This document shows positions 1 through 64,000 of a stretch of 64,000 nucleotides of DNA, in pieces (positions within the stretch are counted from its first letter, which is position 1; the number at the start of each line of letters is the position of its first letter). Both the position numbers and the translations under genes were made by a program. The DNA is from Bacteroidota bacterium. Its GTDB lineage: Bacteria > Bacteroidota > Bacteroidia > Bacteroidales > FEN-979. The notes under the pieces were generated by a model, which saw only the letters and a program-made list of their open reading frames with translations, was not told the DNA's origin and searched no databases. Location of the stretch: assembly GCA_026391835.1 (NCBI GenBank), contig JAPLDF010000068.1:188101-252100 (forward strand), given 5' to 3'.

Positions 1-374
1 ATAAACTTGATATTCTGCCGTCCTTCGTTGATGGTCATCAATTCCTTGTAGGCCCCTGCAGGGAAAGCTCCGGCAAATTCATTGTACACGGAAACCGCCT
101 TCACAATTTTTGACGAATCAAAAGCGTATGTCAAAACCTTGAGACCGTTAAGCTGTTCCATCATTTTCTTTATTTCCACTATATTGGTATCTTTCGCATC
201 ACCCTGTCCCAACTGCATCAGCATCTGGAACATCTCTTTGGAGATATTCACAGTCGTAAAACCATCCTGTCCAGAATATTTTTCGAATACCTTATCAATC
301 GGGCTCTGGGATTTCACGAGGAGCGGCATTACCAGGAATACCATGCATACTAAACTCAACATCAACTTTTTCAT
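1..374 (-). CDS. DUF4252-like secreted protein (C-terminal end runs off the window edge)
   Basis: Absent from the ORF track because the window cuts it. Hand translation of the minus strand from ATG at 374 gives MKKLMLSLVCMVFLVMPLLVKSQSPIDKVFEKYSGQDGFTTVNISKEMFQMLMQL...YKELMTINEGRQNIKF. It has a signal peptide and the motif pattern I associate with DUF4252. That family usually follows an ECF sigma/anti-sigma pair in Bacteroidota. Confidence 0.55.
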   Translation of the reverse strand, partial: MKKLMLSLVCMVFLVMPLLVKSQSPIDKVFEKYSGQDGFTTVNISKEMFQMLMQLGQGDAKDTNIVEIKKMMEQLNGLKVLTYAFDSSKIVKAVSVYNEFAGAFPAGAYKELMTINEGRQNIKF

Positions 375-376
375 GG

Positions 377-955
377 CTATTTTGTTTTTATGGACTTATT
401 TGAAATTTCGTCCGGGTTTATAATTAGGGTTTGTGCTTGATAAAACTTATTAAAGAGCTGCATGTTTTTCATTGCCCTGTCGACCATTTGCAGCCGTTCA
501 GCCTGTTTCAGGCCATGATTGAGGTTACCGGAGACCAGCATCAGGGCCGCACTGGCATCGGCATAGGCAATCTCGGTTTCGGCGTTGCCCTGTTGTGTCA
601 ACGATCCTTTAAACATCTCATTCTGAAAGGTGAAAAACAGGCCGACCAGGATGACGATGCTTGCCGCAATGCCTGTAATGAACATCATCCTGTGACGAGC
701 AGGGTGTAGTTGTACAACCGGTGTCATGGCCGCCGGTTCAGTGGCAAACAGGGTTGTCAGTTTGTGTTCAAAATCCCGGTCTCCGAGTTCCTGCAGCTGC
801 TCATCACGGTAACATTCAAACAACGGCTGATGAGGCTTCAGGTGAACCGGCACATCAGGCCCCAGGAAATAATCGCGGAGGATCATTTCTTCCCCAAGGC
901 TGGTATCCCCTTCATAGAACTTTTCGAGCAAGGCTTCAATTTCGCTGGTATTCAT
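377..955 (-). CDS. putative membrane-anchored anti-sigma factor (hypothetical)
   Basis: 192 aa with one central TM helix (MMFITGIAASIVILVGLFFTF). It overlaps the 3' end of the ECF sigma gene by 20 nt, and its TAG stop abuts the next ATG. The call rests on position and architecture only. Confidence 0.45.
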   Translation of the reverse strand: MNTSEIEALLEKFYEGDTSLGEEMILRDYFLGPDVPVHLKPHQPLFECYRDEQLQELGDRDFEHKLTTLFATEPAAMTPVVQLHPARHRMMFITGIAASIVILVGLFFTFQNEMFKGSLTQQGNAETEIAYADASAALMLVSGNLNHGLKQAERLQMVDRAMKNMQLFNKFYQAQTLIINPDEISNKSIKTK

Positions 956-1451
956 ATAAGCTGGTTTTTGTCAACAATTCACGAATCCTTTTCCTGGCAC
1001 GGGACAAAGCAACACGTATTGCATTTTCATTCATATCTACAATTTCTGCAATCTCCTCGAATTCATACCCTTCAATATCCCTCAAATGGATAATGACCTG
1101 CTGTTGTTCAGGGAGCAATTTGATGGCCTGATGGATTCCATGGATCAGGTCCGACCGGTCAACCTTTGTTTCATCAGGCATATTTTCAAGGAACTGGCGG
1201 TGATTTTCCATATTCTCGACCGGGTATCTTTTTGCTTTAATTTTATCAAGGCACAAATTTTTTGTGGTGATCATTGCGAGCGCTTCCACACTCCGGTACT
1301 CGTCAAGTTTATCGCGCCTGTTCCAAAGTTTGATAAACACCTCCTGTACAATATCTTCAGCTTCCTCGGATTGATCAAGCATCCGTTTCGCAAAACGAAA
1401 CAGCTTGTTTTTCAATGGGTAAACCTTTATCTGGAATTCCTGGAGGTTCAT
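936..1451 (-). CDS. RNA polymerase ECF-type sigma-70 family factor
   Basis: 171 aa. Region-2-like EDIVQEVFIKLW and region-4-like LPEQQQVIIHLRDIEGYEFEEIAEIVDMNENAIRVALSRARKRIRE. Confidence 0.85.
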   Translation of the reverse strand: MNLQEFQIKVYPLKNKLFRFAKRMLDQSEEAEDIVQEVFIKLWNRRDKLDEYRSVEALAMITTKNLCLDKIKAKRYPVENMENHRQFLENMPDETKVDRSDLIHGIHQAIKLLPEQQQVIIHLRDIEGYEFEEIAEIVDMNENAIRVALSRARKRIRELLTKTSLYEYQRN

Positions 1452-1613
1452 ATGCGCAAAGAGACGATGTTCCTGTTAAAATATTACACCATTACAAACA
1501 AATATGCAAACATATGTATTTGATGATGATGGCTTGGATGGTATGCAAATTTGACTATTTTTGCAATATACATCCACAGTAACCAATGATTATTCACCAA
1601 CAACTTATTATTT

Positions 1614-3281
1614 ATGTTTAAAGGACATCCTAAAGGGCTTTATGTAGCATTTTTCGCCAATATGGGCGAAAGGTTCGGGTACTATACCATGCTGGCTATT
1701 TTCCTGCTATACCTTCAATCCAAATTTGGCTGGTCGACCACCCAGGCAGGTCATGTGTACGGTATTTTCCTGTTTGGCATCTATTTCCTGCCTCTCCTTG
1801 GGGGTGTAATTGCCGACAATGTGCTGGGATACGGAAAAACGATCCTTCTCGGGATCATCGTGATGTTTTCGGGATATGCCCTGCTGGCCATGCCGGGAAC
1901 CGGAGAATATTTCATCTACCTGGCGCTGGCAGTAATTTCATTGGGCACGGGATTGTTCAAGGGTAATTTACAGGCCCTCGTCGGCAACATGTACGACGAT
2001 CCAAAATACAGCAAACTGAGGGACTCCGCCTTCAACCTCTTCTACATGGGGATCAACATCGGCGCTTTTTTTGCCCCGAGCGCGGCAGGCGGAATGCGCA
2101 ACTGGATTCTTGCACGCAGCGGATTTACCTATGATTCCGCCATTCCAAATCTGGCCCATAAATTTTTAAACGGAACACTCGAAAACACCAGCCAGCTTGA
2201 AGCGTTCGCACATACCCAGGCCGGAGGCCGCATTACCGACCTTACCGAATTTTGCAATCAGTACATTGCGAGCATCAGCGCAGCTTACAATGCCGGTTTC
2301 GCAGTGGCAGCTGTAAGCATGATCGCCTCGCTGGCAATTTTCATCGGGTTCAGAAAATATTACAAAGCAGCCGACGTAACGCACAAACAACAAAAAGCAG
2401 CAAAGTCCTCCAACCTGGTCGAACTTACCGCAAGCCAGACCAAAGACAGGCTCATTGCACTTGGCCTGGTTTTCTTTGTCGTAATGTTTTTCTGGATGGC
2501 ATTTCACCAGAACGGCTTCACGCTGACCATCTTTGCCAGGGACTATACGGTTTCATCCGTATCCCGTGGTTCTGCGATCATCTTCAACCTTGCAACTTTT
2601 TTACCATTGCTGATCGCCATTCTGGGTTTTGTCCTGCTCTTTGGTAAGGGCAGCTCGCAAAAAACGAAAATCATCGGGGCACTGGTGGCGATTGGTTCAA
2701 TCATCGTGGCATTTTTCACCATTCGCCAGCTTCAGCCCGAAGGAAACCCGATTTCACCGGAGATTTTTCAGCAATTCAACCCTATTTTTATTGTATTTGT
2801 GACGCCAATCATCATCGGTTTCTTTGCCTATCTCAGTAAAAATGGGAAAGAGCCCTCGTCGCCCAAGAAGATCGGGATCGGGATGCTTATCACAGCGATC
2901 GGATTCCTGATCATGGTACTCGCTTCACAGGGTTTGATGAGCCCGGCTGAACTGGCTGTAAAAGGGGGTGTTTCTGATACGCTCCGTTCGCCATACTGGC
3001 TGATCGGCACATATTTTACTTTAACCATCGCTGAATTGTTCCTCAGCCCGATTGGGATTTCGTTTGTTTCAAAAGTTGCACCGCCTCAATTCAAGGGCCT
3101 GGCCCAGGGAGGCTGGTTTGGAGCAACCGCCATCGGCAACATGATGGCCGGCTTTATCGGTCCGTTCTGGGATAAATGGCAACTCTGGCAGTTCTTCATG
3201 TTACTGGTTTGTCTTACCGTATTGTCCGCCATTTTCATTTTCTCAATCCTTAAACGGCTTGAACGGGCAACAACAAGCTAG
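1614..3281 (+). CDS. POT/PTR2 family proton-dependent di/tripeptide transporter
   Basis: 555 aa polytopic membrane protein. The N-terminus GHPKGLYVAFFANMGERFGYYTMLAIFLLYL matches the PTR2 signature region. Confidence 0.85.
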   Translation: MFKGHPKGLYVAFFANMGERFGYYTMLAIFLLYLQSKFGWSTTQAGHVYGIFLFGIYFLPLLGGVIADNVLGYGKTILLGIIVMFSGYALLAMPGTGEYFIYLALAVISLGTGLFKGNLQALVGNMYDDPKYSKLRDSAFNLFYMGINIGAFFAPSAAGGMRNWILARSGFTYDSAIPNLAHKFLNGTLENTSQLEAFAHTQAGGRITDLTEFCNQYIASISAAYNAGFAVAAVSMIASLAIFIGFRKYYKAADVTHKQQKAAKSSNLVELTASQTKDRLIALGLVFFVVMFFWMAFHQNGFTLTIFARDYTVSSVSRGSAIIFNLATFLPLLIAILGFVLLFGKGSSQKTKIIGALVAIGSIIVAFFTIRQLQPEGNPISPEIFQQFNPIFIVFVTPIIIGFFAYLSKNGKEPSSPKKIGIGMLITAIGFLIMVLASQGLMSPAELAVKGGVSDTLRSPYWLIGTYFTLTIAELFLSPIGISFVSKVAPPQFKGLAQGGWFGATAIGNMMAGFIGPFWDKWQLWQFFMLLVCLTVLSAIFIFSILKRLERATTS

Positions 3282-3309
3282 CGCATTATAATATCCTCAC
3301 TAACTTTGT

Positions 3310-3359
3310 CCGGGGGTGCTGGGACGCATTTAGATGCATCTTTGCAGCCCCGGTTTTTT
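3310..3359 (+). terminator. candidate intrinsic terminator after the POT transporter
   Basis: ccgggggtgc (3310-3319) pairs 9/10 with gcagccccgg (3344-3353). There is an inner gcat/atgc stem, followed by TTTTTT (3354-3359). It overlaps the ATG at 3334, so the radical SAM gene may really start further downstream. Confidence 0.4.
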
Positions 3360-4512
3360 AATATCGAATATTGAACAACGAATTTTGAATAACGAACATT
3401 TTTCCTGGGGGCACACCCGACGGTTTAACTCTTATACGGAACATATCCGGAAAACATTTGGCGGACGGATGCAGAAGGTGGTGGTAGATGCCGGGTTTAC
3501 CTGTCCCAACCGGGATGGCACCAAAGGCACCGGCGGGTGCACCTATTGCAACAACGATGCATTCAACCCCTCCTACTGCAACCCGGTTGAACCGCTGCAC
3601 TACCAGATTGCAAAAGGCATCGGGTTTCACCTGGTCCGTTACCGCAAAGCTACGAAATACCTGGTTTATTTCCAGCCTTACAGCAACACCTATGCGCCCC
3701 TGGCTAGGCTGAAGGAACTGTATGAAGATGCACTTGCCTACCCGGATGTTGTCGGGCTCGTGATCGGGACCCGCCCCGATTGCATTGATGAAGCCAAACT
3801 GGACTATCTCAGGGAACTCTCGTTGAAACACTACATCCAGGTTGAATACGGCATTGAGTCGTGCAATGATAAAACCCTGAACCGGATCAACCGGCAGCAT
3901 GATTTCGCCATTGCGGAGCAGGTAATCAGGATGACACATGACCGCGGGATTAAAACGGGCGCACACCTCATTTTTGGTTTGCCGGGTGAATCACCGGACG
4001 AGATGCTCGCAACGGCTAAAACGATCTCGGAACTGCCGCTTGATTCTGTTAAATTCCACCAGCTGCAGGTTGTAAAGGGAACGGCCATGGAACATGAATT
4101 TGAGGAGAACCCTTCTGATTTTCATCAATTCACCCTGGAAGGGTATATTCGATTCATTATCAGGTTTGTGGAACAGCTTAACCCCGCCATTGTCATTGAA
4201 CGGTTTTCGGGGGAGGTCCCCCCGCGATTCATGAAATCATTTGATCCTGCCGGGGCGGGTTCGATTGATTCTGTCGGGGCGGGTTCGATTGATTCTGTCG
4301 GGGCGGGTCCGATTGATTCTGTCGGGGCGGGTTCGATTGATTCTGTCGGGGCGGGATCGATTGATTCTGTCGGGGCGGGTTCGATTGATTCTGTCGGGGC
4401 GGGTTCGATTGATTCTGTCGGGGCGGGTTCGATTGATTCTGTCGGGGCGGGTTCGATTGATTCTGTCGGGGCGGGTTCGATTGATTCTGTCGGGGCGGGT
4501 TCGAGCGTCTGA
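3334..4512 (+). CDS. TIGR01212-type radical SAM protein (YhcC/YtqA-like) with a C-terminal (GAGSIDSV)n repeat
   Basis: CPNRDGTKGTGGCTYCN is a CxxxxxxxxxCxxC-type radical SAM cluster motif. Family-like blocks are VYFQPYSNTYAP and GTRPDC. The start codon is uncertain. The C-terminus is replaced by the tandem repeat. Confidence 0.8.
   Translation: MHLCSPGFLISNIEQRILNNEHFSWGHTRRFNSYTEHIRKTFGGRMQKVVVDAGFTCPNRDGTKGTGGCTYCNNDAFNPSYCNPVEPLHYQIAKGIGFHLVRYRKATKYLVYFQPYSNTYAPLARLKELYEDALAYPDVVGLVIGTRPDCIDEAKLDYLRELSLKHYIQVEYGIESCNDKTLNRINRQHDFAIAEQVIRMTHDRGIKTGAHLIFGLPGESPDEMLATAKTISELPLDSVKFHQLQVVKGTAMEHEFEENPSDFHQFTLEGYIRFIIRFVEQLNPAIVIERFSGEVPPRFMKSFDPAGAGSIDSVGAGSIDSVGAGPIDSVGAGSIDSVGAGSIDSVGAGSIDSVGAGSIDSVGAGSIDSVGAGSIDSVGAGSIDSVGAGSSV
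4251..4504. repeat. 24-bp tandem minisatellite, 10 full copies plus a 14-nt partial copy
   Basis: The unit cggggcgggttcgattgattctgt was counted directly. There are only two substitutions, in copy 3 (gggtcc) and copy 5 (gggatc). A degenerate seed copy lies at 4237-4250. Confidence 0.95.
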
Positions 4513-4555
4513 TCGAAAAGGAACTGGAACTGCAGGATACCTGGCAGGGAAAATA

Positions 4556-5245
4556 TTATACGTGAAGGGAGACATTCGAGGCCATGATGGCCCTTGAAAT
4601 GGCTGTCTGTAAAAGCTTCATCACCTCCTCCGTTTCTGTGGCGGGAATTTTAAACTGGGTGATTTCGTTGATCTTGCCGCGAAGTTTTATATACTGAATG
4701 TATCCGCCAAAATTCTTCCGAACCATTTTACAACTGTTCATCACAACAAGCATCATCACTTCCTGGTCAGTCAATATACTGCCCGAAACGACGCTTTCAC
4801 AGATCTGCTCCTGCAATTTACGTTTTGCTTCGATATTGAGCAGGGGATATTTGGTTTGATAAAAAACCACCATCAGGCTGTATTCTTCCCTGGTGATGTA
4901 CTTGTTCTGAATCAGTTGTTTTAATAACGTTTTCCGGAGGAGGAGCTTTTTATAAACGATACGCTGGATCCAGGAACGGAGACCCCTGGCTTTCTTGGCC
5001 GATTTGATAAGGTTCAGCACCCTGTCGAGTATTACATCGTCGGTTGATTTGGCATTGATCACAACGACTTCATCGGCTGTAAACCTGATCCGGCCTTTCT
5101 GGTACAATTCGAAAAGAATGGCAGCAACCAGCCCGAACTTTATTTTATGTTCCGATGACCCAAACCATCCCTTATCGTCGAGGGCAAGCAGGACAATTTT
5201 CTGGAGATAGGTCAATTCACTGATTTTTTCTGATTTATCCATCAA
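4556..5245 (-). CDS. GPP34/GOLPH3 family protein
   Basis: 229 aa. LQKIVLLALDDKGWFGSS...GLVAAILFELYQKGRIRF matches the family-typical N-terminal pattern. Confidence 0.65.
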   Translation of the reverse strand: MMDKSEKISELTYLQKIVLLALDDKGWFGSSEHKIKFGLVAAILFELYQKGRIRFTADEVVVINAKSTDDVILDRVLNLIKSAKKARGLRSWIQRIVYKKLLLRKTLLKQLIQNKYITREEYSLMVVFYQTKYPLLNIEAKRKLQEQICESVVSGSILTDQEVMMLVVMNSCKMVRKNFGGYIQYIKLRGKINEITQFKIPATETEEVMKLLQTAISRAIMASNVSLHV

Positions 5246-5302
5246 ATAACGGGGAAATTATTTCCGGTGATAAAAATAAAGAAAATTTTACTGCAAAAAC
5301 AT

Positions 5303-6064
5303 TTAATTAAATGTTCCCCCAAGGTAAAGTTTAGTCTTTTCCATTTTGGGGTTTCCAAAAACCTCTTCCACACTGCCCTGTTCGATCACCTCGCCGAGGT
5401 ACATGAACACCACGTTGTCGGCAATGCGTTTCGCCTGGCGCAGCACATGGGTAACCAACACAATTGTATAGTCGTTCCTGAGCCTGCCAAACGTTTCCTC
5501 AATGAACTGGCTTGAGATCGGGTCAAGGGCGGAAGTAGGTTCATCTGCCAGGATGATTTCAGGATTGACAGCCAGCCCCCGTGCCAGGCACAACCGCTGC
5601 TGCTGTCCGATCGACAGACGGGAAGCCGGTTCGCGAAGGCGGGTTCTGATCTCATCCCACAGGTTGGCCTGCTGAAGGTAATGCATGACGAGTTTATGTG
5701 TCTCCCTCCGGTTCCTGATTCCCCTGAGTTTCAACGCATATGCAATATTGTTGTATATGGTCATGGGCAATGGATAGGGACGCTGCGACAACAGGCCCAT
5801 CTGCTGCCTCAGTTTATAAATATCTTCCTTCGCCTCCAGGATGTTGTTGTCATCAATCATGATCCTACCGCTCACCTTCAACTCGGGATAGAGATCGGTA
5901 AGCCTGTTCAGGCACTTCAGCAAGGTGGTCTTTCCGCATCCTGAAGGGCCCAGAATGACCGTGATCTTATTCTTTGGAATCTCGATGTTGACATTCTTCA
6001 GAATCTGGGTTTTCCCTGCAAATACGTTTAAGTCCCTGATCTCTATTTTTGTATCCTGATCCAT
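5303..6064 (-). CDS. pstB: phosphate ABC transporter ATP-binding protein
   Basis: Walker A GPSGCGKTT, signature LSIGQQQRL and Walker B ILADEPTSALD. It sits directly downstream of pstSCA. Confidence 0.95.
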   Translation of the reverse strand: MDQDTKIEIRDLNVFAGKTQILKNVNIEIPKNKITVILGPSGCGKTTLLKCLNRLTDLYPELKVSGRIMIDDNNILEAKEDIYKLRQQMGLLSQRPYPLPMTIYNNIAYALKLRGIRNRRETHKLVMHYLQQANLWDEIRTRLREPASRLSIGQQQRLCLARGLAVNPEIILADEPTSALDPISSQFIEETFGRLRNDYTIVLVTHVLRQAKRIADNVVFMYLGEVIEQGSVEEVFGNPKMEKTKLYLGGTFN

Positions 6065-6076
6065 CCGGTGTTCAAG

Positions 6077-6934
6077 CTAGAAATTGATTTTTGTTTTGTG
6101 GTAGCGCTTGCCAAGCCCACGGGAAAACAAACTTACGATTAAAATAATTAGCGTCAACACCAGTGCTGAGGCATATGCCCGGTTTTGAACCTCCGGTACA
6201 GGTGAAGAGAGCTGGAAGAAGATTGACAAAGGCAGTGTGGCCACGGGTTCCAGCAAACCATTCGGCAGGTGGTCGGTATAACCGGCCGTAAATAAAACAG
6301 CTGCGGCATCGCCGATTCCCCGGCCGAAGGAAAGCAAAACAGCGGTTATGATCCCGGAGAACGACTGGCGTGTGAATATTTTAAAGGCTATTTCCGACTT
6401 GTTTGAACCCAGTGAATACGCGGCTTCCTGCAATCCGATCGGGACAGTGCACAGGATCTCGTCCATCGAACGGATCATGATGGGCAGGATGAACAGTGTC
6501 ACCGTAAGGATACCGGCCAGAAGCGAAGTTTGCAGTCCAAAGAAAATCATCAGTGAGAAACCGAAAGCCCCATATACAATCGATGGGATTCCCCATACAA
6601 GGTCGAGCAGGAAGCGGATCACACTCACTACCCGTTTATGCCGGATCAGGAAAACATTGAGATAAAGGGCCACGGGCATCCCGATGATAAAAGCCAGTAC
6701 GGTTGCGCCAAACGCCAGTGAAAGGGATCCGAGTATCGCGTTCAGGATCCCGCCGCCTTTTCCATAGTAGTAACCTCCATGCGGTACCTGCGTCAGCATT
6801 TCCCAGGAAATCGATTTCAGCCCCTTTTCAAAAATGCTGTAAATAATGATTGCAAGAATAGCAAGAATGAAATAGGTTGCAATGATCATCAGCAACTTGA
6901 AAAACTTTTCTTCTATTTTCTGTGCTCGTGTCAA
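6077..6934 (-). CDS. pstA: phosphate ABC transporter permease
   Basis: 285 aa polytopic permease located between pstC and pstB. Confidence 0.9.
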   Translation of the reverse strand: MTRAQKIEEKFFKLLMIIATYFILAILAIIIYSIFEKGLKSISWEMLTQVPHGGYYYGKGGGILNAILGSLSLAFGATVLAFIIGMPVALYLNVFLIRHKRVVSVIRFLLDLVWGIPSIVYGAFGFSLMIFFGLQTSLLAGILTVTLFILPIMIRSMDEILCTVPIGLQEAAYSLGSNKSEIAFKIFTRQSFSGIITAVLLSFGRGIGDAAAVLFTAGYTDHLPNGLLEPVATLPLSIFFQLSSPVPEVQNRAYASALVLTLIILIVSLFSRGLGKRYHKTKINF

Positions 6935-6937
6935 TGG

Positions 6938-7828
6938 TTAATATTTGTTGTACCTGACGATAAAAAAATGCATGACAAGATTAAAAAAGAGCGAGACGGC
7001 CAGCAGCAGCAGTGCCGCGAACATCAGCGCAGAGTCGTATTTCGGGATTGAAAGCATCTCCCCGTAATTGTTGGCTATCAGCGCCGGCAGCGTATAACCG
7101 GGATCAAACACACTTTTGGGCAGCCGGACAACATTCCCTACCACCATCAGCACCGCCATGGTTTCCCCGAACGCACGGGCCAGTCCAAACCCAAAAGCTG
7201 CAATAATTCCCGGCAGGGCTTTTTTGACAAGCACATGTTTGATGGTTTGCCACTGGGTGGCCCCCAGCGACAGCGCAGCCTCCTTCAATTCGGTAGGGAT
7301 AGACCTGAAAATTTCGATCAGGATATTCAGCACGAACGGGATGATCATGATAGAGAGCACGAATGAAGCAGCCAGGATGCTGTATCCCATGGTTTTAACG
7401 CCCAGCCAGGGGCCGAGGTACCTCGAAATGAATGGTACGATGACCAGGATTCCCCAGAGGCCATACACGACCGAAGGAATCCCTGCAAGGATGTCGATGG
7501 CAGGATGCATGATGCGCAGGAAGAACTTCTTTGTATACTGCGTAACATAGATCGCAGTAAGCAGGCAAACCGGCGCAGTAATCATCATCGCCACCACCGT
7601 CACCCATATTGAACCTACGATGAAGGGATAAAATCCGAATTTGCCCGCTGAAGGCTTCCAGATTTTAGAAAAAATCAGGTCGCCAAGGGAATAATCATGC
7701 AGAAGCAGGACAGATTTAAGATAGAGGCCAATGAAAAGCAGGAAAGGTAAAAAAGCAACCAGCAGCAGACTGATGATCATCCACGTAGTGTTGACGGTAT
7801 GACGCTGGGCCCGGTTGAGAAGATACAT
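6938..7828 (-). CDS. pstC: phosphate ABC transporter permease
   Basis: 296 aa polytopic permease. An EAA-like loop (ELKEAALSLGATQWQT) is present. Confidence 0.9.
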   Translation of the reverse strand: MYLLNRAQRHTVNTTWMIISLLLVAFLPFLLFIGLYLKSVLLLHDYSLGDLIFSKIWKPSAGKFGFYPFIVGSIWVTVVAMMITAPVCLLTAIYVTQYTKKFFLRIMHPAIDILAGIPSVVYGLWGILVIVPFISRYLGPWLGVKTMGYSILAASFVLSIMIIPFVLNILIEIFRSIPTELKEAALSLGATQWQTIKHVLVKKALPGIIAAFGFGLARAFGETMAVLMVVGNVVRLPKSVFDPGYTLPALIANNYGEMLSIPKYDSALMFAALLLLAVSLFFNLVMHFFIVRYNKY

Positions 7829-7829
7829 T

Positions 7830-8813
7830 TCAGTTCAACTTTTGCAGTTCAGTGGCGACCTGTTCAGGTTTGATGGTAACATAACCCGCTTCAGTGACGA
7901 ACTTCTGGCCGTCGGACAGGACCCATTTGAGGAATGTCTGAACCAGTTTATCCCCTGGTTTTCCAGCCGAAACAAAATAGAGGTCGCGTGCAGGCGGGGA
8001 GGGATATTTCCCGTCGTTAATGGCCTTCATGACCTGGTCCATGCTTCCGTAAAAGTCCTCATCGGGATCGATCATTCCGTTTTCGTTCAGGTCGATCGGG
8101 ATGACATCCAATCCAGCATATATTTTCCGGGTTGACATTTCGTAAACAAACCCCAGGTTGTTAAAACCGATGCCTTCAGGTGTCCGGCGCACAGCATCCG
8201 CCACACCGGGATCGCCGTTCACACCAAGCCCCTGCAGGTCTTCCTGTTTTTTCCCATTCAGGTATTTTGCCCACATCTCGGCAGCACCGCAGGCATCGGA
8301 ACGTGTAAATGCATTGAGTTCAACTTTGGAGGTATTGCCAACAGCCTGTCCCCAGGTGGTGATTTTTCCGCTGATAAAAATATCATAGAATTTCTGCCGG
8401 GTGAGCCCCTTCTTTTTAAGCTCAGCCAGCACCGGGTTGTGCGCATTGATGGTTGGCAGCACGGCATCCTTGGCTACGGCGATCCACCACGCGCCTTTTG
8501 CCTGTTCTTCGGGACTTACCGATTTTGAATACATTCCGAGGTCGACCATTTTCGACAGGGCATCGGTCATTCCTTTCCCGGCACCGCCGGCAGAAACGTT
8601 GACGGTGACCTCAGGATGTAATTTCTGGAACTCCTCCGCCCATTTTACTGCCAGCGGATAAAGTGCGAATGCACCTGATAACGTGATTTTTCCCTTGACA
8701 GTGTCGCCAGCCGCGTTTGAGGAATTCCCCGAACGGTTGCAGGAATAGAAAGATGAAAGCAGGATAAGCCCGGTAAACAGTACAACTGCTGAAATAGAAA
8801 TCTTCCGGTTCAT
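7830..8813 (-). CDS. pstS: phosphate-binding lipoprotein, PstS family
   Basis: Lipoprotein signal LLSSFYSC. The block ITLSGAFALYPLAVKWAEEF...SAGGAGKG is PBP-like. It is the first gene of pstSCAB. Confidence 0.9.
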   Translation of the reverse strand: MNRKISISAVVLFTGLILLSSFYSCNRSGNSSNAAGDTVKGKITLSGAFALYPLAVKWAEEFQKLHPEVTVNVSAGGAGKGMTDALSKMVDLGMYSKSVSPEEQAKGAWWIAVAKDAVLPTINAHNPVLAELKKKGLTRQKFYDIFISGKITTWGQAVGNTSKVELNAFTRSDACGAAEMWAKYLNGKKQEDLQGLGVNGDPGVADAVRRTPEGIGFNNLGFVYEMSTRKIYAGLDVIPIDLNENGMIDPDEDFYGSMDQVMKAINDGKYPSPPARDLYFVSAGKPGDKLVQTFLKWVLSDGQKFVTEAGYVTIKPEQVATELQKLN

Positions 8814-9787
8814 ATGACCATGGTTTTAATAAAGTGGTTGATAATTCCTTCCACACTAATTCCTTCGGCCTCGGCTTTATAGTTCCTCACAATACGGTGC
8901 CTGAGGACAGAGGTAGCAACAGCCCGCACGTCTTCGATATCGGGGGAGTATTTCCCGTTGAGCACGGCATGGCATTTTGCGCCGAGAATCAGGTATTGTG
9001 ATGCCCGAGGCCCGGCACCCCAGGTAAGGTATTCATTGGCCCATGAATTTGCTTTGGCCGTTTTTGGCCGGGTTGACGAGACCAGGTTGACGGCAAAGTG
9101 GAATACGTTATCGGGGACGGGAATTTTCCGGATGAGGTTCTGGAAGAAGAGGATCTCCTCGGCCGACAGTACGACAGACGGTGTAACCGTTTTTTCGGTA
9201 GTTGTTGCCTTCACAATCCGGATCTCCTCGTCAAACGAGGGATAATCGAGCCAGATGTTGAACATGAACCGGTCGAGCTGGGCCTCGGGAAGAGGATAGG
9301 TGCCTTCCTGTTCGATGGGGTTCTGGGTAGCCAGCACGAAAAAAGGCTCTGTAAGGTGATAACTGGTACCGGCAACGGTAACAGCTTTCTCCTGCATAGC
9401 TTCCAACAGGGCCGATTGCGTTTTGGGCGGGGTGCGGTTTATTTCATCTGCAAGGATGATGTTGGCAAAAACCGGTCCTTTAATAAACCGGAAATGACGG
9501 TTCTCGTCCAATATTTCAGTACCGATAATGTCGGAAGGCATTAAATCGGGTGTAAACTGAATCCGGCTGTAACTAAGTCCAAGCGCTTTCGACAGGGTAT
9601 TCACCATCAGCGTTTTTGCCAGGCCGGGCACACCTACAAGCAGGCAGTGTCCCTTACAAAAAATGGAGATGAGGAGATTTTTAACCACCTCATCCTGGCC
9701 AACGATCACCTTGCCAATTTCAGCTTTTAAAAGATTATATTTTTCTACAAGAGCATCTACTGCTTCAACATCTGACGAAAATTGCAT
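8810..9787 (-). CDS. moxR: MoxR-family AAA+ ATPase
   Basis: VGQDEVVKNLLISIFCKGHCLLVGVPGLAKT, FTPDLMPSDIIGT and Walker B ILADEINR. Confidence 0.9.
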   Translation of the reverse strand: MQFSSDVEAVDALVEKYNLLKAEIGKVIVGQDEVVKNLLISIFCKGHCLLVGVPGLAKTLMVNTLSKALGLSYSRIQFTPDLMPSDIIGTEILDENRHFRFIKGPVFANIILADEINRTPPKTQSALLEAMQEKAVTVAGTSYHLTEPFFVLATQNPIEQEGTYPLPEAQLDRFMFNIWLDYPSFDEEIRIVKATTTEKTVTPSVVLSAEEILFFQNLIRKIPVPDNVFHFAVNLVSSTRPKTAKANSWANEYLTWGAGPRASQYLILGAKCHAVLNGKYSPDIEDVRAVATSVLRHRIVRNYKAEAEGISVEGIINHFIKTMVI

Positions 9788-9798
9788 GTTTTTACGGT

Positions 9799-11175
9799 TT
9801 AGTTTTTAATCCATGTACGCTGGAATGAACAGGTGCGGTATTCATCCATGATGGCAATGTAGGTTGAATTCACTTTCTGGACAATCCACGCATCAATGAC
9901 GTCCTGCTTTTTCTTTTCCAGGGCGAGTTGCTGTATCCGGGCATAATCCTCATCGAGGTTTGCCTTATGGGGATTTGTCCGGGTTTTCAGGTAATAAATC
10001 CGGTAGTCCTGCTTGCCACGGTCGTTTGTGAGCACAGGAGCAGAAACATCTCCGGTTTTCAGTTTATCGATGACGAAAAAAATCTTGGCATCTATCTGGC
10101 TGGCTTCGAATTTACTGTTCCCGCTTACAGGGTTGATCATCATGCCGCCGCTGTTCTTTCCGGGATCGTCCGAATATTTGACCACGGCCACGTCATAGGT
10201 TATCTTCTTACTCATGATGAGGGATGCCACACTGTCGAGGGACGCCTTTGACCTGATCAGGTTTAACGGCGACACCTTGGGCTGTATCAGGATGTGGCGG
10301 ACATTGATGTATTCACCCCTGCGTTCGATCATCTGGATCAGGTGATACCCGTCCTCCGTTTCGACAATGTCGGAAACTTCGCCCGGCTTAAGCCTGAATG
10401 CGGCCGCTTCAAATTCGGGACGCATGGTCCCGCGTTTGAACATGCCCAGTTCGCCCCCCTGTTTTGAAGAGCCGGGATCTTCGGAATAGAGCACGGCAAG
10501 CGTGCTGAAATCATCACCCTTGACAAACCGCTCCTTGAAGTTTTTAAGTTTATTTTTCGCCTCCTGTTTTTCGGCGTCCCCGATGGAAGGTTGCCTGACG
10601 ATCACACCAATTTCAAACTCTGAATTGATCAGCGGAATGCTGTCTTTCGGGATTTTCCTGAAAAACGCTTTCACTTCTGCGGGCGTAATTGTTGCGTCCT
10701 TGGTTATTTTCTGTTGTTCCTGGTCTGTAAGCATTTGTTCCTGGACAACATCATGAAGTTCGTTTTTAATCTCGAGCAGCGATTTGCCAAAATGCTCTTC
10801 CAACCGGTCGGGTGAGCCGGCCTGCGAGATGAAATAACGCATCCGCCGGTCCATTTCAAGTTCAACCTGGGCATCGGTCACCTTGATGCTGTCGACCTGT
10901 GCCTGGTGCAGGAGAAGTTTTTGAAAAAGCAGGTTTTCCATGATCTGGCATTTCAGCTTTGGGGCTGTACCCTGGATATTGCCCTGGCTTCGGATCTGCA
11001 TATACTGGTTTTCAATATCCGATTTAAGGATCACGTTGCCCCCGACGATGCCGACCACCCCGTCGATGATCGTGTCCTGGCCGGACTGGGCATATAGCGA
11101 ACCGGTTAAAAGGACCGCTATCGAAACAAAAAACAGAACAAACCGAAGAATTCTCATAATTAGTTTTTTGGACAA
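9799..11175 (-). CDS. SurA-like periplasmic chaperone / parvulin-type peptidyl-prolyl isomerase
   Basis: Signal peptide, a SurA N-terminal-like region and two parvulin-like blocks (including VRHILIQ). Confidence 0.8.
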   Translation of the reverse strand: MSKKLIMRILRFVLFFVSIAVLLTGSLYAQSGQDTIIDGVVGIVGGNVILKSDIENQYMQIRSQGNIQGTAPKLKCQIMENLLFQKLLLHQAQVDSIKVTDAQVELEMDRRMRYFISQAGSPDRLEEHFGKSLLEIKNELHDVVQEQMLTDQEQQKITKDATITPAEVKAFFRKIPKDSIPLINSEFEIGVIVRQPSIGDAEKQEAKNKLKNFKERFVKGDDFSTLAVLYSEDPGSSKQGGELGMFKRGTMRPEFEAAAFRLKPGEVSDIVETEDGYHLIQMIERRGEYINVRHILIQPKVSPLNLIRSKASLDSVASLIMSKKITYDVAVVKYSDDPGKNSGGMMINPVSGNSKFEASQIDAKIFFVIDKLKTGDVSAPVLTNDRGKQDYRIYYLKTRTNPHKANLDEDYARIQQLALEKKKQDVIDAWIVQKVNSTYIAIMDEYRTCSFQRTWIKN

Positions 11176-11184
11176 CCGGTGCCC

Positions 11185-12024
11185 TTAATAAATCTCAAAA
11201 ACATTTTTCTTTTGTGCTTTGACGAATATGTCCTCCTGCATTTTGCCAAGAAGTTCTATCTTCCTTTTATTGAGGATGATATCACGGATCCTCTCTTTTT
11301 CAAAATTCAGGGGAGAAACACTCTCCTTGATTTTAAAATCCTTGAACCGAACCAGGTAGACATACATGGAGTCCTGGTATTCAAGATCACGGTGGTTTTT
11401 TAAAAACTCCTCCTGGTTGTAAGTTTTGATTGGTATCTGTTTTAACAGATCATTGAACAGCAGCCAGTTTTCATCATCAAGGAAATAATCTGCAGCATTT
11501 TTTTCGCACAGGTCTGACAATTTGGTTTTATCATCCGACGCATCCGAATTCAGCAATTTCTTAATTTGCCTGGCGACGGGCGATTTTAAAGGCAGTTTGA
11601 CATATTGAACCAGCACGATGTTGTCTTTCAGCAGAAAATTCTGCTGGTTGGCATCATAATAATTCTGCGTCTCCTCTTCTGTGATCAGGGTATCGAGTTT
11701 TTGGCGGACAAGTGCATTTTCGTAAGCGTAGATGGTCAGCGAATTTTTATAGTTTTCGAGCTGCTTTGAAAAGTCCATCTGTGAACCTGACAAGTTCTTT
11801 TCGGCCTGCTGGATCATGAGCCTCTGCCGTACCCAGCTGTCGATAAAACTCCGTGTAATGACGAGGCTGTCTTTGGGCAATGTTCCGGGAGCCACAAGAC
11901 CTTTCAACTCGGATTCATAAAGATAATCATCATAAACCCTGGCTAAAACCCGCTCGTTTTTTTTTTTGAAAAATGTGGAGCAGGACGCAGCAAAGATCAG
12001 GAGTAGGATAAGTGACCGGTTCAA
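11185..12024 (-). CDS. hypothetical lipoprotein (SurA-N-like helper?)
   Basis: Lipobox LIFAASC. It lies between two PPIase genes in one operon. I recognise no catalytic motif. Confidence 0.5.
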   Translation of the reverse strand: MNRSLILLLIFAASCSTFFKKKNERVLARVYDDYLYESELKGLVAPGTLPKDSLVITRSFIDSWVRQRLMIQQAEKNLSGSQMDFSKQLENYKNSLTIYAYENALVRQKLDTLITEEETQNYYDANQQNFLLKDNIVLVQYVKLPLKSPVARQIKKLLNSDASDDKTKLSDLCEKNAADYFLDDENWLLFNDLLKQIPIKTYNQEEFLKNHRDLEYQDSMYVYLVRFKDFKIKESVSPLNFEKERIRDIILNKRKIELLGKMQEDIFVKAQKKNVFEIY

Positions 12025-12030
12025 TTGGTT

Positions 12031-14022
12031 TTATTTAATTTTAGCAAGCACTTCCTTTTTCACCTCAACCGGATACTTTACCCTGAGGGAAGTGATCCAC
12101 TCTTTTTCAAGGTAGTTCTGATAATCAGCTGTGATAAGTCCCCTGGCCTCGTTGAGTTCCTTGACTTCCGGTTTCAGGATCCTGCGAACGTAAACAAAAA
12201 CAGTCGTGCCTTTGTTGACCATGTCGGCAGAGAAGCCAGGTGTCCAGGGAATTGAATCGATCAGTTTATTATCCTTACGGGAAAATTTCCCGCTTTCAAG
12301 GGTAAGCACCTGCAAAGAGTCGGTATTCACCTCCTTCAGCAGGTCGGTATCGGATAATCCCGATTTGACGAAGTTTTTAACCTTTTGAACGGCTTTGACA
12401 TCTTTCACTGTGTAGATCGTAGCGTCAAGACGGGTTTCCCAGCGGTAGTTGTTTTTATTTTTCTGGTAAAAAGCAGCAAGCCCAACAGTATCTTTCACTG
12501 CTTTTGACCAAACCTTCTGATCGGTGAGATCGAACAGGAGGATGCCGTCGCGGTATTCACCCATGAGTGCCTTGAATTCGGGGTACTTTTGTTCAAGCCG
12601 GGAATTTTCAAATTTCAACAAACTTTCATCCACGAACTCGGTGTACTTTTTATCCACGTATGTTTCAATGGTTTGTTTTTCCTGCTTGCGCTGGGATGCT
12701 GCCAGGTAGTCGGCAAAATCCTTCTGGAGAAAGGTCATGTTGCCAATTTTAAAGATCATGCCGGTGAGGTCATTTGCCAGGGCGGCTCTCCATTTTGCGA
12801 TGAAGATACTGTCGTTGACAACCTTATAAAACGCCTTCACGGCTTCGGGGTTTTCGGTAATGCCATATTCACTCCTGATCCTTGCGATCACGACCTGGCG
12901 TGTCTGGTCACCACGGTTATCTTTCATGATCCGCTGTTTCAGTTCAGCCTTTTCTTCATCGATCGGCTTCTGGGTTTTGCGTTCGATGAGTTTCACGATA
13001 TGCCAGCCATAGGTTGTGAGGATGGGTTTGGTATAATCGCCGGCATTGTCGAGGGAATAAATTGCTTCAACAAACTCAGGAACCATGCGGTTTACGCCAA
13101 AAGCGGGAAGTACACCCCCTTTTGCAGCAGAACCCTTGTCGTCGGAATAGGTTTTCACAAGATCCTCAAATGAAGTGCCGCCTGTTAACTTAGTGTAAAC
13201 CGAGTCGATGCGCTTGTGCACCCTGGCAGAATCGTCGGCAGTGGCATTTTTAGGAATAGCAAGGAAGATATGGGCAACGGTTACCTTGCCAAGGGCAGGG
13301 CGCCGTGCTGTTACTTTAATGAGATGATAGCCATATTCGGTACGGACCGGCTGTGACACCTGTCCTACTTCGGTTGCCCATGCACCATTTTCAAAGGCAT
13401 AAACCATATCAAATACTGCAAAGAAACCGAGGTCGCCCTTGTTGCCTTTCAGAAACGGGTGTTGTTGTGTTGGTTCACGGTCTTTGGCCGAGGGGTCTTC
13501 GGAGAGTTCAACGGCAACAGCTTCAAACGATGCGCCGCTCATAAGTTTTTCCCTGGCTGCTGTTGCTTTTTTAAAAGCAATCAGCGTGTCTTCGGGAGTT
13601 GCATCCGGTGCCAGCCTGAAAAAGATATGGCTTGCCCGCAGGTCGGTCTTTTCGCGATCATACGCCTCGAGTATCAGGCGGTTGAGTGTGGCATCATCGG
13701 TAAAATAGGGTTTCGCAAGTTGTTCGCGGTACCCGTTCAATTCGGTCCTGAAGGAAGCTACGGTATCAAGTCCGAGTTCCTCGGCCTGTTTCACCTTGAG
13801 TTTGAAATTGATAAAGAGGTCCAGGTATTCATCAAGCGACTTTTTGTCGATCGCTTCACCTTTGACATTATTTTTCTGGTAGATGTTCAAAAATTCACTC
13901 ACATAAATCTGCTTGCCTGCGATGGTCATCAGCACTTCATCATTGCCGACCTGAGCTTTAGACGAGAGAATTGTTACAAGGACAAAAACCGGTAATAAAA
14001 GTTTTCCTTTCAAGCTATTCAT
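12031..14022 (-). CDS. large parvulin-type peptidyl-prolyl isomerase (PpiD/SurA family)
   Basis: 663 aa with a signal peptide. Two parvulin cores are marked by ASHIFFRL and VAHIFLAI, with GGDLGFF-like blocks. Confidence 0.75.
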   Translation of the reverse strand: MNSLKGKLLLPVFVLVTILSSKAQVGNDEVLMTIAGKQIYVSEFLNIYQKNNVKGEAIDKKSLDEYLDLFINFKLKVKQAEELGLDTVASFRTELNGYREQLAKPYFTDDATLNRLILEAYDREKTDLRASHIFFRLAPDATPEDTLIAFKKATAAREKLMSGASFEAVAVELSEDPSAKDREPTQQHPFLKGNKGDLGFFAVFDMVYAFENGAWATEVGQVSQPVRTEYGYHLIKVTARRPALGKVTVAHIFLAIPKNATADDSARVHKRIDSVYTKLTGGTSFEDLVKTYSDDKGSAAKGGVLPAFGVNRMVPEFVEAIYSLDNAGDYTKPILTTYGWHIVKLIERKTQKPIDEEKAELKQRIMKDNRGDQTRQVVIARIRSEYGITENPEAVKAFYKVVNDSIFIAKWRAALANDLTGMIFKIGNMTFLQKDFADYLAASQRKQEKQTIETYVDKKYTEFVDESLLKFENSRLEQKYPEFKALMGEYRDGILLFDLTDQKVWSKAVKDTVGLAAFYQKNKNNYRWETRLDATIYTVKDVKAVQKVKNFVKSGLSDTDLLKEVNTDSLQVLTLESGKFSRKDNKLIDSIPWTPGFSADMVNKGTTVFVYVRRILKPEVKELNEARGLITADYQNYLEKEWITSLRVKYPVEVKKEVLAKIK

Positions 14023-14069
14023 TGTTGGTGGTATTAGTTTGACAATTAGATTAACGATTGGATTGCTAT

Positions 14070-14098
14070 TTAATTTTTAATTTTTAATTTTTAATTTC
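14070..14098. repeat. AT-rich heptamer tandem repeat (TAATTTT)n
   Basis: tttaatttttaatttttaatttttaatttc lies in the 81-bp spacer between the PPIase start and the guaB stop. Confidence 0.8.
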
Positions 14099-14103
14099 AC
14101 CAG

Positions 14104-15579
14104 TTACCGGCTGTAATTCGGCGCCTCGCTGATGATGGTAACATCGTGCGGGTGGCTTTCGGCAACCCCGGCAGCACTGATCTTGATAAATTTTGCGTGC
14201 TGCAGTATTTCAATGGTTTGTGATCCCGTATAGCCCATACCGGCTTTCAGGCCGCCGACCATCTGGTAGATCACCTCCGACAGGGATCCCTTATAGGGAA
14301 CCCGGCCTACAATCCCTTCGGGAACAAGTTTCTTGATATCCTCTTCAACATCCTGGAAATAGCGGTCTTTGGAACCATGCTGCATGGCTTCGATGGAGCC
14401 CATCCCGCGGTAAGTTTTGTACTTCCGGCCTTCAAAAATTACGGTTTCGCCGGGAGATTCATCAACCCCGGCAAAGAGCGAACCCGCCATGATGGAGTGT
14501 GCTCCAGCGGCCAGTGCTTTGACTATATCGCCGGTATAGCGGATCCCGCCATCGGCTATTGCAGGAATACCGGTGCCTTTCAGCGCCGCAGTCACATCAT
14601 AGATGGCGGATAATTGCGGGACGCCGATGCCGGCGATAATGCGTGTCGTACAAATCGATCCGGGCCCGATGCCGATCTTGACACCGTCGACGCCAATTTT
14701 GGCCAGGTCAATGGCAGCTTCCCCGGTGCCGATGTTTCCGATGACCAGGTCTACGTCGGGGAAAGCGTTCTTCACGCGTTTGGCCATCTCCATCACGCCT
14801 TTGGAATGGCCGTGGGCGGTATCTATCACGATGGCATCTACGTTTTCACGAACCAGGGCGGCAACCCGTTCGAGGGTGTCGAATGTCACGCCTACCCCCG
14901 CTGCGACACGCAGGCGCCCGAGGCTGTCCTTGCAGGCGTTCGGACGTGCTTTCACCTTCAAAATGTCCTTATAGGTGATCAGTCCGATGAGTTTGTTGTT
15001 TTTATCGACAACCGGGAGCTTTTCAATTTTATGTTTCTGAAGGATGGCTTCGGCCTGCTCGAAATCGGTAAATTCACTGATGGTAATCACGGTTTTTGTC
15101 ATTACCTCCGTGACCGGCCGCATGTGGTCGCGTTCGAAGCGCAGGTCGCGGTTGGTGACGATTCCGACCAGTTCGTTGCCGGCATTGATCACCGGGATCC
15201 CGCCAATGCTGAACTCCTTCATCATCAGCAGGGCATCGCCGACCAGTGCATGCTCCATAAGTGTAACGGGCTGGAGGATCATGCCGTTTTCGGCACGCTT
15301 GACTTTTCGTACCTGCAATGCCTGGTCTTCAATGGACATGTTTTTGTGCAATACCCCGATCCCGCCTTCCTGCGCCATGGCAATCGCCATACGTGATTCC
15401 GTAACGGTATCCATCGCAGCAGAGACAATCGGAATGTTGAGTTTTATATTGCGGGAAAACAACGTCGTGACGTCGGTTTCCCGGGGAAGAACCTCGGAAT
15501 AGGCAGGAACAAGCAATACATCGTCATACGTCAACCCTTCACCCCGGAATTTATCTGAATTTAGGAACATATGCATCAA
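14104..15579 (-). CDS. guaB: IMP dehydrogenase
   Basis: [11 protein letters not shown], a CBS pair, the catalytic loop [11 protein letters not shown] and GGIRYTGD. The true start is probably the ATG at 15570 (MFLNSDKF). Confidence 0.95.
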
Positions 15580-15590
15580 AATTAAGTGTG

Positions 15591-15598
15591 CAAATGTA
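15591..15598 (-). promoter_or_regulatory. candidate Bacteroidota -7 box (TAnnTTTG) upstream of guaB
   Basis: The minus strand reads TACATTTG, about 12-20 nt upstream of the candidate guaB start codons. Confidence 0.3.
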
Positions 15599-15791
15599 CG
15601 AAAATATATTATTCAAACTCATTGTAAATTAAAACCGCATGAGGTTGTTTTGAATGTAAATAATCACTACAACGACGCCGGAATGCAATATAAAAAAGTT
15701 GCGGTTAACAGGTCCATAGATTCTTTCAACAACCGATGTGCCAGGTTGGGGTATGTTTATGTTGTGTCAGAATCAAAAAGATACAAAAATT

Positions 15792-17282
15792 TTACGGGTA
15801 CAGCTCCCTGTGACATTCGGTGCAGAAATAGGCCTTCCATTTGTCTTTGATATCAATTGGATGCTGAAACTCCATCAGGTTGTCGATGGTGGAATACTGA
15901 ATCTTACCTGTCGGGCCCTGGGCGATAATGGTATGGCAAAGGTTGCAGTCCCTCGATATTATTTTTCCCTTCTCGCTTTTATGCCGGCTGGAATGACAAC
16001 GGAAGCAGCCATCGGATTCAAGGTGGCCGATGTGGTTGAGGTATTTGTTTGCAGATGCCCGCATAAAGGGAAACACGTTCAGTGAAAACTCCTGCTGGAT
16101 ACCCGCAATGGCTTTATCAATCATCGGTTTCTGGGCCTTGAAGATCCCGGGATATCCTATCCTGTAAAAGTTGGTAATGCTGTCGCGGATATACATAAAA
16201 GCAGAATCCTTGTTGGTGAAAGATCCCTTGAGGACATCCATTGCGATTTTCTTAATAAACGGCAGCTCCTTTGGAATTTCACCCGAAATCATGGCATTGT
16301 CGACATAGACCATGGGCGATTTGTAGGAGTGCGACGGGCGGTTGTGACAGTCCATGCAGTCCATGATGCGGTGCGGCAGGGTGTCAAGCGCTTTCTTGTC
16401 AAGCATGTTATCGGTATCCTGGAAGATCTGGACATCCCCTGTTTTCAGGTTGGTGAATTTTACCCATGGAATCGATTCCCGGTCCCTGGCAGAAGCGACA
16501 TACTCAATACGCATGTCTTTGTTGATATGCCAGTGGATTCCTTCAATCAAACCCATCGGGCTGTAATTCGGACCTATGCGCATCAGCATGGAATAGTTGA
16601 ATTCCGTATTGAGCGAGTCGGTGAGATAAACCCGCTGACTGCGCAATTTACGGGCATAAAATTTTTGGGGCCAGTGGCAGCGTTCGCATGTTTCACGAGC
16701 CGGACGTAAGTTGAGGATCGGTGTTTCAATGGGTTGGGCATATTTATGGAAGATGACCGAATAGACCTGGTACATCCCCGACAACTTTGACTTCACATAC
16801 CAGCCGGCACCTTCGCCAACATGGCACTCAACGCAGGCAACACGTGCGTGGGGGGAATGGAGGTAGGTTACATACTCCGGCTCCATCACGTTGTGGCAAA
16901 GCTTTCCGCAGAATTCGACAGATTCGGTGTAATTGAACGCCTCATAACTGCCCATGGCGGAAACAATTAAAAACAAAAATGTAAACACGGAAACCATCAC
17001 CAGTTTCTGCCGCTGCTTTGGTACATTCATATCCAGTACAGGCCAGCGGTTATCCGGATCGTGTGTTTTCTTCCGGTTTATCAGCATTCCGATCGGGATC
17101 AGCAACAGGCCGATGACAAGAATTGTCGGAAGGATGATGTATGTAAATATCCCGTTATATGGATTCTGGTGATCGGAGAGCAATGCCTGTATAAACAATA
17201 CGACAATCAGGATGAAGCTGTTAACGGCAAAAATAAAACCGGTAATGCTGATCCAGTTGGAGGTAGATTTTGGTAATTTCAT
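15792..17282 (-). CDS. membrane-anchored multiheme c-type cytochrome (NapC/NirT/NrfH-like N-terminal module)
   Basis: Three N-terminal TM helices. Six CxxCH motifs (CVECH, CERCH, CMDCH, CFRCH, CNLCH, CTECH) plus one CxxxCH (CGKLCH). Confidence 0.75.
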   Translation of the reverse strand: MKLPKSTSNWISITGFIFAVNSFILIVVLFIQALLSDHQNPYNGIFTYIILPTILVIGLLLIPIGMLINRKKTHDPDNRWPVLDMNVPKQRQKLVMVSVFTFLFLIVSAMGSYEAFNYTESVEFCGKLCHNVMEPEYVTYLHSPHARVACVECHVGEGAGWYVKSKLSGMYQVYSVIFHKYAQPIETPILNLRPARETCERCHWPQKFYARKLRSQRVYLTDSLNTEFNYSMLMRIGPNYSPMGLIEGIHWHINKDMRIEYVASARDRESIPWVKFTNLKTGDVQIFQDTDNMLDKKALDTLPHRIMDCMDCHNRPSHSYKSPMVYVDNAMISGEIPKELPFIKKIAMDVLKGSFTNKDSAFMYIRDSITNFYRIGYPGIFKAQKPMIDKAIAGIQQEFSLNVFPFMRASANKYLNHIGHLESDGCFRCHSSRHKSEKGKIISRDCNLCHTIIAQGPTGKIQYSTIDNLMEFQHPIDIKDKWKAYFCTECHRELYP

Positions 17283-17482
17283 ACGTGTTTTTAATTTAGA
17301 ATGTTTCTATCTAACGTGCTGTAAATGACCGGATAAAATTAATACTAATTCTCACAAATAAAAATTTACGGGCTTCAATTGTGAAAAAAGAGACAGTTTT
17401 TTTTCTTCCCGGCACGCCGGATCCGGGCGGAGTCACCATTTCATCCGTTACTGTTGACTTTCCTCATTTTTGATCGTATATT

Positions 17483-17490
17483 TACATTTG
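17483..17490 (+). promoter_or_regulatory. candidate Bacteroidota -7 box (TAnnTTTG)
   Basis: TACATTTG lies 47 nt upstream of the ATG at 17537. No well-spaced -33 TTTG is seen. Confidence 0.3.
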
Positions 17491-17536
17491 TTTTTTAAGC
17501 AACCAGGGTTTTCACCAAATCAAGGGAGGTTAGATC

Positions 17537-19654
17537 ATGAAAAGTCAGTTATTCTTTCATAAAAGGTTTTTTGGAATTTTCTTTCTTACAACTATCTGGT
17601 TATCATCATTTTCACAGACCCGTGGATTAAAGGCCATGAACGATACGATTGATCTTTATCCCGGGGTGCCCCGGGTCTTCAACATACTGGCCAACGATTC
17701 CATTCCTGCCGGCAGTTATGTAAAATTGGTATCCCTTGGCGGAGCGGGCCATGTCCAATGCCTGAGAAGCCACGATTCAACGTGGACCTGGACATTTACC
17801 TTTACGGTTCCGTTTTGGGGATATGGAGGCAACCTGCTTTCAAAATACTCCATTGCAACGATTCCGATGGATACAAGTTCAGCCTATATTCTGTTCAGGA
17901 TCCATGATAAAAGCTACAGTTATCTCGATATAAACAATGTCAACGCTCGGTTCAGCGCTTCCGGTTCTCATTTTTTCTACGATACCGCCCAGTATGAAGT
18001 GCCCAAAGGAAGCGGGAAAACCTCCATGTTTTCAAATACCATGTGGATTGGCGGTAAAGACGGGCAGGGGCAGGTTCATTTTGCGGGGGAGCGGTACCGC
18101 CAGGGACCTGTTTTCGGCCCTGCCGGGACATGTCCCGACTTTTATGCCGGCCCCGTGATGGATTCCACCAAATATTCAATTTACCAGGATACCATCTGGA
18201 ACTACATCTGGAATTTGAAAAAAAGCGATATCGACTATCACAGGGCCCATTTCACGGATGCCGGCTATACGCCCATTCATGATATTCTAACCTGGCCGGG
18301 AAACGGGAAGACATCCCTGGGGCAGGCCCCGCAGCTGGCACCTTATATCGACGAAAATGAGAACAGCATCTATGATCCGCTGAACGGCGATTACCCTGCA
18401 ATCCGGGGAGACCAGGCATTGTTCTTTATTTTCAACGACGACCGCGGTCAGCACTATGAATCACAGGGAGCAAAACTCAGGGTGGAAATTCACGGCATGG
18501 CATATGCGTATGACATGCCCGAAGATTCGGCGCTGAAAAATACGGTATTTCTGTACTACCGGTTATACAATCGTTCACAGACCACGTACGACAGCACACT
18601 GCTGGGCATCTTCTCGGATATCGACCTCGGATATGCCAATGATGATTACGTTGGTTGTGACGTTGAACGAAGCATGTATTTTGGTTACAACGGCATGCCC
18701 ATTGATGGCACCGGCCAGTCAAACGCATACGGGGAAAATCCGCCGACACAGTCTGTAACACTCCTGGCAGGACCTTATATGGATGCAGACGGCATCGACA
18801 ACCCCCGCTATGACCTGAATGGAAACCAGTTGTGTGATTTCAGTGTGAACGGTTTAAATTTCGGCGATTCAGTTGCCGACAATGAACGGTTTGGACTGCA
18901 AAGGTTCCTGTATATCAACAATTCAAACTCGGGGGTGCCGTCATACATGCAAGACCCGAATTATGCCCCTGAATATTACCAGTTATTATGCGGGAAATGG
19001 AAAAACGGAACAACGATGGTATACGGCGGCAACGGTAGCCCGACTGCAGGAGGGTACGGGCCTGAATGCCGGTTTATGTTCCCCGGCGAATCTGACACCC
19101 TGAACTGGGGAGTTGGGTGTGCCCCTCCCAACGGACCGGTTAACTGGACTGAAGAAACAGCAAAGAATAACCCGGGCGACCGGCGGGGTTTGGGTGTGAC
19201 AGGCCCGGTTACCTTCAAACCCGGAGATATCCAGGAAGTGGACCTTGCCTTTTCCTGGGCAAGGGACTACACATCGGACAACCCGCTGGGTTCACTTGCA
19301 AAACTGCGGCTGATTACCGACAAGATCAACAAGGCGTTTGCTTCAAACCGGCTGCCTGATGGCACCCTGATCAACGGGTTCAGCGATCAGCATAAACCTT
19401 GCGATCTCCTGGCAACTGTTTATCCCAACCCGTCCAGGGATCAGTTAACCATCAAATCTGTAAATGAATTCCTGCCGGCGAACACGGTCATCGACCTGGT
19501 GACCACCCAAGGGAGTTGCGTCCAAAGCATCGTAACAACCAACCGCACAAAATTGGTTCACCTCGACATCTCTCAAATTCCTCCAGGCGTTTATTTTATC
19601 AGGATAAAAACGGGTGAAGGCCAGGTTGTTAAAAAAGCTGTGGTCATGCACTAG
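17537..19654 (+). CDS. secreted protein with T9SS type-A C-terminal sorting domain
   Basis: Signal peptide. The C-terminus VYPNPSRDQLTIK...GVYFIRIKTGEGQVVKKAVVMH is a typical Por/T9SS CTD. I do not recognise the body of the protein. Confidence 0.7.
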   Translation: MKSQLFFHKRFFGIFFLTTIWLSSFSQTRGLKAMNDTIDLYPGVPRVFNILANDSIPAGSYVKLVSLGGAGHVQCLRSHDSTWTWTFTFTVPFWGYGGNLLSKYSIATIPMDTSSAYILFRIHDKSYSYLDINNVNARFSASGSHFFYDTAQYEVPKGSGKTSMFSNTMWIGGKDGQGQVHFAGERYRQGPVFGPAGTCPDFYAGPVMDSTKYSIYQDTIWNYIWNLKKSDIDYHRAHFTDAGYTPIHDILTWPGNGKTSLGQAPQLAPYIDENENSIYDPLNGDYPAIRGDQALFFIFNDDRGQHYESQGAKLRVEIHGMAYAYDMPEDSALKNTVFLYYRLYNRSQTTYDSTLLGIFSDIDLGYANDDYVGCDVERSMYFGYNGMPIDGTGQSNAYGENPPTQSVTLLAGPYMDADGIDNPRYDLNGNQLCDFSVNGLNFGDSVADNERFGLQRFLYINNSNSGVPSYMQDPNYAPEYYQLLCGKWKNGTTMVYGGNGSPTAGGYGPECRFMFPGESDTLNWGVGCAPPNGPVNWTEETAKNNPGDRRGLGVTGPVTFKPGDIQEVDLAFSWARDYTSDNPLGSLAKLRLITDKINKAFASNRLPDGTLINGFSDQHKPCDLLATVYPNPSRDQLTIKSVNEFLPANTVIDLVTTQGSCVQSIVTTNRTKLVHLDISQIPPGVYFIRIKTGEGQVVKKAVVMH

Positions 19655-19704
19655 GCCTGCTTCCTGAAAAAAGTTATTTTTGCAGCATCTGCAGGTAGCA
19701 TTCT

Positions 19705-20346
19705 ATGAAAAACACCTTTGCCCTACTTTTCATAATGTTGGTATTTTTGCCAGCCTTCGCCCAGGTAATCCCCGACCAGTCGACGATGATGGCCAGGTCG
19801 CCCGCAACCTTCAGGGCCCTGTTTAAAACAACCAAGGGTGATTTTACTATTGAGGTATACAGGGAGTGGTCGCCAGCGGGCGCCGACAGGCTCTATCAGC
19901 TGCTGATGACAGGCTTTTACAACCAGAATGCGTTGTTCAGGGTCCAGAAAGGGTACGTGGTTCAATTCGGGATCGGGAATGCAAAAGATGTTAACTATTT
20001 CTGGGACAAGCATCCTATCACCGATGAGCCCGTGAGGACAGCAAACCTGAAAGGAACCATCTCGTATGCCCGCGACGGCATGAACAGCAGGACATCCCAG
20101 TTGTTTGTCAACCTGAAAGACAACAACAAGCTGGATACGGTTAATTACAACGGGTTGCAGGGGTTTCCACCTGCCGGAAGAGTTGTTTCGGGGTTTGAGG
20201 TTATTGAAGCCCTTTTTGCCGGGTATGGGTTTGAACCTGCCAACCACCAGGACTCAGTCATGATTTACGGAAACAGTTACCTGAAGAAGAAATTCCCGGA
20301 TCTGGATTATATTATTGAAGCTCATCTGATCACCTCATCCCCCTGA
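19705..20346 (+). CDS. cyclophilin-type peptidyl-prolyl isomerase (periplasmic)
   Basis: Signal peptide. Blocks FKTTKGDFTIEVY...FYNQNALFRVQKGYVVQFG and SQLFVNL. Confidence 0.9.
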   Translation: MKNTFALLFIMLVFLPAFAQVIPDQSTMMARSPATFRALFKTTKGDFTIEVYREWSPAGADRLYQLLMTGFYNQNALFRVQKGYVVQFGIGNAKDVNYFWDKHPITDEPVRTANLKGTISYARDGMNSRTSQLFVNLKDNNKLDTVNYNGLQGFPPAGRVVSGFEVIEALFAGYGFEPANHQDSVMIYGNSYLKKKFPDLDYIIEAHLITSSP

Positions 20347-20400
20347 CCCCTTCTCCTGAAGGGGAGTTCCCTCTCCTCCAGGAGAGGGTTAGGGTGAGGC
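20347..20400. repeat. double GC-rich hairpin element (REP-like, probable terminator)
   Basis: cccctt/aagggg (20347-20364) and ccctctcc/ggagaggg (20369-20388, perfect 8-bp stem, 4-nt loop). It sits immediately after the cyclophilin stop. Confidence 0.5.
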
Positions 20401-20415
20401 GCCTAAATTAATGCT

Positions 20416-21690
20416 ATGTTCTATCTGATGATCGTTGTTTTTATCCTGGGCTATACAATTATTGCCCTCGAACACCCGCTCAGGGTTAACAAATCGGGTA
20501 CAGCCCTGCTCCTTGCCGTGGCAATGTGGGTGCTTTTTAATTTTCACCTGCCTGTGCGCCTTCCGGACACTGCACTTCAGGCGCATCTTGGTGACATTGC
20601 AGGGATCCTCTTCTTCCTGCTCGGCGCCATGACCATTGTTGAACTGATCGATTCGCACGAAGGGTTCCGGATCATTACCGATAAAATTAAAACCACCAAT
20701 AAGGTAAAACTCCTGTGGGTGATCAGCATCATCTCCTTTTTTCTTTCGGCGGTGCTCGACAACCTTACAACTGCGATCGTCATGGTTGCCATGTTGCGCC
20801 AGCTGGTCGGGGATAAAAAGGAACGCTGGTTCTATGCCGGGATGGTCGTGGTGGCTGCAAACAGCGGGGGGGCGTTCAGTCCGATCGGCGATGTGACCAC
20901 CATCATGCTCTGGATCGGGGGACAGGTCACTGCCACGAATATCATCCTGAAAACATTCATCCCCAGCGTATTGTCGATGACCATCCCCCTGGTTTTGCTT
21001 TCGCTGAAAATGAAAGGAGATGTGCAGAAGCCTGCCCGCGTTGCAGCCGGGCATGGATTCTCCACCAAGCCTCTTGAACGGAACATCGTTTTTTTTCTTG
21101 GTATAGGTTTGCTCCTGTTTGTACCCGTTTTTAAAACCCTGACAAATCTCCCACCTTACATGGGCATCCTGCTTGCCCTCGGGGTTTTGTGGGTCGTCAC
21201 AGAAATCATGCACAAGTCAAAGAATGACGCATACCGCCCGATGGTAACCGTAGCAGGGATCATACGAAGAATTGACACCCCCAGCATCCTCTTTTTCCTG
21301 GGGATACTGCTGGCCGTTGCCGCACTCGAATCGGCCGGCCACCTGGAGTTGCTTGCCAGGGTGCTCGATCAGCATGTAGGCAACCTTTACCTGATCAATG
21401 TCATTATCGGGCTGCTCTCGGCTGTTGTCGACAATGTTCCGCTTGTGGCCGGCGCCATGGGGATGTACCAGCATAGTTTCCCAACCGATCACTATTTCTG
21501 GGAGATGCTGGCATATTGTGCCGGAACCGGGGGAAGTATCCTGGTGATCGGCTCAGCCGCCGGGGTTGCCGTGATGGGAATGGAAAAAATTGACTTTATC
21601 TGGTACCTGAAGAAAATATCGTTGTGGGCATTGATCGGTTACCTGGCCGGGGCGGGGGCGTATTGGGGGTTGAGTGTGTTGGGGGTATAA
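20416..21690 (+). CDS. NhaD/ArsB-superfamily Na+/H+ antiporter-like permease
   Basis: 424 aa polytopic protein. The N-terminus LGYTIIALEHPLRVNKSGTALLLAVAMW resembles the NhaD family. Confidence 0.75.
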   Translation: MFYLMIVVFILGYTIIALEHPLRVNKSGTALLLAVAMWVLFNFHLPVRLPDTALQAHLGDIAGILFFLLGAMTIVELIDSHEGFRIITDKIKTTNKVKLLWVISIISFFLSAVLDNLTTAIVMVAMLRQLVGDKKERWFYAGMVVVAANSGGAFSPIGDVTTIMLWIGGQVTATNIILKTFIPSVLSMTIPLVLLSLKMKGDVQKPARVAAGHGFSTKPLERNIVFFLGIGLLLFVPVFKTLTNLPPYMGILLALGVLWVVTEIMHKSKNDAYRPMVTVAGIIRRIDTPSILFFLGILLAVAALESAGHLELLARVLDQHVGNLYLINVIIGLLSAVVDNVPLVAGAMGMYQHSFPTDHYFWEMLAYCAGTGGSILVIGSAAGVAVMGMEKIDFIWYLKKISLWALIGYLAGAGAYWGLSVLGV

Positions 21691-21753
21691 AAGTGACGAG
21701 TGACAAGTGACGAGTGACAAGTGACGAGTGACAAGTGACAAGTGACAAGTGAC
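21691..21753. repeat. heptamer tandem repeat (RAGTGAC) x9
   Basis: aagtgac/gagtgac alternate three times, then aagtgac occurs three more times. The array fills the spacer between two convergent genes. Confidence 0.95.
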
Positions 21754-21757
21754 GGGG

Positions 21758-22387
21758 TTATTTTGAGGTGTAGGTTGTGTTTACATTGATAAAGCCGGGG
21801 AAGGTGATGGCTGTGCCGGCAATGATTACGGTGGGTTTCAGTTTAATTTTAAAGCGGGTCGGGGTGTTTCCGGCGCCGGCGAGGTTCATGCAGAAATTGA
21901 GCATGGCCGTGGCAGATTTTCCGTTCAGTACCTGCTTTAAGTCAAGTCCTACATCAACCGGTATCTTCGCGGTGGTCATGGGTGGAACTGTGAACGGCTT
22001 ATCAACGATCCCCGACGTCATCTGAATATCGTCGATAAACAGGATCCATTCAAGCCGGTTGAGGCCGGCTTCAGCCGCATTCGGGTTCCTGACATCGAGA
22101 TTCAGCTGGAGTGACAGCGGGAATACCGGGCTGGCAAACCCTGCCAGGACACGTGCCACATCGGCGAAGCCAAGGTCGCTTACCGATTTGATGTACTGAA
22201 GTTCGACGCCTGCAAGATTAACATGATCCACCGAAGCTATCCGAAAATCGCATTTTGCCAGGTTTGACACCTGCCTGGCCTGCCGTGCCACATCACAGCC
22301 AGAAAAAAAAAGTACAAGGGCGGTAAAAAACGTTGCCACGATAATCAGCCGGGGTGAACTGGGCATATGCGGGAATTTTGCCTGCAA
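21758..22387 (-). CDS. LEA_2 / NDR1-HIN1-like lipoprotein
   Basis: Lipobox LFFSGC. A beta-rich body with LQLNLDVRNPNA...LEWILFIDD is typical of LEA type 2 (WHy) domains. Confidence 0.55.
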   Translation of the reverse strand: MQAKFPHMPSSPRLIIVATFFTALVLFFSGCDVARQARQVSNLAKCDFRIASVDHVNLAGVELQYIKSVSDLGFADVARVLAGFASPVFPLSLQLNLDVRNPNAAEAGLNRLEWILFIDDIQMTSGIVDKPFTVPPMTTAKIPVDVGLDLKQVLNGKSATAMLNFCMNLAGAGNTPTRFKIKLKPTVIIAGTAITFPGFINVNTTYTSK

Positions 22388-22404
22388 ATTTAGGCGATTT
22401 GATG

Positions 22405-25400
22405 TTAATATTCGTCCCAGCTTTTTATTTCAATCTCGCCGGGTTTGATTTTGCAGAAGGCCATGATAAATGCCGCAGCAAGATTCGGGTTGGTGATGAG
22501 CGGAATATTGCAGTCAACCGCCGACCTCCGGATGGAATAATCGTTGTCGAGTTCATGTTTCGACAGGTTTTTGGGGATGTTTACAACCAGGTCGATCCGC
22601 CGGTTCTGCAGGTAATCGAGCACATTCGGGGTGGCCTCTTCATCAGGCCAGTGCAGGATGGTGGCCGGGATCCCGTTGGTTGCAAGAAAACCGGCCGTTC
22701 CGGGCGTTGCGAAAATGGAATATCCTTTTTTATGCAACTGATGGCAACATTCGAGCAGGATCGTTTTTGACTTTGTGGGGCCTGAAGAAACCAGGATATT
22801 CTTCTCGGGAATCCGGTATCCCACCGACAGCATGGCTTTGAGAATGGCTTCATGAAAGGAGTCGCCGATGCACCCGACTTCGCCGGTTGATGCCATGTCA
22901 ACCCCCAGCACAGGGTCGGCCTTCAGCAGGCGGGAAAAGGAGAACTGCGGCGCCTTGATACCGATGTAATCAATGTCGAACATCGATTTGTCGGGCTTTT
23001 CGAACGGGATTCCCAGCATTACCCGGGTGGCAATGTCGATAAAATTTATTTTCAGCACCTTCGATACAAAAGGGAAACTGCGCGAAGCCCGCAGGTTGCA
23101 TTCAATTACTTTTATGTCGTTTTCCCGGGCCAGGAACTGGATGTTGAACGGCCCGGAAATGTTGAGGGAACCGGATATTCCGCGTGCCACCCGCTTGATC
23201 TTGCGGATGGTCTCCACGTAAATCTTCTGCGGCGGGAACACGATGGTGGCATCACCTGAGTGAACACCGGCAAATTCAACATGTTCGGAGATGGCATAGG
23301 CCACGATTTCACCATTCCGCGCCACGGCATCCATCTCGATTTCCTTGGCCTCCTCTATGAATTCGGATACGACTACGGGATGATCTTTGGAGACATTGGC
23401 CGCAAGCGTAAGGAAATATTCAAGTTCACTGTTGTTCGACACCACATTCATGGCGGCACCCGAAAGCACATACGATGGCCTGATCAGCAATGGAAAGCCC
23501 ACCTGCGCGGCAAAAGCATAGATTTCATCCAGGTTGGTCATCTCCTGCCACCTGGGCTGGTCGATTTCGAGCCTGTCGAGCATGGAGGAGAATTTGTGAC
23601 GGTCCTCGGCCCTGTCAATGTCAACCGGGGATGTTCCAAGGATCGGAACCTGCTGCGCATGCAGGCGCATGGCGAGGTTGTTGGGAATCTGCCCGCCCAT
23701 GGACACCACCACTCCTTTCGGATCTTCCAGTTCAACGATGTCCATCACCCGCTCAAAGGAGAGTTCATCAAAGTAGAGCCGGTCGCAGATATCGTAATCG
23801 GTGCTTACCGTTTCGGGGTTGTAGTTGATCATGACCGACCGGTAGCCGGCCGATTTCACCGTGTTCAGCGTGTTCACGCTGCACCAGTCGAATTCAACGG
23901 AACTGCCGATGCGGTATGCCCCTGAACCCAGGACGATCACCGACAGCCTGTCGGAAGGAAAGTCAACATCGTGTTCATCGCCATTGTAGGTGAGGTAAAG
24001 ATAATTTGTCCGGGCCGGATATTCAGCCGCAAGGGTATCGATATTTTTCACGCATGGGAGGATGCCCAGCGCTTTGCGGCAGGCGCGCACGGTGAGCATA
24101 TCCTGCTCTGTGTCGCCTTTCCCGCGTTTTCCGACCAGCCTGGCCAGCTGAAAATCGGAGAAACCCTGGCGTTTTGCATCACGGAACATTGCGGGCGGAA
24201 TGGCAGTGAGGTCGTTGACAGCGGCCATCACCAGTCCTGTATCATAAATATTTTTCAGCCGGTAGAGGAACCATTTGTCGATCCGGGTCAAACTCCAGAT
24301 GCGGTCGATGGTAACCCCTTCGGCAAATGCCTGCGCGATGACGAAGATGCGCGTATCCGTCGGGTTGGCGAGGGCCTCCTCAATATTCTCCACATCGAGA
24401 TCCTTGTTACCAACGAACCCGTGCATGCCCTGCCCGATCATCCTCAATCCCTTTTGAATGGCCTCTTCGAAGGTGCGGCCAATGGCCATGATCTCTCCCA
24501 CGCTCTTCATGCTTGAGCCGATCTGCTTGGAAACCCCGGTGAATTTGCTCAGGTCCCACCGCGGGATCTTGCACACAATGTAATCGAGGGAAGGCTCAAA
24601 ACAGGCCGTGGTGACTTTGGTAACCGAGTTTTTCAACTCATGCAGCCCATATCCAAGGCCGAGTTTGGCTGCCACAAAGGCCAGCGGGTAGCCTGTTGCC
24701 TTGGAGGCGAGGGCCGATGACCGCGAGAGCCGGGCGTTGACTTCGATCACCCGGTATTCCTCCGACACCGGGTTGAGGGCATACTGGATGTTGCATTCAC
24801 CGATGATTCCCAGGTGGCGGATGACTTTGATGGAAAGTTCGCGGAGCTTGTAGTATTCCATGTTGGTAAGCGTTTGCGACGGTGCTACCACGATGCTTTC
24901 GCCGGTGTGGATGCCCAGCGGGTCGAAATTTTCCATGTTGCACACAGTGATGCAGTTGTCGTAGCAATCGCGCACCACCTCGTATTCGATCTCTTTCCAC
25001 CCTTTCAGCGACTCCTCCACCAGTATCTGGCCCGAATAGGAGAAGGCATTTGCGGCCAGCACATCCAGTTCCGCTTCATTGGTGCAGAACCCGCTCCCCT
25101 GCCCTCCCAGCGTATAGGCCGCACGGATGATCACCGGGTAGCCGATGGATGCAGCGGCAATCCTGGCTTCAGGAAGAGCGGTCACTGCATGGCTTTTGGG
25201 CGTTGCAACATCAATTCCATGGAGCATCCGGGAGAAGAGGTCGCGGTCTTCGGTTTGTATGATCGTTGCCACCGGGGTTCCGAGCACCTTCACATGGTGC
25301 TTTTCCAGGAAACCCGATTGATACAGCGCAACACCGCAATTGAGCGCCGTTTGCCCCCCGAAAGCCAGCAGGATCCCGTCGGGCCGCTCCTTTTCAATTA

Positions 25401-25623
25401 CCTTTTCAACAAACTGCGTTGTGACCGGGAGAAAGTAGACCTTATCGGCAATCTCCCCGGAAGTTTGAATGGTGGCGATGTTGGGGTTTACCAGGATGGT
25501 TGTAATCCCCTCTTCTTTCAGTGCTTTCAGCGCCTGCGACCCGGAGTAGTCGAATTCGCCGGCCTCCCCGATCTTGAGGGCACCGGAACCCAGGACAAGT
25601 ACCCTATTTACCTTCTGAACCAT
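22405..25623 (-). CDS. carB: carbamoyl-phosphate synthase large subunit
   Basis: 1072 aa with two ATP-grasp halves and an MGS-like tail. N-terminus VLVLGSGALKIGEAGEFDYSGSQALKALKEEG. Confidence 0.97.
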   Translation of the reverse strand: MVQKVNRVLVLGSGALKIGEAGEFDYSGSQALKALKEEGITTILVNPNIATIQTSGEIADKVYFLPVTTQFVEKVIEKERPDGILLAFGGQTALNCGVALYQSGFLEKHHVKVLGTPVATIIQTEDRDLFSRMLHGIDVATPKSHAVTALPEARIAAASIGYPVIIRAAYTLGGQGSGFCTNEAELDVLAANAFSYSGQILVEESLKGWKEIEYEVVRDCYDNCITVCNMENFDPLGIHTGESIVVAPSQTLTNMEYYKLRELSIKVIRHLGIIGECNIQYALNPVSEEYRVIEVNARLSRSSALASKATGYPLAFVAAKLGLGYGLHELKNSVTKVTTACFEPSLDYIVCKIPRWDLSKFTGVSKQIGSSMKSVGEIMAIGRTFEEAIQKGLRMIGQGMHGFVGNKDLDVENIEEALANPTDTRIFVIAQAFAEGVTIDRIWSLTRIDKWFLYRLKNIYDTGLVMAAVNDLTAIPPAMFRDAKRQGFSDFQLARLVGKRGKGDTEQDMLTVRACRKALGILPCVKNIDTLAAEYPARTNYLYLTYNGDEHDVDFPSDRLSVIVLGSGAYRIGSSVEFDWCSVNTLNTVKSAGYRSVMINYNPETVSTDYDICDRLYFDELSFERVMDIVELEDPKGVVVSMGGQIPNNLAMRLHAQQVPILGTSPVDIDRAEDRHKFSSMLDRLEIDQPRWQEMTNLDEIYAFAAQVGFPLLIRPSYVLSGAAMNVVSNNSELEYFLTLAANVSKDHPVVVSEFIEEAKEIEMDAVARNGEIVAYAISEHVEFAGVHSGDATIVFPPQKIYVETIRKIKRVARGISGSLNISGPFNIQFLARENDIKVIECNLRASRSFPFVSKVLKINFIDIATRVMLGIPFEKPDKSMFDIDYIGIKAPQFSFSRLLKADPVLGVDMASTGEVGCIGDSFHEAILKAMLSVGYRIPEKNILVSSGPTKSKTILLECCHQLHKKGYSIFATPGTAGFLATNGIPATILHWPDEEATPNVLDYLQNRRIDLVVNIPKNLSKHELDNDYSIRRSAVDCNIPLITNPNLAAAFIMAFCKIKPGEIEIKSWDEY

Positions 25624-25624
25624 G

Positions 25625-26701
25625 CTATAATCCCGATTTGTATGTCCTGACCATTTTTATGAAATCGTCGAATAAAAACCGTGTATCGGTAGGGCCGCCG
25701 GATGCTTCCGGGTGGAACTGGGTCGAAAAAAACGGTTTGGTTTTGTGCCGGATACCCTCGTTGGTGTGGTCGTTGAGGTTGACAAAGAAAGGATCCCAGC
25801 CATCTCCCAGCGTTGCATCATCCACGGCGAACCCATGATTCTGCGAGGTGATGTATGCCCGGTTTGACCCCACTCTCAGCACCGGCTGGTTATATCCGCG
25901 GTGGCCATATTTCAGTTTATAGGTCTTTGCCCCGCCTGCGAGGGCGAGCAACTGGTTCCCGAGGCATATTCCGAAAATGGGCCGCTCCTGCCCGATGGCA
26001 TGCTGCTAATGGCGGATGGTGATTGCGCACTGCAGCGGATCGCCCGGGCCGTTGGAGACCACCAGTCCGTCATAATCGTCACCTGTAAAGTCGTAATCCC
26101 ATGGCACCCTGGTCACCGTGGCCCCCGTGCCGAGGAGGCAGCGGATGATGTTGTTTTTTACACCGCAGTCGACGAGCATGATATTCTCTTCGCCTCCAGG
26201 GTATGTCTCTTTTTCGTGTGTACTTACCTGTGAAACCAGGTTTTCCCTGTCAGGATCATAAAAACCGGTTTCCCCGGGATCATGCTGTACAAGTTTCCCC
26301 AGCATGGTCCCCCGTTCGCGCAGCAATTTGGTCAGTGCCCGCGTATCGATGCCGCAGATCCCCGGGACGTTGTGCTCTTTCAGCCATTCCGACAGGCTCT
26401 CCAATGAATTCCAGTGACTGTATTCGGCCGAATAACTTGCCACAACCAAACCGGAGATATGAATGTGGCCGGATTCAAAATGTTTTGAAAGCTGCTCACT
26501 GATCGCCCTGCCGGGTACCCCGTAATTCCCGATGAGCGGGTAGGTCAGAACCAGTATCTGCCCTTTGTAGGAGGGGTCGGTAAGGCTTTCGGGGTAGCCG
26601 GTCATGGCTGTATTGAAAACCACCTCCCCGGCGGCATCGCATTTCGCCCCGAACGACCGGCCGGTGAAGCAGGTACCGTCATCCAATATCAGCTGTGGCA
26701 T
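25625..26701 (-). pseudogene. carA: carbamoyl-phosphate synthase small subunit, interrupted by one in-frame TAG (26006-26008)
   Basis: ORFs 26006..26701 and 25625..25951 are in the same frame. Hand translation across the gap gives [45 protein letters not shown]. The catalytic Cys block GICLG lies in neither called ORF. Total length of 358 codons is normal for CarA. Confidence 0.85.
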
Positions 26702-26711
26702 CTGTTAAAAA

Positions 26712-29700
26712 TTATTTCGAAACATATATAAATTTGGTCTCCAGGGGTTTGAACGTAATCCACAGCTGATGAGAAGGCCGTAACGCTGGCGACGACTGCC
26801 ATCGCAATTTCAGCAGTTCACCGAGCACATTTACTTCTGACACCGAAGCTGCCCCGGTTGCCATGGCCAGCGTTCCAGGTGAATGTGCCGGATCGTCAAC
26901 CAGGATGGAGTCCGGCTTTCCGGTTGTTTCCCTCATCTGCAAAATAAAACCGTTGCCGGCAGCGGATGGCGTTGCGGAGACCAGCACCAGGTTGTTATTG
27001 GTACCGGGAAAAAATGAGACGGGCTGCAGGCTGGAACCAGGTGTGGCTGAGGCAGGGAAAACCCTGGCCAGGAAAGGGATGCGGTTTTCCATTCCAAACC
27101 GCGTGGCCAGCGCATTCGAAGGATCAGCCACCGATGTGACCTGGTAGCTCCATTTCAGCTCCCCCTCCTGGCTTGCCAGGAAGTTGGTCGTCCAGTAGTT
27201 GTTCAACACCCAGGAATAGATATACCCCGACACCGGATTCGCCACCCTTGCAAACTTTCCAAGATTGATATCTCCCAATTGAACCAGGGGTATTTCGGGG
27301 GAAGAAAAAACAATCTGCCCGCTGTCGTTTCGCAACGCAACAAAATTTTGGATCCCCATCCAGTCGGATGCAGATCCCTCAACCTGCTCCTTGCCGGGAA
27401 CCATGGTACCTCCTGCGACTTCGGCAACATGGCGGCTGTTCTCCAACCTGAATGGAAAGGCAATGTAAACACCTTCGGGATCGGTTACCGCGCGTTTTTT
27501 CATCGAATAACAAAATTCCACCTTTTTTTCAAGGTTGTACAACCTGATCTCACAGCGGATACCTGTTGAATCGGCACATCCTTCCATCCTGCCGGTGATG
27601 GTGATGCTGTGCCACACCGGCCCCGGGTGAATGCCGCTCACACGGAGTCCATGCCAGGAAGTCCGGGTATATTCATCCAGCTTCCGTTGTTCCAGCTGCC
27701 CGCGGTTCTTTCCAAGCCGTTCATAGATAAATTCACCCAGGGCATAAGGCGCGGTTTTGTCTGTCAATTCCCGTTTCCACTCCTTGTCATAGAGCCCGGT
27801 GATTTTCCCGGTCTTCCGATCCACCACCAGCCGGTAGAAATCATTTTCAAAAACCCCGCTGAACGGCTTTTCCTGCAGGTTATCCCGGGATTCCCAGTCA
27901 ACGGCGATCCGGTATACACTATATCCCAGCGGCGGCACATCCTTCACATGCAGCATCCACCAGGTGCCCTCTTCGCGGCTTGAGACAGGCTGCAGCACCA
28001 TGACCTGGTTCGCCGCGTCCAATATCCTGTATTCCTTGTCCTTCGGCAAAAGCTGGTGGTCAATGTAGACCATGACATTCCCGGTGCGGGCCCGGTTCAG
28101 TGTGTTGAATACCGCAATGGAGGGGACATCCGCTTTCGGGATAAATAGCTGAACCTGCCCCATCACCTCTTCGCGCAGGATGCTGTTTTTCTTGACCGCA
28201 CTCCACACCCACGACTCCTTTTCGCCAAGCTGCACCACGCTGTTCTCGCAAAGCGGGTCGGTGATGCTCTCGGCTGCGCCGAAGGTATGCTCGTCATAAA
28301 AAGCGATGTCGTCGGTGACCTGGTCCTGCAACGCACGTATGGCCGGTCCCTGAGGCACGCCCATGCAGACTGCCATGGCCATCAGCCCTTCGTTGGCAAT
28401 GTAATCGGAATGTGCGCTGCGTGCAAAGGCAGTTTGCATGGCTGCCGAACCGAATCCATCCATCCACCAGTCGGGCCATGCCCCCCTGATCACCGGCAGT
28501 TCCTGTGCATGGTTTCGTTTCATGTAATCCATGAATTCCGATACCGTTGCCAGCCGCAGCTTCGGCCAGATATAGACCTTGTTCCATTGCTCCACCAGTT
28601 TGCAGGCAGTGGTCGACGGCGGGGAGTTGTCGGTGAGATACCCGCTGAACTGGACCGCATAGTGGTCCCAGGGATAGCCCCTGGCTATTATGTCCTGGAG
28701 ATGCAGAAACAAACCGCTGCCAAAGGTTTCGATGGTGCCAAGGATGCCAAGGCTGTTGCCCCACATGTAATGCTCGGGACGGTTCACCAGTACCCGGTTT
28801 CCCGAAGGCGACTCCCACCAGAATGTTGTGGGCCTTTCAAACGGTTTCAATGCCCGGGTATCGTTTTGCCCCATGTTGAGGAATTCTATTCCCGCTCCCG
28901 GCAGATAGTCGGCCAGGCACCAGGGCACCCCGTTGATGTCGCTTTGCATGGCCGCTTTCACCGGGAACCCGAGTTTCCGGAACTCCTGGATTGGCCGGAG
29001 GGTGGCGGCGATCATGGTTTCATCGGCCAGGTCGGATGCGTTGAGAAACAACCCGGTAAGTTCAATCCGCCCTTCGCCGATCCGGCGGCGGAGCCGCTCA
29101 ACCTGCGATGCCGGCCTGGTTCCCAGGTATTCCCTCACCGCCCAGGATGTTTCGCATGTCCACCGGAACCGGGCATCATCGGGCAGGGAATCGGTTTGGT
29201 CGCAGAAATCGAGCGCATAATCGATATACCTCAAATGGTCGGGCAGGATTTCCGTTTGCGGGCGGGTGTAGCCGATATCGGTGTGGGTGTGCTGGACAAG
29301 GTAAATGGTAAAATGGCCCACAGGCGCAATGTTAAAATTTTTGCGGAAGGGCTTCTCACCGGCGAGGCAGATGGTGGCGGTGTGTTTGCCCGGCGGCGTA
29401 TCTTCGGGCAGCATCACCTTCACTTCATTGAACCCGGTTTCAAGGGTGAAGGATGTTTTCGGGGCGCCGGCCGTTTCCAGGGTACCGGTTACCGCATCGC
29501 CCAAATGAACAAACTGGAACAAAACAGGGATGGCGTTTCCGTGATCACCCCTGAGCAGTGCAGGAACCTGTTTGATGGCCAGGTTCTCCTCCACCCCTGC
29601 TTCAAAGGTCATATACCATGATCGGCTCTCCTTCGACTCGCCGACAATGCGGATATGCTGCGGCTTCCCTTTGTCAACAAGGTTCACAGGCAAACTGAGC

Positions 29701-30149
29701 ACCGCGTATCCCATCGGATCGCCATATTTGTCAAGCATGGTGGTTTTGAAGAGCAGCGAAGAACCACCGATACCCCCCACCCGCCAGGGTTTTATTTCTG
29801 AAACAGGCGGGTTGGCAAAGGAAAGACAGTACTTTCCGTTCACGTAAAGTTTAAAACTGTGGCTGTCGGCATTGGCATCGATGCCAAACATCCAGACCAG
29901 GTTGACTGTTTGTACGGCATAGCTGCCAGGAAGAACGTCAGTTTCCCATTCAATATATTGCACCGAATCGATGGAGCGGATCAGCAGTGAGGAGGTGATG
30001 CCGGGCTGGGGGGAATGATACTCAAACCCGCCGCCTTTGATCGATTTTGCATATCCTTTAAAAAACAATTCAGCCGGGTGGCCGGCGTTTTGCGGGACTG
30101 CGGCAAGAGAGAAGGCTACGCCCAGGAGCAGTAAGAATTTGCGCATCAT
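26712..30149 (-). CDS. secreted glycoside hydrolase family 38-like (alpha-mannosidase-like)
   Basis: Signal peptide. The block IYLVQHTHTDIGYTRPQTEI...RFRWTCETSWAVREYL resembles the GH38 N-terminal catalytic domain. Confidence 0.75.
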   Translation of the reverse strand: MMRKFLLLLGVAFSLAAVPQNAGHPAELFFKGYAKSIKGGGFEYHSPQPGITSSLLIRSIDSVQYIEWETDVLPGSYAVQTVNLVWMFGIDANADSHSFKLYVNGKYCLSFANPPVSEIKPWRVGGIGGSSLLFKTTMLDKYGDPMGYAVLSLPVNLVDKGKPQHIRIVGESKESRSWYMTFEAGVEENLAIKQVPALLRGDHGNAIPVLFQFVHLGDAVTGTLETAGAPKTSFTLETGFNEVKVMLPEDTPPGKHTATICLAGEKPFRKNFNIAPVGHFTIYLVQHTHTDIGYTRPQTEILPDHLRYIDYALDFCDQTDSLPDDARFRWTCETSWAVREYLGTRPASQVERLRRRIGEGRIELTGLFLNASDLADETMIAATLRPIQEFRKLGFPVKAAMQSDINGVPWCLADYLPGAGIEFLNMGQNDTRALKPFERPTTFWWESPSGNRVLVNRPEHYMWGNSLGILGTIETFGSGLFLHLQDIIARGYPWDHYAVQFSGYLTDNSPPSTTACKLVEQWNKVYIWPKLRLATVSEFMDYMKRNHAQELPVIRGAWPDWWMDGFGSAAMQTAFARSAHSDYIANEGLMAMAVCMGVPQGPAIRALQDQVTDDIAFYDEHTFGAAESITDPLCENSVVQLGEKESWVWSAVKKNSILREEVMGQVQLFIPKADVPSIAVFNTLNRARTGNVMVYIDHQLLPKDKEYRILDAANQVMVLQPVSSREEGTWWMLHVKDVPPLGYSVYRIAVDWESRDNLQEKPFSGVFENDFYRLVVDRKTGKITGLYDKEWKRELTDKTAPYALGEFIYERLGKNRGQLEQRKLDEYTRTSWHGLRVSGIHPGPVWHSITITGRMEGCADSTGIRCEIRLYNLEKKVEFCYSMKKRAVTDPEGVYIAFPFRLENSRHVAEVAGGTMVPGKEQVEGSASDWMGIQNFVALRNDSGQIVFSSPEIPLVQLGDINLGKFARVANPVSGYIYSWVLNNYWTTNFLASQEGELKWSYQVTSVADPSNALATRFGMENRIPFLARVFPASATPGSSLQPVSFFPGTNNNLVLVSATPSAAGNGFILQMRETTGKPDSILVDDPAHSPGTLAMATGAASVSEVNVLGELLKLRWQSSPALRPSHQLWITFKPLETKFIYVSK

Positions 30150-31216
30150 GTATGAATTATATATTTCTCCTCTTTCCCCGCCTTTTTCAACAGTTCGTTT
30201 ATCTCCTTTTTGAGTTCGATCATTTTCAACTCCCTGTCAACCATGAGATGATTAAAATATTCGAGATCATCCGATTTCTTTTTCAGGGCAATTTCGGCAA
30301 GTTTACGTTCGGTGATATCCCTGATTGCGCCATCGATATGGTTGGGCTGGCCGCCGGCATCGAAAATTAACCGGGCATTGATGGAGGCATACCTGGTTTT
30401 GCCTGTTCTGGTTTTGAGTTTTAATTCATAGTCATTGAGGAATCCCCGTTGTGCGATCGTATCAAGGAAGATGAGCCGGTCGTCAGGGTTTTCGTAGAGA
30501 CTGGAAACGTTCATCCCAAGTATCTCATCCTTGTCAAAATCGCTGAAATGCTTAATGGACGGACTGATTTCAAGCACATTGCCCGAAAGGTCGGTGCGGT
30601 AGAACACATCCTGGACATTTTCGAAAATAGTCCTGTATTTTTCCTCGCTTTCCACCAGCTTTTCTTCAACCCTCCTGTGTTCGGTAAAATCAACTGCCGT
30701 CAGGAGGCACTGTTCTCCATCTTCGGCCATGATACCGGTCAGGTGCACATACATCGGCACATCTCCTACGCCCAACAACACAACTTCACAGGTTGTCTTT
30801 ACCTGGCTTTTAAACACCCTGTCGAGAAAATTGTTGTAGCCCGGGTGCGTTGCAGGGGAAACGAAAAACCCGAAAGTACTGTTTATCAAATGAGACCGGT
30901 CCTTGCCAAGCATCTTTGAGCCGCAAAGATTCAGTTCAAGAATGTTGCCTTCAATGGAAAGTGTGTAGTAGCCGGTGGGTGCAAAATCATATAATGCAGC
31001 ATACTTGGCCACTGCAGCTGCCGCCTCCTCTTTTGCCAGGATGAGCTCCTCATACTGCATTTCGAGCTCGATATGGTGTACTTCCAGCTCGTGAATAAGC
31101 CTGATCATCTGTGATTCGGAAAGTTCGACATCGACATTTTCCAACTTCCTTTTCAGCAACTCCTCGGCTTTGTGGCGCAGGAGCGCAGCAGCTTCTGCAA
31201 GAGTGTCTTTTTTCAT
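30146..31216 (-). CDS. PAS-domain signalling protein (no output domain)
   Basis: Contains the coiled-coil plus PAS cassette LIHELEVHHIELEMQYEEL...YAALYDFAPTGYYTL and a second PAS. It has an ATGA overlap with the GH38 gene. Confidence 0.75.
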   Translation of the reverse strand: MKKDTLAEAAALLRHKAEELLKRKLENVDVELSESQMIRLIHELEVHHIELEMQYEELILAKEEAAAAVAKYAALYDFAPTGYYTLSIEGNILELNLCGSKMLGKDRSHLINSTFGFFVSPATHPGYNNFLDRVFKSQVKTTCEVVLLGVGDVPMYVHLTGIMAEDGEQCLLTAVDFTEHRRVEEKLVESEEKYRTIFENVQDVFYRTDLSGNVLEISPSIKHFSDFDKDEILGMNVSSLYENPDDRLIFLDTIAQRGFLNDYELKLKTRTGKTRYASINARLIFDAGGQPNHIDGAIRDITERKLAEIALKKKSDDLEYFNHLMVDRELKMIELKKEINELLKKAGKEEKYIIHT

Positions 31217-31274
31217 GGCAACCTGAATTAACGGTTACAAAAGAACGGGTTCTGATCCTTTTTGGTATCGGGGT

Positions 31275-32891
31275 TCAAATCCATACCAGGTTTTTGGTAA
31301 TCGTAAAATAAAAAACACTGCCTTCGCCGGGCTTCGATTCCACCCATATTTTTCCTCCGTGCAATTCCACTATTTTTTTGCAGTGGGAGAGCCCGATGCC
31401 GGTTCCTTCATATTCATCCCTGTTATGCAACCGTTTGAAGATGACAAAAATCTTTTCAGCATCTTTCTCCTCAATGCCGATGCCATTGTCGGCCACCGAA
31501 AACAGCCATTCCTTTTCGCCGGATACGGCTGAAATTCTGATTTCCGGGGCAGCATTCTTTTTCCTGAACTTGATGGCATTGTTGATGAGGTTTTGGAACA
31601 GGAGCCTTAATTCGGTGGCATAGCCCATGATCGCGGGCAGGTCCGAAACAGTAATTTGCGCATGGCATGCATTTATTGCATTGGCAATATCGGAAATAAC
31701 CTCCCCGACAATTTTATTGCAGTCAACAGGTGCAACCACCCGCTCTTTCCCCAGCAGGGAATATTCAAGCAATCCCCTGACAAGCTCCCGCATCCGACCG
31801 GCCGAATTAAATATGAAATCAATGTACTGATCCCCCGTTTTATCGAGTTTCCCGGTGTACTCCTCCCTGATCAGCTCGGTAAAGTTGGTGAGGGTGCGCA
31901 AGGGTTCCTGCAGGTCGTGGGAGGCAATGTAGGTAAACTGTTCTATCTCCCTGGTATGAAAAGCAAGTTCCTTGTTGATGGTCTCCAGCTGGATGGTACG
32001 CTCAGCCACGCGTTGTTCAAGGGTTTCGTTCAGTTTGCGGATCTCACCTTCCGCCCGTTTGCGCAGGGTGATATCCATCATCATGCCCACAATAACATCC
32101 CCTGAAACAAAAGCGCTGATCAAAACAACAATGGGATTGCCTTTCTTTGTTACCAAATCAAGCTCAACATCGGCTACCTGTTTTGACGTTTTTATTCTTT
32201 CAATAAATTTCGTCCTCTCTTCGTTATTCCTGTATACGGAAACAGCATTTGCATGCGAAATCTCCTCAACGGATCCATACTCCAGCATTTGACACAATGC
32301 TTCATTTGCAAACAAATACCTGCCTTCAAGGTTTGTCGAATAGATGCCGATGGGGGCGTTCTGGACAAGGTCCCTGTACTTTTTTTCAGAAATCCGCAGG
32401 GCCTCCTCAATTTGCTTGAGGTTGGTGATGTCGACCACGGTGACCAGGCACTGGTTCAGATCCCCGGCCGCGATGCCTGTAAGATAAGCATGCATTGGAG
32501 GCCGGCCTTCCGCCGACAGGATCACCTCGCAGGTTTCTTTGACATTACTTGTAAAAACCCTGCCGAGAAACTGATTGAACGCTGGTTTAGTTCCGGCAGA
32601 TATAAAAAATCCGAAATTGCTGTTTTTCAGGTGCGACCGTTCTTTGCCAAGCATGGCGGCCCCGTATAGGTTTACCTCGACAATTTCAGCTGCATTTTTG
32701 AGGGTGAAAAAGCCAGAAGGGGCAAAATCGTACAATTCAGTGTATTTTTCCGCCGATTCCTGCGCCGCTGATCTTGCCAGGATGAGCTCTTCATTCTGCA
32801 ACTCCAGCTCGATCTGGTGAACCTCCAGCTCATGAATAAGTTTTAACTCCGGTTCGGTTTTCTTCCCGGTCTCTTTCTCGGTTTTTTTCAT
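31275..32891 (-). CDS. PAS sensor histidine kinase
   Basis: Same N-terminal cassette. HisKA H-box FTYIASHDLQEPLR, N-box LINNAIKF and G-boxes DNGIGI and GTGIGL. Confidence 0.9.
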   Translation of the reverse strand: MKKTEKETGKKTEPELKLIHELEVHQIELELQNEELILARSAAQESAEKYTELYDFAPSGFFTLKNAAEIVEVNLYGAAMLGKERSHLKNSNFGFFISAGTKPAFNQFLGRVFTSNVKETCEVILSAEGRPPMHAYLTGIAAGDLNQCLVTVVDITNLKQIEEALRISEKKYRDLVQNAPIGIYSTNLEGRYLFANEALCQMLEYGSVEEISHANAVSVYRNNEERTKFIERIKTSKQVADVELDLVTKKGNPIVVLISAFVSGDVIVGMMMDITLRKRAEGEIRKLNETLEQRVAERTIQLETINKELAFHTREIEQFTYIASHDLQEPLRTLTNFTELIREEYTGKLDKTGDQYIDFIFNSAGRMRELVRGLLEYSLLGKERVVAPVDCNKIVGEVISDIANAINACHAQITVSDLPAIMGYATELRLLFQNLINNAIKFRKKNAAPEIRISAVSGEKEWLFSVADNGIGIEEKDAEKIFVIFKRLHNRDEYEGTGIGLSHCKKIVELHGGKIWVESKPGEGSVFYFTITKNLVWI

Positions 32892-34372
32892 GATTTTTTC
32901 CCGGAAGCGTCTTTAACCCCTTTCTGGCTGATGATTTCGCGGATGTTGCACTGGATTACTTTGAGCTTGTTTTCGGAATATGCGTTGCTGATAAATTCAA
33001 CATTGATCTTGCGTCCGTCGGCCGTCTCAAGCGGAAAATTGTCATACCGCACAAATTCCTTCCGTTGCAATTCATTGAATTTATCCCTGTTGGCAACGAT
33101 GTCTTTAAAGAAACCTATTTCCCATATAGCTTTTTCAACAAATTCCGCTTTTGTGTATCCCAGCAATTCAATCAGGAACGGATTCACATCGATGATCTTC
33201 CCGGTTTCATAATTCAGGATGATGATACCGTCTTTTGTCGATTCAAAGAGGCCCCGGTAACGGGTTTCTGATATTTCCAGCGCCTTTTCCTTTGTTTCAA
33301 GTGCGGCAAAGGTTTCTTTCAGTTGTAATTCCAAATTTTTCGCTGTCGTGATTTCAGAAAAGGTCATCACCAGTCCGTCGATGCGGTCGTCGACAGTACG
33401 GTATGGCATGATCCGTATGTTAAACCACCTGTTGTCGCGTGTTTCGATGGCCTTTTCAACCGCGATGAGGGTTTTGATCACCTGCCTGGCATCATGCTCG
33501 ATCTGGGGATACTGCAGATCAGAGACAATGTCGGTAAAGGGCCTGCCGATATCCGGTTTGCGCAGTTTGATGATGCTCACCACCTGGTCGGTGAACCTGC
33601 GGATGTTCAACTCCCTGTCGAGGAAAAGCGTGGCAATCTCGGTACTGTTGAGCAGGTTTTTCATGTCGTCGTTTGCCTGGACAAAGTCGCTGACCTTGGA
33701 CCGCAGTTCGATGTTTATTGTTTGCAGCTCCTCGTTGAGGCTCTGCATCTCCTCCTTCGAAGTGGTGAGCTCCTCGTTGGTGGATTGCAGCTCTTCGTTG
33801 GTTGACTGCAGCTCCTCGTTGGTCGATTTCAGCTCCTCCTGCGAGGTTTGCATCTCTTCGCGGGTGCTTTGCATGTCTTCATAACTTCGATGCAGTTTTA
33901 ATTCAAGTTCTTTAATTTTACCGGACGAAGCCCCTTTCCGGATTTTCGCACTCACTGTTTCATGGGCTATCATCGCCGGTACGTCTGTAAATACCACCAT
34001 CACCAATCCACGGATTGATTCAGGACTTTCGATGCGCTGAACGGTGACATCCACAAACTGGGTTCCGCCGTTGGTTCCCACCTTCATGTTCCGCAACACC
34101 ACCGGGTCAAAATGCTGCATTGCCTTGCGGAAAGCCCCGGGCAGGTCATGCCTGAGTCCTTCGCGTGCCATCGCATGGATGTTCCAGTTTGCCTTGCCTG
34201 CAACCGGTTCAAGGTATTTCCCGGTGCGCCCCGTGATGTAGATGATGTCGCCCTTGCCGTTTACCAGCACACTTGCCGGCGCAAAACGCTGGAGTAAGAT
34301 CTGGTCGGCAAGTGAATGCAGGTTTTCGACAACCTCGGGCACTGATTTCATGACTTTTGTCACTTTATTCAC
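32888..34372 (-). CDS. PAS / coiled-coil / PAS signalling protein (likely the C-terminal part of the upstream CheB-CheR fusion)
   Basis: Heptad repeats TNEELQSTNEELQSTNEEL are typical of CheBR-PAS fusion proteins. The ORF is in frame with 34403..35953 and separated from it only by a TAG plus 10 sense codons. Confidence 0.8.
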   Translation of the reverse strand: MNKVTKVMKSVPEVVENLHSLADQILLQRFAPASVLVNGKGDIIYITGRTGKYLEPVAGKANWNIHAMAREGLRHDLPGAFRKAMQHFDPVVLRNMKVGTNGGTQFVDVTVQRIESPESIRGLVMVVFTDVPAMIAHETVSAKIRKGASSGKIKELELKLHRSYEDMQSTREEMQTSQEELKSTNEELQSTNEELQSTNEELTTSKEEMQSLNEELQTINIELRSKVSDFVQANDDMKNLLNSTEIATLFLDRELNIRRFTDQVVSIIKLRKPDIGRPFTDIVSDLQYPQIEHDARQVIKTLIAVEKAIETRDNRWFNIRIMPYRTVDDRIDGLVMTFSEITTAKNLELQLKETFAALETKEKALEISETRYRGLFESTKDGIIILNYETGKIIDVNPFLIELLGYTKAEFVEKAIWEIGFFKDIVANRDKFNELQRKEFVRYDNFPLETADGRKINVEFISNAYSENKLKVIQCNIREIISQKGVKDASGKKS

Positions 34373-34402
34373 GCGGGAGAAGGAACTTGGGAAATCGATG
34401 AC

Positions 34403-35890
34403 CTAGTGGGGCAGCGGAGCGGCCGTTCGCCTGTAAAACTTCAGGCGGGAATCAATCTCTTCAAACCCTTCTTTATGGGCTCCATGGTTTTCGGCACTGC
34501 CAAGCAATAAGGTCCCTCCCGGGTTGAGGCTGTAATTAAACAATACCATCAATTTTTCCTGCAGGGCCGGCTCCATGTAAATCAGCATGTTCCGGCAGGT
34601 AAGGATGTCAAGTTTTGTAAAAGGCGGGTCCTTGATCACATTCTGTGTGGCGAACACCACCATTTCGCGGATGGCAGTATTCACATGGAACCCATCGCTT
34701 TCATCTGTGAAGTAACTGTCGAGCCGTTGAGGGGAGACATCGTTTGCAATGTTTTTGGCAAAAACACCTCTTCGGGCCACCTCGATCGCATCCTGGTCCA
34801 GGTCGGTGGCAAATATCTGCAAGGTCAGCTTTTTATGTTTTGTAAGTTTCGCCATGACCTCCTTAAAAACAATTGCCAGTGAATAAGCTTCTTCGCCGGA
34901 GGAGCAGCCCGGGACCCAGGCGCGCATCATGTATCCGTCGGGCAGTTCATCAACCATGGCCGGAAGGATGGCCTCTTTCAGGTATTCCCATACGGCCGCA
35001 TCGCGAAAAAAGCTGGTAACACCGATCAGCAGCTCTTTGAAAAGTATTTCAGTTTCCTTTGGATTCTCCTGCATGAAGCGGACATAGTTCTGGATCTTGT
35101 CGATCTGGTGTATGCCTTTGCGCCGTTCGATGCGGCGAATCAGCGTATTTTTCTTATACTGTGAGAAATCGTGTCCCGACTGTTCACGCAGCAGCAGGAT
35201 GATTTTATCGAGGTTGCTTTTATTTTTACTGTCCAGTTCGGGATCAGGGTGTATTACCGGGATATACTTCAGGAAAGTGATCAGTTTGCCCGGCAATTCT
35301 GCGGCAGGGGCTACAATATCCGCAGCAACTGCTTCAGCTGCACTGCGGGGCATGCCGTCGAATTTTGCCGAATCCGGATCCTGTATCATGACCACCCCGT
35401 TTTTTTCCTTGATCGCTTTGAGTCCCAGGCTGCCGTCGGAACCCATGCCTGATAGAATAATGCCAATGCTTTTCTCCTCCCGGTCGGCGGCAAGTGAACG
35501 AAAAAAGACATCAACAGGCAAACGCAGTCCGCGGGATTCAACAGGGGCAAACAGCTGCAGGGTTCCGTTGAGCATCGACATACTCTTGTTCGGTGGTATC
35601 ACATAGAGGCAGTTGGGTTTTATTTTGAGCCCGTCGGTTGCCTGGAATACCTTCATGGGGGTGATGCGCTGCAACAGTTCGGGCATGATGCCGGCATGGT
35701 TGGGATCGAGGTGCTGGATCACGACGAATGCCATCCCGCTGTCAACGGGCATGTTCTCGAAAAAGTTTTCCAGTGCTTCCAGGCCACCTGCTGAGGCGCC
35801 AATGCCTACAATGGGGAAGTCGCTGAGAACGCTCCCGGCATGTGTTTTTTCTTTAACCGGTTTTGCTGATTTTGGCTTTCTGGTGGTCAT
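34403..35890 (-). CDS. CheB methylesterase - CheR methyltransferase fusion protein
   Basis: CheB block IVGIGASAGGLEAL...VVIQHL and a CheR SAM-binding block RAWVPGCSSGEEAYSLAI. The likely start is the ATG at 35890 (MTTRKPKS). The ORF track extends it to 35953. Confidence 0.85.
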   Translation of the reverse strand: MTTRKPKSAKPVKEKTHAGSVLSDFPIVGIGASAGGLEALENFFENMPVDSGMAFVVIQHLDPNHAGIMPELLQRITPMKVFQATDGLKIKPNCLYVIPPNKSMSMLNGTLQLFAPVESRGLRLPVDVFFRSLAADREEKSIGIILSGMGSDGSLGLKAIKEKNGVVMIQDPDSAKFDGMPRSAAEAVAADIVAPAAELPGKLITFLKYIPVIHPDPELDSKNKSNLDKIILLLREQSGHDFSQYKKNTLIRRIERRKGIHQIDKIQNYVRFMQENPKETEILFKELLIGVTSFFRDAAVWEYLKEAILPAMVDELPDGYMMRAWVPGCSSGEEAYSLAIVFKEVMAKLTKHKKLTLQIFATDLDQDAIEVARRGVFAKNIANDVSPQRLDSYFTDESDGFHVNTAIREMVVFATQNVIKDPPFTKLDILTCRNMLIYMEPALQEKLMVLFNYSLNPGGTLLLGSAENHGAHKEGFEEIDSRLKFYRRTAAPLPH

Positions 35891-36122
35891 GGTGGGTGGG
35901 TTGTTGACTGAAATTATGAAAGGCCGGAAAAAATGATTGGTAAAGATAAGCATATATTACATAAACAGCATACCATGGTGCAGCAAAGAAGAAATAACCC
36001 TGCATAAGCATTAAGCCATAACCGGGAAAACAAATTACCAATATGTTTTATTTTGCTATTACACAGGCCTAACATTTTCGTGGCGCGCCGTGTCTTCTCC
36101 GTTTCGGCATTTGGTTGGGGAT

Positions 36123-36600
36123 ACGGTTAGGATTTGTTACACGAAGGTCCGCGAAGGAAACACGAAGGTCCACGAAGAAGTCACGAAGGTCCACGAAGGA
36201 TTTTGAATCCATATTTATATGAAAAGAGGGTTGAAAAGTAATTGATACAAAATGCCCCCTCCCCGATCCTCCCCTTGGAGGCTATGCTTTAAACAAATCT
36301 TTCCCAGCCAAAATAAATTGCTGAAAGTATGATTACCTTTTCCTGTTTTTCCGATTAGGCAATAATTAAGGATAGCAATATCCCTTTTGATTAATTAACC
36401 TGGTGTTAACCCCTCTGTGCTTCTCCTTGTGGGCTCTGTGTTTCTCCGTGCAACAAATAATTACACGGAGGTTCACGGAGATCTTGAGAGAACCACAGAG
36501 ACAAAAAACGGAATGATGGAACTTCTAAAGCATTATATAAACATTGTTCTTCGTGGCTCTTCGTGATTCCTTCGTGGACCTTCGTGTAATCTAACCGTGG
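36123..36600. repeat. nested inverted-repeat element built from CACGAAG / CACGGAG / CACAGAG units
   Basis: The left arm (36123-36200) and the reverse complement of the right arm (36545-36600) share acggttag..acacgaaggtccacgaagga. An inner imperfect hairpin lies at about 36412-36500. Left-arm units recur every 10-11 bp. Confidence 0.7.
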
Positions 36601-36609
36601 CCGGATGGT

Positions 36610-38103
36610 TTATGAGACAACCGGCAATGAAAAGTAAAAGGCAGATCCCTTGTTTTTTTCTGATTCCAGCCTGATTTCTGCGCCCATCAACTTCAGCAAC
36701 CCCCTGGTGATCGACAGCCCCAGCCCGCTCCCTTCGTGGCCACGGGTAAGTGAACCATCTTCCTGCACAAAATGTTCAAAGATGGTTGCCTGTACTTCCG
36801 GGTCGATGCCCGTCCCGGTATCTTTGACAAAGAAATCCAGGGTACCTTCCTTTTTTTCAAAGCCAAACGAAACAGTGCCCCGGCTTGTAAATTCAATGGC
36901 ATTGCCGATGAGGTGCGAGAATACTTTTCGCAGCATTTCGGCATCGGATTTCACATGGTAGCTCCCGGCATCCGGTGGCAGGAGAAGCTCCATGACCAGG
37001 CCCGCGGCGGCAAAGGCAGGCCTGAACTGGTCACCCATCTCAATTAACAATTTTTCAGGAGCAAATACCGTTTCCTTCACCGCCAGGTTCCCCGAAACAA
37101 TAAGTGCCGTGTCCATGTAATTTGTGACAGTTTTGATGAGCCGGTCACTGCTCGATTGTAAAATCGCAAAGTATTCTTCCTTTTCCTCCTGCGAAAGGCT
37201 GTCGTCGAGGAGTACCTGGTACATCCCAAGGATTCCGTTCAGCGGGGTGCGGATTTCGTGTGAAATACTGCTGATGAACTCTGTTTTCAGCCGGTCGCTG
37301 GCCTCCGCCCGCTCCTTTGCCGCCTTCAGTTCGGAGATCATCGCTTTTTTCCCGGTTACATCCTCCTTAATGGCAACATAGTGGGTGATGCTCCCGCCTG
37401 CGTCGAATACAGGTGAAATGGCCACCGACTCCCAGTAAAGCTCACCGGTTTTCTTCCTGTTGTGAAATTCTCCATGCCACTGGTTGCCTGCACTGATGGT
37501 ATCCCAGAGGTCCTTGTATACAATGTACGGAACTTCGCCCGACTGCAAGACACGCGGATTTTTACCCAGGAGTTCCTCACGGCTGTAGCCGGCCGTTTCA
37601 CAAGCCCAGGGGTTGACAAATTCAATATTGCCATCACGGTCGGTGATCACGATGGAAACAGAACTTTGTTCCACCGCACGGGAGAGTTTCCTTCGTTCAT
37701 TCTCGGCAAGATTTTTTTCGCGGAGCAGTGCTGCTTCATGCAGCGCTCTTTTAATGGCCGGCACGAGGCGCTGCAATTTTGTTTTGAACACATAATCAAC
37801 TGCCCCGTTCAGCAGGGATGCGATGGCGGCATCTTCACCCATCACCCCGCTAACAAAGATAAACGGCACCTCGGAGTACCTGCTCTTTACCAGGGCAAGG
37901 GCATCTGTTCCCGAATAGTCAGGAAGTTCATAATCAGACAGGACAATATCTATTTTCTTCTCTTCCAGCGCTTTGATAAAAGCAGCCGCCGAGTCGGCAA
38001 AGTGATAGTCGAACGAGTCAAATCCCTTTTTGATTTCAGCTTTTACCAAAATTGAATCGGCAAGCTGGTCCTCGAGGTGCAGGATGCATATCTTGTTCTC
38101 CAT
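36610..38103 (-). CDS. hybrid response-regulator receiver / PAS / histidine kinase
   Basis: REC domain (DIVLSDYELPDYSG), a PAS domain (GKNPRVLQSG...W.GEFHNRKKTGE), H-box ISHEIRTPLN and an HATPase domain. The likely start is ATG 38103 (MENKICIL). Confidence 0.85.
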   Translation of the reverse strand: MENKICILHLEDQLADSILVKAEIKKGFDSFDYHFADSAAAFIKALEEKKIDIVLSDYELPDYSGTDALALVKSRYSEVPFIFVSGVMGEDAAIASLLNGAVDYVFKTKLQRLVPAIKRALHEAALLREKNLAENERRKLSRAVEQSSVSIVITDRDGNIEFVNPWACETAGYSREELLGKNPRVLQSGEVPYIVYKDLWDTISAGNQWHGEFHNRKKTGELYWESVAISPVFDAGGSITHYVAIKEDVTGKKAMISELKAAKERAEASDRLKTEFISSISHEIRTPLNGILGMYQVLLDDSLSQEEKEEYFAILQSSSDRLIKTVTNYMDTALIVSGNLAVKETVFAPEKLLIEMGDQFRPAFAAAGLVMELLLPPDAGSYHVKSDAEMLRKVFSHLIGNAIEFTSRGTVSFGFEKKEGTLDFFVKDTGTGIDPEVQATIFEHFVQEDGSLTRGHEGSGLGLSITRGLLKLMGAEIRLESEKNKGSAFYFSLPVVS

Positions 38104-38113
38104 GGTGTAAGGC

Positions 38114-41100
38114 TCAGGCTGGCAAGGTAAAGAAAAAAGTTGAACCCTTTTCCACTTCTCCCGTGGCACCACAATATCCCCCGTGGCGGGTTACAATGCT
38201 GTTTACATTGGCCAGCCCTACACCGATGCCTTCAAAATCGCCGGGCCGGTGCAACCGCTTGAACACACCAAAGAGCCGCCCTGCAAATTGCATGTCAAAC
38301 CCTGCCCCATTGTCTTTTACAAAATAAGTAATCTTGCCATCCTGTTTTGTGCTCCCGATTTCAATGAAGGCTTCCGGCTTTTTGCCTGTATATTTTATCG
38401 CGTTCGAAATCAGGTTGACCCATACCTGCCTGATAAGTTGTTCATCACCCCGGCTGTCATGAACCGTTCCGATGGTGAACGAAACAGCCCTGTCGCGGGT
38501 TTCCGGTTCAAAAAAACTGATAACCTGCTTGACCAGCGAAGCGTTGTTGATATTGGTTTTTCGCAATTCGGCACGGTTGAGCTTTGAGAAAGAGAGCAAC
38601 GCATCAATGAGCAGGCTCATTTCTGAAGAACCCTTTGAAATGATATCCATATATTGAAGTTCCTCAGGGGAATTTCCCGTTTTCAGTTCCTTCAACAGGC
38701 CTATAAAGCCGTTGATATGACGCAGCGGGGCCCGCAAATCGTGTGAAATCGAATAAGAAAATGCGTCCAGTTCCTTGTTGGCGGCCTCAAGCTGGGAGGT
38801 GCGTTCATCCACCCGCAATTCAAGCTCTGCGTTTAATTCATGCAGCTGTTCCGCAGCATATTTTCGCTCGGTGATGTCGGAATCGGCACCCAGGTATCCA
38901 AGCAAACCGCCATGCTCATCAAGGATGGGGATGCCGTTGGTACTCACAAAAATCCGGGTACCATCAGGTTTCAGGATTAGGTTCACGAAGTCGCAGAAAC
39001 GCTCTTTTCGGCTGAACATCTCAAGGGCCGCAGCCTTGAATTGCTCCCTTTGATATTCGGGGTGCAGCTCATAGAAATGAAGTTTCCCGACCATCTGATC
39101 GGGGGTATAGCCATATACTGGCAAGGCCAGCGGGCTTACATAGGTGTACAACCCGGCAGCGTCAACTTCCCAGACAACCTCATGGCTCTGCTCGACTACC
39201 TGCCGGAACCGCTCTTCGCTTTTTTCAAGTTGCAGCCGGGCCTGCTTTGTTTCGGTAATGTCCCTGAATACCCCGTATGCACCAAGGTAATTGCGGTGCT
39301 CATCGAATTTTGGCGAAGTACTGACATTGAGGAATTTTTCAGTGCCTTTTTTCGTAACGATTTGAATTTCATAGGCGCCTGTAAGTCCACCCTTCCTGAA
39401 CTGTGTCTGCTGCCTGATTTTTTCAGTTTCACCGGGTGTTAAAAAATCGAACAACGAAGTTCCGACCAGTTCGCCGTCACCTGTCTCAAAGATCTTTTCG
39501 GCAGCGGGATTGGCAAATTCAAAAATTTCATTGTTATCGGTAAAACCTATTCCTTCGGCCTGGAACTGAATAATTTCTTTAAATCTCTTCTCGCTCTCTT
39601 CGGTTTTTTCCCTTGCTTTTTCCAGTTCCTCTTCAACCTGTTTCCGGTGGGAAATATCGCGGATGATAAAAAGCATGCTGGTGGGTTTCCCTTCGGCATT
39701 CCTGATAAACTCTGTATTGACCTCCACATCAAAAATACTTCCGTCGGACTTTACACCATGGAATTCACCCAGGCCGCTGGAAAGGCCCTGGTGCATTCGG
39801 GCAATCTCCGTCTGGGCCGCCCGGTAATCATCGGGAATGAGGAACTCAAGGATATTGCGGTTAAACAATTGTTCACTGTTTTCGTAGCCAAACATCGTCA
39901 ACGCCTTGGGGGAGGTGAAGAGGATGTTTCCCTCCAAATCGGCAATGGTGATGTCGTCGGGCGAAGCGTTGAGGATGGAACGGTAAAGTGCTTCACTCTT
40001 ATGAAGGACATCCTCTGTTTGTTTTCGCTGGGTGATGTCCTGCCCTTGTGCGATGGTTGCGATAGGTGTGACACCATCGGGTGCGAAGAGGGTTGCGGAA
40101 TTCCAGAGCACAATCCGTACAGAATTGTCGCGGTGCAGGATCCTGATCTCAACCGATTCCCACCGCTGGCCGGTTGAAGTATGCCGGATAAGGGCCATCG
40201 AATGTTCCACAAATCCAGGCGGAAAAAGAATTTTCAGCGATTTTCCGCGCACTTCCGCCTCGGTGCGGCCGGTGAGGAATTCAAAGGCGTGGTTGAAGCG
40301 GGTGATGCATAGTTGCGGGTTCCAGACAATGATGGGGGCATTGGCATAGTTGATCAGGTTTTCGAGATAGGCATTGGTTTCCCACAGGGACTGTTCGCCC
40401 TTTTTTCTTTCGGTGATATCGTTGATGCTCGAAAGAATGAAGGGCTCATTGTTCAACTGAATAACCTGGGAGGAGACCAGCCCTGTCAGGATCTGGCCAT
40501 CCTTTTTACGGAACAGGTTTTCCATTCCTGAAACATCCCTGCCTGCTTTCAGTTCCGCTATCACCTTGTCACGATCACTGATATCTGCCCAGAGTTTCAG
40601 CCCGACGGATGAATCATTCATCGCTTCTTCCTTTGTATAACCGGTAATCGCAGTAAACGCACGGTTGACTTCGATAAACTTCCCGTCTGCCATCCGTGTG
40701 ATGGTAACGGCATAGGGCGCCGTCTGGAAAGCTCTTGCGTATCGTTCTTCGCTCTGTCGCAATAGTTCCTCAGCCTGCTTCCGCATGGTTATGTCAACCA
40801 TTGTCGCAAGGCACTGCCCCCCGCTTCCGGAGAGCCTGCCATCCATGTGCACAGAAATGGGCTGCCGGTCCTCAACCTCAAGCGTCACTTCGCAGGTTGC
40901 ACCTGACATGTCTGTGAATATGGATTGAAAAAAGTCATTAAACAAATGCCGGGTATCGTCAGAAACAAAGAAGGCAAAGGTGCTTCCTGTCAACCGTGAC
41001 GACTCTTTCCCAATCATGCGGGCACATGCGTGGTTTAATTTCAGGATTTCACCGGACGGGGAGAGTACGAGATAACCTGACGGCGCATAATCATACAGTT

Positions 41101-41326
41101 CGGCATATTTTTCGGCTTCATCCTCGGCAATTGACCTTGCCACGAGGAGTTCCTCGTTTTGCAGTTCCAGTTCAATCTGGTTCACCTCAAGTTCATGAAG
41201 AAGTTTGTGCACGCCTGCTTCATCAAGCCGGCCGCCATGTTTCGATACCTTACTTTTCACCAGCGCTTCCGCTTTCCGGCGAAGGTTTGAGGAATCAGTA
41301 TTTTCGTCTTTTTTTGTTGCCTTCAA
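38114..41326 (-). CDS. multi-PAS sensor histidine kinase
   Basis: 1070 aa. It has the N-terminal coiled-coil/PAS cassette, at least five further PAS repeats, H-box ISHDLRAPLR and HATPase G-boxes. It starts 53 nt after the gvpK stop on the same strand. Confidence 0.9.
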   Translation of the reverse strand: MKATKKDENTDSSNLRRKAEALVKSKVSKHGGRLDEAGVHKLLHELEVNQIELELQNEELLVARSIAEDEAEKYAELYDYAPSGYLVLSPSGEILKLNHACARMIGKESSRLTGSTFAFFVSDDTRHLFNDFFQSIFTDMSGATCEVTLEVEDRQPISVHMDGRLSGSGGQCLATMVDITMRKQAEELLRQSEERYARAFQTAPYAVTITRMADGKFIEVNRAFTAITGYTKEEAMNDSSVGLKLWADISDRDKVIAELKAGRDVSGMENLFRKKDGQILTGLVSSQVIQLNNEPFILSSINDITERKKGEQSLWETNAYLENLINYANAPIIVWNPQLCITRFNHAFEFLTGRTEAEVRGKSLKILFPPGFVEHSMALIRHTSTGQRWESVEIRILHRDNSVRIVLWNSATLFAPDGVTPIATIAQGQDITQRKQTEDVLHKSEALYRSILNASPDDITIADLEGNILFTSPKALTMFGYENSEQLFNRNILEFLIPDDYRAAQTEIARMHQGLSSGLGEFHGVKSDGSIFDVEVNTEFIRNAEGKPTSMLFIIRDISHRKQVEEELEKAREKTEESEKRFKEIIQFQAEGIGFTDNNEIFEFANPAAEKIFETGDGELVGTSLFDFLTPGETEKIRQQTQFRKGGLTGAYEIQIVTKKGTEKFLNVSTSPKFDEHRNYLGAYGVFRDITETKQARLQLEKSEERFRQVVEQSHEVVWEVDAAGLYTYVSPLALPVYGYTPDQMVGKLHFYELHPEYQREQFKAAALEMFSRKERFCDFVNLILKPDGTRIFVSTNGIPILDEHGGLLGYLGADSDITERKYAAEQLHELNAELELRVDERTSQLEAANKELDAFSYSISHDLRAPLRHINGFIGLLKELKTGNSPEELQYMDIISKGSSEMSLLIDALLSFSKLNRAELRKTNINNASLVKQVISFFEPETRDRAVSFTIGTVHDSRGDEQLIRQVWVNLISNAIKYTGKKPEAFIEIGSTKQDGKITYFVKDNGAGFDMQFAGRLFGVFKRLHRPGDFEGIGVGLANVNSIVTRHGGYCGATGEVEKGSTFFFTLPA

Positions 41327-41379
41327 AACGTTGGTTTTTCAGCGGTTGTTCTTCTAACTCCGGGAACACCAGGGTGCTG

Positions 41380-41727
41380 TTACATCAGGTCGCCCAGCGG
41401 GCCAAGGTTGATGTTTAAATCCCTGTCGGTCAGGTTAAAATGCTTTTTCATCTCTTCCATTTTCAGTTCCAGTTTCATCAGGGTTTCTCCCAGCCGTTCT
41501 ATTTCGGTATCGGTCAATGTTCCGCCATCGACTCTTCGCATAGCCTGTTTTTCAACAAGTTTTCGGATGAGTTCAACCAGGGTGAGTACCAGTTTTGCCA
41601 ACCCCGAATCGGCATTGTCGGGCGTGAGTTTCAGTTTTGATTTTTCCGGATTGGCGGTAAAATTCCCGATCTCCCCCGAAAGATCATCGAGCGATCCTGT
41701 ATTGAAAAGTATTTTGTTTTCACTCAT
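41380..41727 (-). CDS. gvpK: gas vesicle protein K
   Basis: LAKLVLTLVELIRKLVEKQAMRRVDGGTLTDTEIERLGETLMKLE...LNINLGPLGDLM matches the GvpK consensus pattern. Confidence 0.9.
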   Translation of the reverse strand: MSENKILFNTGSLDDLSGEIGNFTANPEKSKLKLTPDNADSGLAKLVLTLVELIRKLVEKQAMRRVDGGTLTDTEIERLGETLMKLELKMEEMKKHFNLTDRDLNINLGPLGDLM

Positions 41728-41741
41728 TTCGGTATATGCCG

Positions 41742-42500
41742 TTATTTTATATCCAAATCAACAAAATTGTAGGGTGGCCATGGCCCGGTGAGGATAAATC
41801 TCAGCCCGGCGTTCTGGCGTTGCAAATCCTTTACAACCTGGATCAGTTCAGCTTTTTTATCCCTTTCAAGTAAAAAAACCGCATCGATGATCAGGGCCTC
41901 TGATACCATCTTTTTGAAATTGTTCACAGCACCCAGGTGTTCCAGGCGACCGGCGATTTCAGTGATGACAGCATCGACATAGGCCAGCATCGATTCTTCA
42001 AGCCTGTGTTCGGCAAGTTTTTTATCCAGGTAATCGCGGTATACCGAATTTTTGATTTCCGGGGAGGGTTTGAGGTGCATTTTCTCACCGGCCCCGGATT
42101 TCAGCCGCAGTTCCTCCATCAGTTTCCCTGAATCACAAAACACCTTCAGCCCAAACTCATATTTGTTTTCGACCTTCAGCAGGTTCTGTAAAATTTCATG
42201 ACGGTTCCTTTCAAGCATTTTTACGATCGCATCGGCCGAACCCATCAGGGAGCCAAACCTCACGGGAAGCAGGGTGAATTGCTGGGCGAGGGTATCGATC
42301 ACGCCGGCAAAGGTGAGTGCATTGATTTTATCTGCGATGAGGTTTGCACCCTTCACATTGCTGACAACTGTATAAATATCATCATATGAAACTGCAAAAA
42401 GGTCACACCCCACCACACCCTTCATCCCCATCAGCAGGGCGTTTAGCTTGTCGGAGTTGTTTTTTACAGATACTATTGCATAAGACATCATATTCATCAC
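41742..42500 (-). CDS. GvpF/GvpL family gas vesicle protein (paralogue 5)
   Basis: Central LLPVRFGS block and C-terminal TGPWPPYNFV, which is the family signature. Confidence 0.85.
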   Translation of the reverse strand: MMNMMSYAIVSVKNNSDKLNALLMGMKGVVGCDLFAVSYDDIYTVVSNVKGANLIADKINALTFAGVIDTLAQQFTLLPVRFGSLMGSADAIVKMLERNRHEILQNLLKVENKYEFGLKVFCDSGKLMEELRLKSGAGEKMHLKPSPEIKNSVYRDYLDKKLAEHRLEESMLAYVDAVITEIAGRLEHLGAVNNFKKMVSEALIIDAVFLLERDKKAELIQVVKDLQRQNAGLRFILTGPWPPYNFVDLDIK

Positions 42501-42730
42501 TGCATGGCCTGATTAACCTGTTTGTTCTTTCCCGCGATTGACTGCCCCGACTTCAATTGTTCCATGGTTTCAACAGAACTTAACATCAGCTTTAGTCCCA
42601 GGTATACAAGGTCGACATCAGCGACTGAAATGACAACATCGCCTGTTATGATGACCCCCTTGTTGAGCACCCGGTCGAGTAATTCAAGAATGGTAATTTC
42701 CTTTGACCGGTCAATTTCATTGTCGTACAT
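42497..42730 (-). CDS. GvpA-family minor protein (GvpJ/M/S-like)
   Basis: 77 aa. ITILELLDRVLNKGVIITGDVVISVADVDLVYLGLKLMLSSVETM is a GvpA-fold core. Confidence 0.8.
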   Translation of the reverse strand: MYDNEIDRSKEITILELLDRVLNKGVIITGDVVISVADVDLVYLGLKLMLSSVETMEQLKSGQSIAGKNKQVNQAMQ

Positions 42731-43524
42731 TATTGTTTTTCTTTTATTGAGATAAAGCTGAATGGTGGCCAGGGACCCGTTGCCTCAACAGAAATTCCGG
42801 TATTCCGGCCTTTGCTGCGCAGGGCATCAGCAACACTGCAGAAACCAGCCACCCTGCTTTTATCAACCAGGAAAGTGGCATTGAGGATCATCGTATCTTC
42901 CCTGCCCGTAAACTCTTTCGGGATCAGGTTGCTGATCTTTGTTGATTCGCTCAGGTTTTTAAATTCCACAAAATATTCATGCCCGTATCTCTTGCAAAGC
43001 CGGTCAATCTCATTTTCGATCAGTTCGTTTTTTTTCCGGCCCAGCAGGAATGCTTTTCCCGGCGAACTTGCCCTGATCTGCACTTCCATTGCAGCAGCTT
43101 CCGCGCTCAGTTCGTCAATTTTTTCGTTCAGCGCCTTGCGATCGCAGTAAATTTTAACCGACCATTCCTCTTTGCCCCTGATATTCAGGAAGTTTTCGGC
43201 CAGGGAGGCTGAGTAATCCGCAACGAATTGTTTCAGGCTGGCCTCCGTCTGATAGATCGTACCAAATTTAAAAGGGATGACCGCGCCCTGCTCCATGACC
43301 ATCAGGATTACCTCGATGTGTTCCCTGGCATTTTTTTCTAGCCACTGAATATCCGATACATTTTGCCTGAAATTCGCTTCAGAGAAACCATCTTCAGAAA
43401 CCAGTTTTACGATCACGGTAAAACCACCCGACACGACAAATTTCACCCCCCTGGCTTCAAACCTGCCGGTTTCCCGGGGGAGCGCCTCAGCAATGCAGTA
43501 CACATATATCAGGTTGCCTGTCAT
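42730..43524 (-). CDS. GvpF/GvpL family gas vesicle protein (paralogue 4)
   Basis: N-terminal LIYVYCIAE, central VIPFKFGT and C-terminal TGPWPPFSF. Confidence 0.85.
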   Translation of the reverse strand: MTGNLIYVYCIAEALPRETGRFEARGVKFVVSGGFTVIVKLVSEDGFSEANFRQNVSDIQWLEKNAREHIEVILMVMEQGAVIPFKFGTIYQTEASLKQFVADYSASLAENFLNIRGKEEWSVKIYCDRKALNEKIDELSAEAAAMEVQIRASSPGKAFLLGRKKNELIENEIDRLCKRYGHEYFVEFKNLSESTKISNLIPKEFTGREDTMILNATFLVDKSRVAGFCSVADALRSKGRNTGISVEATGPWPPFSFISIKEKQ

Positions 43525-43808
43525 GACTGTGAAGTGCTATCCATGCCCTCGAAGGAGTTAAGCCGTTCAAAAGAGGTGATCTCAAGCTGCTCATCCATTT
43601 TAACCATATAAAACAGCCTGACCTGTTTCGGTGGAAGGTTCATTGATTTCAAAAAGGAGTCGTTCTCATATACCTCCGCAATGGAATTCCAGCTTTCCTG
43701 TACTTTTTCAATCTTTATGACCGTTACATCATAACAGTTAATGTTCTCTTTCAGAAACTTAACCACTGTTTTCTTAACGTCAATAATATTTCCCATCGGT
43801 TCCTCCAA
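43521..43808 (-). CDS. putative GvpO-like gas vesicle accessory protein
   Basis: 95 aa. The pattern W..IAEVYE...YMVKMDEQLEITSFER resembles the W..VVEV.ER...YE..LD core that I recall for GvpO. The call is supported by position in the cluster only. Confidence 0.4.
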   Translation of the reverse strand: MEEPMGNIIDVKKTVVKFLKENINCYDVTVIKIEKVQESWNSIAEVYENDSFLKSMNLPPKQVRLFYMVKMDEQLEITSFERLNSFEGMDSTSQS

Positions 43809-43826
43809 TTGTTTCCCAGTTTGTTA

Positions 43827-44063
43827 TTACCTGTTTTGTTTTTCTTCCCTGATTTGTTCCAGCAATTTCAACAATTCATCTTCCCGCCTGTCGTACTCCT
43901 CCTCGTCGATTTCGTCCATTTCAAACTTTAACTGCAAGCCCATCAGCCGTTCCTTGATGGCTCCTTCATCCGACATTTCCCGGTCGATCACCTCATTTAT
44001 CTTCTTCCCGATAAAAATTACGCCTTTCAGCGGTGCCAGAAGGATATCATCGATTAAAAACAT
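43827..44063 (-). CDS. gvpG: gas vesicle protein G
   Basis: MFLIDDILLAPLKGVIFIGKKINEVIDRE...EEYDRREDELLKLLEQI is the typical GvpG pattern. The start was chosen at ATG 44063. The ORF track starts at 44090. Confidence 0.8.
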   Translation of the reverse strand: MFLIDDILLAPLKGVIFIGKKINEVIDREMSDEGAIKERLMGLQLKFEMDEIDEEEYDRREDELLKLLEQIREEKQNR

Positions 44064-44064
44064 G

Positions 44065-44847
44065 CTACACTCCTTTTGTTTTGATGACAAGGTTCACAAA
44101 ATTATACGGAGGCAGGGTGCCTACGTATTTGAAGGTCATTAATGCCCCGTATTTTTCGTCGAGGTCGTTTACCGCCTTGTCGAAATCAGGTTCCGAAATG
44201 TTTTTAATCAGGAAGGCCGCATTGATGATCATCATCTCGCCATAGTTCTCGTTTATTTTCGTGTCGTCGCAAAGCGGGGTGAGAACATCGAGGATTGTTT
44301 TTTTATAATTCTCCGTCTCCTTTTTCAATGCTTCGGCCACCATTTCGCCGATTTTCATACGCTGGTAATGTGTTTTATCGACCGGCAGGTTCATCAGCTT
44401 TCCACGCATCGTCCTTATTTCATCATATTTTTCAACAATACTTTCATACATGGGCGCTTCGTGGGCAAGTACCTTGAGCCCCAGCTCTTTTTTCCCGTCC
44501 ATTTTATTCAGCAGGTCGTCGAATTTCCTGTACTCCTGTTCAAGGATCTTCAGGAGCCCTGAATCATCGCTGTATTCGGAGATGGTTGAAAACCTCACCG
44601 GGAGTACCGTGAACTGCCTCATCACCTCCTCGAGTACTTTTTCATGGGTGGTCATGTTTATTCTCCGGGCTTCATACTGGATGACCGGCGAATTGCTGAC
44701 GATGGCGCTGATATCCCTGTAATTGATACCGTATACCGCATCGGCGCGTTTTCCGATGCCGATAGGGCCGAATTCAATCGGGCCTGCATGCCTGATGATC
44801 CCGTAAATGTACTTTCCCTCCTTTGGTATTTCCTGTTCGCTGCTCAT
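44065..44847 (-). CDS. GvpF/GvpL family gas vesicle protein (paralogue 3)
   Basis: GKYIYGIIRH...ISAIVSNSP...VLPVRFST...GTLPPYNFV. Confidence 0.85.
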   Translation of the reverse strand: MSSEQEIPKEGKYIYGIIRHAGPIEFGPIGIGKRADAVYGINYRDISAIVSNSPVIQYEARRINMTTHEKVLEEVMRQFTVLPVRFSTISEYSDDSGLLKILEQEYRKFDDLLNKMDGKKELGLKVLAHEAPMYESIVEKYDEIRTMRGKLMNLPVDKTHYQRMKIGEMVAEALKKETENYKKTILDVLTPLCDDTKINENYGEMMIINAAFLIKNISEPDFDKAVNDLDEKYGALMTFKYVGTLPPYNFVNLVIKTKGV

Positions 44848-44870
44848 AAAGACTGTTCAAAAAGTTTATT

Positions 44871-45644
44871 TTACAATTCCCATTTTTCGGGAAATATTTT
44901 CAGGTCGATAAAGTTAAAAATCGGGAGGGGGGCCGTATAAACAAAGTCGCACCGGTCCTGGTACCGGGCACCAATGGTGGCCATGATGTTGTCAAATTCG
45001 ACCTCCCTGCCGCTGTTTACAAGGAATGCAGTATTCATAAACACGGCATCGCTGCCTGTCTTGTTGTGTTTAAACTCGAATACGGATTTCCTGAAAGCAT
45101 CGGTTATTTTTTCAGTTTCTTCCTCTTTCATTGCTATAAGGGCACGTTCGACCAGTTTCCCGGCCTCATCGATCTTCAGGTTCCGCTCTTTCGAATCTGC
45201 CAGTTTATTTATTTCCGCCCTGAGTTTTTGAAGTTCCACATGCTCCCTGTCGATTTCGTTATAGATGATTCCCATATTTTTCCAGGTTCCCCGCACATTG
45301 AGTTCAACCTTGTTTTCAAACTGTCTCAGCAGCTCCATAAACTCGCTGTACCTGCGGTTGAGCAGGTTCCTGATTTCGTCGGGGGTTGCGGCGATGGTGC
45401 CGAACCTGATGGGAAGTATGCTCCTGAATTCCTTCATCACCTCTTCGATCACCTTCTGATGCGCCAGCATGTTTTCGGGATTGACAACAAACCGGCTCAG
45501 CGGGTGATCGCTGACGACCATACACAATCCGTCGAAACCTATGGTGGACACCAGGTCGCCGCGTCCGCCTACCCCGATCGGGCCCAGGTTGATGTCGTAA
45601 TCCGACGCAATGATGCAATAGATGTATTTTCCGTCGCGCTGCAT
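44871..45644 (-). CDS. GvpF/GvpL family gas vesicle protein (paralogue 2)
   Basis: GKYIYCIIAS...LCMVVSDHP...ILPIRFGT...APLPIFNFI. Confidence 0.85.
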   Translation of the reverse strand: MQRDGKYIYCIIASDYDINLGPIGVGGRGDLVSTIGFDGLCMVVSDHPLSRFVVNPENMLAHQKVIEEVMKEFRSILPIRFGTIAATPDEIRNLLNRRYSEFMELLRQFENKVELNVRGTWKNMGIIYNEIDREHVELQKLRAEINKLADSKERNLKIDEAGKLVERALIAMKEEETEKITDAFRKSVFEFKHNKTGSDAVFMNTAFLVNSGREVEFDNIMATIGARYQDRCDFVYTAPLPIFNFIDLKIFPEKWEL

Positions 45645-45645
45645 A

Positions 45646-46686
45646 CTACTCCTTAATTTTTACTAAAATCAAATTCCCGGCCACGTCTTCCTTTGCCAGG
45701 GATATCAGGTCCTCTTTGACAGACTGCCTTACCGATGCCGAATAATCAAGCAGGGAGTGGTAGGCATCAATGATCATGTTAAAGTTTTCGACATCATCGG
45801 AATTGAGGTTGTTGTCGGGATGGAACAACTTTGCCCTTTCGAGGTATGCCTTTTTTATCTCCTGCTCGGTAATCCTTTCCTTTACGCCCAGGGCCCTCCT
45901 TGCCTGGTCAACCCTCCTGGCATTCAGTTCAATAACTTCAAGTGTAAAAAAACTGTAACAGGGTAGCGGGCCTACCAGCTTGAAATTCAACGTTCCCCGG
46001 TATTCTTCATCCAGCAGGTCAATGGCATGCTCGAACTTTTCCTTCTTGTTGCGGTTTATTAAAAATGCCGCATTGACCACCATCTCGTCGTTCATCACTT
46101 CATGCATTTTGATATCAAGTCCATATGGCGATAAGGCATCCAGTATTTTCAGTTCAACGTCTTTATTTTTCGCCTCAACAATATCCTTGATCAGCATCCC
46201 CACTTTCACCTGGTCTACTTTTGTGACGTTGCCGTTTTTTTGTAAAATTTCGGCCTTCATGGCACGGATGTCCGGAAGGGAAGAAATGGCTCCCAGTATC
46301 CCCGGGAAATCCGCCCAGGTTATGACCAGGTCGATTTCCGTCAGGTACTCGATTTTCTTCAGGGCATCAATGATCAGGTCATGGCCGCATGTAAGGACCT
46401 TCAGCACCTCATCTATTGAGTTTACGATCGTGCCAAGCCGCATGGGGAGGATCATGGTGAATCCTTTACCCTGCAACTCTTCTATGATCTCCTGGTGATG
46501 AACCAGCAGGTATCCCAGGGATTCCCGGTCGGAATAGTTGACCTGCGTTCCATCCCTGTCGGAAACAATCGCCGATATGTTTTGAAAAGTGATGGCGTAA
46601 ACCCCCGAATTTTCAAGTGATTGAAAGTGGGTTGTCCCGTAAAAATTCGGCACGATCCCATAGATGTAAATTCCTTTTGCAGCCAT
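45646..46686 (-). CDS. GvpF/GvpL family protein fused to a C-terminal DnaJ J-domain (paralogue 1)
   Basis: Residues 1-250 are GvpF/L-like (IYIYGIVPN...ISAIVSDRD...ILPMRLGT...GPLPCYSF). Residues about 258-314 read ALGVKERITEQEIKKAYLERAKLFHPDNNLNSDDVENFNMIIDAYHSLLD, with an HPD motif at 289-291. Confidence 0.85.
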   Translation of the reverse strand: MAAKGIYIYGIVPNFYGTTHFQSLENSGVYAITFQNISAIVSDRDGTQVNYSDRESLGYLLVHHQEIIEELQGKGFTMILPMRLGTIVNSIDEVLKVLTCGHDLIIDALKKIEYLTEIDLVITWADFPGILGAISSLPDIRAMKAEILQKNGNVTKVDQVKVGMLIKDIVEAKNKDVELKILDALSPYGLDIKMHEVMNDEMVVNAAFLINRNKKEKFEHAIDLLDEEYRGTLNFKLVGPLPCYSFFTLEVIELNARRVDQARRALGVKERITEQEIKKAYLERAKLFHPDNNLNSDDVENFNMIIDAYHSLLDYSASVRQSVKEDLISLAKEDVAGNLILVKIKE

Positions 46687-46736
46687 AATCTATTATCTTA
46701 ATTGGTTGTTTTCAGTCCGCTTGTCCGCCCGTCCCT

Positions 46737-48896
46737 TCATTTCTTCACCGAATTTTGTTGAATTACAAGTTGTATCGCCTCTTCAAAATGTGCTTCCAGG
46801 ATGGAAATTTCTCCTGTAATTTCATCCTGGTTGTTGCGGTTTTTCTCTATAAGTTCCCTGATAGCGAGCATGGCCGCTTTCCGGCAGATGAATTCAATAT
46901 CCGAGCCGGTGAGCCCGTCGGTTTTAAGCGCCAGTTTTTTGATGCTGACCTTTTTCCCGAGGGGTTTGTTCCGGGTATGAATCGTGAATATTTTCTCCCT
47001 GGTGTTAACATCGGGCAGGGGCAATTCAAAAATCAGGTCGAACCGTCCGCTTCGCAGCAGGGCCGGGTCGATCAGGTCGATGCGGTTTGTTGCTGCGAGT
47101 ACAATGACTCCTTTCAGGTCTTCGATGCCGTCCATTTCGGTAAGAAACTGGCCAATGACCCTTTCGATGACCCCGGATCCTGAACTGTCGCTGCTGCGCC
47201 TGGGTGTAAGGCTGTCAATTTCATCAAGGAACAGGATGCACGGCGATGCCTGTTTTGCCATCCGGAAGAGTTCCCTGACACCTTTTTCCGACTCGCCGAT
47301 ATACCGGCTCAGGATTTGCGGCCCTTTTACTGAGATGAAATTGACACCGCTTTCGCTTGCCAGCGCTTTTGCCAGGTAGGTTTTGCCGGTTCCCGGCTTG
47401 CCGTGGAGGATGATCCCCTTGGGCGGTTTGGTATCGGCTTTTTTAAACAGTTCTGCATATTTCAGGGGCCATTCCACTGTTTCTTTCAATGCGTCCTTAA
47501 TTTCCTCAAGTCCGCCCACATCGTCCCATTTCACATCGGGAACCTCAACGAAAACCTCACGGATGGCCGAGGGTTCCACCTCCTTCATGGCATCCATGAA
47601 ATTGTCCATGGTCACCTCGAGCGACATTAAAAGTTCGTAGGGAATTTCGGCCATTTCGAAATCGATCTGCGGGAGTATTTTCCTGAGGGCGGTCATGGCG
47701 GCTTCCCGCGCCAATGCTTCAAGATCGGCGCCCACAAAGCCATGCGTGATCTCCGCCAGCTTTTCCATATCCACGTCCATCGACAGGGGAATTCCCCGCG
47801 TATGGATGTGCAGGATCTCAAGCCTTCCTTTTTTGTCGGGAATGGAGATGGAAATTTCCCGGTCGAACCGTCCCGGCCTTCTCAATGCAGGATCAATGGA
47901 ATTGGGAATGTTGGTCGCACCGATCACGATCACCTTACCCCTCGATTCCAGCCCATCCATGAGCGACAACAGCTGGGCTACCACACGTTTTTCAACCTGC
48001 TTTTCGCCGCCCATGTCCTCACGCTTGGGGGCAATGGCATCGATTTCGTCGATAAAAATGATGGAAGGAGCATGGGCCTGGGCTTCCTCAAAGAGTTTCC
48101 GGATACGCCCTTCGCTCTCACCGTAAAACTTCCCCATGATCTCGGGGCCGGAGATGTTTATAAAATAGGCATCCGTTTCATGGGCCACAGCCCTGACGAT
48201 GAGGGTTTTGCCGGTTCCCGGGGGGCCGTAGAGAAAAACCCCTTTGGGTGGCTGGACCCCGAGCCGCTCGAAGATTTCGGGATATTTCAGCGGAAGTTCG
48301 ATCATCTCCCTGATCCGCTGAACCTGGTTTCCAAGACCACCGATATCTTCGTACGAAACCTTGCTTTTGCGCTCTCCCTCCTGTTTTGCCAGTTCGAGCT
48401 GGAAAACTGTGTTCGGGTGTATCAGGACCACTCCTTCAGGGTTGACACCTGTTACGGTATAATCCACCGAACGGGAGCCAAACAGGTTGGCCCTCACCTT
48501 GTCGCCTTTTATCACCGGCAAGCCGTTGAACAGCGAACCAATGTATTTACCGTCGTCGCTTTTAAACAGCGAACCGGACTTGGTGTCGGGTTTGAGTTTT
48601 ATTTTTGCAGCCTGGCGGAAGGAGGTCTTCACGACCTTCACTTTTTCATCGATCCCGGCCTGGGCATTTTCCCTGGTAATGCCGTCAATCTGAATCAGGT
48701 TCTTGTCCCTGTCTTCGGGATAGCAGGGCATGATCTTGACCGGGGTGGCCCGTTTGCCTTCGATCACCACCAGGTCGCCACTTTCGAGGCCGAGCAGTTT
48801 CATGTCTTTCGGATCCATCCGGGCAATCGCCCTTCCCACATCTTTCACCAGGGCTTCTTTTACCCGCAGTACTATTTCTTCCTTGATTTTGGCCAT
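46737..48896 (-). CDS. Cdc48/VCP-like double-ring AAA+ ATPase
   Basis: 719 aa. Cdc48-N-like domain ([38 protein letters not shown]). D1 Walker A GPPGTGKT with Walker [10 protein letters not shown]2 Walker A GKPGTGKT with Walker B ILFLDEID. Confidence 0.9.
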
Positions 48897-48913
48897 GGTT
48901 ATATTTTTTTCCG

Positions 48914-49858
48914 CTACGACAACTCGTTAAAAAGACACCTCTTCAATTCATTCAGTGCATTCAATCCTTTGATCTCTTCAGGGAACCTGGGCACCTCCAC
49001 TTTGTTCAGGGAGCCGAAGGTTTCGCCTATTTCAGTTAAATACGGCAACTGGCCGGCTTTGCTACGCCTGCAGAAATCACATCCGTCGGAAACCATGACA
49101 TTGTTCACAATGATCTGCCTGGCAATTATTTCAGAATTGGCAAGGATCGACAGCAGCCTACCTGTTTCCATGATCGCCATCGCTTCGGGTATGCAAACCG
49201 GGATAAATTCACACCTTGTGCCGTCGCGTAAAATGTTTTCGATCCTTTTCACCGTTTTCTTCAAGCTGAGCAACAGCACATCCACCTCGTCCGGCTGGTA
49301 GGACCCGGAAAAGCTGGTGATCATGTACCGGTATTTCCAGCGCATCCTTGCCGCGACCTTGATCCACTCGTCCAGCAATTTCGGGGAGGAAATCAGCCGC
49401 AATGCATGACCGGTGGGCGCAGTATCCACAACATATTTGTCGTACTCCCCTTCCTCTATAAAATCGATGATGGTTTTGAAGCTCATCACCTCGTCAATCC
49501 CGGGAATCGAGAGGGAAAGCATCTCTTCGATATCCTGGTTATCAAGATTTGTAGATGTTTCGAACAGCTTTTTCAGTTCTGCCTGGTACCCGGTGATGAA
49601 CTCCGAAAGCGCCTCATCTGCAACCACTTCAATGGCAGAGAGGTTGTCGGTACCGTCAACCTTTACCACGTTAAAACCAATTTGCTGTTCGAGTCCGTCC
49701 GACAGCGAATGGGCCGGATCGGTGGAAATGAGAAGTGTTTTATAATTTCCGGCCAGCGCCAGGGATGTGGCAATGGCACAACTGGTTTTTCCAACACCGC
49801 CTTTTCCGCCGAAAATAATAAGTTCCAGGTCGCTGTTTTCCAAGCCAGTCAGTGCCAT
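48914..49858 (-). CDS. ArsA/Get3-family P-loop ATPase
   Basis: Deviant Walker [11 protein letters not shown], the family motif [10 protein letters not shown] and [11 protein letters not shown]. Confidence 0.85.
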
Positions 49859-49862
49859 TACG

Positions 49863-50411
49863 TTATTTTTTTATCCTGATCTCAAGAATGCCGTTTGTAA
49901 ATTTATGCCTCAGGTTTTTCCGGTCGGCTTTTTCAGGAAGCAGCAGTTCCTTGCGGTACGACCTGCTTTTGCTTACTGCCGAAATTTCAAGGATGTCTTC
50001 CTTCAGATCGATGTGGATATCGCTTTCCTCTATTCCGGGCATTTCTGCAATGATCACCAGTTCATTCTTTTCATTGAAGACATCGGTGATGGGCTCCCGC
50101 TCTTCATCCACCTTTGGTCCCTCCGGTGTTTTTTTGATATTCCCGAAGGTTTCAACCCTGGGAGAGCCTCCGCCGGCCGTATTGATGGTAAACCCATAAA
50201 CGCCTTTCATGCCTTTTTTGATGTGATCAAAGTTGATCTCCCCCTCCTTTTTTATACCACCACTTTCATCGAGTTTCCCTGCAAGGTCAACAAGTTTCTC
50301 AATGCCTTTGAAAAGGCCACCAAGTCCGAAAAGATCAAAATCGGCTTCATCTTTTTTTTCTTTTTTCTTGTCGTTTTCCATTTTATACCAGGTTTTAACG
50401 GTTCTTAACAA
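49863..50411 (-). CDS. Hsp20/alpha-crystallin family small heat-shock protein (GvpH-like position)
   Basis: ITDVFNEKNELVIIAEMPGIEESDIHIDLKEDILEISA...KFTNGILEIRIKK is an alpha-crystallin domain. The N-terminus is Lys/Glu-rich. Confidence 0.85.
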   Translation of the reverse strand: MLRTVKTWYKMENDKKKEKKDEADFDLFGLGGLFKGIEKLVDLAGKLDESGGIKKEGEINFDHIKKGMKGVYGFTINTAGGGSPRVETFGNIKKTPEGPKVDEEREPITDVFNEKNELVIIAEMPGIEESDIHIDLKEDILEISAVSKSRSYRKELLLPEKADRKNLRHKFTNGILEIRIKK

Positions 50412-50463
50412 TATTCCTTCACCGGTCCGTCCATCTGAAGGGAAGGAATCCGGTACAGGGTTA

Positions 50464-50760
50464 TCATGGTTTATTCATTGCCTCCAGTTTCTCCAGCCGC
50501 GACTCCAGCGCATCCTGTTGCTGCATCAGTTCTTTTTCCCTGGCTTTGGTTGAAAGATAGGTGTCTTCCTGCCACCAGTTTATGCCCATCTCCATCGCCT
50601 TGTCAACCGACGCCACCAGCAACCTGATCTTGATGGTCAGCAGGTCAATATCCGCAATCTGAATTTTAATATCGCCGGCAATCACGATGCCTTTGTCGAG
50701 GACTCTTTCGAGGATATCGGCCAGGCCGGTCGCCTGGATCGAATGGGTAGGTTCTGACAT
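50464..50760 (-). CDS. gvpJ: gas vesicle protein J-like (GvpA family)
   Basis: LADILERVLDKGIVIAGDIKIQIADIDLLTIKIRLLVASVDKAMEMGINWW. Confidence 0.85.
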   Translation of the reverse strand: MSEPTHSIQATGLADILERVLDKGIVIAGDIKIQIADIDLLTIKIRLLVASVDKAMEMGINWWQEDTYLSTKAREKELMQQQDALESRLEKLEAMNKP

Positions 50761-50772
50761 AACAAATTGTTT

Positions 50773-51087
50773 TTAATAATCTATTGACATGGTTTTCCAC
50801 TCCTTTTTATCATCTTTCTTTGATTTCCTGCTCTTTTCCGAGGGCCCAGGTGTATGCATTTCCCCTGCTTTTTCATCATAATATGCCTGGATCTCCTTAA
50901 GTCTGTCCTGGATGATCTCAAGCCTTTGCAAAATCCTGATCTCTTCGCTCTTCAGCCGGGTTCTCTCCTTTTCGAACATATACAGTTTAATAAAATCCGA
51001 ATCCTCCTTGTTTGGAATACCCGATTTAACTACATTCTGCATGCTTTTGATGCTCTGAAGTCCTTTTATTGCGGTGGATATTGGCAT
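50773..51087 (-). CDS. coiled-coil gas-vesicle accessory protein (possibly GvpV-like)
   Basis: 104 aa. LYMFEKERTRLKSEEIRILQRLEIIQDRLKEIQ resembles the pattern I recall for cyanobacterial GvpV. This is weak, memory-based evidence. Confidence 0.35.
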   Translation of the reverse strand: MPISTAIKGLQSIKSMQNVVKSGIPNKEDSDFIKLYMFEKERTRLKSEEIRILQRLEIIQDRLKEIQAYYDEKAGEMHTPGPSEKSRKSKKDDKKEWKTMSIDY

Positions 51088-51092
51088 ATGGC

Positions 51093-51140
51093 TTGGATTT
51101 GAAGATTTGAAAATTTGACAATTTGAAGATTTGAAAATCT
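51093..51140. repeat. octamer tandem repeat (GAARATTT-like) x6 filling the spacer downstream of gvpN
   Basis: ttggattt gaagattt gaaaattt gacaattt gaagattt gaaaatct. Confidence 0.9.
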
Positions 51141-51152
51141 TAAAATAATTCT

Positions 51153-52070
51153 TCAGGAATATTGTTCAATAAGTTCATTCACAATGATTTTTACCTTTTC
51201 CTGGTTGGTTTTTGATCCAATCCGGCTGGTTTCGGACGTGAGGATGTCCTGGCATATTTTCCGGAACATATCCTTTGATTTTGACGGCGTTGTTTTTAAT
51301 GTCGCCAGGGTTTTTGCAATCATGATGGAACCACGGATGGTCGGATCGAATTCAGTTTTCCCCGATTCGCGCAACCCTCTCACAATCTTCACGATGATTT
51401 CGGTATCCTTCAATGAAAGCAGAGATTTTGCCCGGGTGATCTGCAATTCCGTTTCATAGTCAAAATGATCCAGATCCATGGTCACCATGCGGTCGCGCAA
51501 GGCATCCTGGGTACGGTTCACCCCTGCGTACTCCTCGGGATTTGAGGTAAAGATGGCACGGAATTCGGGATGCACCTTCATGTAGTAATCCTCCTCCTTT
51601 GCCGCCGAAGTGCTCAGCATTCTCTCCTGCAGGATGGGAAGCAGGATGTTGTTGGCTTCGGGACGTGAACGCGTGAACTCGTCATATATCAGTGTAAACC
51701 CGTTTTTTACGGCAATGGTCAAACGGTTGTTCACCCACTGCTTGGTCATGTCCTCTTCATACTTATGCACCGAATGAATAAACTTGTCATCCAGCTTTTT
51801 GTACTTATATCCCTGTTCACTGCCAATGAGATCGGACGTTTTATACTCGGCATCGCCATGGATGATCACCACCGGGCGGCCTATTTTACTGGCCAGGTGC
51901 ATGGCTACGGTCGTTTTCCCGGTACCCGACGGCCCCCTGAAATGAACAGGGAATCCGGCTTTGATATAGGTCAGACCACGGTTGGTGATATCCCTGATAT
52001 AGTCTGTTTCTACAAAATTTGACATCGGCTTCAGTTCGAGCACGGTATTCATTTCATTGTTGTCGCTCAT
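51153..52070 (-). CDS. gvpN: gas vesicle protein N (AAA+ ATPase)
   Basis: FVETDYIRDITNRGLTYIKAGFPVHFRGPSGTGKTTVAMHLA, Walker B LIYDEFTR and a size of 305 aa. Confidence 0.92.
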   Translation of the reverse strand: MSDNNEMNTVLELKPMSNFVETDYIRDITNRGLTYIKAGFPVHFRGPSGTGKTTVAMHLASKIGRPVVIIHGDAEYKTSDLIGSEQGYKYKKLDDKFIHSVHKYEEDMTKQWVNNRLTIAVKNGFTLIYDEFTRSRPEANNILLPILQERMLSTSAAKEEDYYMKVHPEFRAIFTSNPEEYAGVNRTQDALRDRMVTMDLDHFDYETELQITRAKSLLSLKDTEIIVKIVRGLRESGKTEFDPTIRGSIMIAKTLATLKTTPSKSKDMFRKICQDILTSETSRIGSKTNQEKVKIIVNELIEQYS

Positions 52071-52083
52071 GGATAGAGGTTGT

Positions 52084-52121
52084 GAAGATTTACGATTTAC
52101 GATTTTTGATTTACGATTTTT
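52084..52121. repeat. short tandem repeat (ACGATTT-like) upstream of gvpN
   Basis: gaagattt acgattt acgattttt gattt acgattttt. Confidence 0.8.
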
Positions 52122-52154
52122 GCATTTTATACTTTCCCTTTTGCTTTTTGATTT

Positions 52155-52337
52155 TTATCCAAAGGGTTTGTTTGGGATTTGTTTCAGCGACTCCTCCCAC
52201 ATGGCTCCGGCCTCTTCAATTTCCCTGAGGATGAGTTCTCTTTTAAGTAAAAACTCCCTCTTCCCGGCCTGGAACCGTTCCATTGCTTCCTGTCGTTTTT
52301 TCAGGCTGTTCCTGATACCACTTGCCGCATCCTTCAT
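52155..52337 (-). CDS. small helical hypothetical protein (60 aa)
   Basis: Same strand as the cluster and tightly bounded by repeat spacers. It has a charged amphipathic sequence, RQEAMERFQAGKREFLLKRELILREIEE. No family is recognised. Confidence 0.35.
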   Translation of the reverse strand: MKDAASGIRNSLKKRQEAMERFQAGKREFLLKRELILREIEEAGAMWEESLKQIPNKPFG

Positions 52338-52340
52338 TTT

Positions 52341-52372
52341 CCAATTTTCAAATTTTCAAATCTTCAAATTTC
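52341..52372. repeat. octamer tandem repeat (CAAATYTT) x4, inverse orientation of the 51093-51140 array
   Basis: ccaatttt caaatttt caaatctt caaatttc. Positions 52348-52369 are the exact reverse complement of 51097-51118. Confidence 0.9.
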
Positions 52373-52682
52373 AACAGACACCCCGGCCTTTACATTGGGT
52401 ACAAGGCAGGCCATCGCCCGATTTACCGCTTCCGTTGCATTGCCGGCATTTTTTATTGTTTTCGACATGGTTGTTTCCCTTTCCGCCGCATACGATACAC
52501 GGCACCCTTGCACCCAACGGATTTTTACCGGAACCGTCACAAAACACACACTTTTTCATGGGTTCATCAACCCCAACGCTCCCGGTGCCATTGCAAACGA
52601 GGCATTTTGAGATCGGAGAAAGCAGGTCAAAAGGATCCTTTCCCGTGGCGCTGCAAAACGGACAATTGAATGTTTTTATCAT
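52371..52682 (-). CDS. stand-alone DnaJ-type (CR) zinc-finger protein, six CxxCxGxG repeats
   Basis: 103 aa with CPFCSATG, CLVCNGTG, CVFCDGSG, CIVCGGKG, CRQCNGSG and CTQCKGRG. Confidence 0.7.
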   Translation of the reverse strand: MIKTFNCPFCSATGKDPFDLLSPISKCLVCNGTGSVGVDEPMKKCVFCDGSGKNPLGARVPCIVCGGKGNNHVENNKKCRQCNGSGKSGDGLPCTQCKGRGVC

Positions 52683-52699
52683 GGGTTGAGAATAGGTAC

Positions 52700-52965
52700 G
52701 GTTCGAGATAGTTGGTGGCTTCGGCTTCGCTCAGCCACCGGATGTGCTCAGCCACCATAAGCGCTAAGCCACCGGATGACTTCGACCTTGCTCAGTACCC
52801 GGGTACCCACCCGGACGCTTCAACCTAGTTCGTGCCAGGAGCCCCACCCCGGACACTTCAATCCTACGCGTACCCCGGGTACCCACCCCGGATACTGAGC
52901 GTAGCCGAAGTGTCTGCGGGTTGGGTTAACTGAGCGAAGCCGGTTTCCCGACCCCACCCAGTACC
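52700..52965. repeat. degenerate GC-rich direct or inverted repeat spacer inside the gvp locus
   Basis: Recurrent motifs are gctcagccaccgg, gctaagccaccgg, (g)tacccgggtacccacc(c)cgga and cttc(g/a)a(c/t)c. No credible ORF is present. Confidence 0.6.
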
Positions 52966-52972
52966 CCAAACG

Positions 52973-54193
52973 CTATTTTATCGGATAATAAATATTATCA
53001 ATTTTCTGAACTTTTCCTCCATCGAGCAACGTTTTTGCAGTATACCCGAGCTTCATCCTTGTTTCGCCGAGGGGTTCTTCCATTTCCGAGATCTTAACCC
53101 CCTTGGGATGCTTGTTGATATAATCCAGGACTTTCTGATCCAGTGTTCTGGTATCTGAAAGAACCGCCTTAACTGCTGCAACGGGAGTTTCTTTAACAAC
53201 TTCCGCGGAAGCCTCCTTTTTCACCTCTTTCTTTTCGGTTTTCTTTACGGTCTGCTTCGGTGCGGGGGCAACGCCTGTTTTCCTTACGTGGGCCATTGTT
53301 TCCTGCATTTTATTCCATTCTGCCGAGGCATCAACCCTGTTTTGCAGCAAATCATCCAGCATCCCGGCAGTGGCTTTTTGAACATCCCTGACCTCTTTCT
53401 GAATTCCCTTGATTGAAACATGAATTCCCTTCATGATCGCATTGTAATCGGTGATCCTGTCTGTTTCGCCTTTGGAGAGATCTTTTCTCAGTTTTTGGGC
53501 CATTTTCTGATTTTCCCTCCCGATTTCCGACAGCCTCTTCTGGAAGCCATGCAGCAGTGCCCTGGTATAATCGACTCTTTCACCAAGGTTTTTGCCCAAT
53601 TCCGCTTTCAGTTCTTCCGACATCTCCTTGTGTTCCTTTTCAAACCGGTCGAGCATGTTGTTCGTGTTCAGGAAGATCGTTGAAACCTCATCGTTGATGA
53701 TTTTAATATCGTCGCCGATATTCGACATGAGTGCATCAAACTCCGCCATCCTGTTCTTTTCCTCCTGCATCCTGTCGGCCCGGCCCTGTGCAAAGGTTTT
53801 ATCCAGGTCGTCGGCCATGTGTGCCCGGTCTTTTGTGAATTCGCTGATCATTTTGAAGGTGGAAGTTTGAATGGCCACCACTTCATGCTGAATGGAGGCG
53901 ATTGTTCCATGGATCCCCGACATCAACCCGTTAAAATTGTGCAGCCGTTCTTTCTCCCCGCGCGCAAGACCTTTCCTCAGGGCAGCGGCATTTGCATTCA
54001 ATGCTACAGCCAATTCCATATGATCCTTGCGGAAACCGTCGAGGGTTACCTGGACGTCATTAACAAGTTCTTCATTTTCCCTGATGCGTTGCTTGAACGA
54101 AGCAAGTAACTCTTCTGTCAACACCTTCATGTCTGATGCTAGTCCCATTTGTTTATCTCCTATTTTAAATGAATTTAATGTTTCCTGGGTCAA
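52973..54193 (-). CDS. helical-repeat protein with Lys/Ala/Val linker and C-terminal winged-helix-like domain (GvpC-position protein, long paralogue)
   Basis: 406 aa. Internal repeats are LRKGLARGEKERLHNFNGLMSGIHGTIASIQHEVVAIQ, RADRMQEEKNRMAEFDALMSNIGDDIKIINDEVSTI and LRKDLSKGETDRITDYNAIMKGIHVSIKGIQKEVRDVQ. The tail is LDYINKHPKGVKISEMEEPLGETRMKLGYTAKTLLDGGKVQKI. Confidence 0.7.
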   Translation of the reverse strand: MTQETLNSFKIGDKQMGLASDMKVLTEELLASFKQRIRENEELVNDVQVTLDGFRKDHMELAVALNANAAALRKGLARGEKERLHNFNGLMSGIHGTIASIQHEVVAIQTSTFKMISEFTKDRAHMADDLDKTFAQGRADRMQEEKNRMAEFDALMSNIGDDIKIINDEVSTIFLNTNNMLDRFEKEHKEMSEELKAELGKNLGERVDYTRALLHGFQKRLSEIGRENQKMAQKLRKDLSKGETDRITDYNAIMKGIHVSIKGIQKEVRDVQKATAGMLDDLLQNRVDASAEWNKMQETMAHVRKTGVAPAPKQTVKKTEKKEVKKEASAEVVKETPVAAVKAVLSDTRTLDQKVLDYINKHPKGVKISEMEEPLGETRMKLGYTAKTLLDGGKVQKIDNIYYPIK

Positions 54194-54798
54194 CTGATTT
54201 CCTTAATGATTTGATTTTTAACAATTTTTATGTCTTCAATCCGGATATGATCGCCTTTTTCAAGCAGTCCTTCCAGGCACTCCATCATCCTGTTGTGCAT
54301 GTGCTGAAATTCCAGGAACGTCTTCATCACCGTTTCCTTTCTCGACTCCTGCAATTTTGAAACCTGTGAAAGCTGGTCCTTGATGATGTTAATCTTTTCG
54401 GTAGCATCCTGGGATGCAATATCTTTAATGCCCAGCAGGCTCGCTTTCAGCGATTGGGCAGTCTCTTTCTGCGCTTCAATGAATGAGAGGAACAAACTTT
54501 CGGCGGCCCGTTCTTTTTCATCGAGTGCACAAAGAATGCCTGACATCATTGCGTTGTAATCTTTTTTCCGAAGGGAACCCTTTTTGGCGAGGGTTTCGCA
54601 CAACCTCGAATTCATGATATCCCGCTCCTTTTTCAGATCGTGCAGTGAGTTATGCACATTATCGAACAGGGAGTGGGACGATTCAGTAATGTATTCGGAC
54701 GACTGGAAAGCAGTTTGTATTTTCTGGATGCGGTTTTCGTATGAGGTTATGATGTTGTTGAAAAAACCATCGATGTTTAATTCGGGCAGGGGACTCAT
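54190..54798 (-). CDS. helical-repeat protein, short paralogue of 52973..54193
   Basis: It shares the repeat LRKKDYNAMMSGILCALDEKE. It has a 4-nt overlap with the next gene. The likely start is ATG 54798 (MSPLPEL). The ORF track uses TTG 54804. Confidence 0.65.
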   Translation of the reverse strand: MSPLPELNIDGFFNNIITSYENRIQKIQTAFQSSEYITESSHSLFDNVHNSLHDLKKERDIMNSRLCETLAKKGSLRKKDYNAMMSGILCALDEKERAAESLFLSFIEAQKETAQSLKASLLGIKDIASQDATEKINIIKDQLSQVSKLQESRKETVMKTFLEFQHMHNRMMECLEGLLEKGDHIRIEDIKIVKNQIIKEIS

Positions 54799-54957
54799 AT
54801 TCAATTATTAATTTATTTACAAACAGGGTGTTGGGTTATGGGATGGTTGTGCTGGCTATTCAGGGGCTGAAAAAGAAATTCTTGGTAATCCATGCTTTCA
54901 TGTATTAAACAGGGAAGGATGTCTTAGCAAGAATAGCTGTTAAACTGCAGGACTGCC

Positions 54958-55161
54958 TTATGCGGCTTTTGCAGTCAATCCGATTGCTTCAGCATACTTC
55001 AGGTATGTCTCAACAGAGGCAACAACGATTCTTGCTTCAATTGCAAGCAGTTCGATACCTACCAATGAAACTCTTACCCATGCATCAACTACGACACCTT
55101 TGTCAAGGATACGGTCGATAACTTCTACCAGGCTGGATGATCCGATCGTCTTTTCTACCAT
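54958..55161 (-). CDS. gvpA: major gas vesicle structural protein GvpA
   Basis: 67 aa. [55 protein letters not shown] is near-canonical GvpA. AGGAG lies 9 nt upstream of the ATG. Confidence 0.95.
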
Positions 55162-55283
55162 TTTTTTAATCTCCTATATTGAATGAATGAACACCGTGCT
55201 TGACATTCGAGGGACGGTTTACCTCTTGTGCCGGAAGCATAAACAAAGGGCGGGCCGGAAATGGCAGGCAATACAGGAGCAGT

Positions 55284-55313
55284 CATATTCAGACGGCTAA
55301 TTCCCTGAATATG
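55284..55313. promoter_or_regulatory. perfect 9-bp inverted repeat (catattcag N12 ctgaatatg) in the gvpA upstream region
   Basis: Read directly. It lies about 125-150 bp upstream of the gvpA ATG, in the divergent intergenic region. It could be an operator or enhancer site. Function is unproven. Confidence 0.3.
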
Positions 55314-55487
55314 AAACGCAAAAAAAAATCATTTTTTTTCAGGAGGAAATTCACCGGTGATGAATGATCGCAGGATTACCGGCAAACGGCAAATTAATCG
55401 CGTAGCCTACGCGAAAACGCGTGGGGCTGCCTGGCTTATATCTCCCTATCTTTGCATCATTATTTAAAAGATTTAGAGAGTCGAAAT

Positions 55488-56129
55488 ATGAAGAGATTAT
55501 TATATATCCCGATGCTCCACAATCAAACTGATTTAGGATCACTTGGCGGCAGATTATCCATTGAGGGAGGGAAAAAATATGGAATTTCCAACTGGCAGGA
55601 GCACGTTGAGCAGGTTGATAAATCGTGGCATAGGATAGATGCTGAAATTTCCAGGCTTATCAGGCGCATATCACCCGGCAAGATCAAAATTTACCAGGAC
55701 GGGTTACCGGCGGTTGATGAAGTTGGAAGAAAAATCGTGCAGGAAGCCGCTAAAAGCGGCAGCATAAATTACAGGATCATCGATGACCTGATGGTACGGG
55801 GAGCAAAACTGGAAATCGCTGAAAACAAAGAATTGTTGCTCAGGGAGTATTTTCTTCTGACTGATATAGCGAAGGCTGAAACCCCTGAAGATGCGTTAAA
55901 AGCCTACCAGGATTACCAAAAAGTGGCGCAGGAACTGCTGAATGACCGGGATACCCATATCGCAAACCAGATCAATGCGACACTTGCCAACGGGGAAACC
56001 GGGATTGCATTTTTTGGTGCGGCCCATGCCATCACAGGCAAATTAAACAAAGACATAAAAGTAACTGTCATTCAAATGTTTACCGACGACATTTCTCGGT
56101 TTTTACTTAACAACCCGGGTCAAGCGTAG
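55488..56129 (+). CDS. TraB/GumN/Tiki-superfamily-like protein (hypothetical)
   Basis: N-terminal YIPMLHNQTDLG, with C-terminal NDRDTHIANQINATL...GIAFFGAAHA. This resembles the GxxH ... RDxxM ... G.aH pattern of TraB-family proteins. The start was chosen at ATG 55488. Confidence 0.45.
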   Translation: MKRLLYIPMLHNQTDLGSLGGRLSIEGGKKYGISNWQEHVEQVDKSWHRIDAEISRLIRRISPGKIKIYQDGLPAVDEVGRKIVQEAAKSGSINYRIIDDLMVRGAKLEIAENKELLLREYFLLTDIAKAETPEDALKAYQDYQKVAQELLNDRDTHIANQINATLANGETGIAFFGAAHAITGKLNKDIKVTVIQMFTDDISRFLLNNPGQA

Positions 56130-57498
56130 CGATAGCATACTTTTTAATCTTCCTGCTTAGGGCATCACGGTGTATTCCAAGGGCATTGGCGGCGGCCTGC
56201 TGGTTGTAGTTGGCTTTTTTGAGCGCCTTTTGTATCAGTCGGACCTCGTTGTTTTTCAGGTTCACTGAATCGACTTCATCCGCCGGTGGCGTTTTTATTT
56301 TTGGTGCTACAGGGAAATCATTGGCCCCAAGCGTGTTTCCCTTGCACAAAATGATGGCTCTTTCAGCCAGGTTTTTCAGTTCCCTCACATTTCCCGGGAA
56401 ATCATATTTCATAAGGAGATCAAAAACTTCAGTTGAAACGCGCAGGCTTGGTTTATTGAATTTCGTGGCAAAAACATCGACAAAATGGGTCAGCAGGGGT
56501 TTGATGTCTTCGGGTCTTTCCCTGAGCGCCGGGATATGTATATGCAGCGTATTGAGCCTGTGCAGCAGGTCGAGCCTGAATTTCTTCTTCTCCACCCTTT
56601 TGTTGATGTCATGGTTTGTGGCCGAAATAATACGGAAGTTGGTACGGATCTGGGCTGTATCCCCAACCCTGGTAACCACCTTTTCTTCGGAAGCACGCAG
56701 AATTTTCGCCTGCAGGTTCAAAGGCATGTCAGCGATCTCATCAAGAAAAAGGGTCCCGCCGTTACACAACTCGAAAAAGCCCATTTTATCGGTGATGGCC
56801 CCGGTAAAAGAGCCTTTTTTGTGTCCGAAAAACTCGCTCTCCAACAGCGTTTCCGTAATTGCGCTGCTGTTAACAGCCCCAAAAATATGGTCCTTCCTGA
56901 TGCCTGAATAGTGTATGATCCTGGCAATGTTCTCCTTTCCCGTACCACTCTCCCCGGTGATCAGAACATTGGCGTCGGGATAATTTGCCGCGGCCAGCGC
57001 CTGGTCAAATACTTCCAAAATCTTCGGGCTGACGCCGATAAACTGCCGGTCGATTTTTTCTTCAAGGGATTTTGAGATCAATGAATTTTTCTCTTCCATC
57101 TGCTTCAGCCTTCGCTGCATCTGAAGATATTTCTGGGTGCGCTCAATGGCAATCTGGATGTCGAGGAACCTGAAGGGTTTGCGCAGGTAATCGAACGCAC
57201 CGAGCCGCATGGCTTTGATCACGGTATCCATATCGCCGTGCGCCGAAATGATGATGACTTCCATGAAGGGGTAATCATTTTTCACCTCCTTCAGGATATC
57301 CAGGCCATTTACGCCTGGAAGCCTGACGTCGAGGATGAGGAGGTCGATTGCGTGGCTGGTCAGGATCTTCTTTCCTTCGGCTGCAGTGTTGGCCTCGAAG
57401 GAATCAAAGTTCGAATCCACAAAAAAACCACTCAACTCTTCTGTAAACTGTTTCTCATCATCAAGGATCAGGATCTTTATCTTGTCTTTTCCTTCCAT
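56107..57498 (-). CDS. sigma-54-dependent response regulator (NtrC/Fis family enhancer-binding protein)
   Basis: REC domain (LLILDVRLPGVNG). AAA+ domain with GESGTGKE, the GAFTGA-like loop GSFTGA and ESEFFGH. C-terminal Fis-type HTH NYNQQAAANALGIHRDALSRKIKKY. Confidence 0.92.
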   Translation of the reverse strand: MEGKDKIKILILDDEKQFTEELSGFFVDSNFDSFEANTAAEGKKILTSHAIDLLILDVRLPGVNGLDILKEVKNDYPFMEVIIISAHGDMDTVIKAMRLGAFDYLRKPFRFLDIQIAIERTQKYLQMQRRLKQMEEKNSLISKSLEEKIDRQFIGVSPKILEVFDQALAAANYPDANVLITGESGTGKENIARIIHYSGIRKDHIFGAVNSSAITETLLESEFFGHKKGSFTGAITDKMGFFELCNGGTLFLDEIADMPLNLQAKILRASEEKVVTRVGDTAQIRTNFRIISATNHDINKRVEKKKFRLDLLHRLNTLHIHIPALRERPEDIKPLLTHFVDVFATKFNKPSLRVSTEVFDLLMKYDFPGNVRELKNLAERAIILCKGNTLGANDFPVAPKIKTPPADEVDSVNLKNNEVRLIQKALKKANYNQQAAANALGIHRDALSRKIKKYAIATLDPGC

Positions 57499-57506
57499 AT
57501 TATCTT

Positions 57507-60500
57507 TTACTTTTGAATGTTCAGTACAATTTTAACCGTTGTTCCCTGCATCATGTTGCTCGCAATGTCAATGGTTCCGTCCATTGCCTTTATAATCTGA
57601 TAGCAAATGGATAATCCGAGGCCGGTTCCCTTTCCCTCGTCCTTGGTCGTATAAAAAGGGAGCAGGATATGGTTGATATCATCATTGCTGATGCCTATGC
57701 CATTGTCTGACACTTCAACGATCAGCGACAGATTTTCCTGGTATGACCTGATACCGACAATCAATTCGGTAAATCCATCCTGGTGGCTTTTTTTGTCGAT
57801 CACCGCATCTTTGGCATTTACCAGCAGGTTTATGATAACCTGTTCAAATTCATAGGTATTTCCAAATATCTGGGGAAGCTGTTTTTCAAGGTCAAGGTTG
57901 AGGCTTATTCCAAGGTGTTTGAACTGTTCAGCGATCATTGAAACACCATTTTCGATGCTTGCGTTGATATCGAAAGCCGTCAGCACATAATCATCATGGC
58001 TTCTCGAAAATGCCCTGACATGATCAATGATGTTCCTGATCCTGGTGATATTTTCAAAGATCTTTTCCGATTTGGCTGTCAGGAACCCGACGTCGACCGA
58101 TGCGGTTTTTGCCGTCTCGAACAGGATTTTATCCATCACCATTGAGATGATATTAAGCGGCTGGTTGATCTCATGGGCAATACCCGAAGCCATCTCGCCA
58201 AGGTTGGCCATCCGGTCGGCATGCATCTGTTTTGTCTCGGTTTTTTTGCGCTGCGATATATCACGGACAATGATCATAAACGACAAGGGGTTGCCCCCAG
58301 GGTCCTGGATCAACGTTGTGCTGATTTCGGCGGGGAACAGGGACTGGTTTCTTTTTCTGATCTTCAGCTCAATATTCTGAGCCAGCCCTTCGTTCATAGT
58401 CTTTTCATACAAATCACGGAGGGCATCCCGTTCTTCGGAAGGTACGAAGAGCATGGCACTTTTCCCGACCAGGTCATTGCGGGAGATGGCGCCGAACAAT
58501 TCAAGACCGATTTCGGATGCTTCGGTAATGATGCCATTGAGGTCGATCAGTAAAATTCCATCCGGCGAAGCGTTTAGCATTGTTTTGTATTTTTCTTCGC
58601 TGACTTTTCTCGCCTGTTCGGCCAGTTTGAGGTCGGTGATGTCCTCGGAGATGCCCAGCAGGTATTCCGGTTCACCGTTGGCGTTAAACATGGGCACTTT
58701 CTGGGTATGCAGGATCCGAAGCCCTTTGTTCCTGGTCTGTATCGGCTCTTCGGGGATGTCGATCATGACCCTGTTGCGTATCACTTCGCGGTCCTTTTCC
58801 ACAAAGCTGTCGGCCTGTTCTTTAGAAAAGAAATCATAATCACTTTTACCGACAAGATCTTCCATGGTGTAGCCCAGCAGGTTCTCCCCGGCCCGGTTGA
58901 TACGGACAAAACGGAAGTCCACTGCGTCCTTGATAAATATCATATCCGGAATATTGTCAATGACCGAATCCAGGAAATTGTTCACCCGGCGTATCTCCTC
59001 ATCGGCCAGCTTGCGCCGGGTAATGTCACGTATGATCCCGGTGAAAAACTTGCCCGAAGCTGTCTCCCACGCCGCCAGGGAAATTTCTATCGGGAACTCA
59101 TTGCCGTTTTTATGCAACCCGAAGAGTTCCACTGTTTTTCCAATAAAATGGCTGTCTCCTCCCCTGATGATCCGTTCGATATATTCAGTGTGCTCCCGGG
59201 CATATTGCTGCGGCATGATTGTCTTGAGATTTTTTCCGACAATTTCGTCATGAGTATAGCCGAATACTCTTTCTGCACCTTTGTTCCAGCCAATGATGAT
59301 CCCGCCGCTGTTGGCTGAGATGATCGCATCGTTCGCCGACTGCGTCACAGCACGGAACCGCTCTTCGCTTTCACGAAGCATCTCCTCCGCCTGTTTCCGA
59401 TTGGTGATGTCATGAACAACGGTATACCGGAACTTTTTATCCTGGATTTGGATAATTTCAGCCGAAAGCAGGACATGTTTGATCTCGCCGTTCTTCGCCC
59501 TTAGGGTTGCTTCGAGATTCGATTCATTCTGCCTGACTGCTATCGCTTTCATGAGCCCTTTTAAACTTTCATCGGTTAAAATACCCAGTTCCAGAGCCGT
59601 TTTGCCAATCACTTCATCCTTGTCAAATCCCAGCAGGTTATAAAATGCTTCATTCACTTCGATGTATTCGCCGGTAACATAATCGCTCAATCCGCAAGCG
59701 GATGGATTGAGATAGAACACTTTGGAGAATTTCTCCTCCGACAGTTTAATCTGGGTAATGTCTTTACTGACCCCGAAAATTACCGGTTTCCCATCCCAAT
59801 AGCCCTTCGACACCTTTGTTTCAACGGCGATGTGAATTCCGGATTTGGTCATAATAGGAATGGGGCAGAATGCGGTTACTCCAAGCAACATCTCATCGAT
59901 GATTCTTGCGGCCTCAATACGGAGTTCAGGCGGATGAACCATGAGCATTGAATTTCCGAAAAGTTCTTCGTGCTCGTAACCGAGCCGGTCAGTAACGGTT
60001 TTATTGGCGTGAACAATGTTCCCCTGAACATCGATCACAAAGAGGAAATCGTCAATGGCATTAAAAAAAGTCTCAAAGTTTTGCTGTGTTTGCTGCAGTA
60101 ATCTTTCGGTCTGTATACGACGTGTGATATCAATTACGTTTAACAGGCATTGCTGTTCGTTTGCAAAAACGATTCCTTCGATATGGACATTTGCCGGCTG
60201 CCCCCCCCCGGCTTCTATGATTATTTCACATATTTGCTTGGTTTTCGTTTTCAAAACAGCTTGAAAAAAAGCATTGAAAGAATGACGTGTTTTCTTTGAA
60301 ACAAAGTCATCGAAATGAAGGTTCATCAAGCGTGAACGCTCACTTCCAAGCATGCGTGCACCGCTGTGGTTGAGCTCCTCGATTGCTTTTTCCTTCGACA
60401 GTGTAAAATATGCCGACGGGGCGAAATCGTATAGTTCCGTATATTTCTGGGAAGCGATCTCTATTTTGATATTTGCCTGGAGAAGTTCTTCATTCTGCAT

Positions 60501-61298
60501 TTCAAGTTCAACCTGGTGCGTTCGCAGGTTTTCTTCCATCTCCTTCCGCTGAGAGATGTCCTTGGCAAAACCGAGAAACCGTGTTTCAGAAAGTTTAACT
60601 GCTTCCAAAACCATCCAGCGCGTTTTACCGTGTTTATCCCTGAACATCAAATCGGCCTGTGATGATCCGGTGCTGACCAATTTTCTGAGATGAGCCATAC
60701 CATCTTCGCGTGATTCTTCAGGAAGGAAATCTGAAAAAGACATTTCAAGCAATTGCTCCTTCGAATACCCGGTCATGCGGCATGCAGCAGGGTTTACCTC
60801 AATATATTTTCCTGTCTCATCAATGATAAAAACACCGTCGGGAGCATGGTCAATATAGTCCTTGTATTTTTGTTCGCTTATTGCAAGGGAAGTATTTAAT
60901 TTAATCAACTCCCGCCGGTTAACGGCCTCCCTGAGTTCGCGTTCTACAACCGGGATGAAGCGCGACATTTTTCCCTTGAGCAGGTAATCGTGCACGCCTG
61001 ATTTGATCAGTTCAACTGCCTTTTCCTCTCCGATCATCCCCGAAATAACAATAAACGGAATGTCGGTGCCATGGGCATGATAAATTTCGAGTGCCGATTG
61101 GACACTGAAACGGGGCATGGAATAATCGGAAAGAATGATGTCCCAGCTGGTTTGTTCCAGCGCGGCCTGCATCTCCTCACCCGTCTCGATCCGCCGGTAG
61201 GTTACATTGTACCCTCCCGTCCTGAGCATCCGTATGTTGATCTCGGCATCAGCCTCGCTATCCTCGATAACCAGTACATTCAGGTTCTTTCCAGACAT
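57507..61298 (-). CDS. hybrid sensor: N-terminal receiver, about seven PAS domains, HisKA and HATPase
   Basis: 1263 aa. REC domain (DIILSDYSMPRFS), an internal HQVELEMQNEEL...YTELYDFAPSAYFTL cassette, H-box IAHEINQPLN and G-boxes DNGIGI and GTGLGL. Confidence 0.9.
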   Translation of the reverse strand: MSGKNLNVLVIEDSEADAEINIRMLRTGGYNVTYRRIETGEEMQAALEQTSWDIILSDYSMPRFSVQSALEIYHAHGTDIPFIVISGMIGEEKAVELIKSGVHDYLLKGKMSRFIPVVERELREAVNRRELIKLNTSLAISEQKYKDYIDHAPDGVFIIDETGKYIEVNPAACRMTGYSKEQLLEMSFSDFLPEESREDGMAHLRKLVSTGSSQADLMFRDKHGKTRWMVLEAVKLSETRFLGFAKDISQRKEMEENLRTHQVELEMQNEELLQANIKIEIASQKYTELYDFAPSAYFTLSKEKAIEELNHSGARMLGSERSRLMNLHFDDFVSKKTRHSFNAFFQAVLKTKTKQICEIIIEAGGGQPANVHIEGIVFANEQQCLLNVIDITRRIQTERLLQQTQQNFETFFNAIDDFLFVIDVQGNIVHANKTVTDRLGYEHEELFGNSMLMVHPPELRIEAARIIDEMLLGVTAFCPIPIMTKSGIHIAVETKVSKGYWDGKPVIFGVSKDITQIKLSEEKFSKVFYLNPSACGLSDYVTGEYIEVNEAFYNLLGFDKDEVIGKTALELGILTDESLKGLMKAIAVRQNESNLEATLRAKNGEIKHVLLSAEIIQIQDKKFRYTVVHDITNRKQAEEMLRESEERFRAVTQSANDAIISANSGGIIIGWNKGAERVFGYTHDEIVGKNLKTIMPQQYAREHTEYIERIIRGGDSHFIGKTVELFGLHKNGNEFPIEISLAAWETASGKFFTGIIRDITRRKLADEEIRRVNNFLDSVIDNIPDMIFIKDAVDFRFVRINRAGENLLGYTMEDLVGKSDYDFFSKEQADSFVEKDREVIRNRVMIDIPEEPIQTRNKGLRILHTQKVPMFNANGEPEYLLGISEDITDLKLAEQARKVSEEKYKTMLNASPDGILLIDLNGIITEASEIGLELFGAISRNDLVGKSAMLFVPSEERDALRDLYEKTMNEGLAQNIELKIRKRNQSLFPAEISTTLIQDPGGNPLSFMIIVRDISQRKKTETKQMHADRMANLGEMASGIAHEINQPLNIISMVMDKILFETAKTASVDVGFLTAKSEKIFENITRIRNIIDHVRAFSRSHDDYVLTAFDINASIENGVSMIAEQFKHLGISLNLDLEKQLPQIFGNTYEFEQVIINLLVNAKDAVIDKKSHQDGFTELIVGIRSYQENLSLIVEVSDNGIGISNDDINHILLPFYTTKDEGKGTGLGLSICYQIIKAMDGTIDIASNMMQGTTVKIVLNIQK

Positions 61299-61337
61299 AT
61301 TCTTACATTTTGAACAAAGTTATCGCTTAGTATGACA

Positions 61338-63476
61338 TTAATGGCACAGCCACTCTTTTGGTATCACCATCTTTTCCATCTTCTGGCTTTTGACGAATAC
61401 CGCAAGGTTGTCACTGCCCGTACGTTCAAAGAAGCCAACCCTGATTTTATGCAAGCCTCCGGCAAGCGCAATGCTCCCGGATTTTTCGGTCAGCCCGTGA
61501 AGGCCGTCGTTGTTTACCACAGGCACATCGTCGATCCACAGACGGCTGCCATCGTCGGAACCCGTATAAAAAATACAGACACTCGTTTCGGGGAGCATCA
61601 CGTACCCGTCATAGACAAACCCAAAAAGGTCGTCCCGGGTGCGCGGGGTGAATTGAAAATCAGGAATGATGCCCTCTCCCGCAGGTTTCAGTGTATTGAA
61701 ATCGGGTAGACTGTCCCAGGAGCCTTCAAAATACCTGTAATGCAATCCCGGTGCCACCCCGGCAGGGGGAGGTGTTGCAGCCTGCAGCGGGGTGGCTTTT
61801 GTGAATTCTTTTGAAACCGTACCACTTACGGGTTTGCCGTCGCGGAAACACCTGGCACTGATCACCGAGGTCGCTTTTACAAGGATCGGGTTTGAATACA
61901 GTGCCGAGGTTATTGCCGGCTCAGATTTTCCAATGTTGTACCTGATCTCAACGCGATCGCGGTCGCTGGCAAGGGAGACGAAAAGAGAATCGGTAAACGT
62001 GTCAAACCCGGTTTTAAATTCAGGCGGATCGGTGAGATCAGGTTTACCCTGTATGTTCAAGGCAATCACGCTGTTCACCGGATCAGGGGCTTTTGGTGGC
62101 AGCGTGATCACCAGGGCATCGCTTTTACGTGTGACGGTTAACGGGGACCTGCCGGGATCGGCCAGCAAATATGCTTTACCCGGCGTGTTCAGCACCCCCG
62201 ACAGGACAAGTTTGCCATTGGCGGGCCAGTCGAACACATGCAGGTAAAGAATGGCTCCAGTGGCAGTCAGTTTTTTGGTGCACCTCCCCCACTTCAGCTG
62301 GCTGAACGGGCTTGCCCCTGTGCCGTATATGGATTCACCGTTTACCTTCATCCATTTCCCGATTGCATCGAGCCGGCTGATGCTCTCCGGCGGAAACAGG
62401 CCTTCAGCCGTTGGCCCTACATTCAGCAGGTAATTGCCTCCTTTTGAAGCAATATCGGCCAGCATCCGGATGATCTCTCCGGCCGGTTTGAAATTCTTAT
62501 CGGCGCTGTTATAACCCCAGTGGTCGTTCATGGTCATGCAGGTTTCCCAATCCACCCCGGGAAGCCCGGTTGCGGGAATCTGTTGTTCGGGGGTGCCGAA
62601 ATCCCCGCCGAAAGCGCCTTCCGCAGTCAGCCCCTCCATGTCGAGCCTGCCCGCCCCCACCCGGTTGTTTACCAGGATGCCTGGCTGAATACTCTTTACA
62701 TAATTATAAATCTCTTTCCCGTACTTCTCGTTCCAGGTGCTTTCCCATTCGCCGTCGAACCATAAAACACCGATATCCCCGTAGTGGGAGAGCAACTCCT
62801 TCAGTTGTGCCTTCATGTAGGCAACATAGCGCGAAAAATCTGCTCCTTCGGCCGTACGATCCTTTTCCCATTCGCGTCGTGGAAGGTAATCGGGGTGGTG
62901 CCAGTCCATGATCGAATGATAAAAACAAAACTTCAGCCCGTATTTTTTACATGCTGCCGCAAGTTCAGTCATCGGATCGTGTTTAAAAGGTGTCGACATG
63001 ATGTTGAAATCGGTTAGTTTCGTGTCGAACATGCAAAACCCGTCATGGTGTTTCGAGGTGATCACAATGTATTTCATCCCGGCATCCCTGGCCATTCGCA
63101 CCCAGGCATCGGCGTCGAACTGCACCGGGTTGAATTTTGGACGGAACTGGTCATAGACCTCCAGTGGAATCTCGGCCGAAGTCCTGATCCATTCGCCATA
63201 ACCTGTTTTACCTTTCCACTCCCCCGCAGGAACCGCATACAGCCCCCAGTGGATGAACATACCGAAACGGGCATCGCGCCACCATTCCATTCGGTCGGGC
63301 TGGTCGCTGCGTAGGGATAACGGATCGGGAACCTGCGTAGGCGCTTGCTGGTCGCGGGGTGACAAAAAGGGAAGTTTGCCGGACGCGTCGGGGAGGTTTA
63401 CACCATTTTGTGCGCTGGTGCTGAGCAACCCGGCTGTATAAAAAAAGATAAAAATGAACAAAAAACGATTTTTCAT
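61338..63476 (-). CDS. secreted GH29 alpha-L-fucosidase with C-terminal PA14-like domain
   Basis: Signal peptide. WWRDARFGMFIHWGLYAVPAGEW and ITSKHHDGFCMFDT. The C-terminus is GLHYRYFEGSWD...YTGSDDGSRLWIDD. Confidence 0.85.
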   Translation of the reverse strand: MKNRFLFIFIFFYTAGLLSTSAQNGVNLPDASGKLPFLSPRDQQAPTQVPDPLSLRSDQPDRMEWWRDARFGMFIHWGLYAVPAGEWKGKTGYGEWIRTSAEIPLEVYDQFRPKFNPVQFDADAWVRMARDAGMKYIVITSKHHDGFCMFDTKLTDFNIMSTPFKHDPMTELAAACKKYGLKFCFYHSIMDWHHPDYLPRREWEKDRTAEGADFSRYVAYMKAQLKELLSHYGDIGVLWFDGEWESTWNEKYGKEIYNYVKSIQPGILVNNRVGAGRLDMEGLTAEGAFGGDFGTPEQQIPATGLPGVDWETCMTMNDHWGYNSADKNFKPAGEIIRMLADIASKGGNYLLNVGPTAEGLFPPESISRLDAIGKWMKVNGESIYGTGASPFSQLKWGRCTKKLTATGAILYLHVFDWPANGKLVLSGVLNTPGKAYLLADPGRSPLTVTRKSDALVITLPPKAPDPVNSVIALNIQGKPDLTDPPEFKTGFDTFTDSLFVSLASDRDRVEIRYNIGKSEPAITSALYSNPILVKATSVISARCFRDGKPVSGTVSKEFTKATPLQAATPPPAGVAPGLHYRYFEGSWDSLPDFNTLKPAGEGIIPDFQFTPRTRDDLFGFVYDGYVMLPETSVCIFYTGSDDGSRLWIDDVPVVNNDGLHGLTEKSGSIALAGGLHKIRVGFFERTGSDNLAVFVKSQKMEKMVIPKEWLCH

Positions 63477-63561
63477 GGCAAAAGGATTCTATGGTCAGTA
63501 AATGATTACCAAACCGTAAAAATAAGAAATTACGCTTAGAAATGCCTCAATTCTTCCGGGA

Positions 63562-64000
63562 TCACCTTGCCAGGGTAAATGTTCCGGTTGCGCGGTGCGT
63601 ATCTCCGGGGAACAGCCGGCTTTCATAGGTCGCATTGTAGGTATAAACATCCGGTTCGGCTTCTCTTCCTTTAACGCTGCCATCCCACCCGTCGGCGACG
63701 TTGTTTGATTCGAAGATGAGGGTTCCCCAGCGGTCATAGATCTGAAGGTTGTATTTGCCGATCTCGTTGCCAACCGGCCTGAAGAGATCATTCAGCCCGT
63801 CCCCGTTTGGCGTAAAGGCATTCGGGAACCAGATCAGCAGCGGGCAATCGTTAAACTGAAGGTTTGTTTTCACGATGCTGTCGCAACCCGAAGCCATCCG
63901 CAGGGTATCACGGTAAATCCCCGGAACGGTCTGCATGCCGTTCTGGGCCGGGTATGCCAGGCCCTTGCACAATGTGGTGTCAACCAGGGTTTCGGTGTTG
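63562..64000 (-). CDS. C-terminal part of a large T9SS type-B (gliding-motility CHU_C) sorting-domain protein; N-terminus lies beyond the window
   Basis: FPNAFTPNGDGLNDLFRPVG...YNLQIYDRWGTLIFES...GWDGSVKG...VYTYNATYE. The reading frame stays open to position 64000. Confidence 0.7.
   Translation of the reverse strand, partial: NTETLVDTTLCKGLAYPAQNGMQTVPGIYRDTLRMASGCDSIVKTNLQFNDCPLLIWFPNAFTPNGDGLNDLFRPVGNEIGKYNLQIYDRWGTLIFESNNVADGWDGSVKGREAEPDVYTYNATYESRLFPGDTHRATGTFTLAR

Follow-up and report, generated by a model that had tools for sequence, protein, structure and literature searches.

GvpC sits on the outer surface of gas vesicles, from which detergent or urea can strip it; it stiffens the vesicles and raises their collapse pressure. 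It offers a handle for tuning the mechanics of gas vesicles, both in nature and in the engineering of acoustic reporter genes, and to our knowledge nearly all descriptions of it so far come from cyanobacteria, haloarchaea and a few proteobacteria. The cyanobacterial protein (PF01304; Anabaena, Nostoc) is all alpha-helical, has 33-aa repeats, and carries neither a disordered linker nor a winged helix. Its binding motif lies on a conserved helical face, and it docks on the alpha2 helices of the major shell protein GvpA (PMC9994262). The protein of the haloarchaeon Halobacterium salinarum is very acidic and consists of N-terminal helical repeats of 32-40 aa, an extended linker and a compact, zinc-finger-like C-terminal domain; through this globular end GvpC molecules contact one another and bind GvpN, O, F, H, I and L (PMC9372576). 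In both groups gvpC sits between gvpA and gvpN, i.e., the reference loci of Nostoc and Halobacterium have the order gvpA-gvpC-gvpN.

Two other types of systems are also relevant here. EutK, a bacterial microcompartment shell protein, carries a small C-terminal winged helix (PF16365) on a structural component of a proteinaceous organelle. Phasins of the PhaF type and exchangeable apolipoproteins, which are not gas-vesicle proteins, are amphipathic helical coats of a hydrophobic intracellular body. In PhaF, a histone-H1-like tail ties the granules to the nucleoid.

We analysed a freshwater Bacteroidota gas-vesicle cluster in a 64-kb window (the whole stretch of DNA under study, 64,000 nucleotides), in which two unannotated genes, called here S and L, lie between gvpA and gvpN. 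We propose, at a probability of roughly 0.65, that they encode two paralogous, shell-coating GvpC proteins and that the longer one, L, displays a winged helix on a flexible tether.

Two unannotated genes in the gvpC position

The gene gvpA (54958..55161, minus strand; 67 aa) encodes the major shell protein and was identified with Pfam PF00741 (Gas_vesicle) and the NCBIfam GvpA model. At the far end of the slot lies gvpN (51153..52070, minus strand), an AAA+ ATPase recognised by NCBIfam TIGR02640 with 344 bits. The intervening genes are S (54190..54798, minus strand; 202 aa), L (52973..54148, minus strand) and, directly after L, a 103-aa zinc-finger gene (52371..52682, minus strand; DnaJ-type CXXCXGXG, Pfam PF00684). 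The open reading frames and the Pfam and NCBIfam matches thus give the order gvpA-S-L-zinc finger-gvpN, all on the minus strand, and confirm the claim of the earlier note that two genes directly follow gvpA in the gvpC position. The order is kept in related loci wherever the neighbour is visible (S in 70/70, gvpA in 43/43, gvpN in 72/72 and the zinc finger in 74/77). It was also found in distant clusters and in the cultured Polaribacter irgensii 23-P.

The start of L had been placed at TTG 54193, giving a protein of 406 aa whose gene overlaps S by 4 nt, with translational coupling between the two. We rejected this start, and the overlap is an artefact of it. L almost certainly starts at ATG 54148 and encodes 391 aa (stop codon 52973-52975), as suggested by several features of the sequences: this ATG is preceded by ATAGGAGATAAAcaa, the same Shine-Dalgarno-like element as that of gvpA; the database entry is the 391-aa form; the homologues all begin MGL.SEMK; and the gap between S and L is never shorter than 28 nt in 74 related loci, with a median of 47 nt. 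With this start there is therefore no 4-nt overlap between S and L and nothing that indicates translational coupling. L is transcribed, since two 151-nt contigs of a lake metatranscriptome match it exactly.

The region between gvpA and S (54799..54957, minus strand) contains an imperfect hairpin, AUUCUUG...CAAGAAU, followed by UUCUUUUUC. This could, with low confidence, be a candidate leaky terminator giving a high ratio of gvpA to S and L; the fold of the whole region is not significant (z-score of -0.38), and a consensus scan did not list the hairpin. Genes for a sigma-54 activator and for a PAS histidine kinase lie immediately upstream, in the window and in relatives alike. No sigma-54 -24/-12 promoter was matched 5' of gvpA at up to two mismatches, and the matches across the whole 64-kb window are fewer than expected by chance.

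Public data contain 850 family representatives at 50% identity, most of them from Bacteroidota of fresh water and the sea. The 571 homologues of S are all hypothetical or bear unrelated generic names from their sources, and literature searches on GvpC with a winged helix, and on the gas-vesicle genes of Bacteroidetes, Flavobacteria or Polaribacter, turned up no account of S and L. The genome scan was run with a narrower alignment (A4), because alignment A3 was too diverse for it. A tblastn search of 72,556 plasmids with L and one distant relative gave no match.

S and L are repeat-bearing paralogues

The helical domain of L (aa 1-292; 53273..54148, minus strand) contains three ungapped copies of a 65-aa repeat, which is longer than the 40-60 aa estimated before. 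Self-alignment and offset analysis (with the row layout, for the first) place them at aa 39-103 (53840..54034), aa 104-168 (53645..53839) and aa 202-266 (53351..53545), all on the minus strand, with 33-aa half-units at aa 6-38 and 169-201. The copies match one another with shuffle z-scores of 22.9, 10.6 and 9.2, and none of 300 shuffles equalled the observed score. As had been reported, L has the core motif R-x3-[FY]-x2-[LI]-M-x-[GN]-I in three places (F72, F137 and Y235). By eye and post hoc, the aromatic residues at 39, 72, 104, 137, 169, 202 and 235 show a spacing of about 33 residues; a periodogram of the aromatic, Arg, Met and hydrophobic positions of L gave no significant signal for a lattice of 33 residues. 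The repeat periods of relatives vary widely (33, 40, 44, 51, 58, 65, 73, 91 and 98 aa), and their lengths are always near a whole number of helical turns. Variable repeat length is common to this family and to haloarchaeal GvpC.

The paralogy of S and L, proposed in the earlier note, was borne out. When diverse alignments of the two are compared, positions 6-212 of S are collinear with 4-213 of L (hhalign 98.7%, E 1.7e-16; column-shuffled control 12.3 ± 2.0), i.e., S resembles the N-terminal half of L along its whole length. S also matches the third copy of L with a shuffle z-score of 6.6, again with none of 300 shuffles as high, and a natural S-L fusion exists (P0351). S had been credited with one repeat copy: it does have a single core motif (R-x3-Y-x2-M-M-x-G-I, R77-I88, with Y81), but its kinship to L extends over the entire protein.

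Remote homology to cyanobacterial GvpC

The earlier note suggested that the two proteins may be non-homologous analogues of GvpC. Profile comparisons argue otherwise. The profile of the diverse L family matches an alignment of 15 cyanobacterial GvpC sequences with the N-termini aligned (hhalign 87%, E 4e-6, score 46.7), and two more sub-optimal matches were found (78% and 66%). The reversed control scored 13.9 and the column-shuffled one 10.7 ± 2.1 (10-18 for these controls overall). The segment of L closest to the N-terminus of GvpC (ALMEKIRQEHRSIAEEVSQLFKETHEFL) is the second half of repeat 2 (ALMSNIGDDIKIINDEVSTIFLNTNNML).

Further evidence comes from members of the L family other than that of the window. 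A GvpC HMM gives 72.4 bits for P0318, 45.4 for P0291 and 38.0 for P0331, while reversed decoys of equal composition do not exceed 9.9 bits. These three proteins belong with L (E of 1.8e-30, 8.2e-42 and 7.6e-26, respectively, against the L-family profile of the window), and they have true 33-aa repeats, as in cyanobacterial GvpC, together with the winged-helix tail and the gene order of the window. The HMM match in L-family members is collinear from residue 1, and the N-terminal non-repeat segment of GvpC is matched as well. In P0318, the alignment preserves the register of six of the seven binding positions published for GvpC (L4, L12, R19, Q26, L30 and F33).

L of the window scores only 13.4-13.8 bits with the same HMM, and its link to GvpC is therefore transitive; it does come out on top of 417 six-frame segments of the window (13.8 bits, followed by 7.0). 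Taken alone it is too diverged, which explains why the earlier reading found no resemblance to GvpC. Profile comparisons do not connect S directly with GvpC, to which it would be tied solely through L. A comparison with haloarchaeal GvpC gave no similarity; the layout of L, with helical repeats, an extended linker and a compact C-terminal domain, is that of the haloarchaeal protein and speaks for a place among GvpC proteins. The curated models of GvpC (Pfam PF01304 Gas_vesicle_C, NCBIfam GvpC) match neither L, S nor 18 relatives, in scans with an E-value limit of 1 (L, S and ten relatives) or 10 (the other eight). The remaining Pfam and NCBIfam output for these proteins is sub-threshold noise (DUF948, apolipoprotein, phasin, BAR). 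A PDB profile search with the L family returned apolipoprotein A-I as the sole result (E 0.019), which we take as compositional, amphipathic similarity.

Could the likeness to GvpC be convergent, S and L having independently invented an amphipathic helix that binds the ribs? A common GvpA lattice would select the same period and the same types of residues, the curated models fail, and the direct score of the window protein is weak. Profile scores between amphipathic helical families can also be spurious: with reversed S, the L family reaches 36.7, which is not far under the 46.7 obtained with GvpC. Yet the bit scores of the three relatives stand well clear of decoys that have the same composition, the matches are collinear from the first residue and keep the 33-aa register with its binding positions, and the non-repeat segment is matched too. 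We therefore consider convergence quite improbable. The evidence says that S and L are very distant relatives of GvpC, i.e., highly diverged paralogous members of its superfamily, with L placed there transitively and S by way of L.

An amphipathic stripe along the helical domain

Both proteins had been predicted to be nearly all alpha-helical, and the AF2 models agree. The helical domain of L is an amphipathic helix by analysis of its periodicity and faces: a stripe with one coherent phase (99.5 degrees, 3.62 residues per turn) runs across all 292 residues, and none of 300 shuffles had a periodicity power as high, for conservation and hydropathy alike. The conserved face has Leu (18), Ile (12), Arg (9) and Phe (8), and the opposite face has Lys, Ala, Asp and Gln. 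Cyanobacterial GvpC has a comparable conserved face of Leu, Phe and Arg at about 3.6-3.65 residues per turn, with the reference peaking at 98.5 degrees.

The AF2 model of S (pLDDT 72, pTM 0.62; helices 9-72, 78-122, 132-180 and 187-201) is a compact helical bundle, which we counted against an extended rod, and the helix of L is broken at aa 173-177 and 226-229. The breaks in L and the bundle of S, as modelled, would fit a soluble bundle equally well as an extended rod. In Foldseek searches S matched generic helical bundles and BAR/eisosome domains, all at E-values of 0.08 or more, and these matches were uninformative.

A soluble bundle would suit assembly chaperones or nucleation factors that, during assembly, cover the hydrophobic face of GvpA or the growing edges of the shell for a short time, much like exchangeable apolipoproteins or phasins; S and L would then be absent from mature vesicles or sub-stoichiometric in them. 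The bundle predicted for S is in line with such a role, and chaperone-type genes are unusually numerous in the cluster (Hsp20, ArsA, CDC48-like AAA, the DnaJ-type zinc finger and a fusion of GvpF/L with a J domain). There is also a weak likeness to the models of apolipoprotein A-I, ApoLp-III, phasin and HsbA, but all of these matches are under the family thresholds. GvpC itself is a stable surface component, so homology to it speaks against a transient role, and a stripe that keeps one phase for 292 residues is better suited to a long periodic lattice than to the capping of monomers. We thus regard chaperones as an unlikely explanation and a coat on the shell as the better one. The outer-surface scaffold suggested in the earlier note remains the best-supported function, as predicted from the gvpC slot, the homology to GvpC and the amphipathic stripe.

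A winged helix on a flexible spacer

L is twice the length of cyanobacterial GvpC and also differs from it at its C-terminus. The helical domain is followed by a K/E/P/V/A-rich linker that is predicted to be disordered (aa 293-334; 53147..53272, minus strand), consistent with the KKxE/AV-rich linker described before; AF2 gives it a pLDDT below 50 at aa 296-333. Its length differs across the family (alignment A1, columns 301-400), and some relatives have a tandem expansion of ETPVEVVK.

The last 57 residues (aa 335-391; 52976..53146, minus strand) are a winged helix, modelled with a pLDDT of about 85-88 and the topology H-H-H-strand-strand (helices 336-345, 353-360 and 364-376; strands 380-383 and 386-389). 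The winged-helix-like module noticed earlier is thus real, with bounds slightly tighter than the 52976-53161 given then. Foldseek aligns it with the winged-helix domains of Zalpha, IclR, MarR and O-methyltransferase proteins (TM 0.75-0.88, rmsd 1.2-2 Å), at E-values of only 0.04-0.3. No Pfam model matched the tail of the window protein. Among 29 tails of the family, matches were obtained to MarR_2 (9, best E 6.8e-8), EutK_C (7, all sub-threshold), HTH_IclR (6) and HTH_24 (4). In a separate scan of relatives, P0372 exceeded the HTH_24 cut-off (22.1 vs 21.9 bits); the EutK structure 3i71 is among the weak matches in the PDB. Helix 3 and the wing have conserved basic residues, among them an invariant Lys. 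In some relatives, AKP-rich tails like those of histone H1 precede the winged helix or replace it (as in P0329). A Zalpha-type function looks unlikely, as the Asn and Tyr of helix 3, which we take to be its key residues, are apparently not conserved when compared by eye.

Does L regulate the operon? The earlier note raised the alternatives that L ties vesicles to DNA or acts as a regulator. It might bind DNA through the winged helix and oligomerise through a coiled-coil-like domain, with S as a partner or antagonist. The confidently predicted fold, the conserved basic residues and the matches of related tails to MarR_2, HTH_IclR and HTH_24 are all compatible with a protein that regulates the gvp operon by binding DNA. 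Against this, the helical domain resembles GvpC and has a period, 3.62 residues per turn, that is not that of a heptad coiled coil, L lies within the structural gvpA...gvpN block at every locus, a long disordered spacer of variable length is atypical of a transcription factor, and the net charge of the tail is only +2. The regulatory role is less likely because of the homology to GvpC and because dedicated regulators, the sigma-54 activator and the histidine kinase, are encoded just upstream here and in relatives; we consider it very improbable.

Haloarchaeal GvpC provides a precedent for a shell-coating protein that ends in a compact domain. The two have no detectable sequence similarity, and the end domain is zinc-finger-like in one and a winged helix in the other, but the globular interaction hub of Halobacterium GvpC is a model for what the winged helix of L may do. 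EutK shows a similar combination, carried by an unrelated protein and with weak matches to the tails.

A model for S and L

If S and L coat the shell, each would form a long amphipathic alpha-helix that runs along the GvpA ribs on the vesicle exterior. The conserved Leu/Ile/Phe/Arg stripe would dock on the exposed alpha2 helices of one GvpA subunit after another, in the manner published for cyanobacterial GvpC (PMC9994262). The docking would tie the subunits together and raise the collapse pressure. In an alignment with the GvpA of Nostoc, Polaribacter and Halobacterium, the alpha2 helix of the window GvpA differs from that of Nostoc at one position. An ancestral unit of about 33 residues may have been fused into the 65-residue super-repeats of L; each would make 18 helical turns over about 97 Å and cover roughly eight GvpA subunits, so that a rod of 292 residues would span about 35 of them.

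The winged helix would project into the cytoplasm on its flexible spacer of about 42 residues. There it may dock on or cross-link other copies of GvpC, accessory Gvp proteins or neighbouring vesicles, or else bind nucleic acid. S, whose presence beside L is a further difference from cyanobacterial GvpC, would be the tail-less form that coats the shell and displays nothing. A more speculative and rather doubtful version is that the winged helix, or the H1-like tails of relatives, may bind DNA and thereby tether vesicles to the nucleoid or cross-link them into ordered clusters. If true, this would be a built-in system for positioning and segregating a gas-filled organelle, like PhaF for PHA granules; the resemblance to phasins and apolipoproteins is an analogy of mechanism alone, and their sequence similarity is sub-threshold. 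S would then dilute the tethers and set their density on the shell.

Implications

These results would turn a large unannotated family into a GvpC lineage whose repeat length is flexible, from 33 to 98 aa, and which combines a modular display domain on a spacer with a tail-less paralogue. They supply a putative name for two hypothetical proteins that are present in hundreds of genomes. In L, nature would already have furnished a GvpC with a cargo or adaptor domain, which raises the question of the role of a winged helix on the surface of a gas vesicle. The matching gene order in P. irgensii 23-P, a cultured bacterium, makes experiments on this question feasible.

Two adjacent genes occupy the gvpC slot

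The gas-vesicle cluster lies at about 41380-55161 on a contig from a freshwater metagenome, and its genes are on the minus strand. It starts with gvpA (54958-55161; Pfam Gas_vesicle, NCBIfam GvpA), followed downstream by S (54190-54798, an ORF of 202 aa), L (391 aa, with its stop codon at 52973), a zinc-finger protein of DnaJ type (52371-52682), an ORF of 60 aa and gvpN (51153-52070; TIGR02640, 344 bits). The earlier note had begun L at TTG 54193, giving 406 aa and a 4-nt overlap with S. We prefer ATG 54148: ATAGGAGATAAA precedes both this codon and gvpA, the public protein collection contains the 391-aa form, thirty L homologues share the N-terminus MGL.SEMK as their alignment start, and across 74 related loci the S-L gap is at least 28 nt (median 47 nt). 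S and L are therefore adjacent and do not overlap. Apart from this start codon and the repeat length, which becomes 65 aa, the earlier observation essentially stands.

A collection of 5.8 billion proteins holds 502 homologues of L and 571 of S, mostly from metagenome-assembled genomes of Bacteroidota, all of them hypothetical or carrying unrelated generic source names. An exhaustive profile search gave 850 L-family representatives at 50% identity (388 below 1e-10), in which the number of repeats varies and the tail is the same. Scanning one genome per species produced 80 loci, nearly all in Bacteroidota (Bacteroidales, Prolixibacteraceae, Lentimicrobiaceae, Flavobacteriaceae and Algoriphagus), with bins of Ignavibacteriae and Neomarinimicrobiota as well. 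They include the cultured Polaribacter irgensii 23-P, whose genus is described as gas-vacuolate and whose gene order is that of the window. Across these loci S adjoins L (70/70), with gvpA upstream (43/43) and, on the downstream side, gvpN (72/72) and the zinc-finger protein (74 of 77). Distant members whose repeats have 33 or 51 aa keep this order. The slot of S and L is that of gvpC in Nostoc and Halobacterium.

S and L share a repeated helical domain

In L there are three ungapped repeats of 65 aa (aa 39-103, 104-168 and 202-266) and two half-units of 33 aa (aa 6-38 and 169-201). Its self-similarity is highest at offsets 163, 65 and 98, accompanied by side peaks at +7, and the repeat copies reach z = 22.9, 10.6 and 9.2 against shuffles. 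The core motif reported previously recurs as R-x3-[FY]-x2-[LI]-M, with the Arg, the aromatic residue and the Leu/Met on one helical face.

The similarity between S and L is modest with shallow alignments (BLASTP E 2e-5; hhalign 64%). With diverse alignments, S 6-212 is collinear with L 4-213 (hhalign 98.7%, E 1.7e-16, score 118.8; column-shuffled controls 12.3 +/- 2.0, reversed 36.7), which identifies S, at the level of sequence, as a paralogue that corresponds to the N-terminal half of L and lacks the tail. One metagenomic relative, P0351 (519 aa), has S-like and L-like parts in a single polypeptide, its residues 21-197 matching the S family at 97.7%; it is either naturally fused or the product of a read-through gene call. 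P0391 (616 aa) is only a longer member of the cluster of another relative, P0301.

The predicted rod and its possible fit to GvpA

The AF2 model of L, built on a 31-sequence alignment, has helices at 3-172, 178-225 and 230-291 and a disordered stretch at aa 296-333. S is predicted to be a helical bundle (pTM 0.62) with generic fold matches only. In the L family, the spectra of conservation and of hydropathy over all 292 helical residues each have one peak, at 99.5 degrees or 3.62 residues per turn, and 0 of 300 shuffles were as strong; the local phase varies by no more than about +/- 30 degrees from one end of the domain to the other. Residues counted on the conserved face are Leu (18), Ile (12), Arg (9) and Phe (8); the opposite face has Lys (24), Ala, Asp and Gln. 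For cyanobacterial GvpC the peak is at 98.5 degrees and the face is composed of Leu, Thr, Gln and Arg. The L-family periodicity is distinct from that of a heptad coiled coil (102.9 degrees) and places 65 residues in 18 turns; by our arithmetic, each of the family's repeat periods (33, 40, 44, 51, 58, 65, 69, 73, 91 and 98) is near a whole number of turns.

In the published model, the 33-residue GvpC repeat (49.5 Å) spans four GvpA subunits (about 50.8 Å) on helix alpha2, and Glu52 and Glu59 contact GvpC (PMC9994262). The 11-residue alpha2 of the window GvpA differs from that of Nostoc at one position. A 65-aa repeat of L (97.5 Å) would thus cover about eight GvpA subunits, and the entire rod (438 Å) about 35.

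L ends in a predicted winged helix

The C-terminal domain of L is predicted as H-H-H-strand-strand (pLDDT 85-88 in the same model) and superposes on winged-helix domains in Foldseek (TM 0.75-0.88, rmsd 1.2-2 Å): Zalpha (4wcg, 7c0i, 1j75), IclR (1mkm), MarR and the dimerisation domains of O-methyltransferases. Owing to the small size of the domain, the E-values reach only 0.04-0.3. The window tail matched no Pfam model; among 29 diverse family tails, MarR_2 matched 9 (best E 6.8e-8), EutK_C 7, HTH_IclR 6 and HTH_24 4, one tail exceeding the HTH_24 cut-off. Conserved basic residues lie where helix 3 begins and in its middle, and the wing has an invariant Lys; the net charge of the L tail is only +2. 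These features would allow nucleic-acid binding without demonstrating it.

The linker before this domain is disordered and variable in length. In some relatives, P0047 among them, it is enlarged by five to six tandem 8-aa units, ETPVEVVK (columns 320-380 of the alignment of L homologues), and spacer length therefore evolves quickly by slippage. Two other relatives carry AKP-rich sequence: in P0329 (377 aa) a long histone H1- or Hc2-like tail (PKPAAKKPAPKP...) replaces the winged helix, and in P0365 (394 aa) an H1-like stretch serves as the linker. Such sequences are a hint that C-terminal modules in the family might bind polyanions.

According to reviews, haloarchaeal GvpC consists of helical repeats joined by an extended linker to a compact domain at the C-terminus; in Halobacterium this domain is responsible for contacts between GvpC molecules and also binds GvpN, O, F, H, I and L (PMC9372576). 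The layout of L is alike, but L has a winged helix where haloarchaeal GvpC has a zinc-finger-like module.

Chaperone-type neighbours, regulators and expression

The zinc-finger-like motif of haloarchaeal GvpC is in cis. In the window a separate zinc-finger protein follows L. Its 103 aa consist almost wholly of DnaJ-type CXXCXGXG repeats, without a J domain, and it may be a dedicated Gvp holdase. The 290-nt spacer between the two genes (52683-52972) is dense in G+C-rich direct and inverted repeats (the 17-nt CGCTCAGCCACCGGATG three times, GTACCCGGGTACCCACCC three times, inverted arms of 13-25 nt) and resembles a REP-like or miniature element that has been inserted; in relatives the spacer has only 5-88 nt. 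After gvpN comes a 104-aa coiled-coil protein of no family (50773-51087), at the position that gvpO has in haloarchaea; in Polaribacter irgensii a protein of equal length occupies the matching place (locus L080, 8528-8842).

Further downstream are a GvpJ-like protein, Hsp20 (49863-50411), ArsA (48914-49858), a CDC48-like double AAA protein (46737-48896), five GvpF/L paralogues in a row (41742-46686) and GvpK. The GvpF/L protein at 45646-46686 carries a fused DnaJ J-domain at its C-terminus (PF06386 and PF00226); GvpG (43827-44090) and a weak GvpO-like ORF of 95 aa (43521-43808; PF05800, E 0.001, below the cut-off) are interleaved among the paralogues. With the J-domain fusion, Hsp20, ArsA and the double AAA protein, the cluster is unusually rich in chaperone-type genes.

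Directly upstream of gvpA, a response regulator dependent on sigma-54 and a large histidine kinase with multiple PAS domains (56107-61298, minus strand) form an arrangement kept in relatives; no canonical TGGCAC-N5-TTGC element was found upstream of gvpA within 2 mismatches. Between gvpA and the activator lies a 225-aa ORF (55452-56129, plus strand) with a weak TraB/PrgY/GumN match (E 1.5e-4, below the cut-off). It seems specific to the window's lineage, since this spacer has only about 250 nt in Polaribacter and another relative. Directly after the gvpA stop codon (54799-54957, minus strand), a long imperfect hairpin is followed by UUCUUUUUC (a U-run), which may, with low confidence, be a leaky, attenuating terminator; the entire gvpA-S spacer folds no better than shuffles. 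In one lake metatranscriptome, two contigs of 151 nt match exactly within L (depth 3), and pieces of the GvpJ-like gene are present; the gvpA word depth of about 9000 is inflated by related species.

A divergent branch of the GvpC superfamily

Curated models (Pfam, NCBIfam) gave no GvpC match for L, S or the tested relatives. We aligned gvpC of a Nostoc sphaeroides plasmid with 14 cyanobacterial GvpC sequences. The diverse L alignment matches this reference from both N-termini (hhalign 87%, E 4e-6, score 46.7, 114 columns; reversed 13.9, 60 column shuffles 10.7 +/- 2.1, maximum 18), and further matches (78% and 66%) place the N-terminal segment of GvpC on L repeats 1 and 2, in the second half of each. 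This score alone is not decisive, because the L family scored 36.7 against reversed S. The case for homology is carried by the HMM of the GvpC alignment and its reversed decoys (maximum 9.9 bits): the L-family members P0318, P0291 and P0331 reach 72.4, 45.4 and 38.0 bits, others 35, close relatives of L 21-25 and L itself 13.4. When the window was cut into 417 six-frame segments, L ranked first with this HMM. Members with high scores combine 33-aa repeats with the winged-helix tail, and match the window L-family profile at E 1e-26 to 1e-42. Of the published binding motif (PMC9994262), successive repeats of P0318 retain L4, L12, R19, Q26, L30 and F33; F11 is replaced by Met or Thr. Similarity between haloarchaeal GvpC and the L family was not found.

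The earlier note had suggested that S and L may be non-homologous analogues of GvpC. Position and likely role hold, but the HMM scores against decoys, together with hhalign, argue against non-homology. As judged from these profiles, S and L form a divergent branch within the GvpC superfamily that lacks annotation. Their architecture of super-repeats, spacer, winged helix and tail-less paralogue is new, and their putative role on the vesicles is likely that of a scaffold encoded in the gvpC slot.
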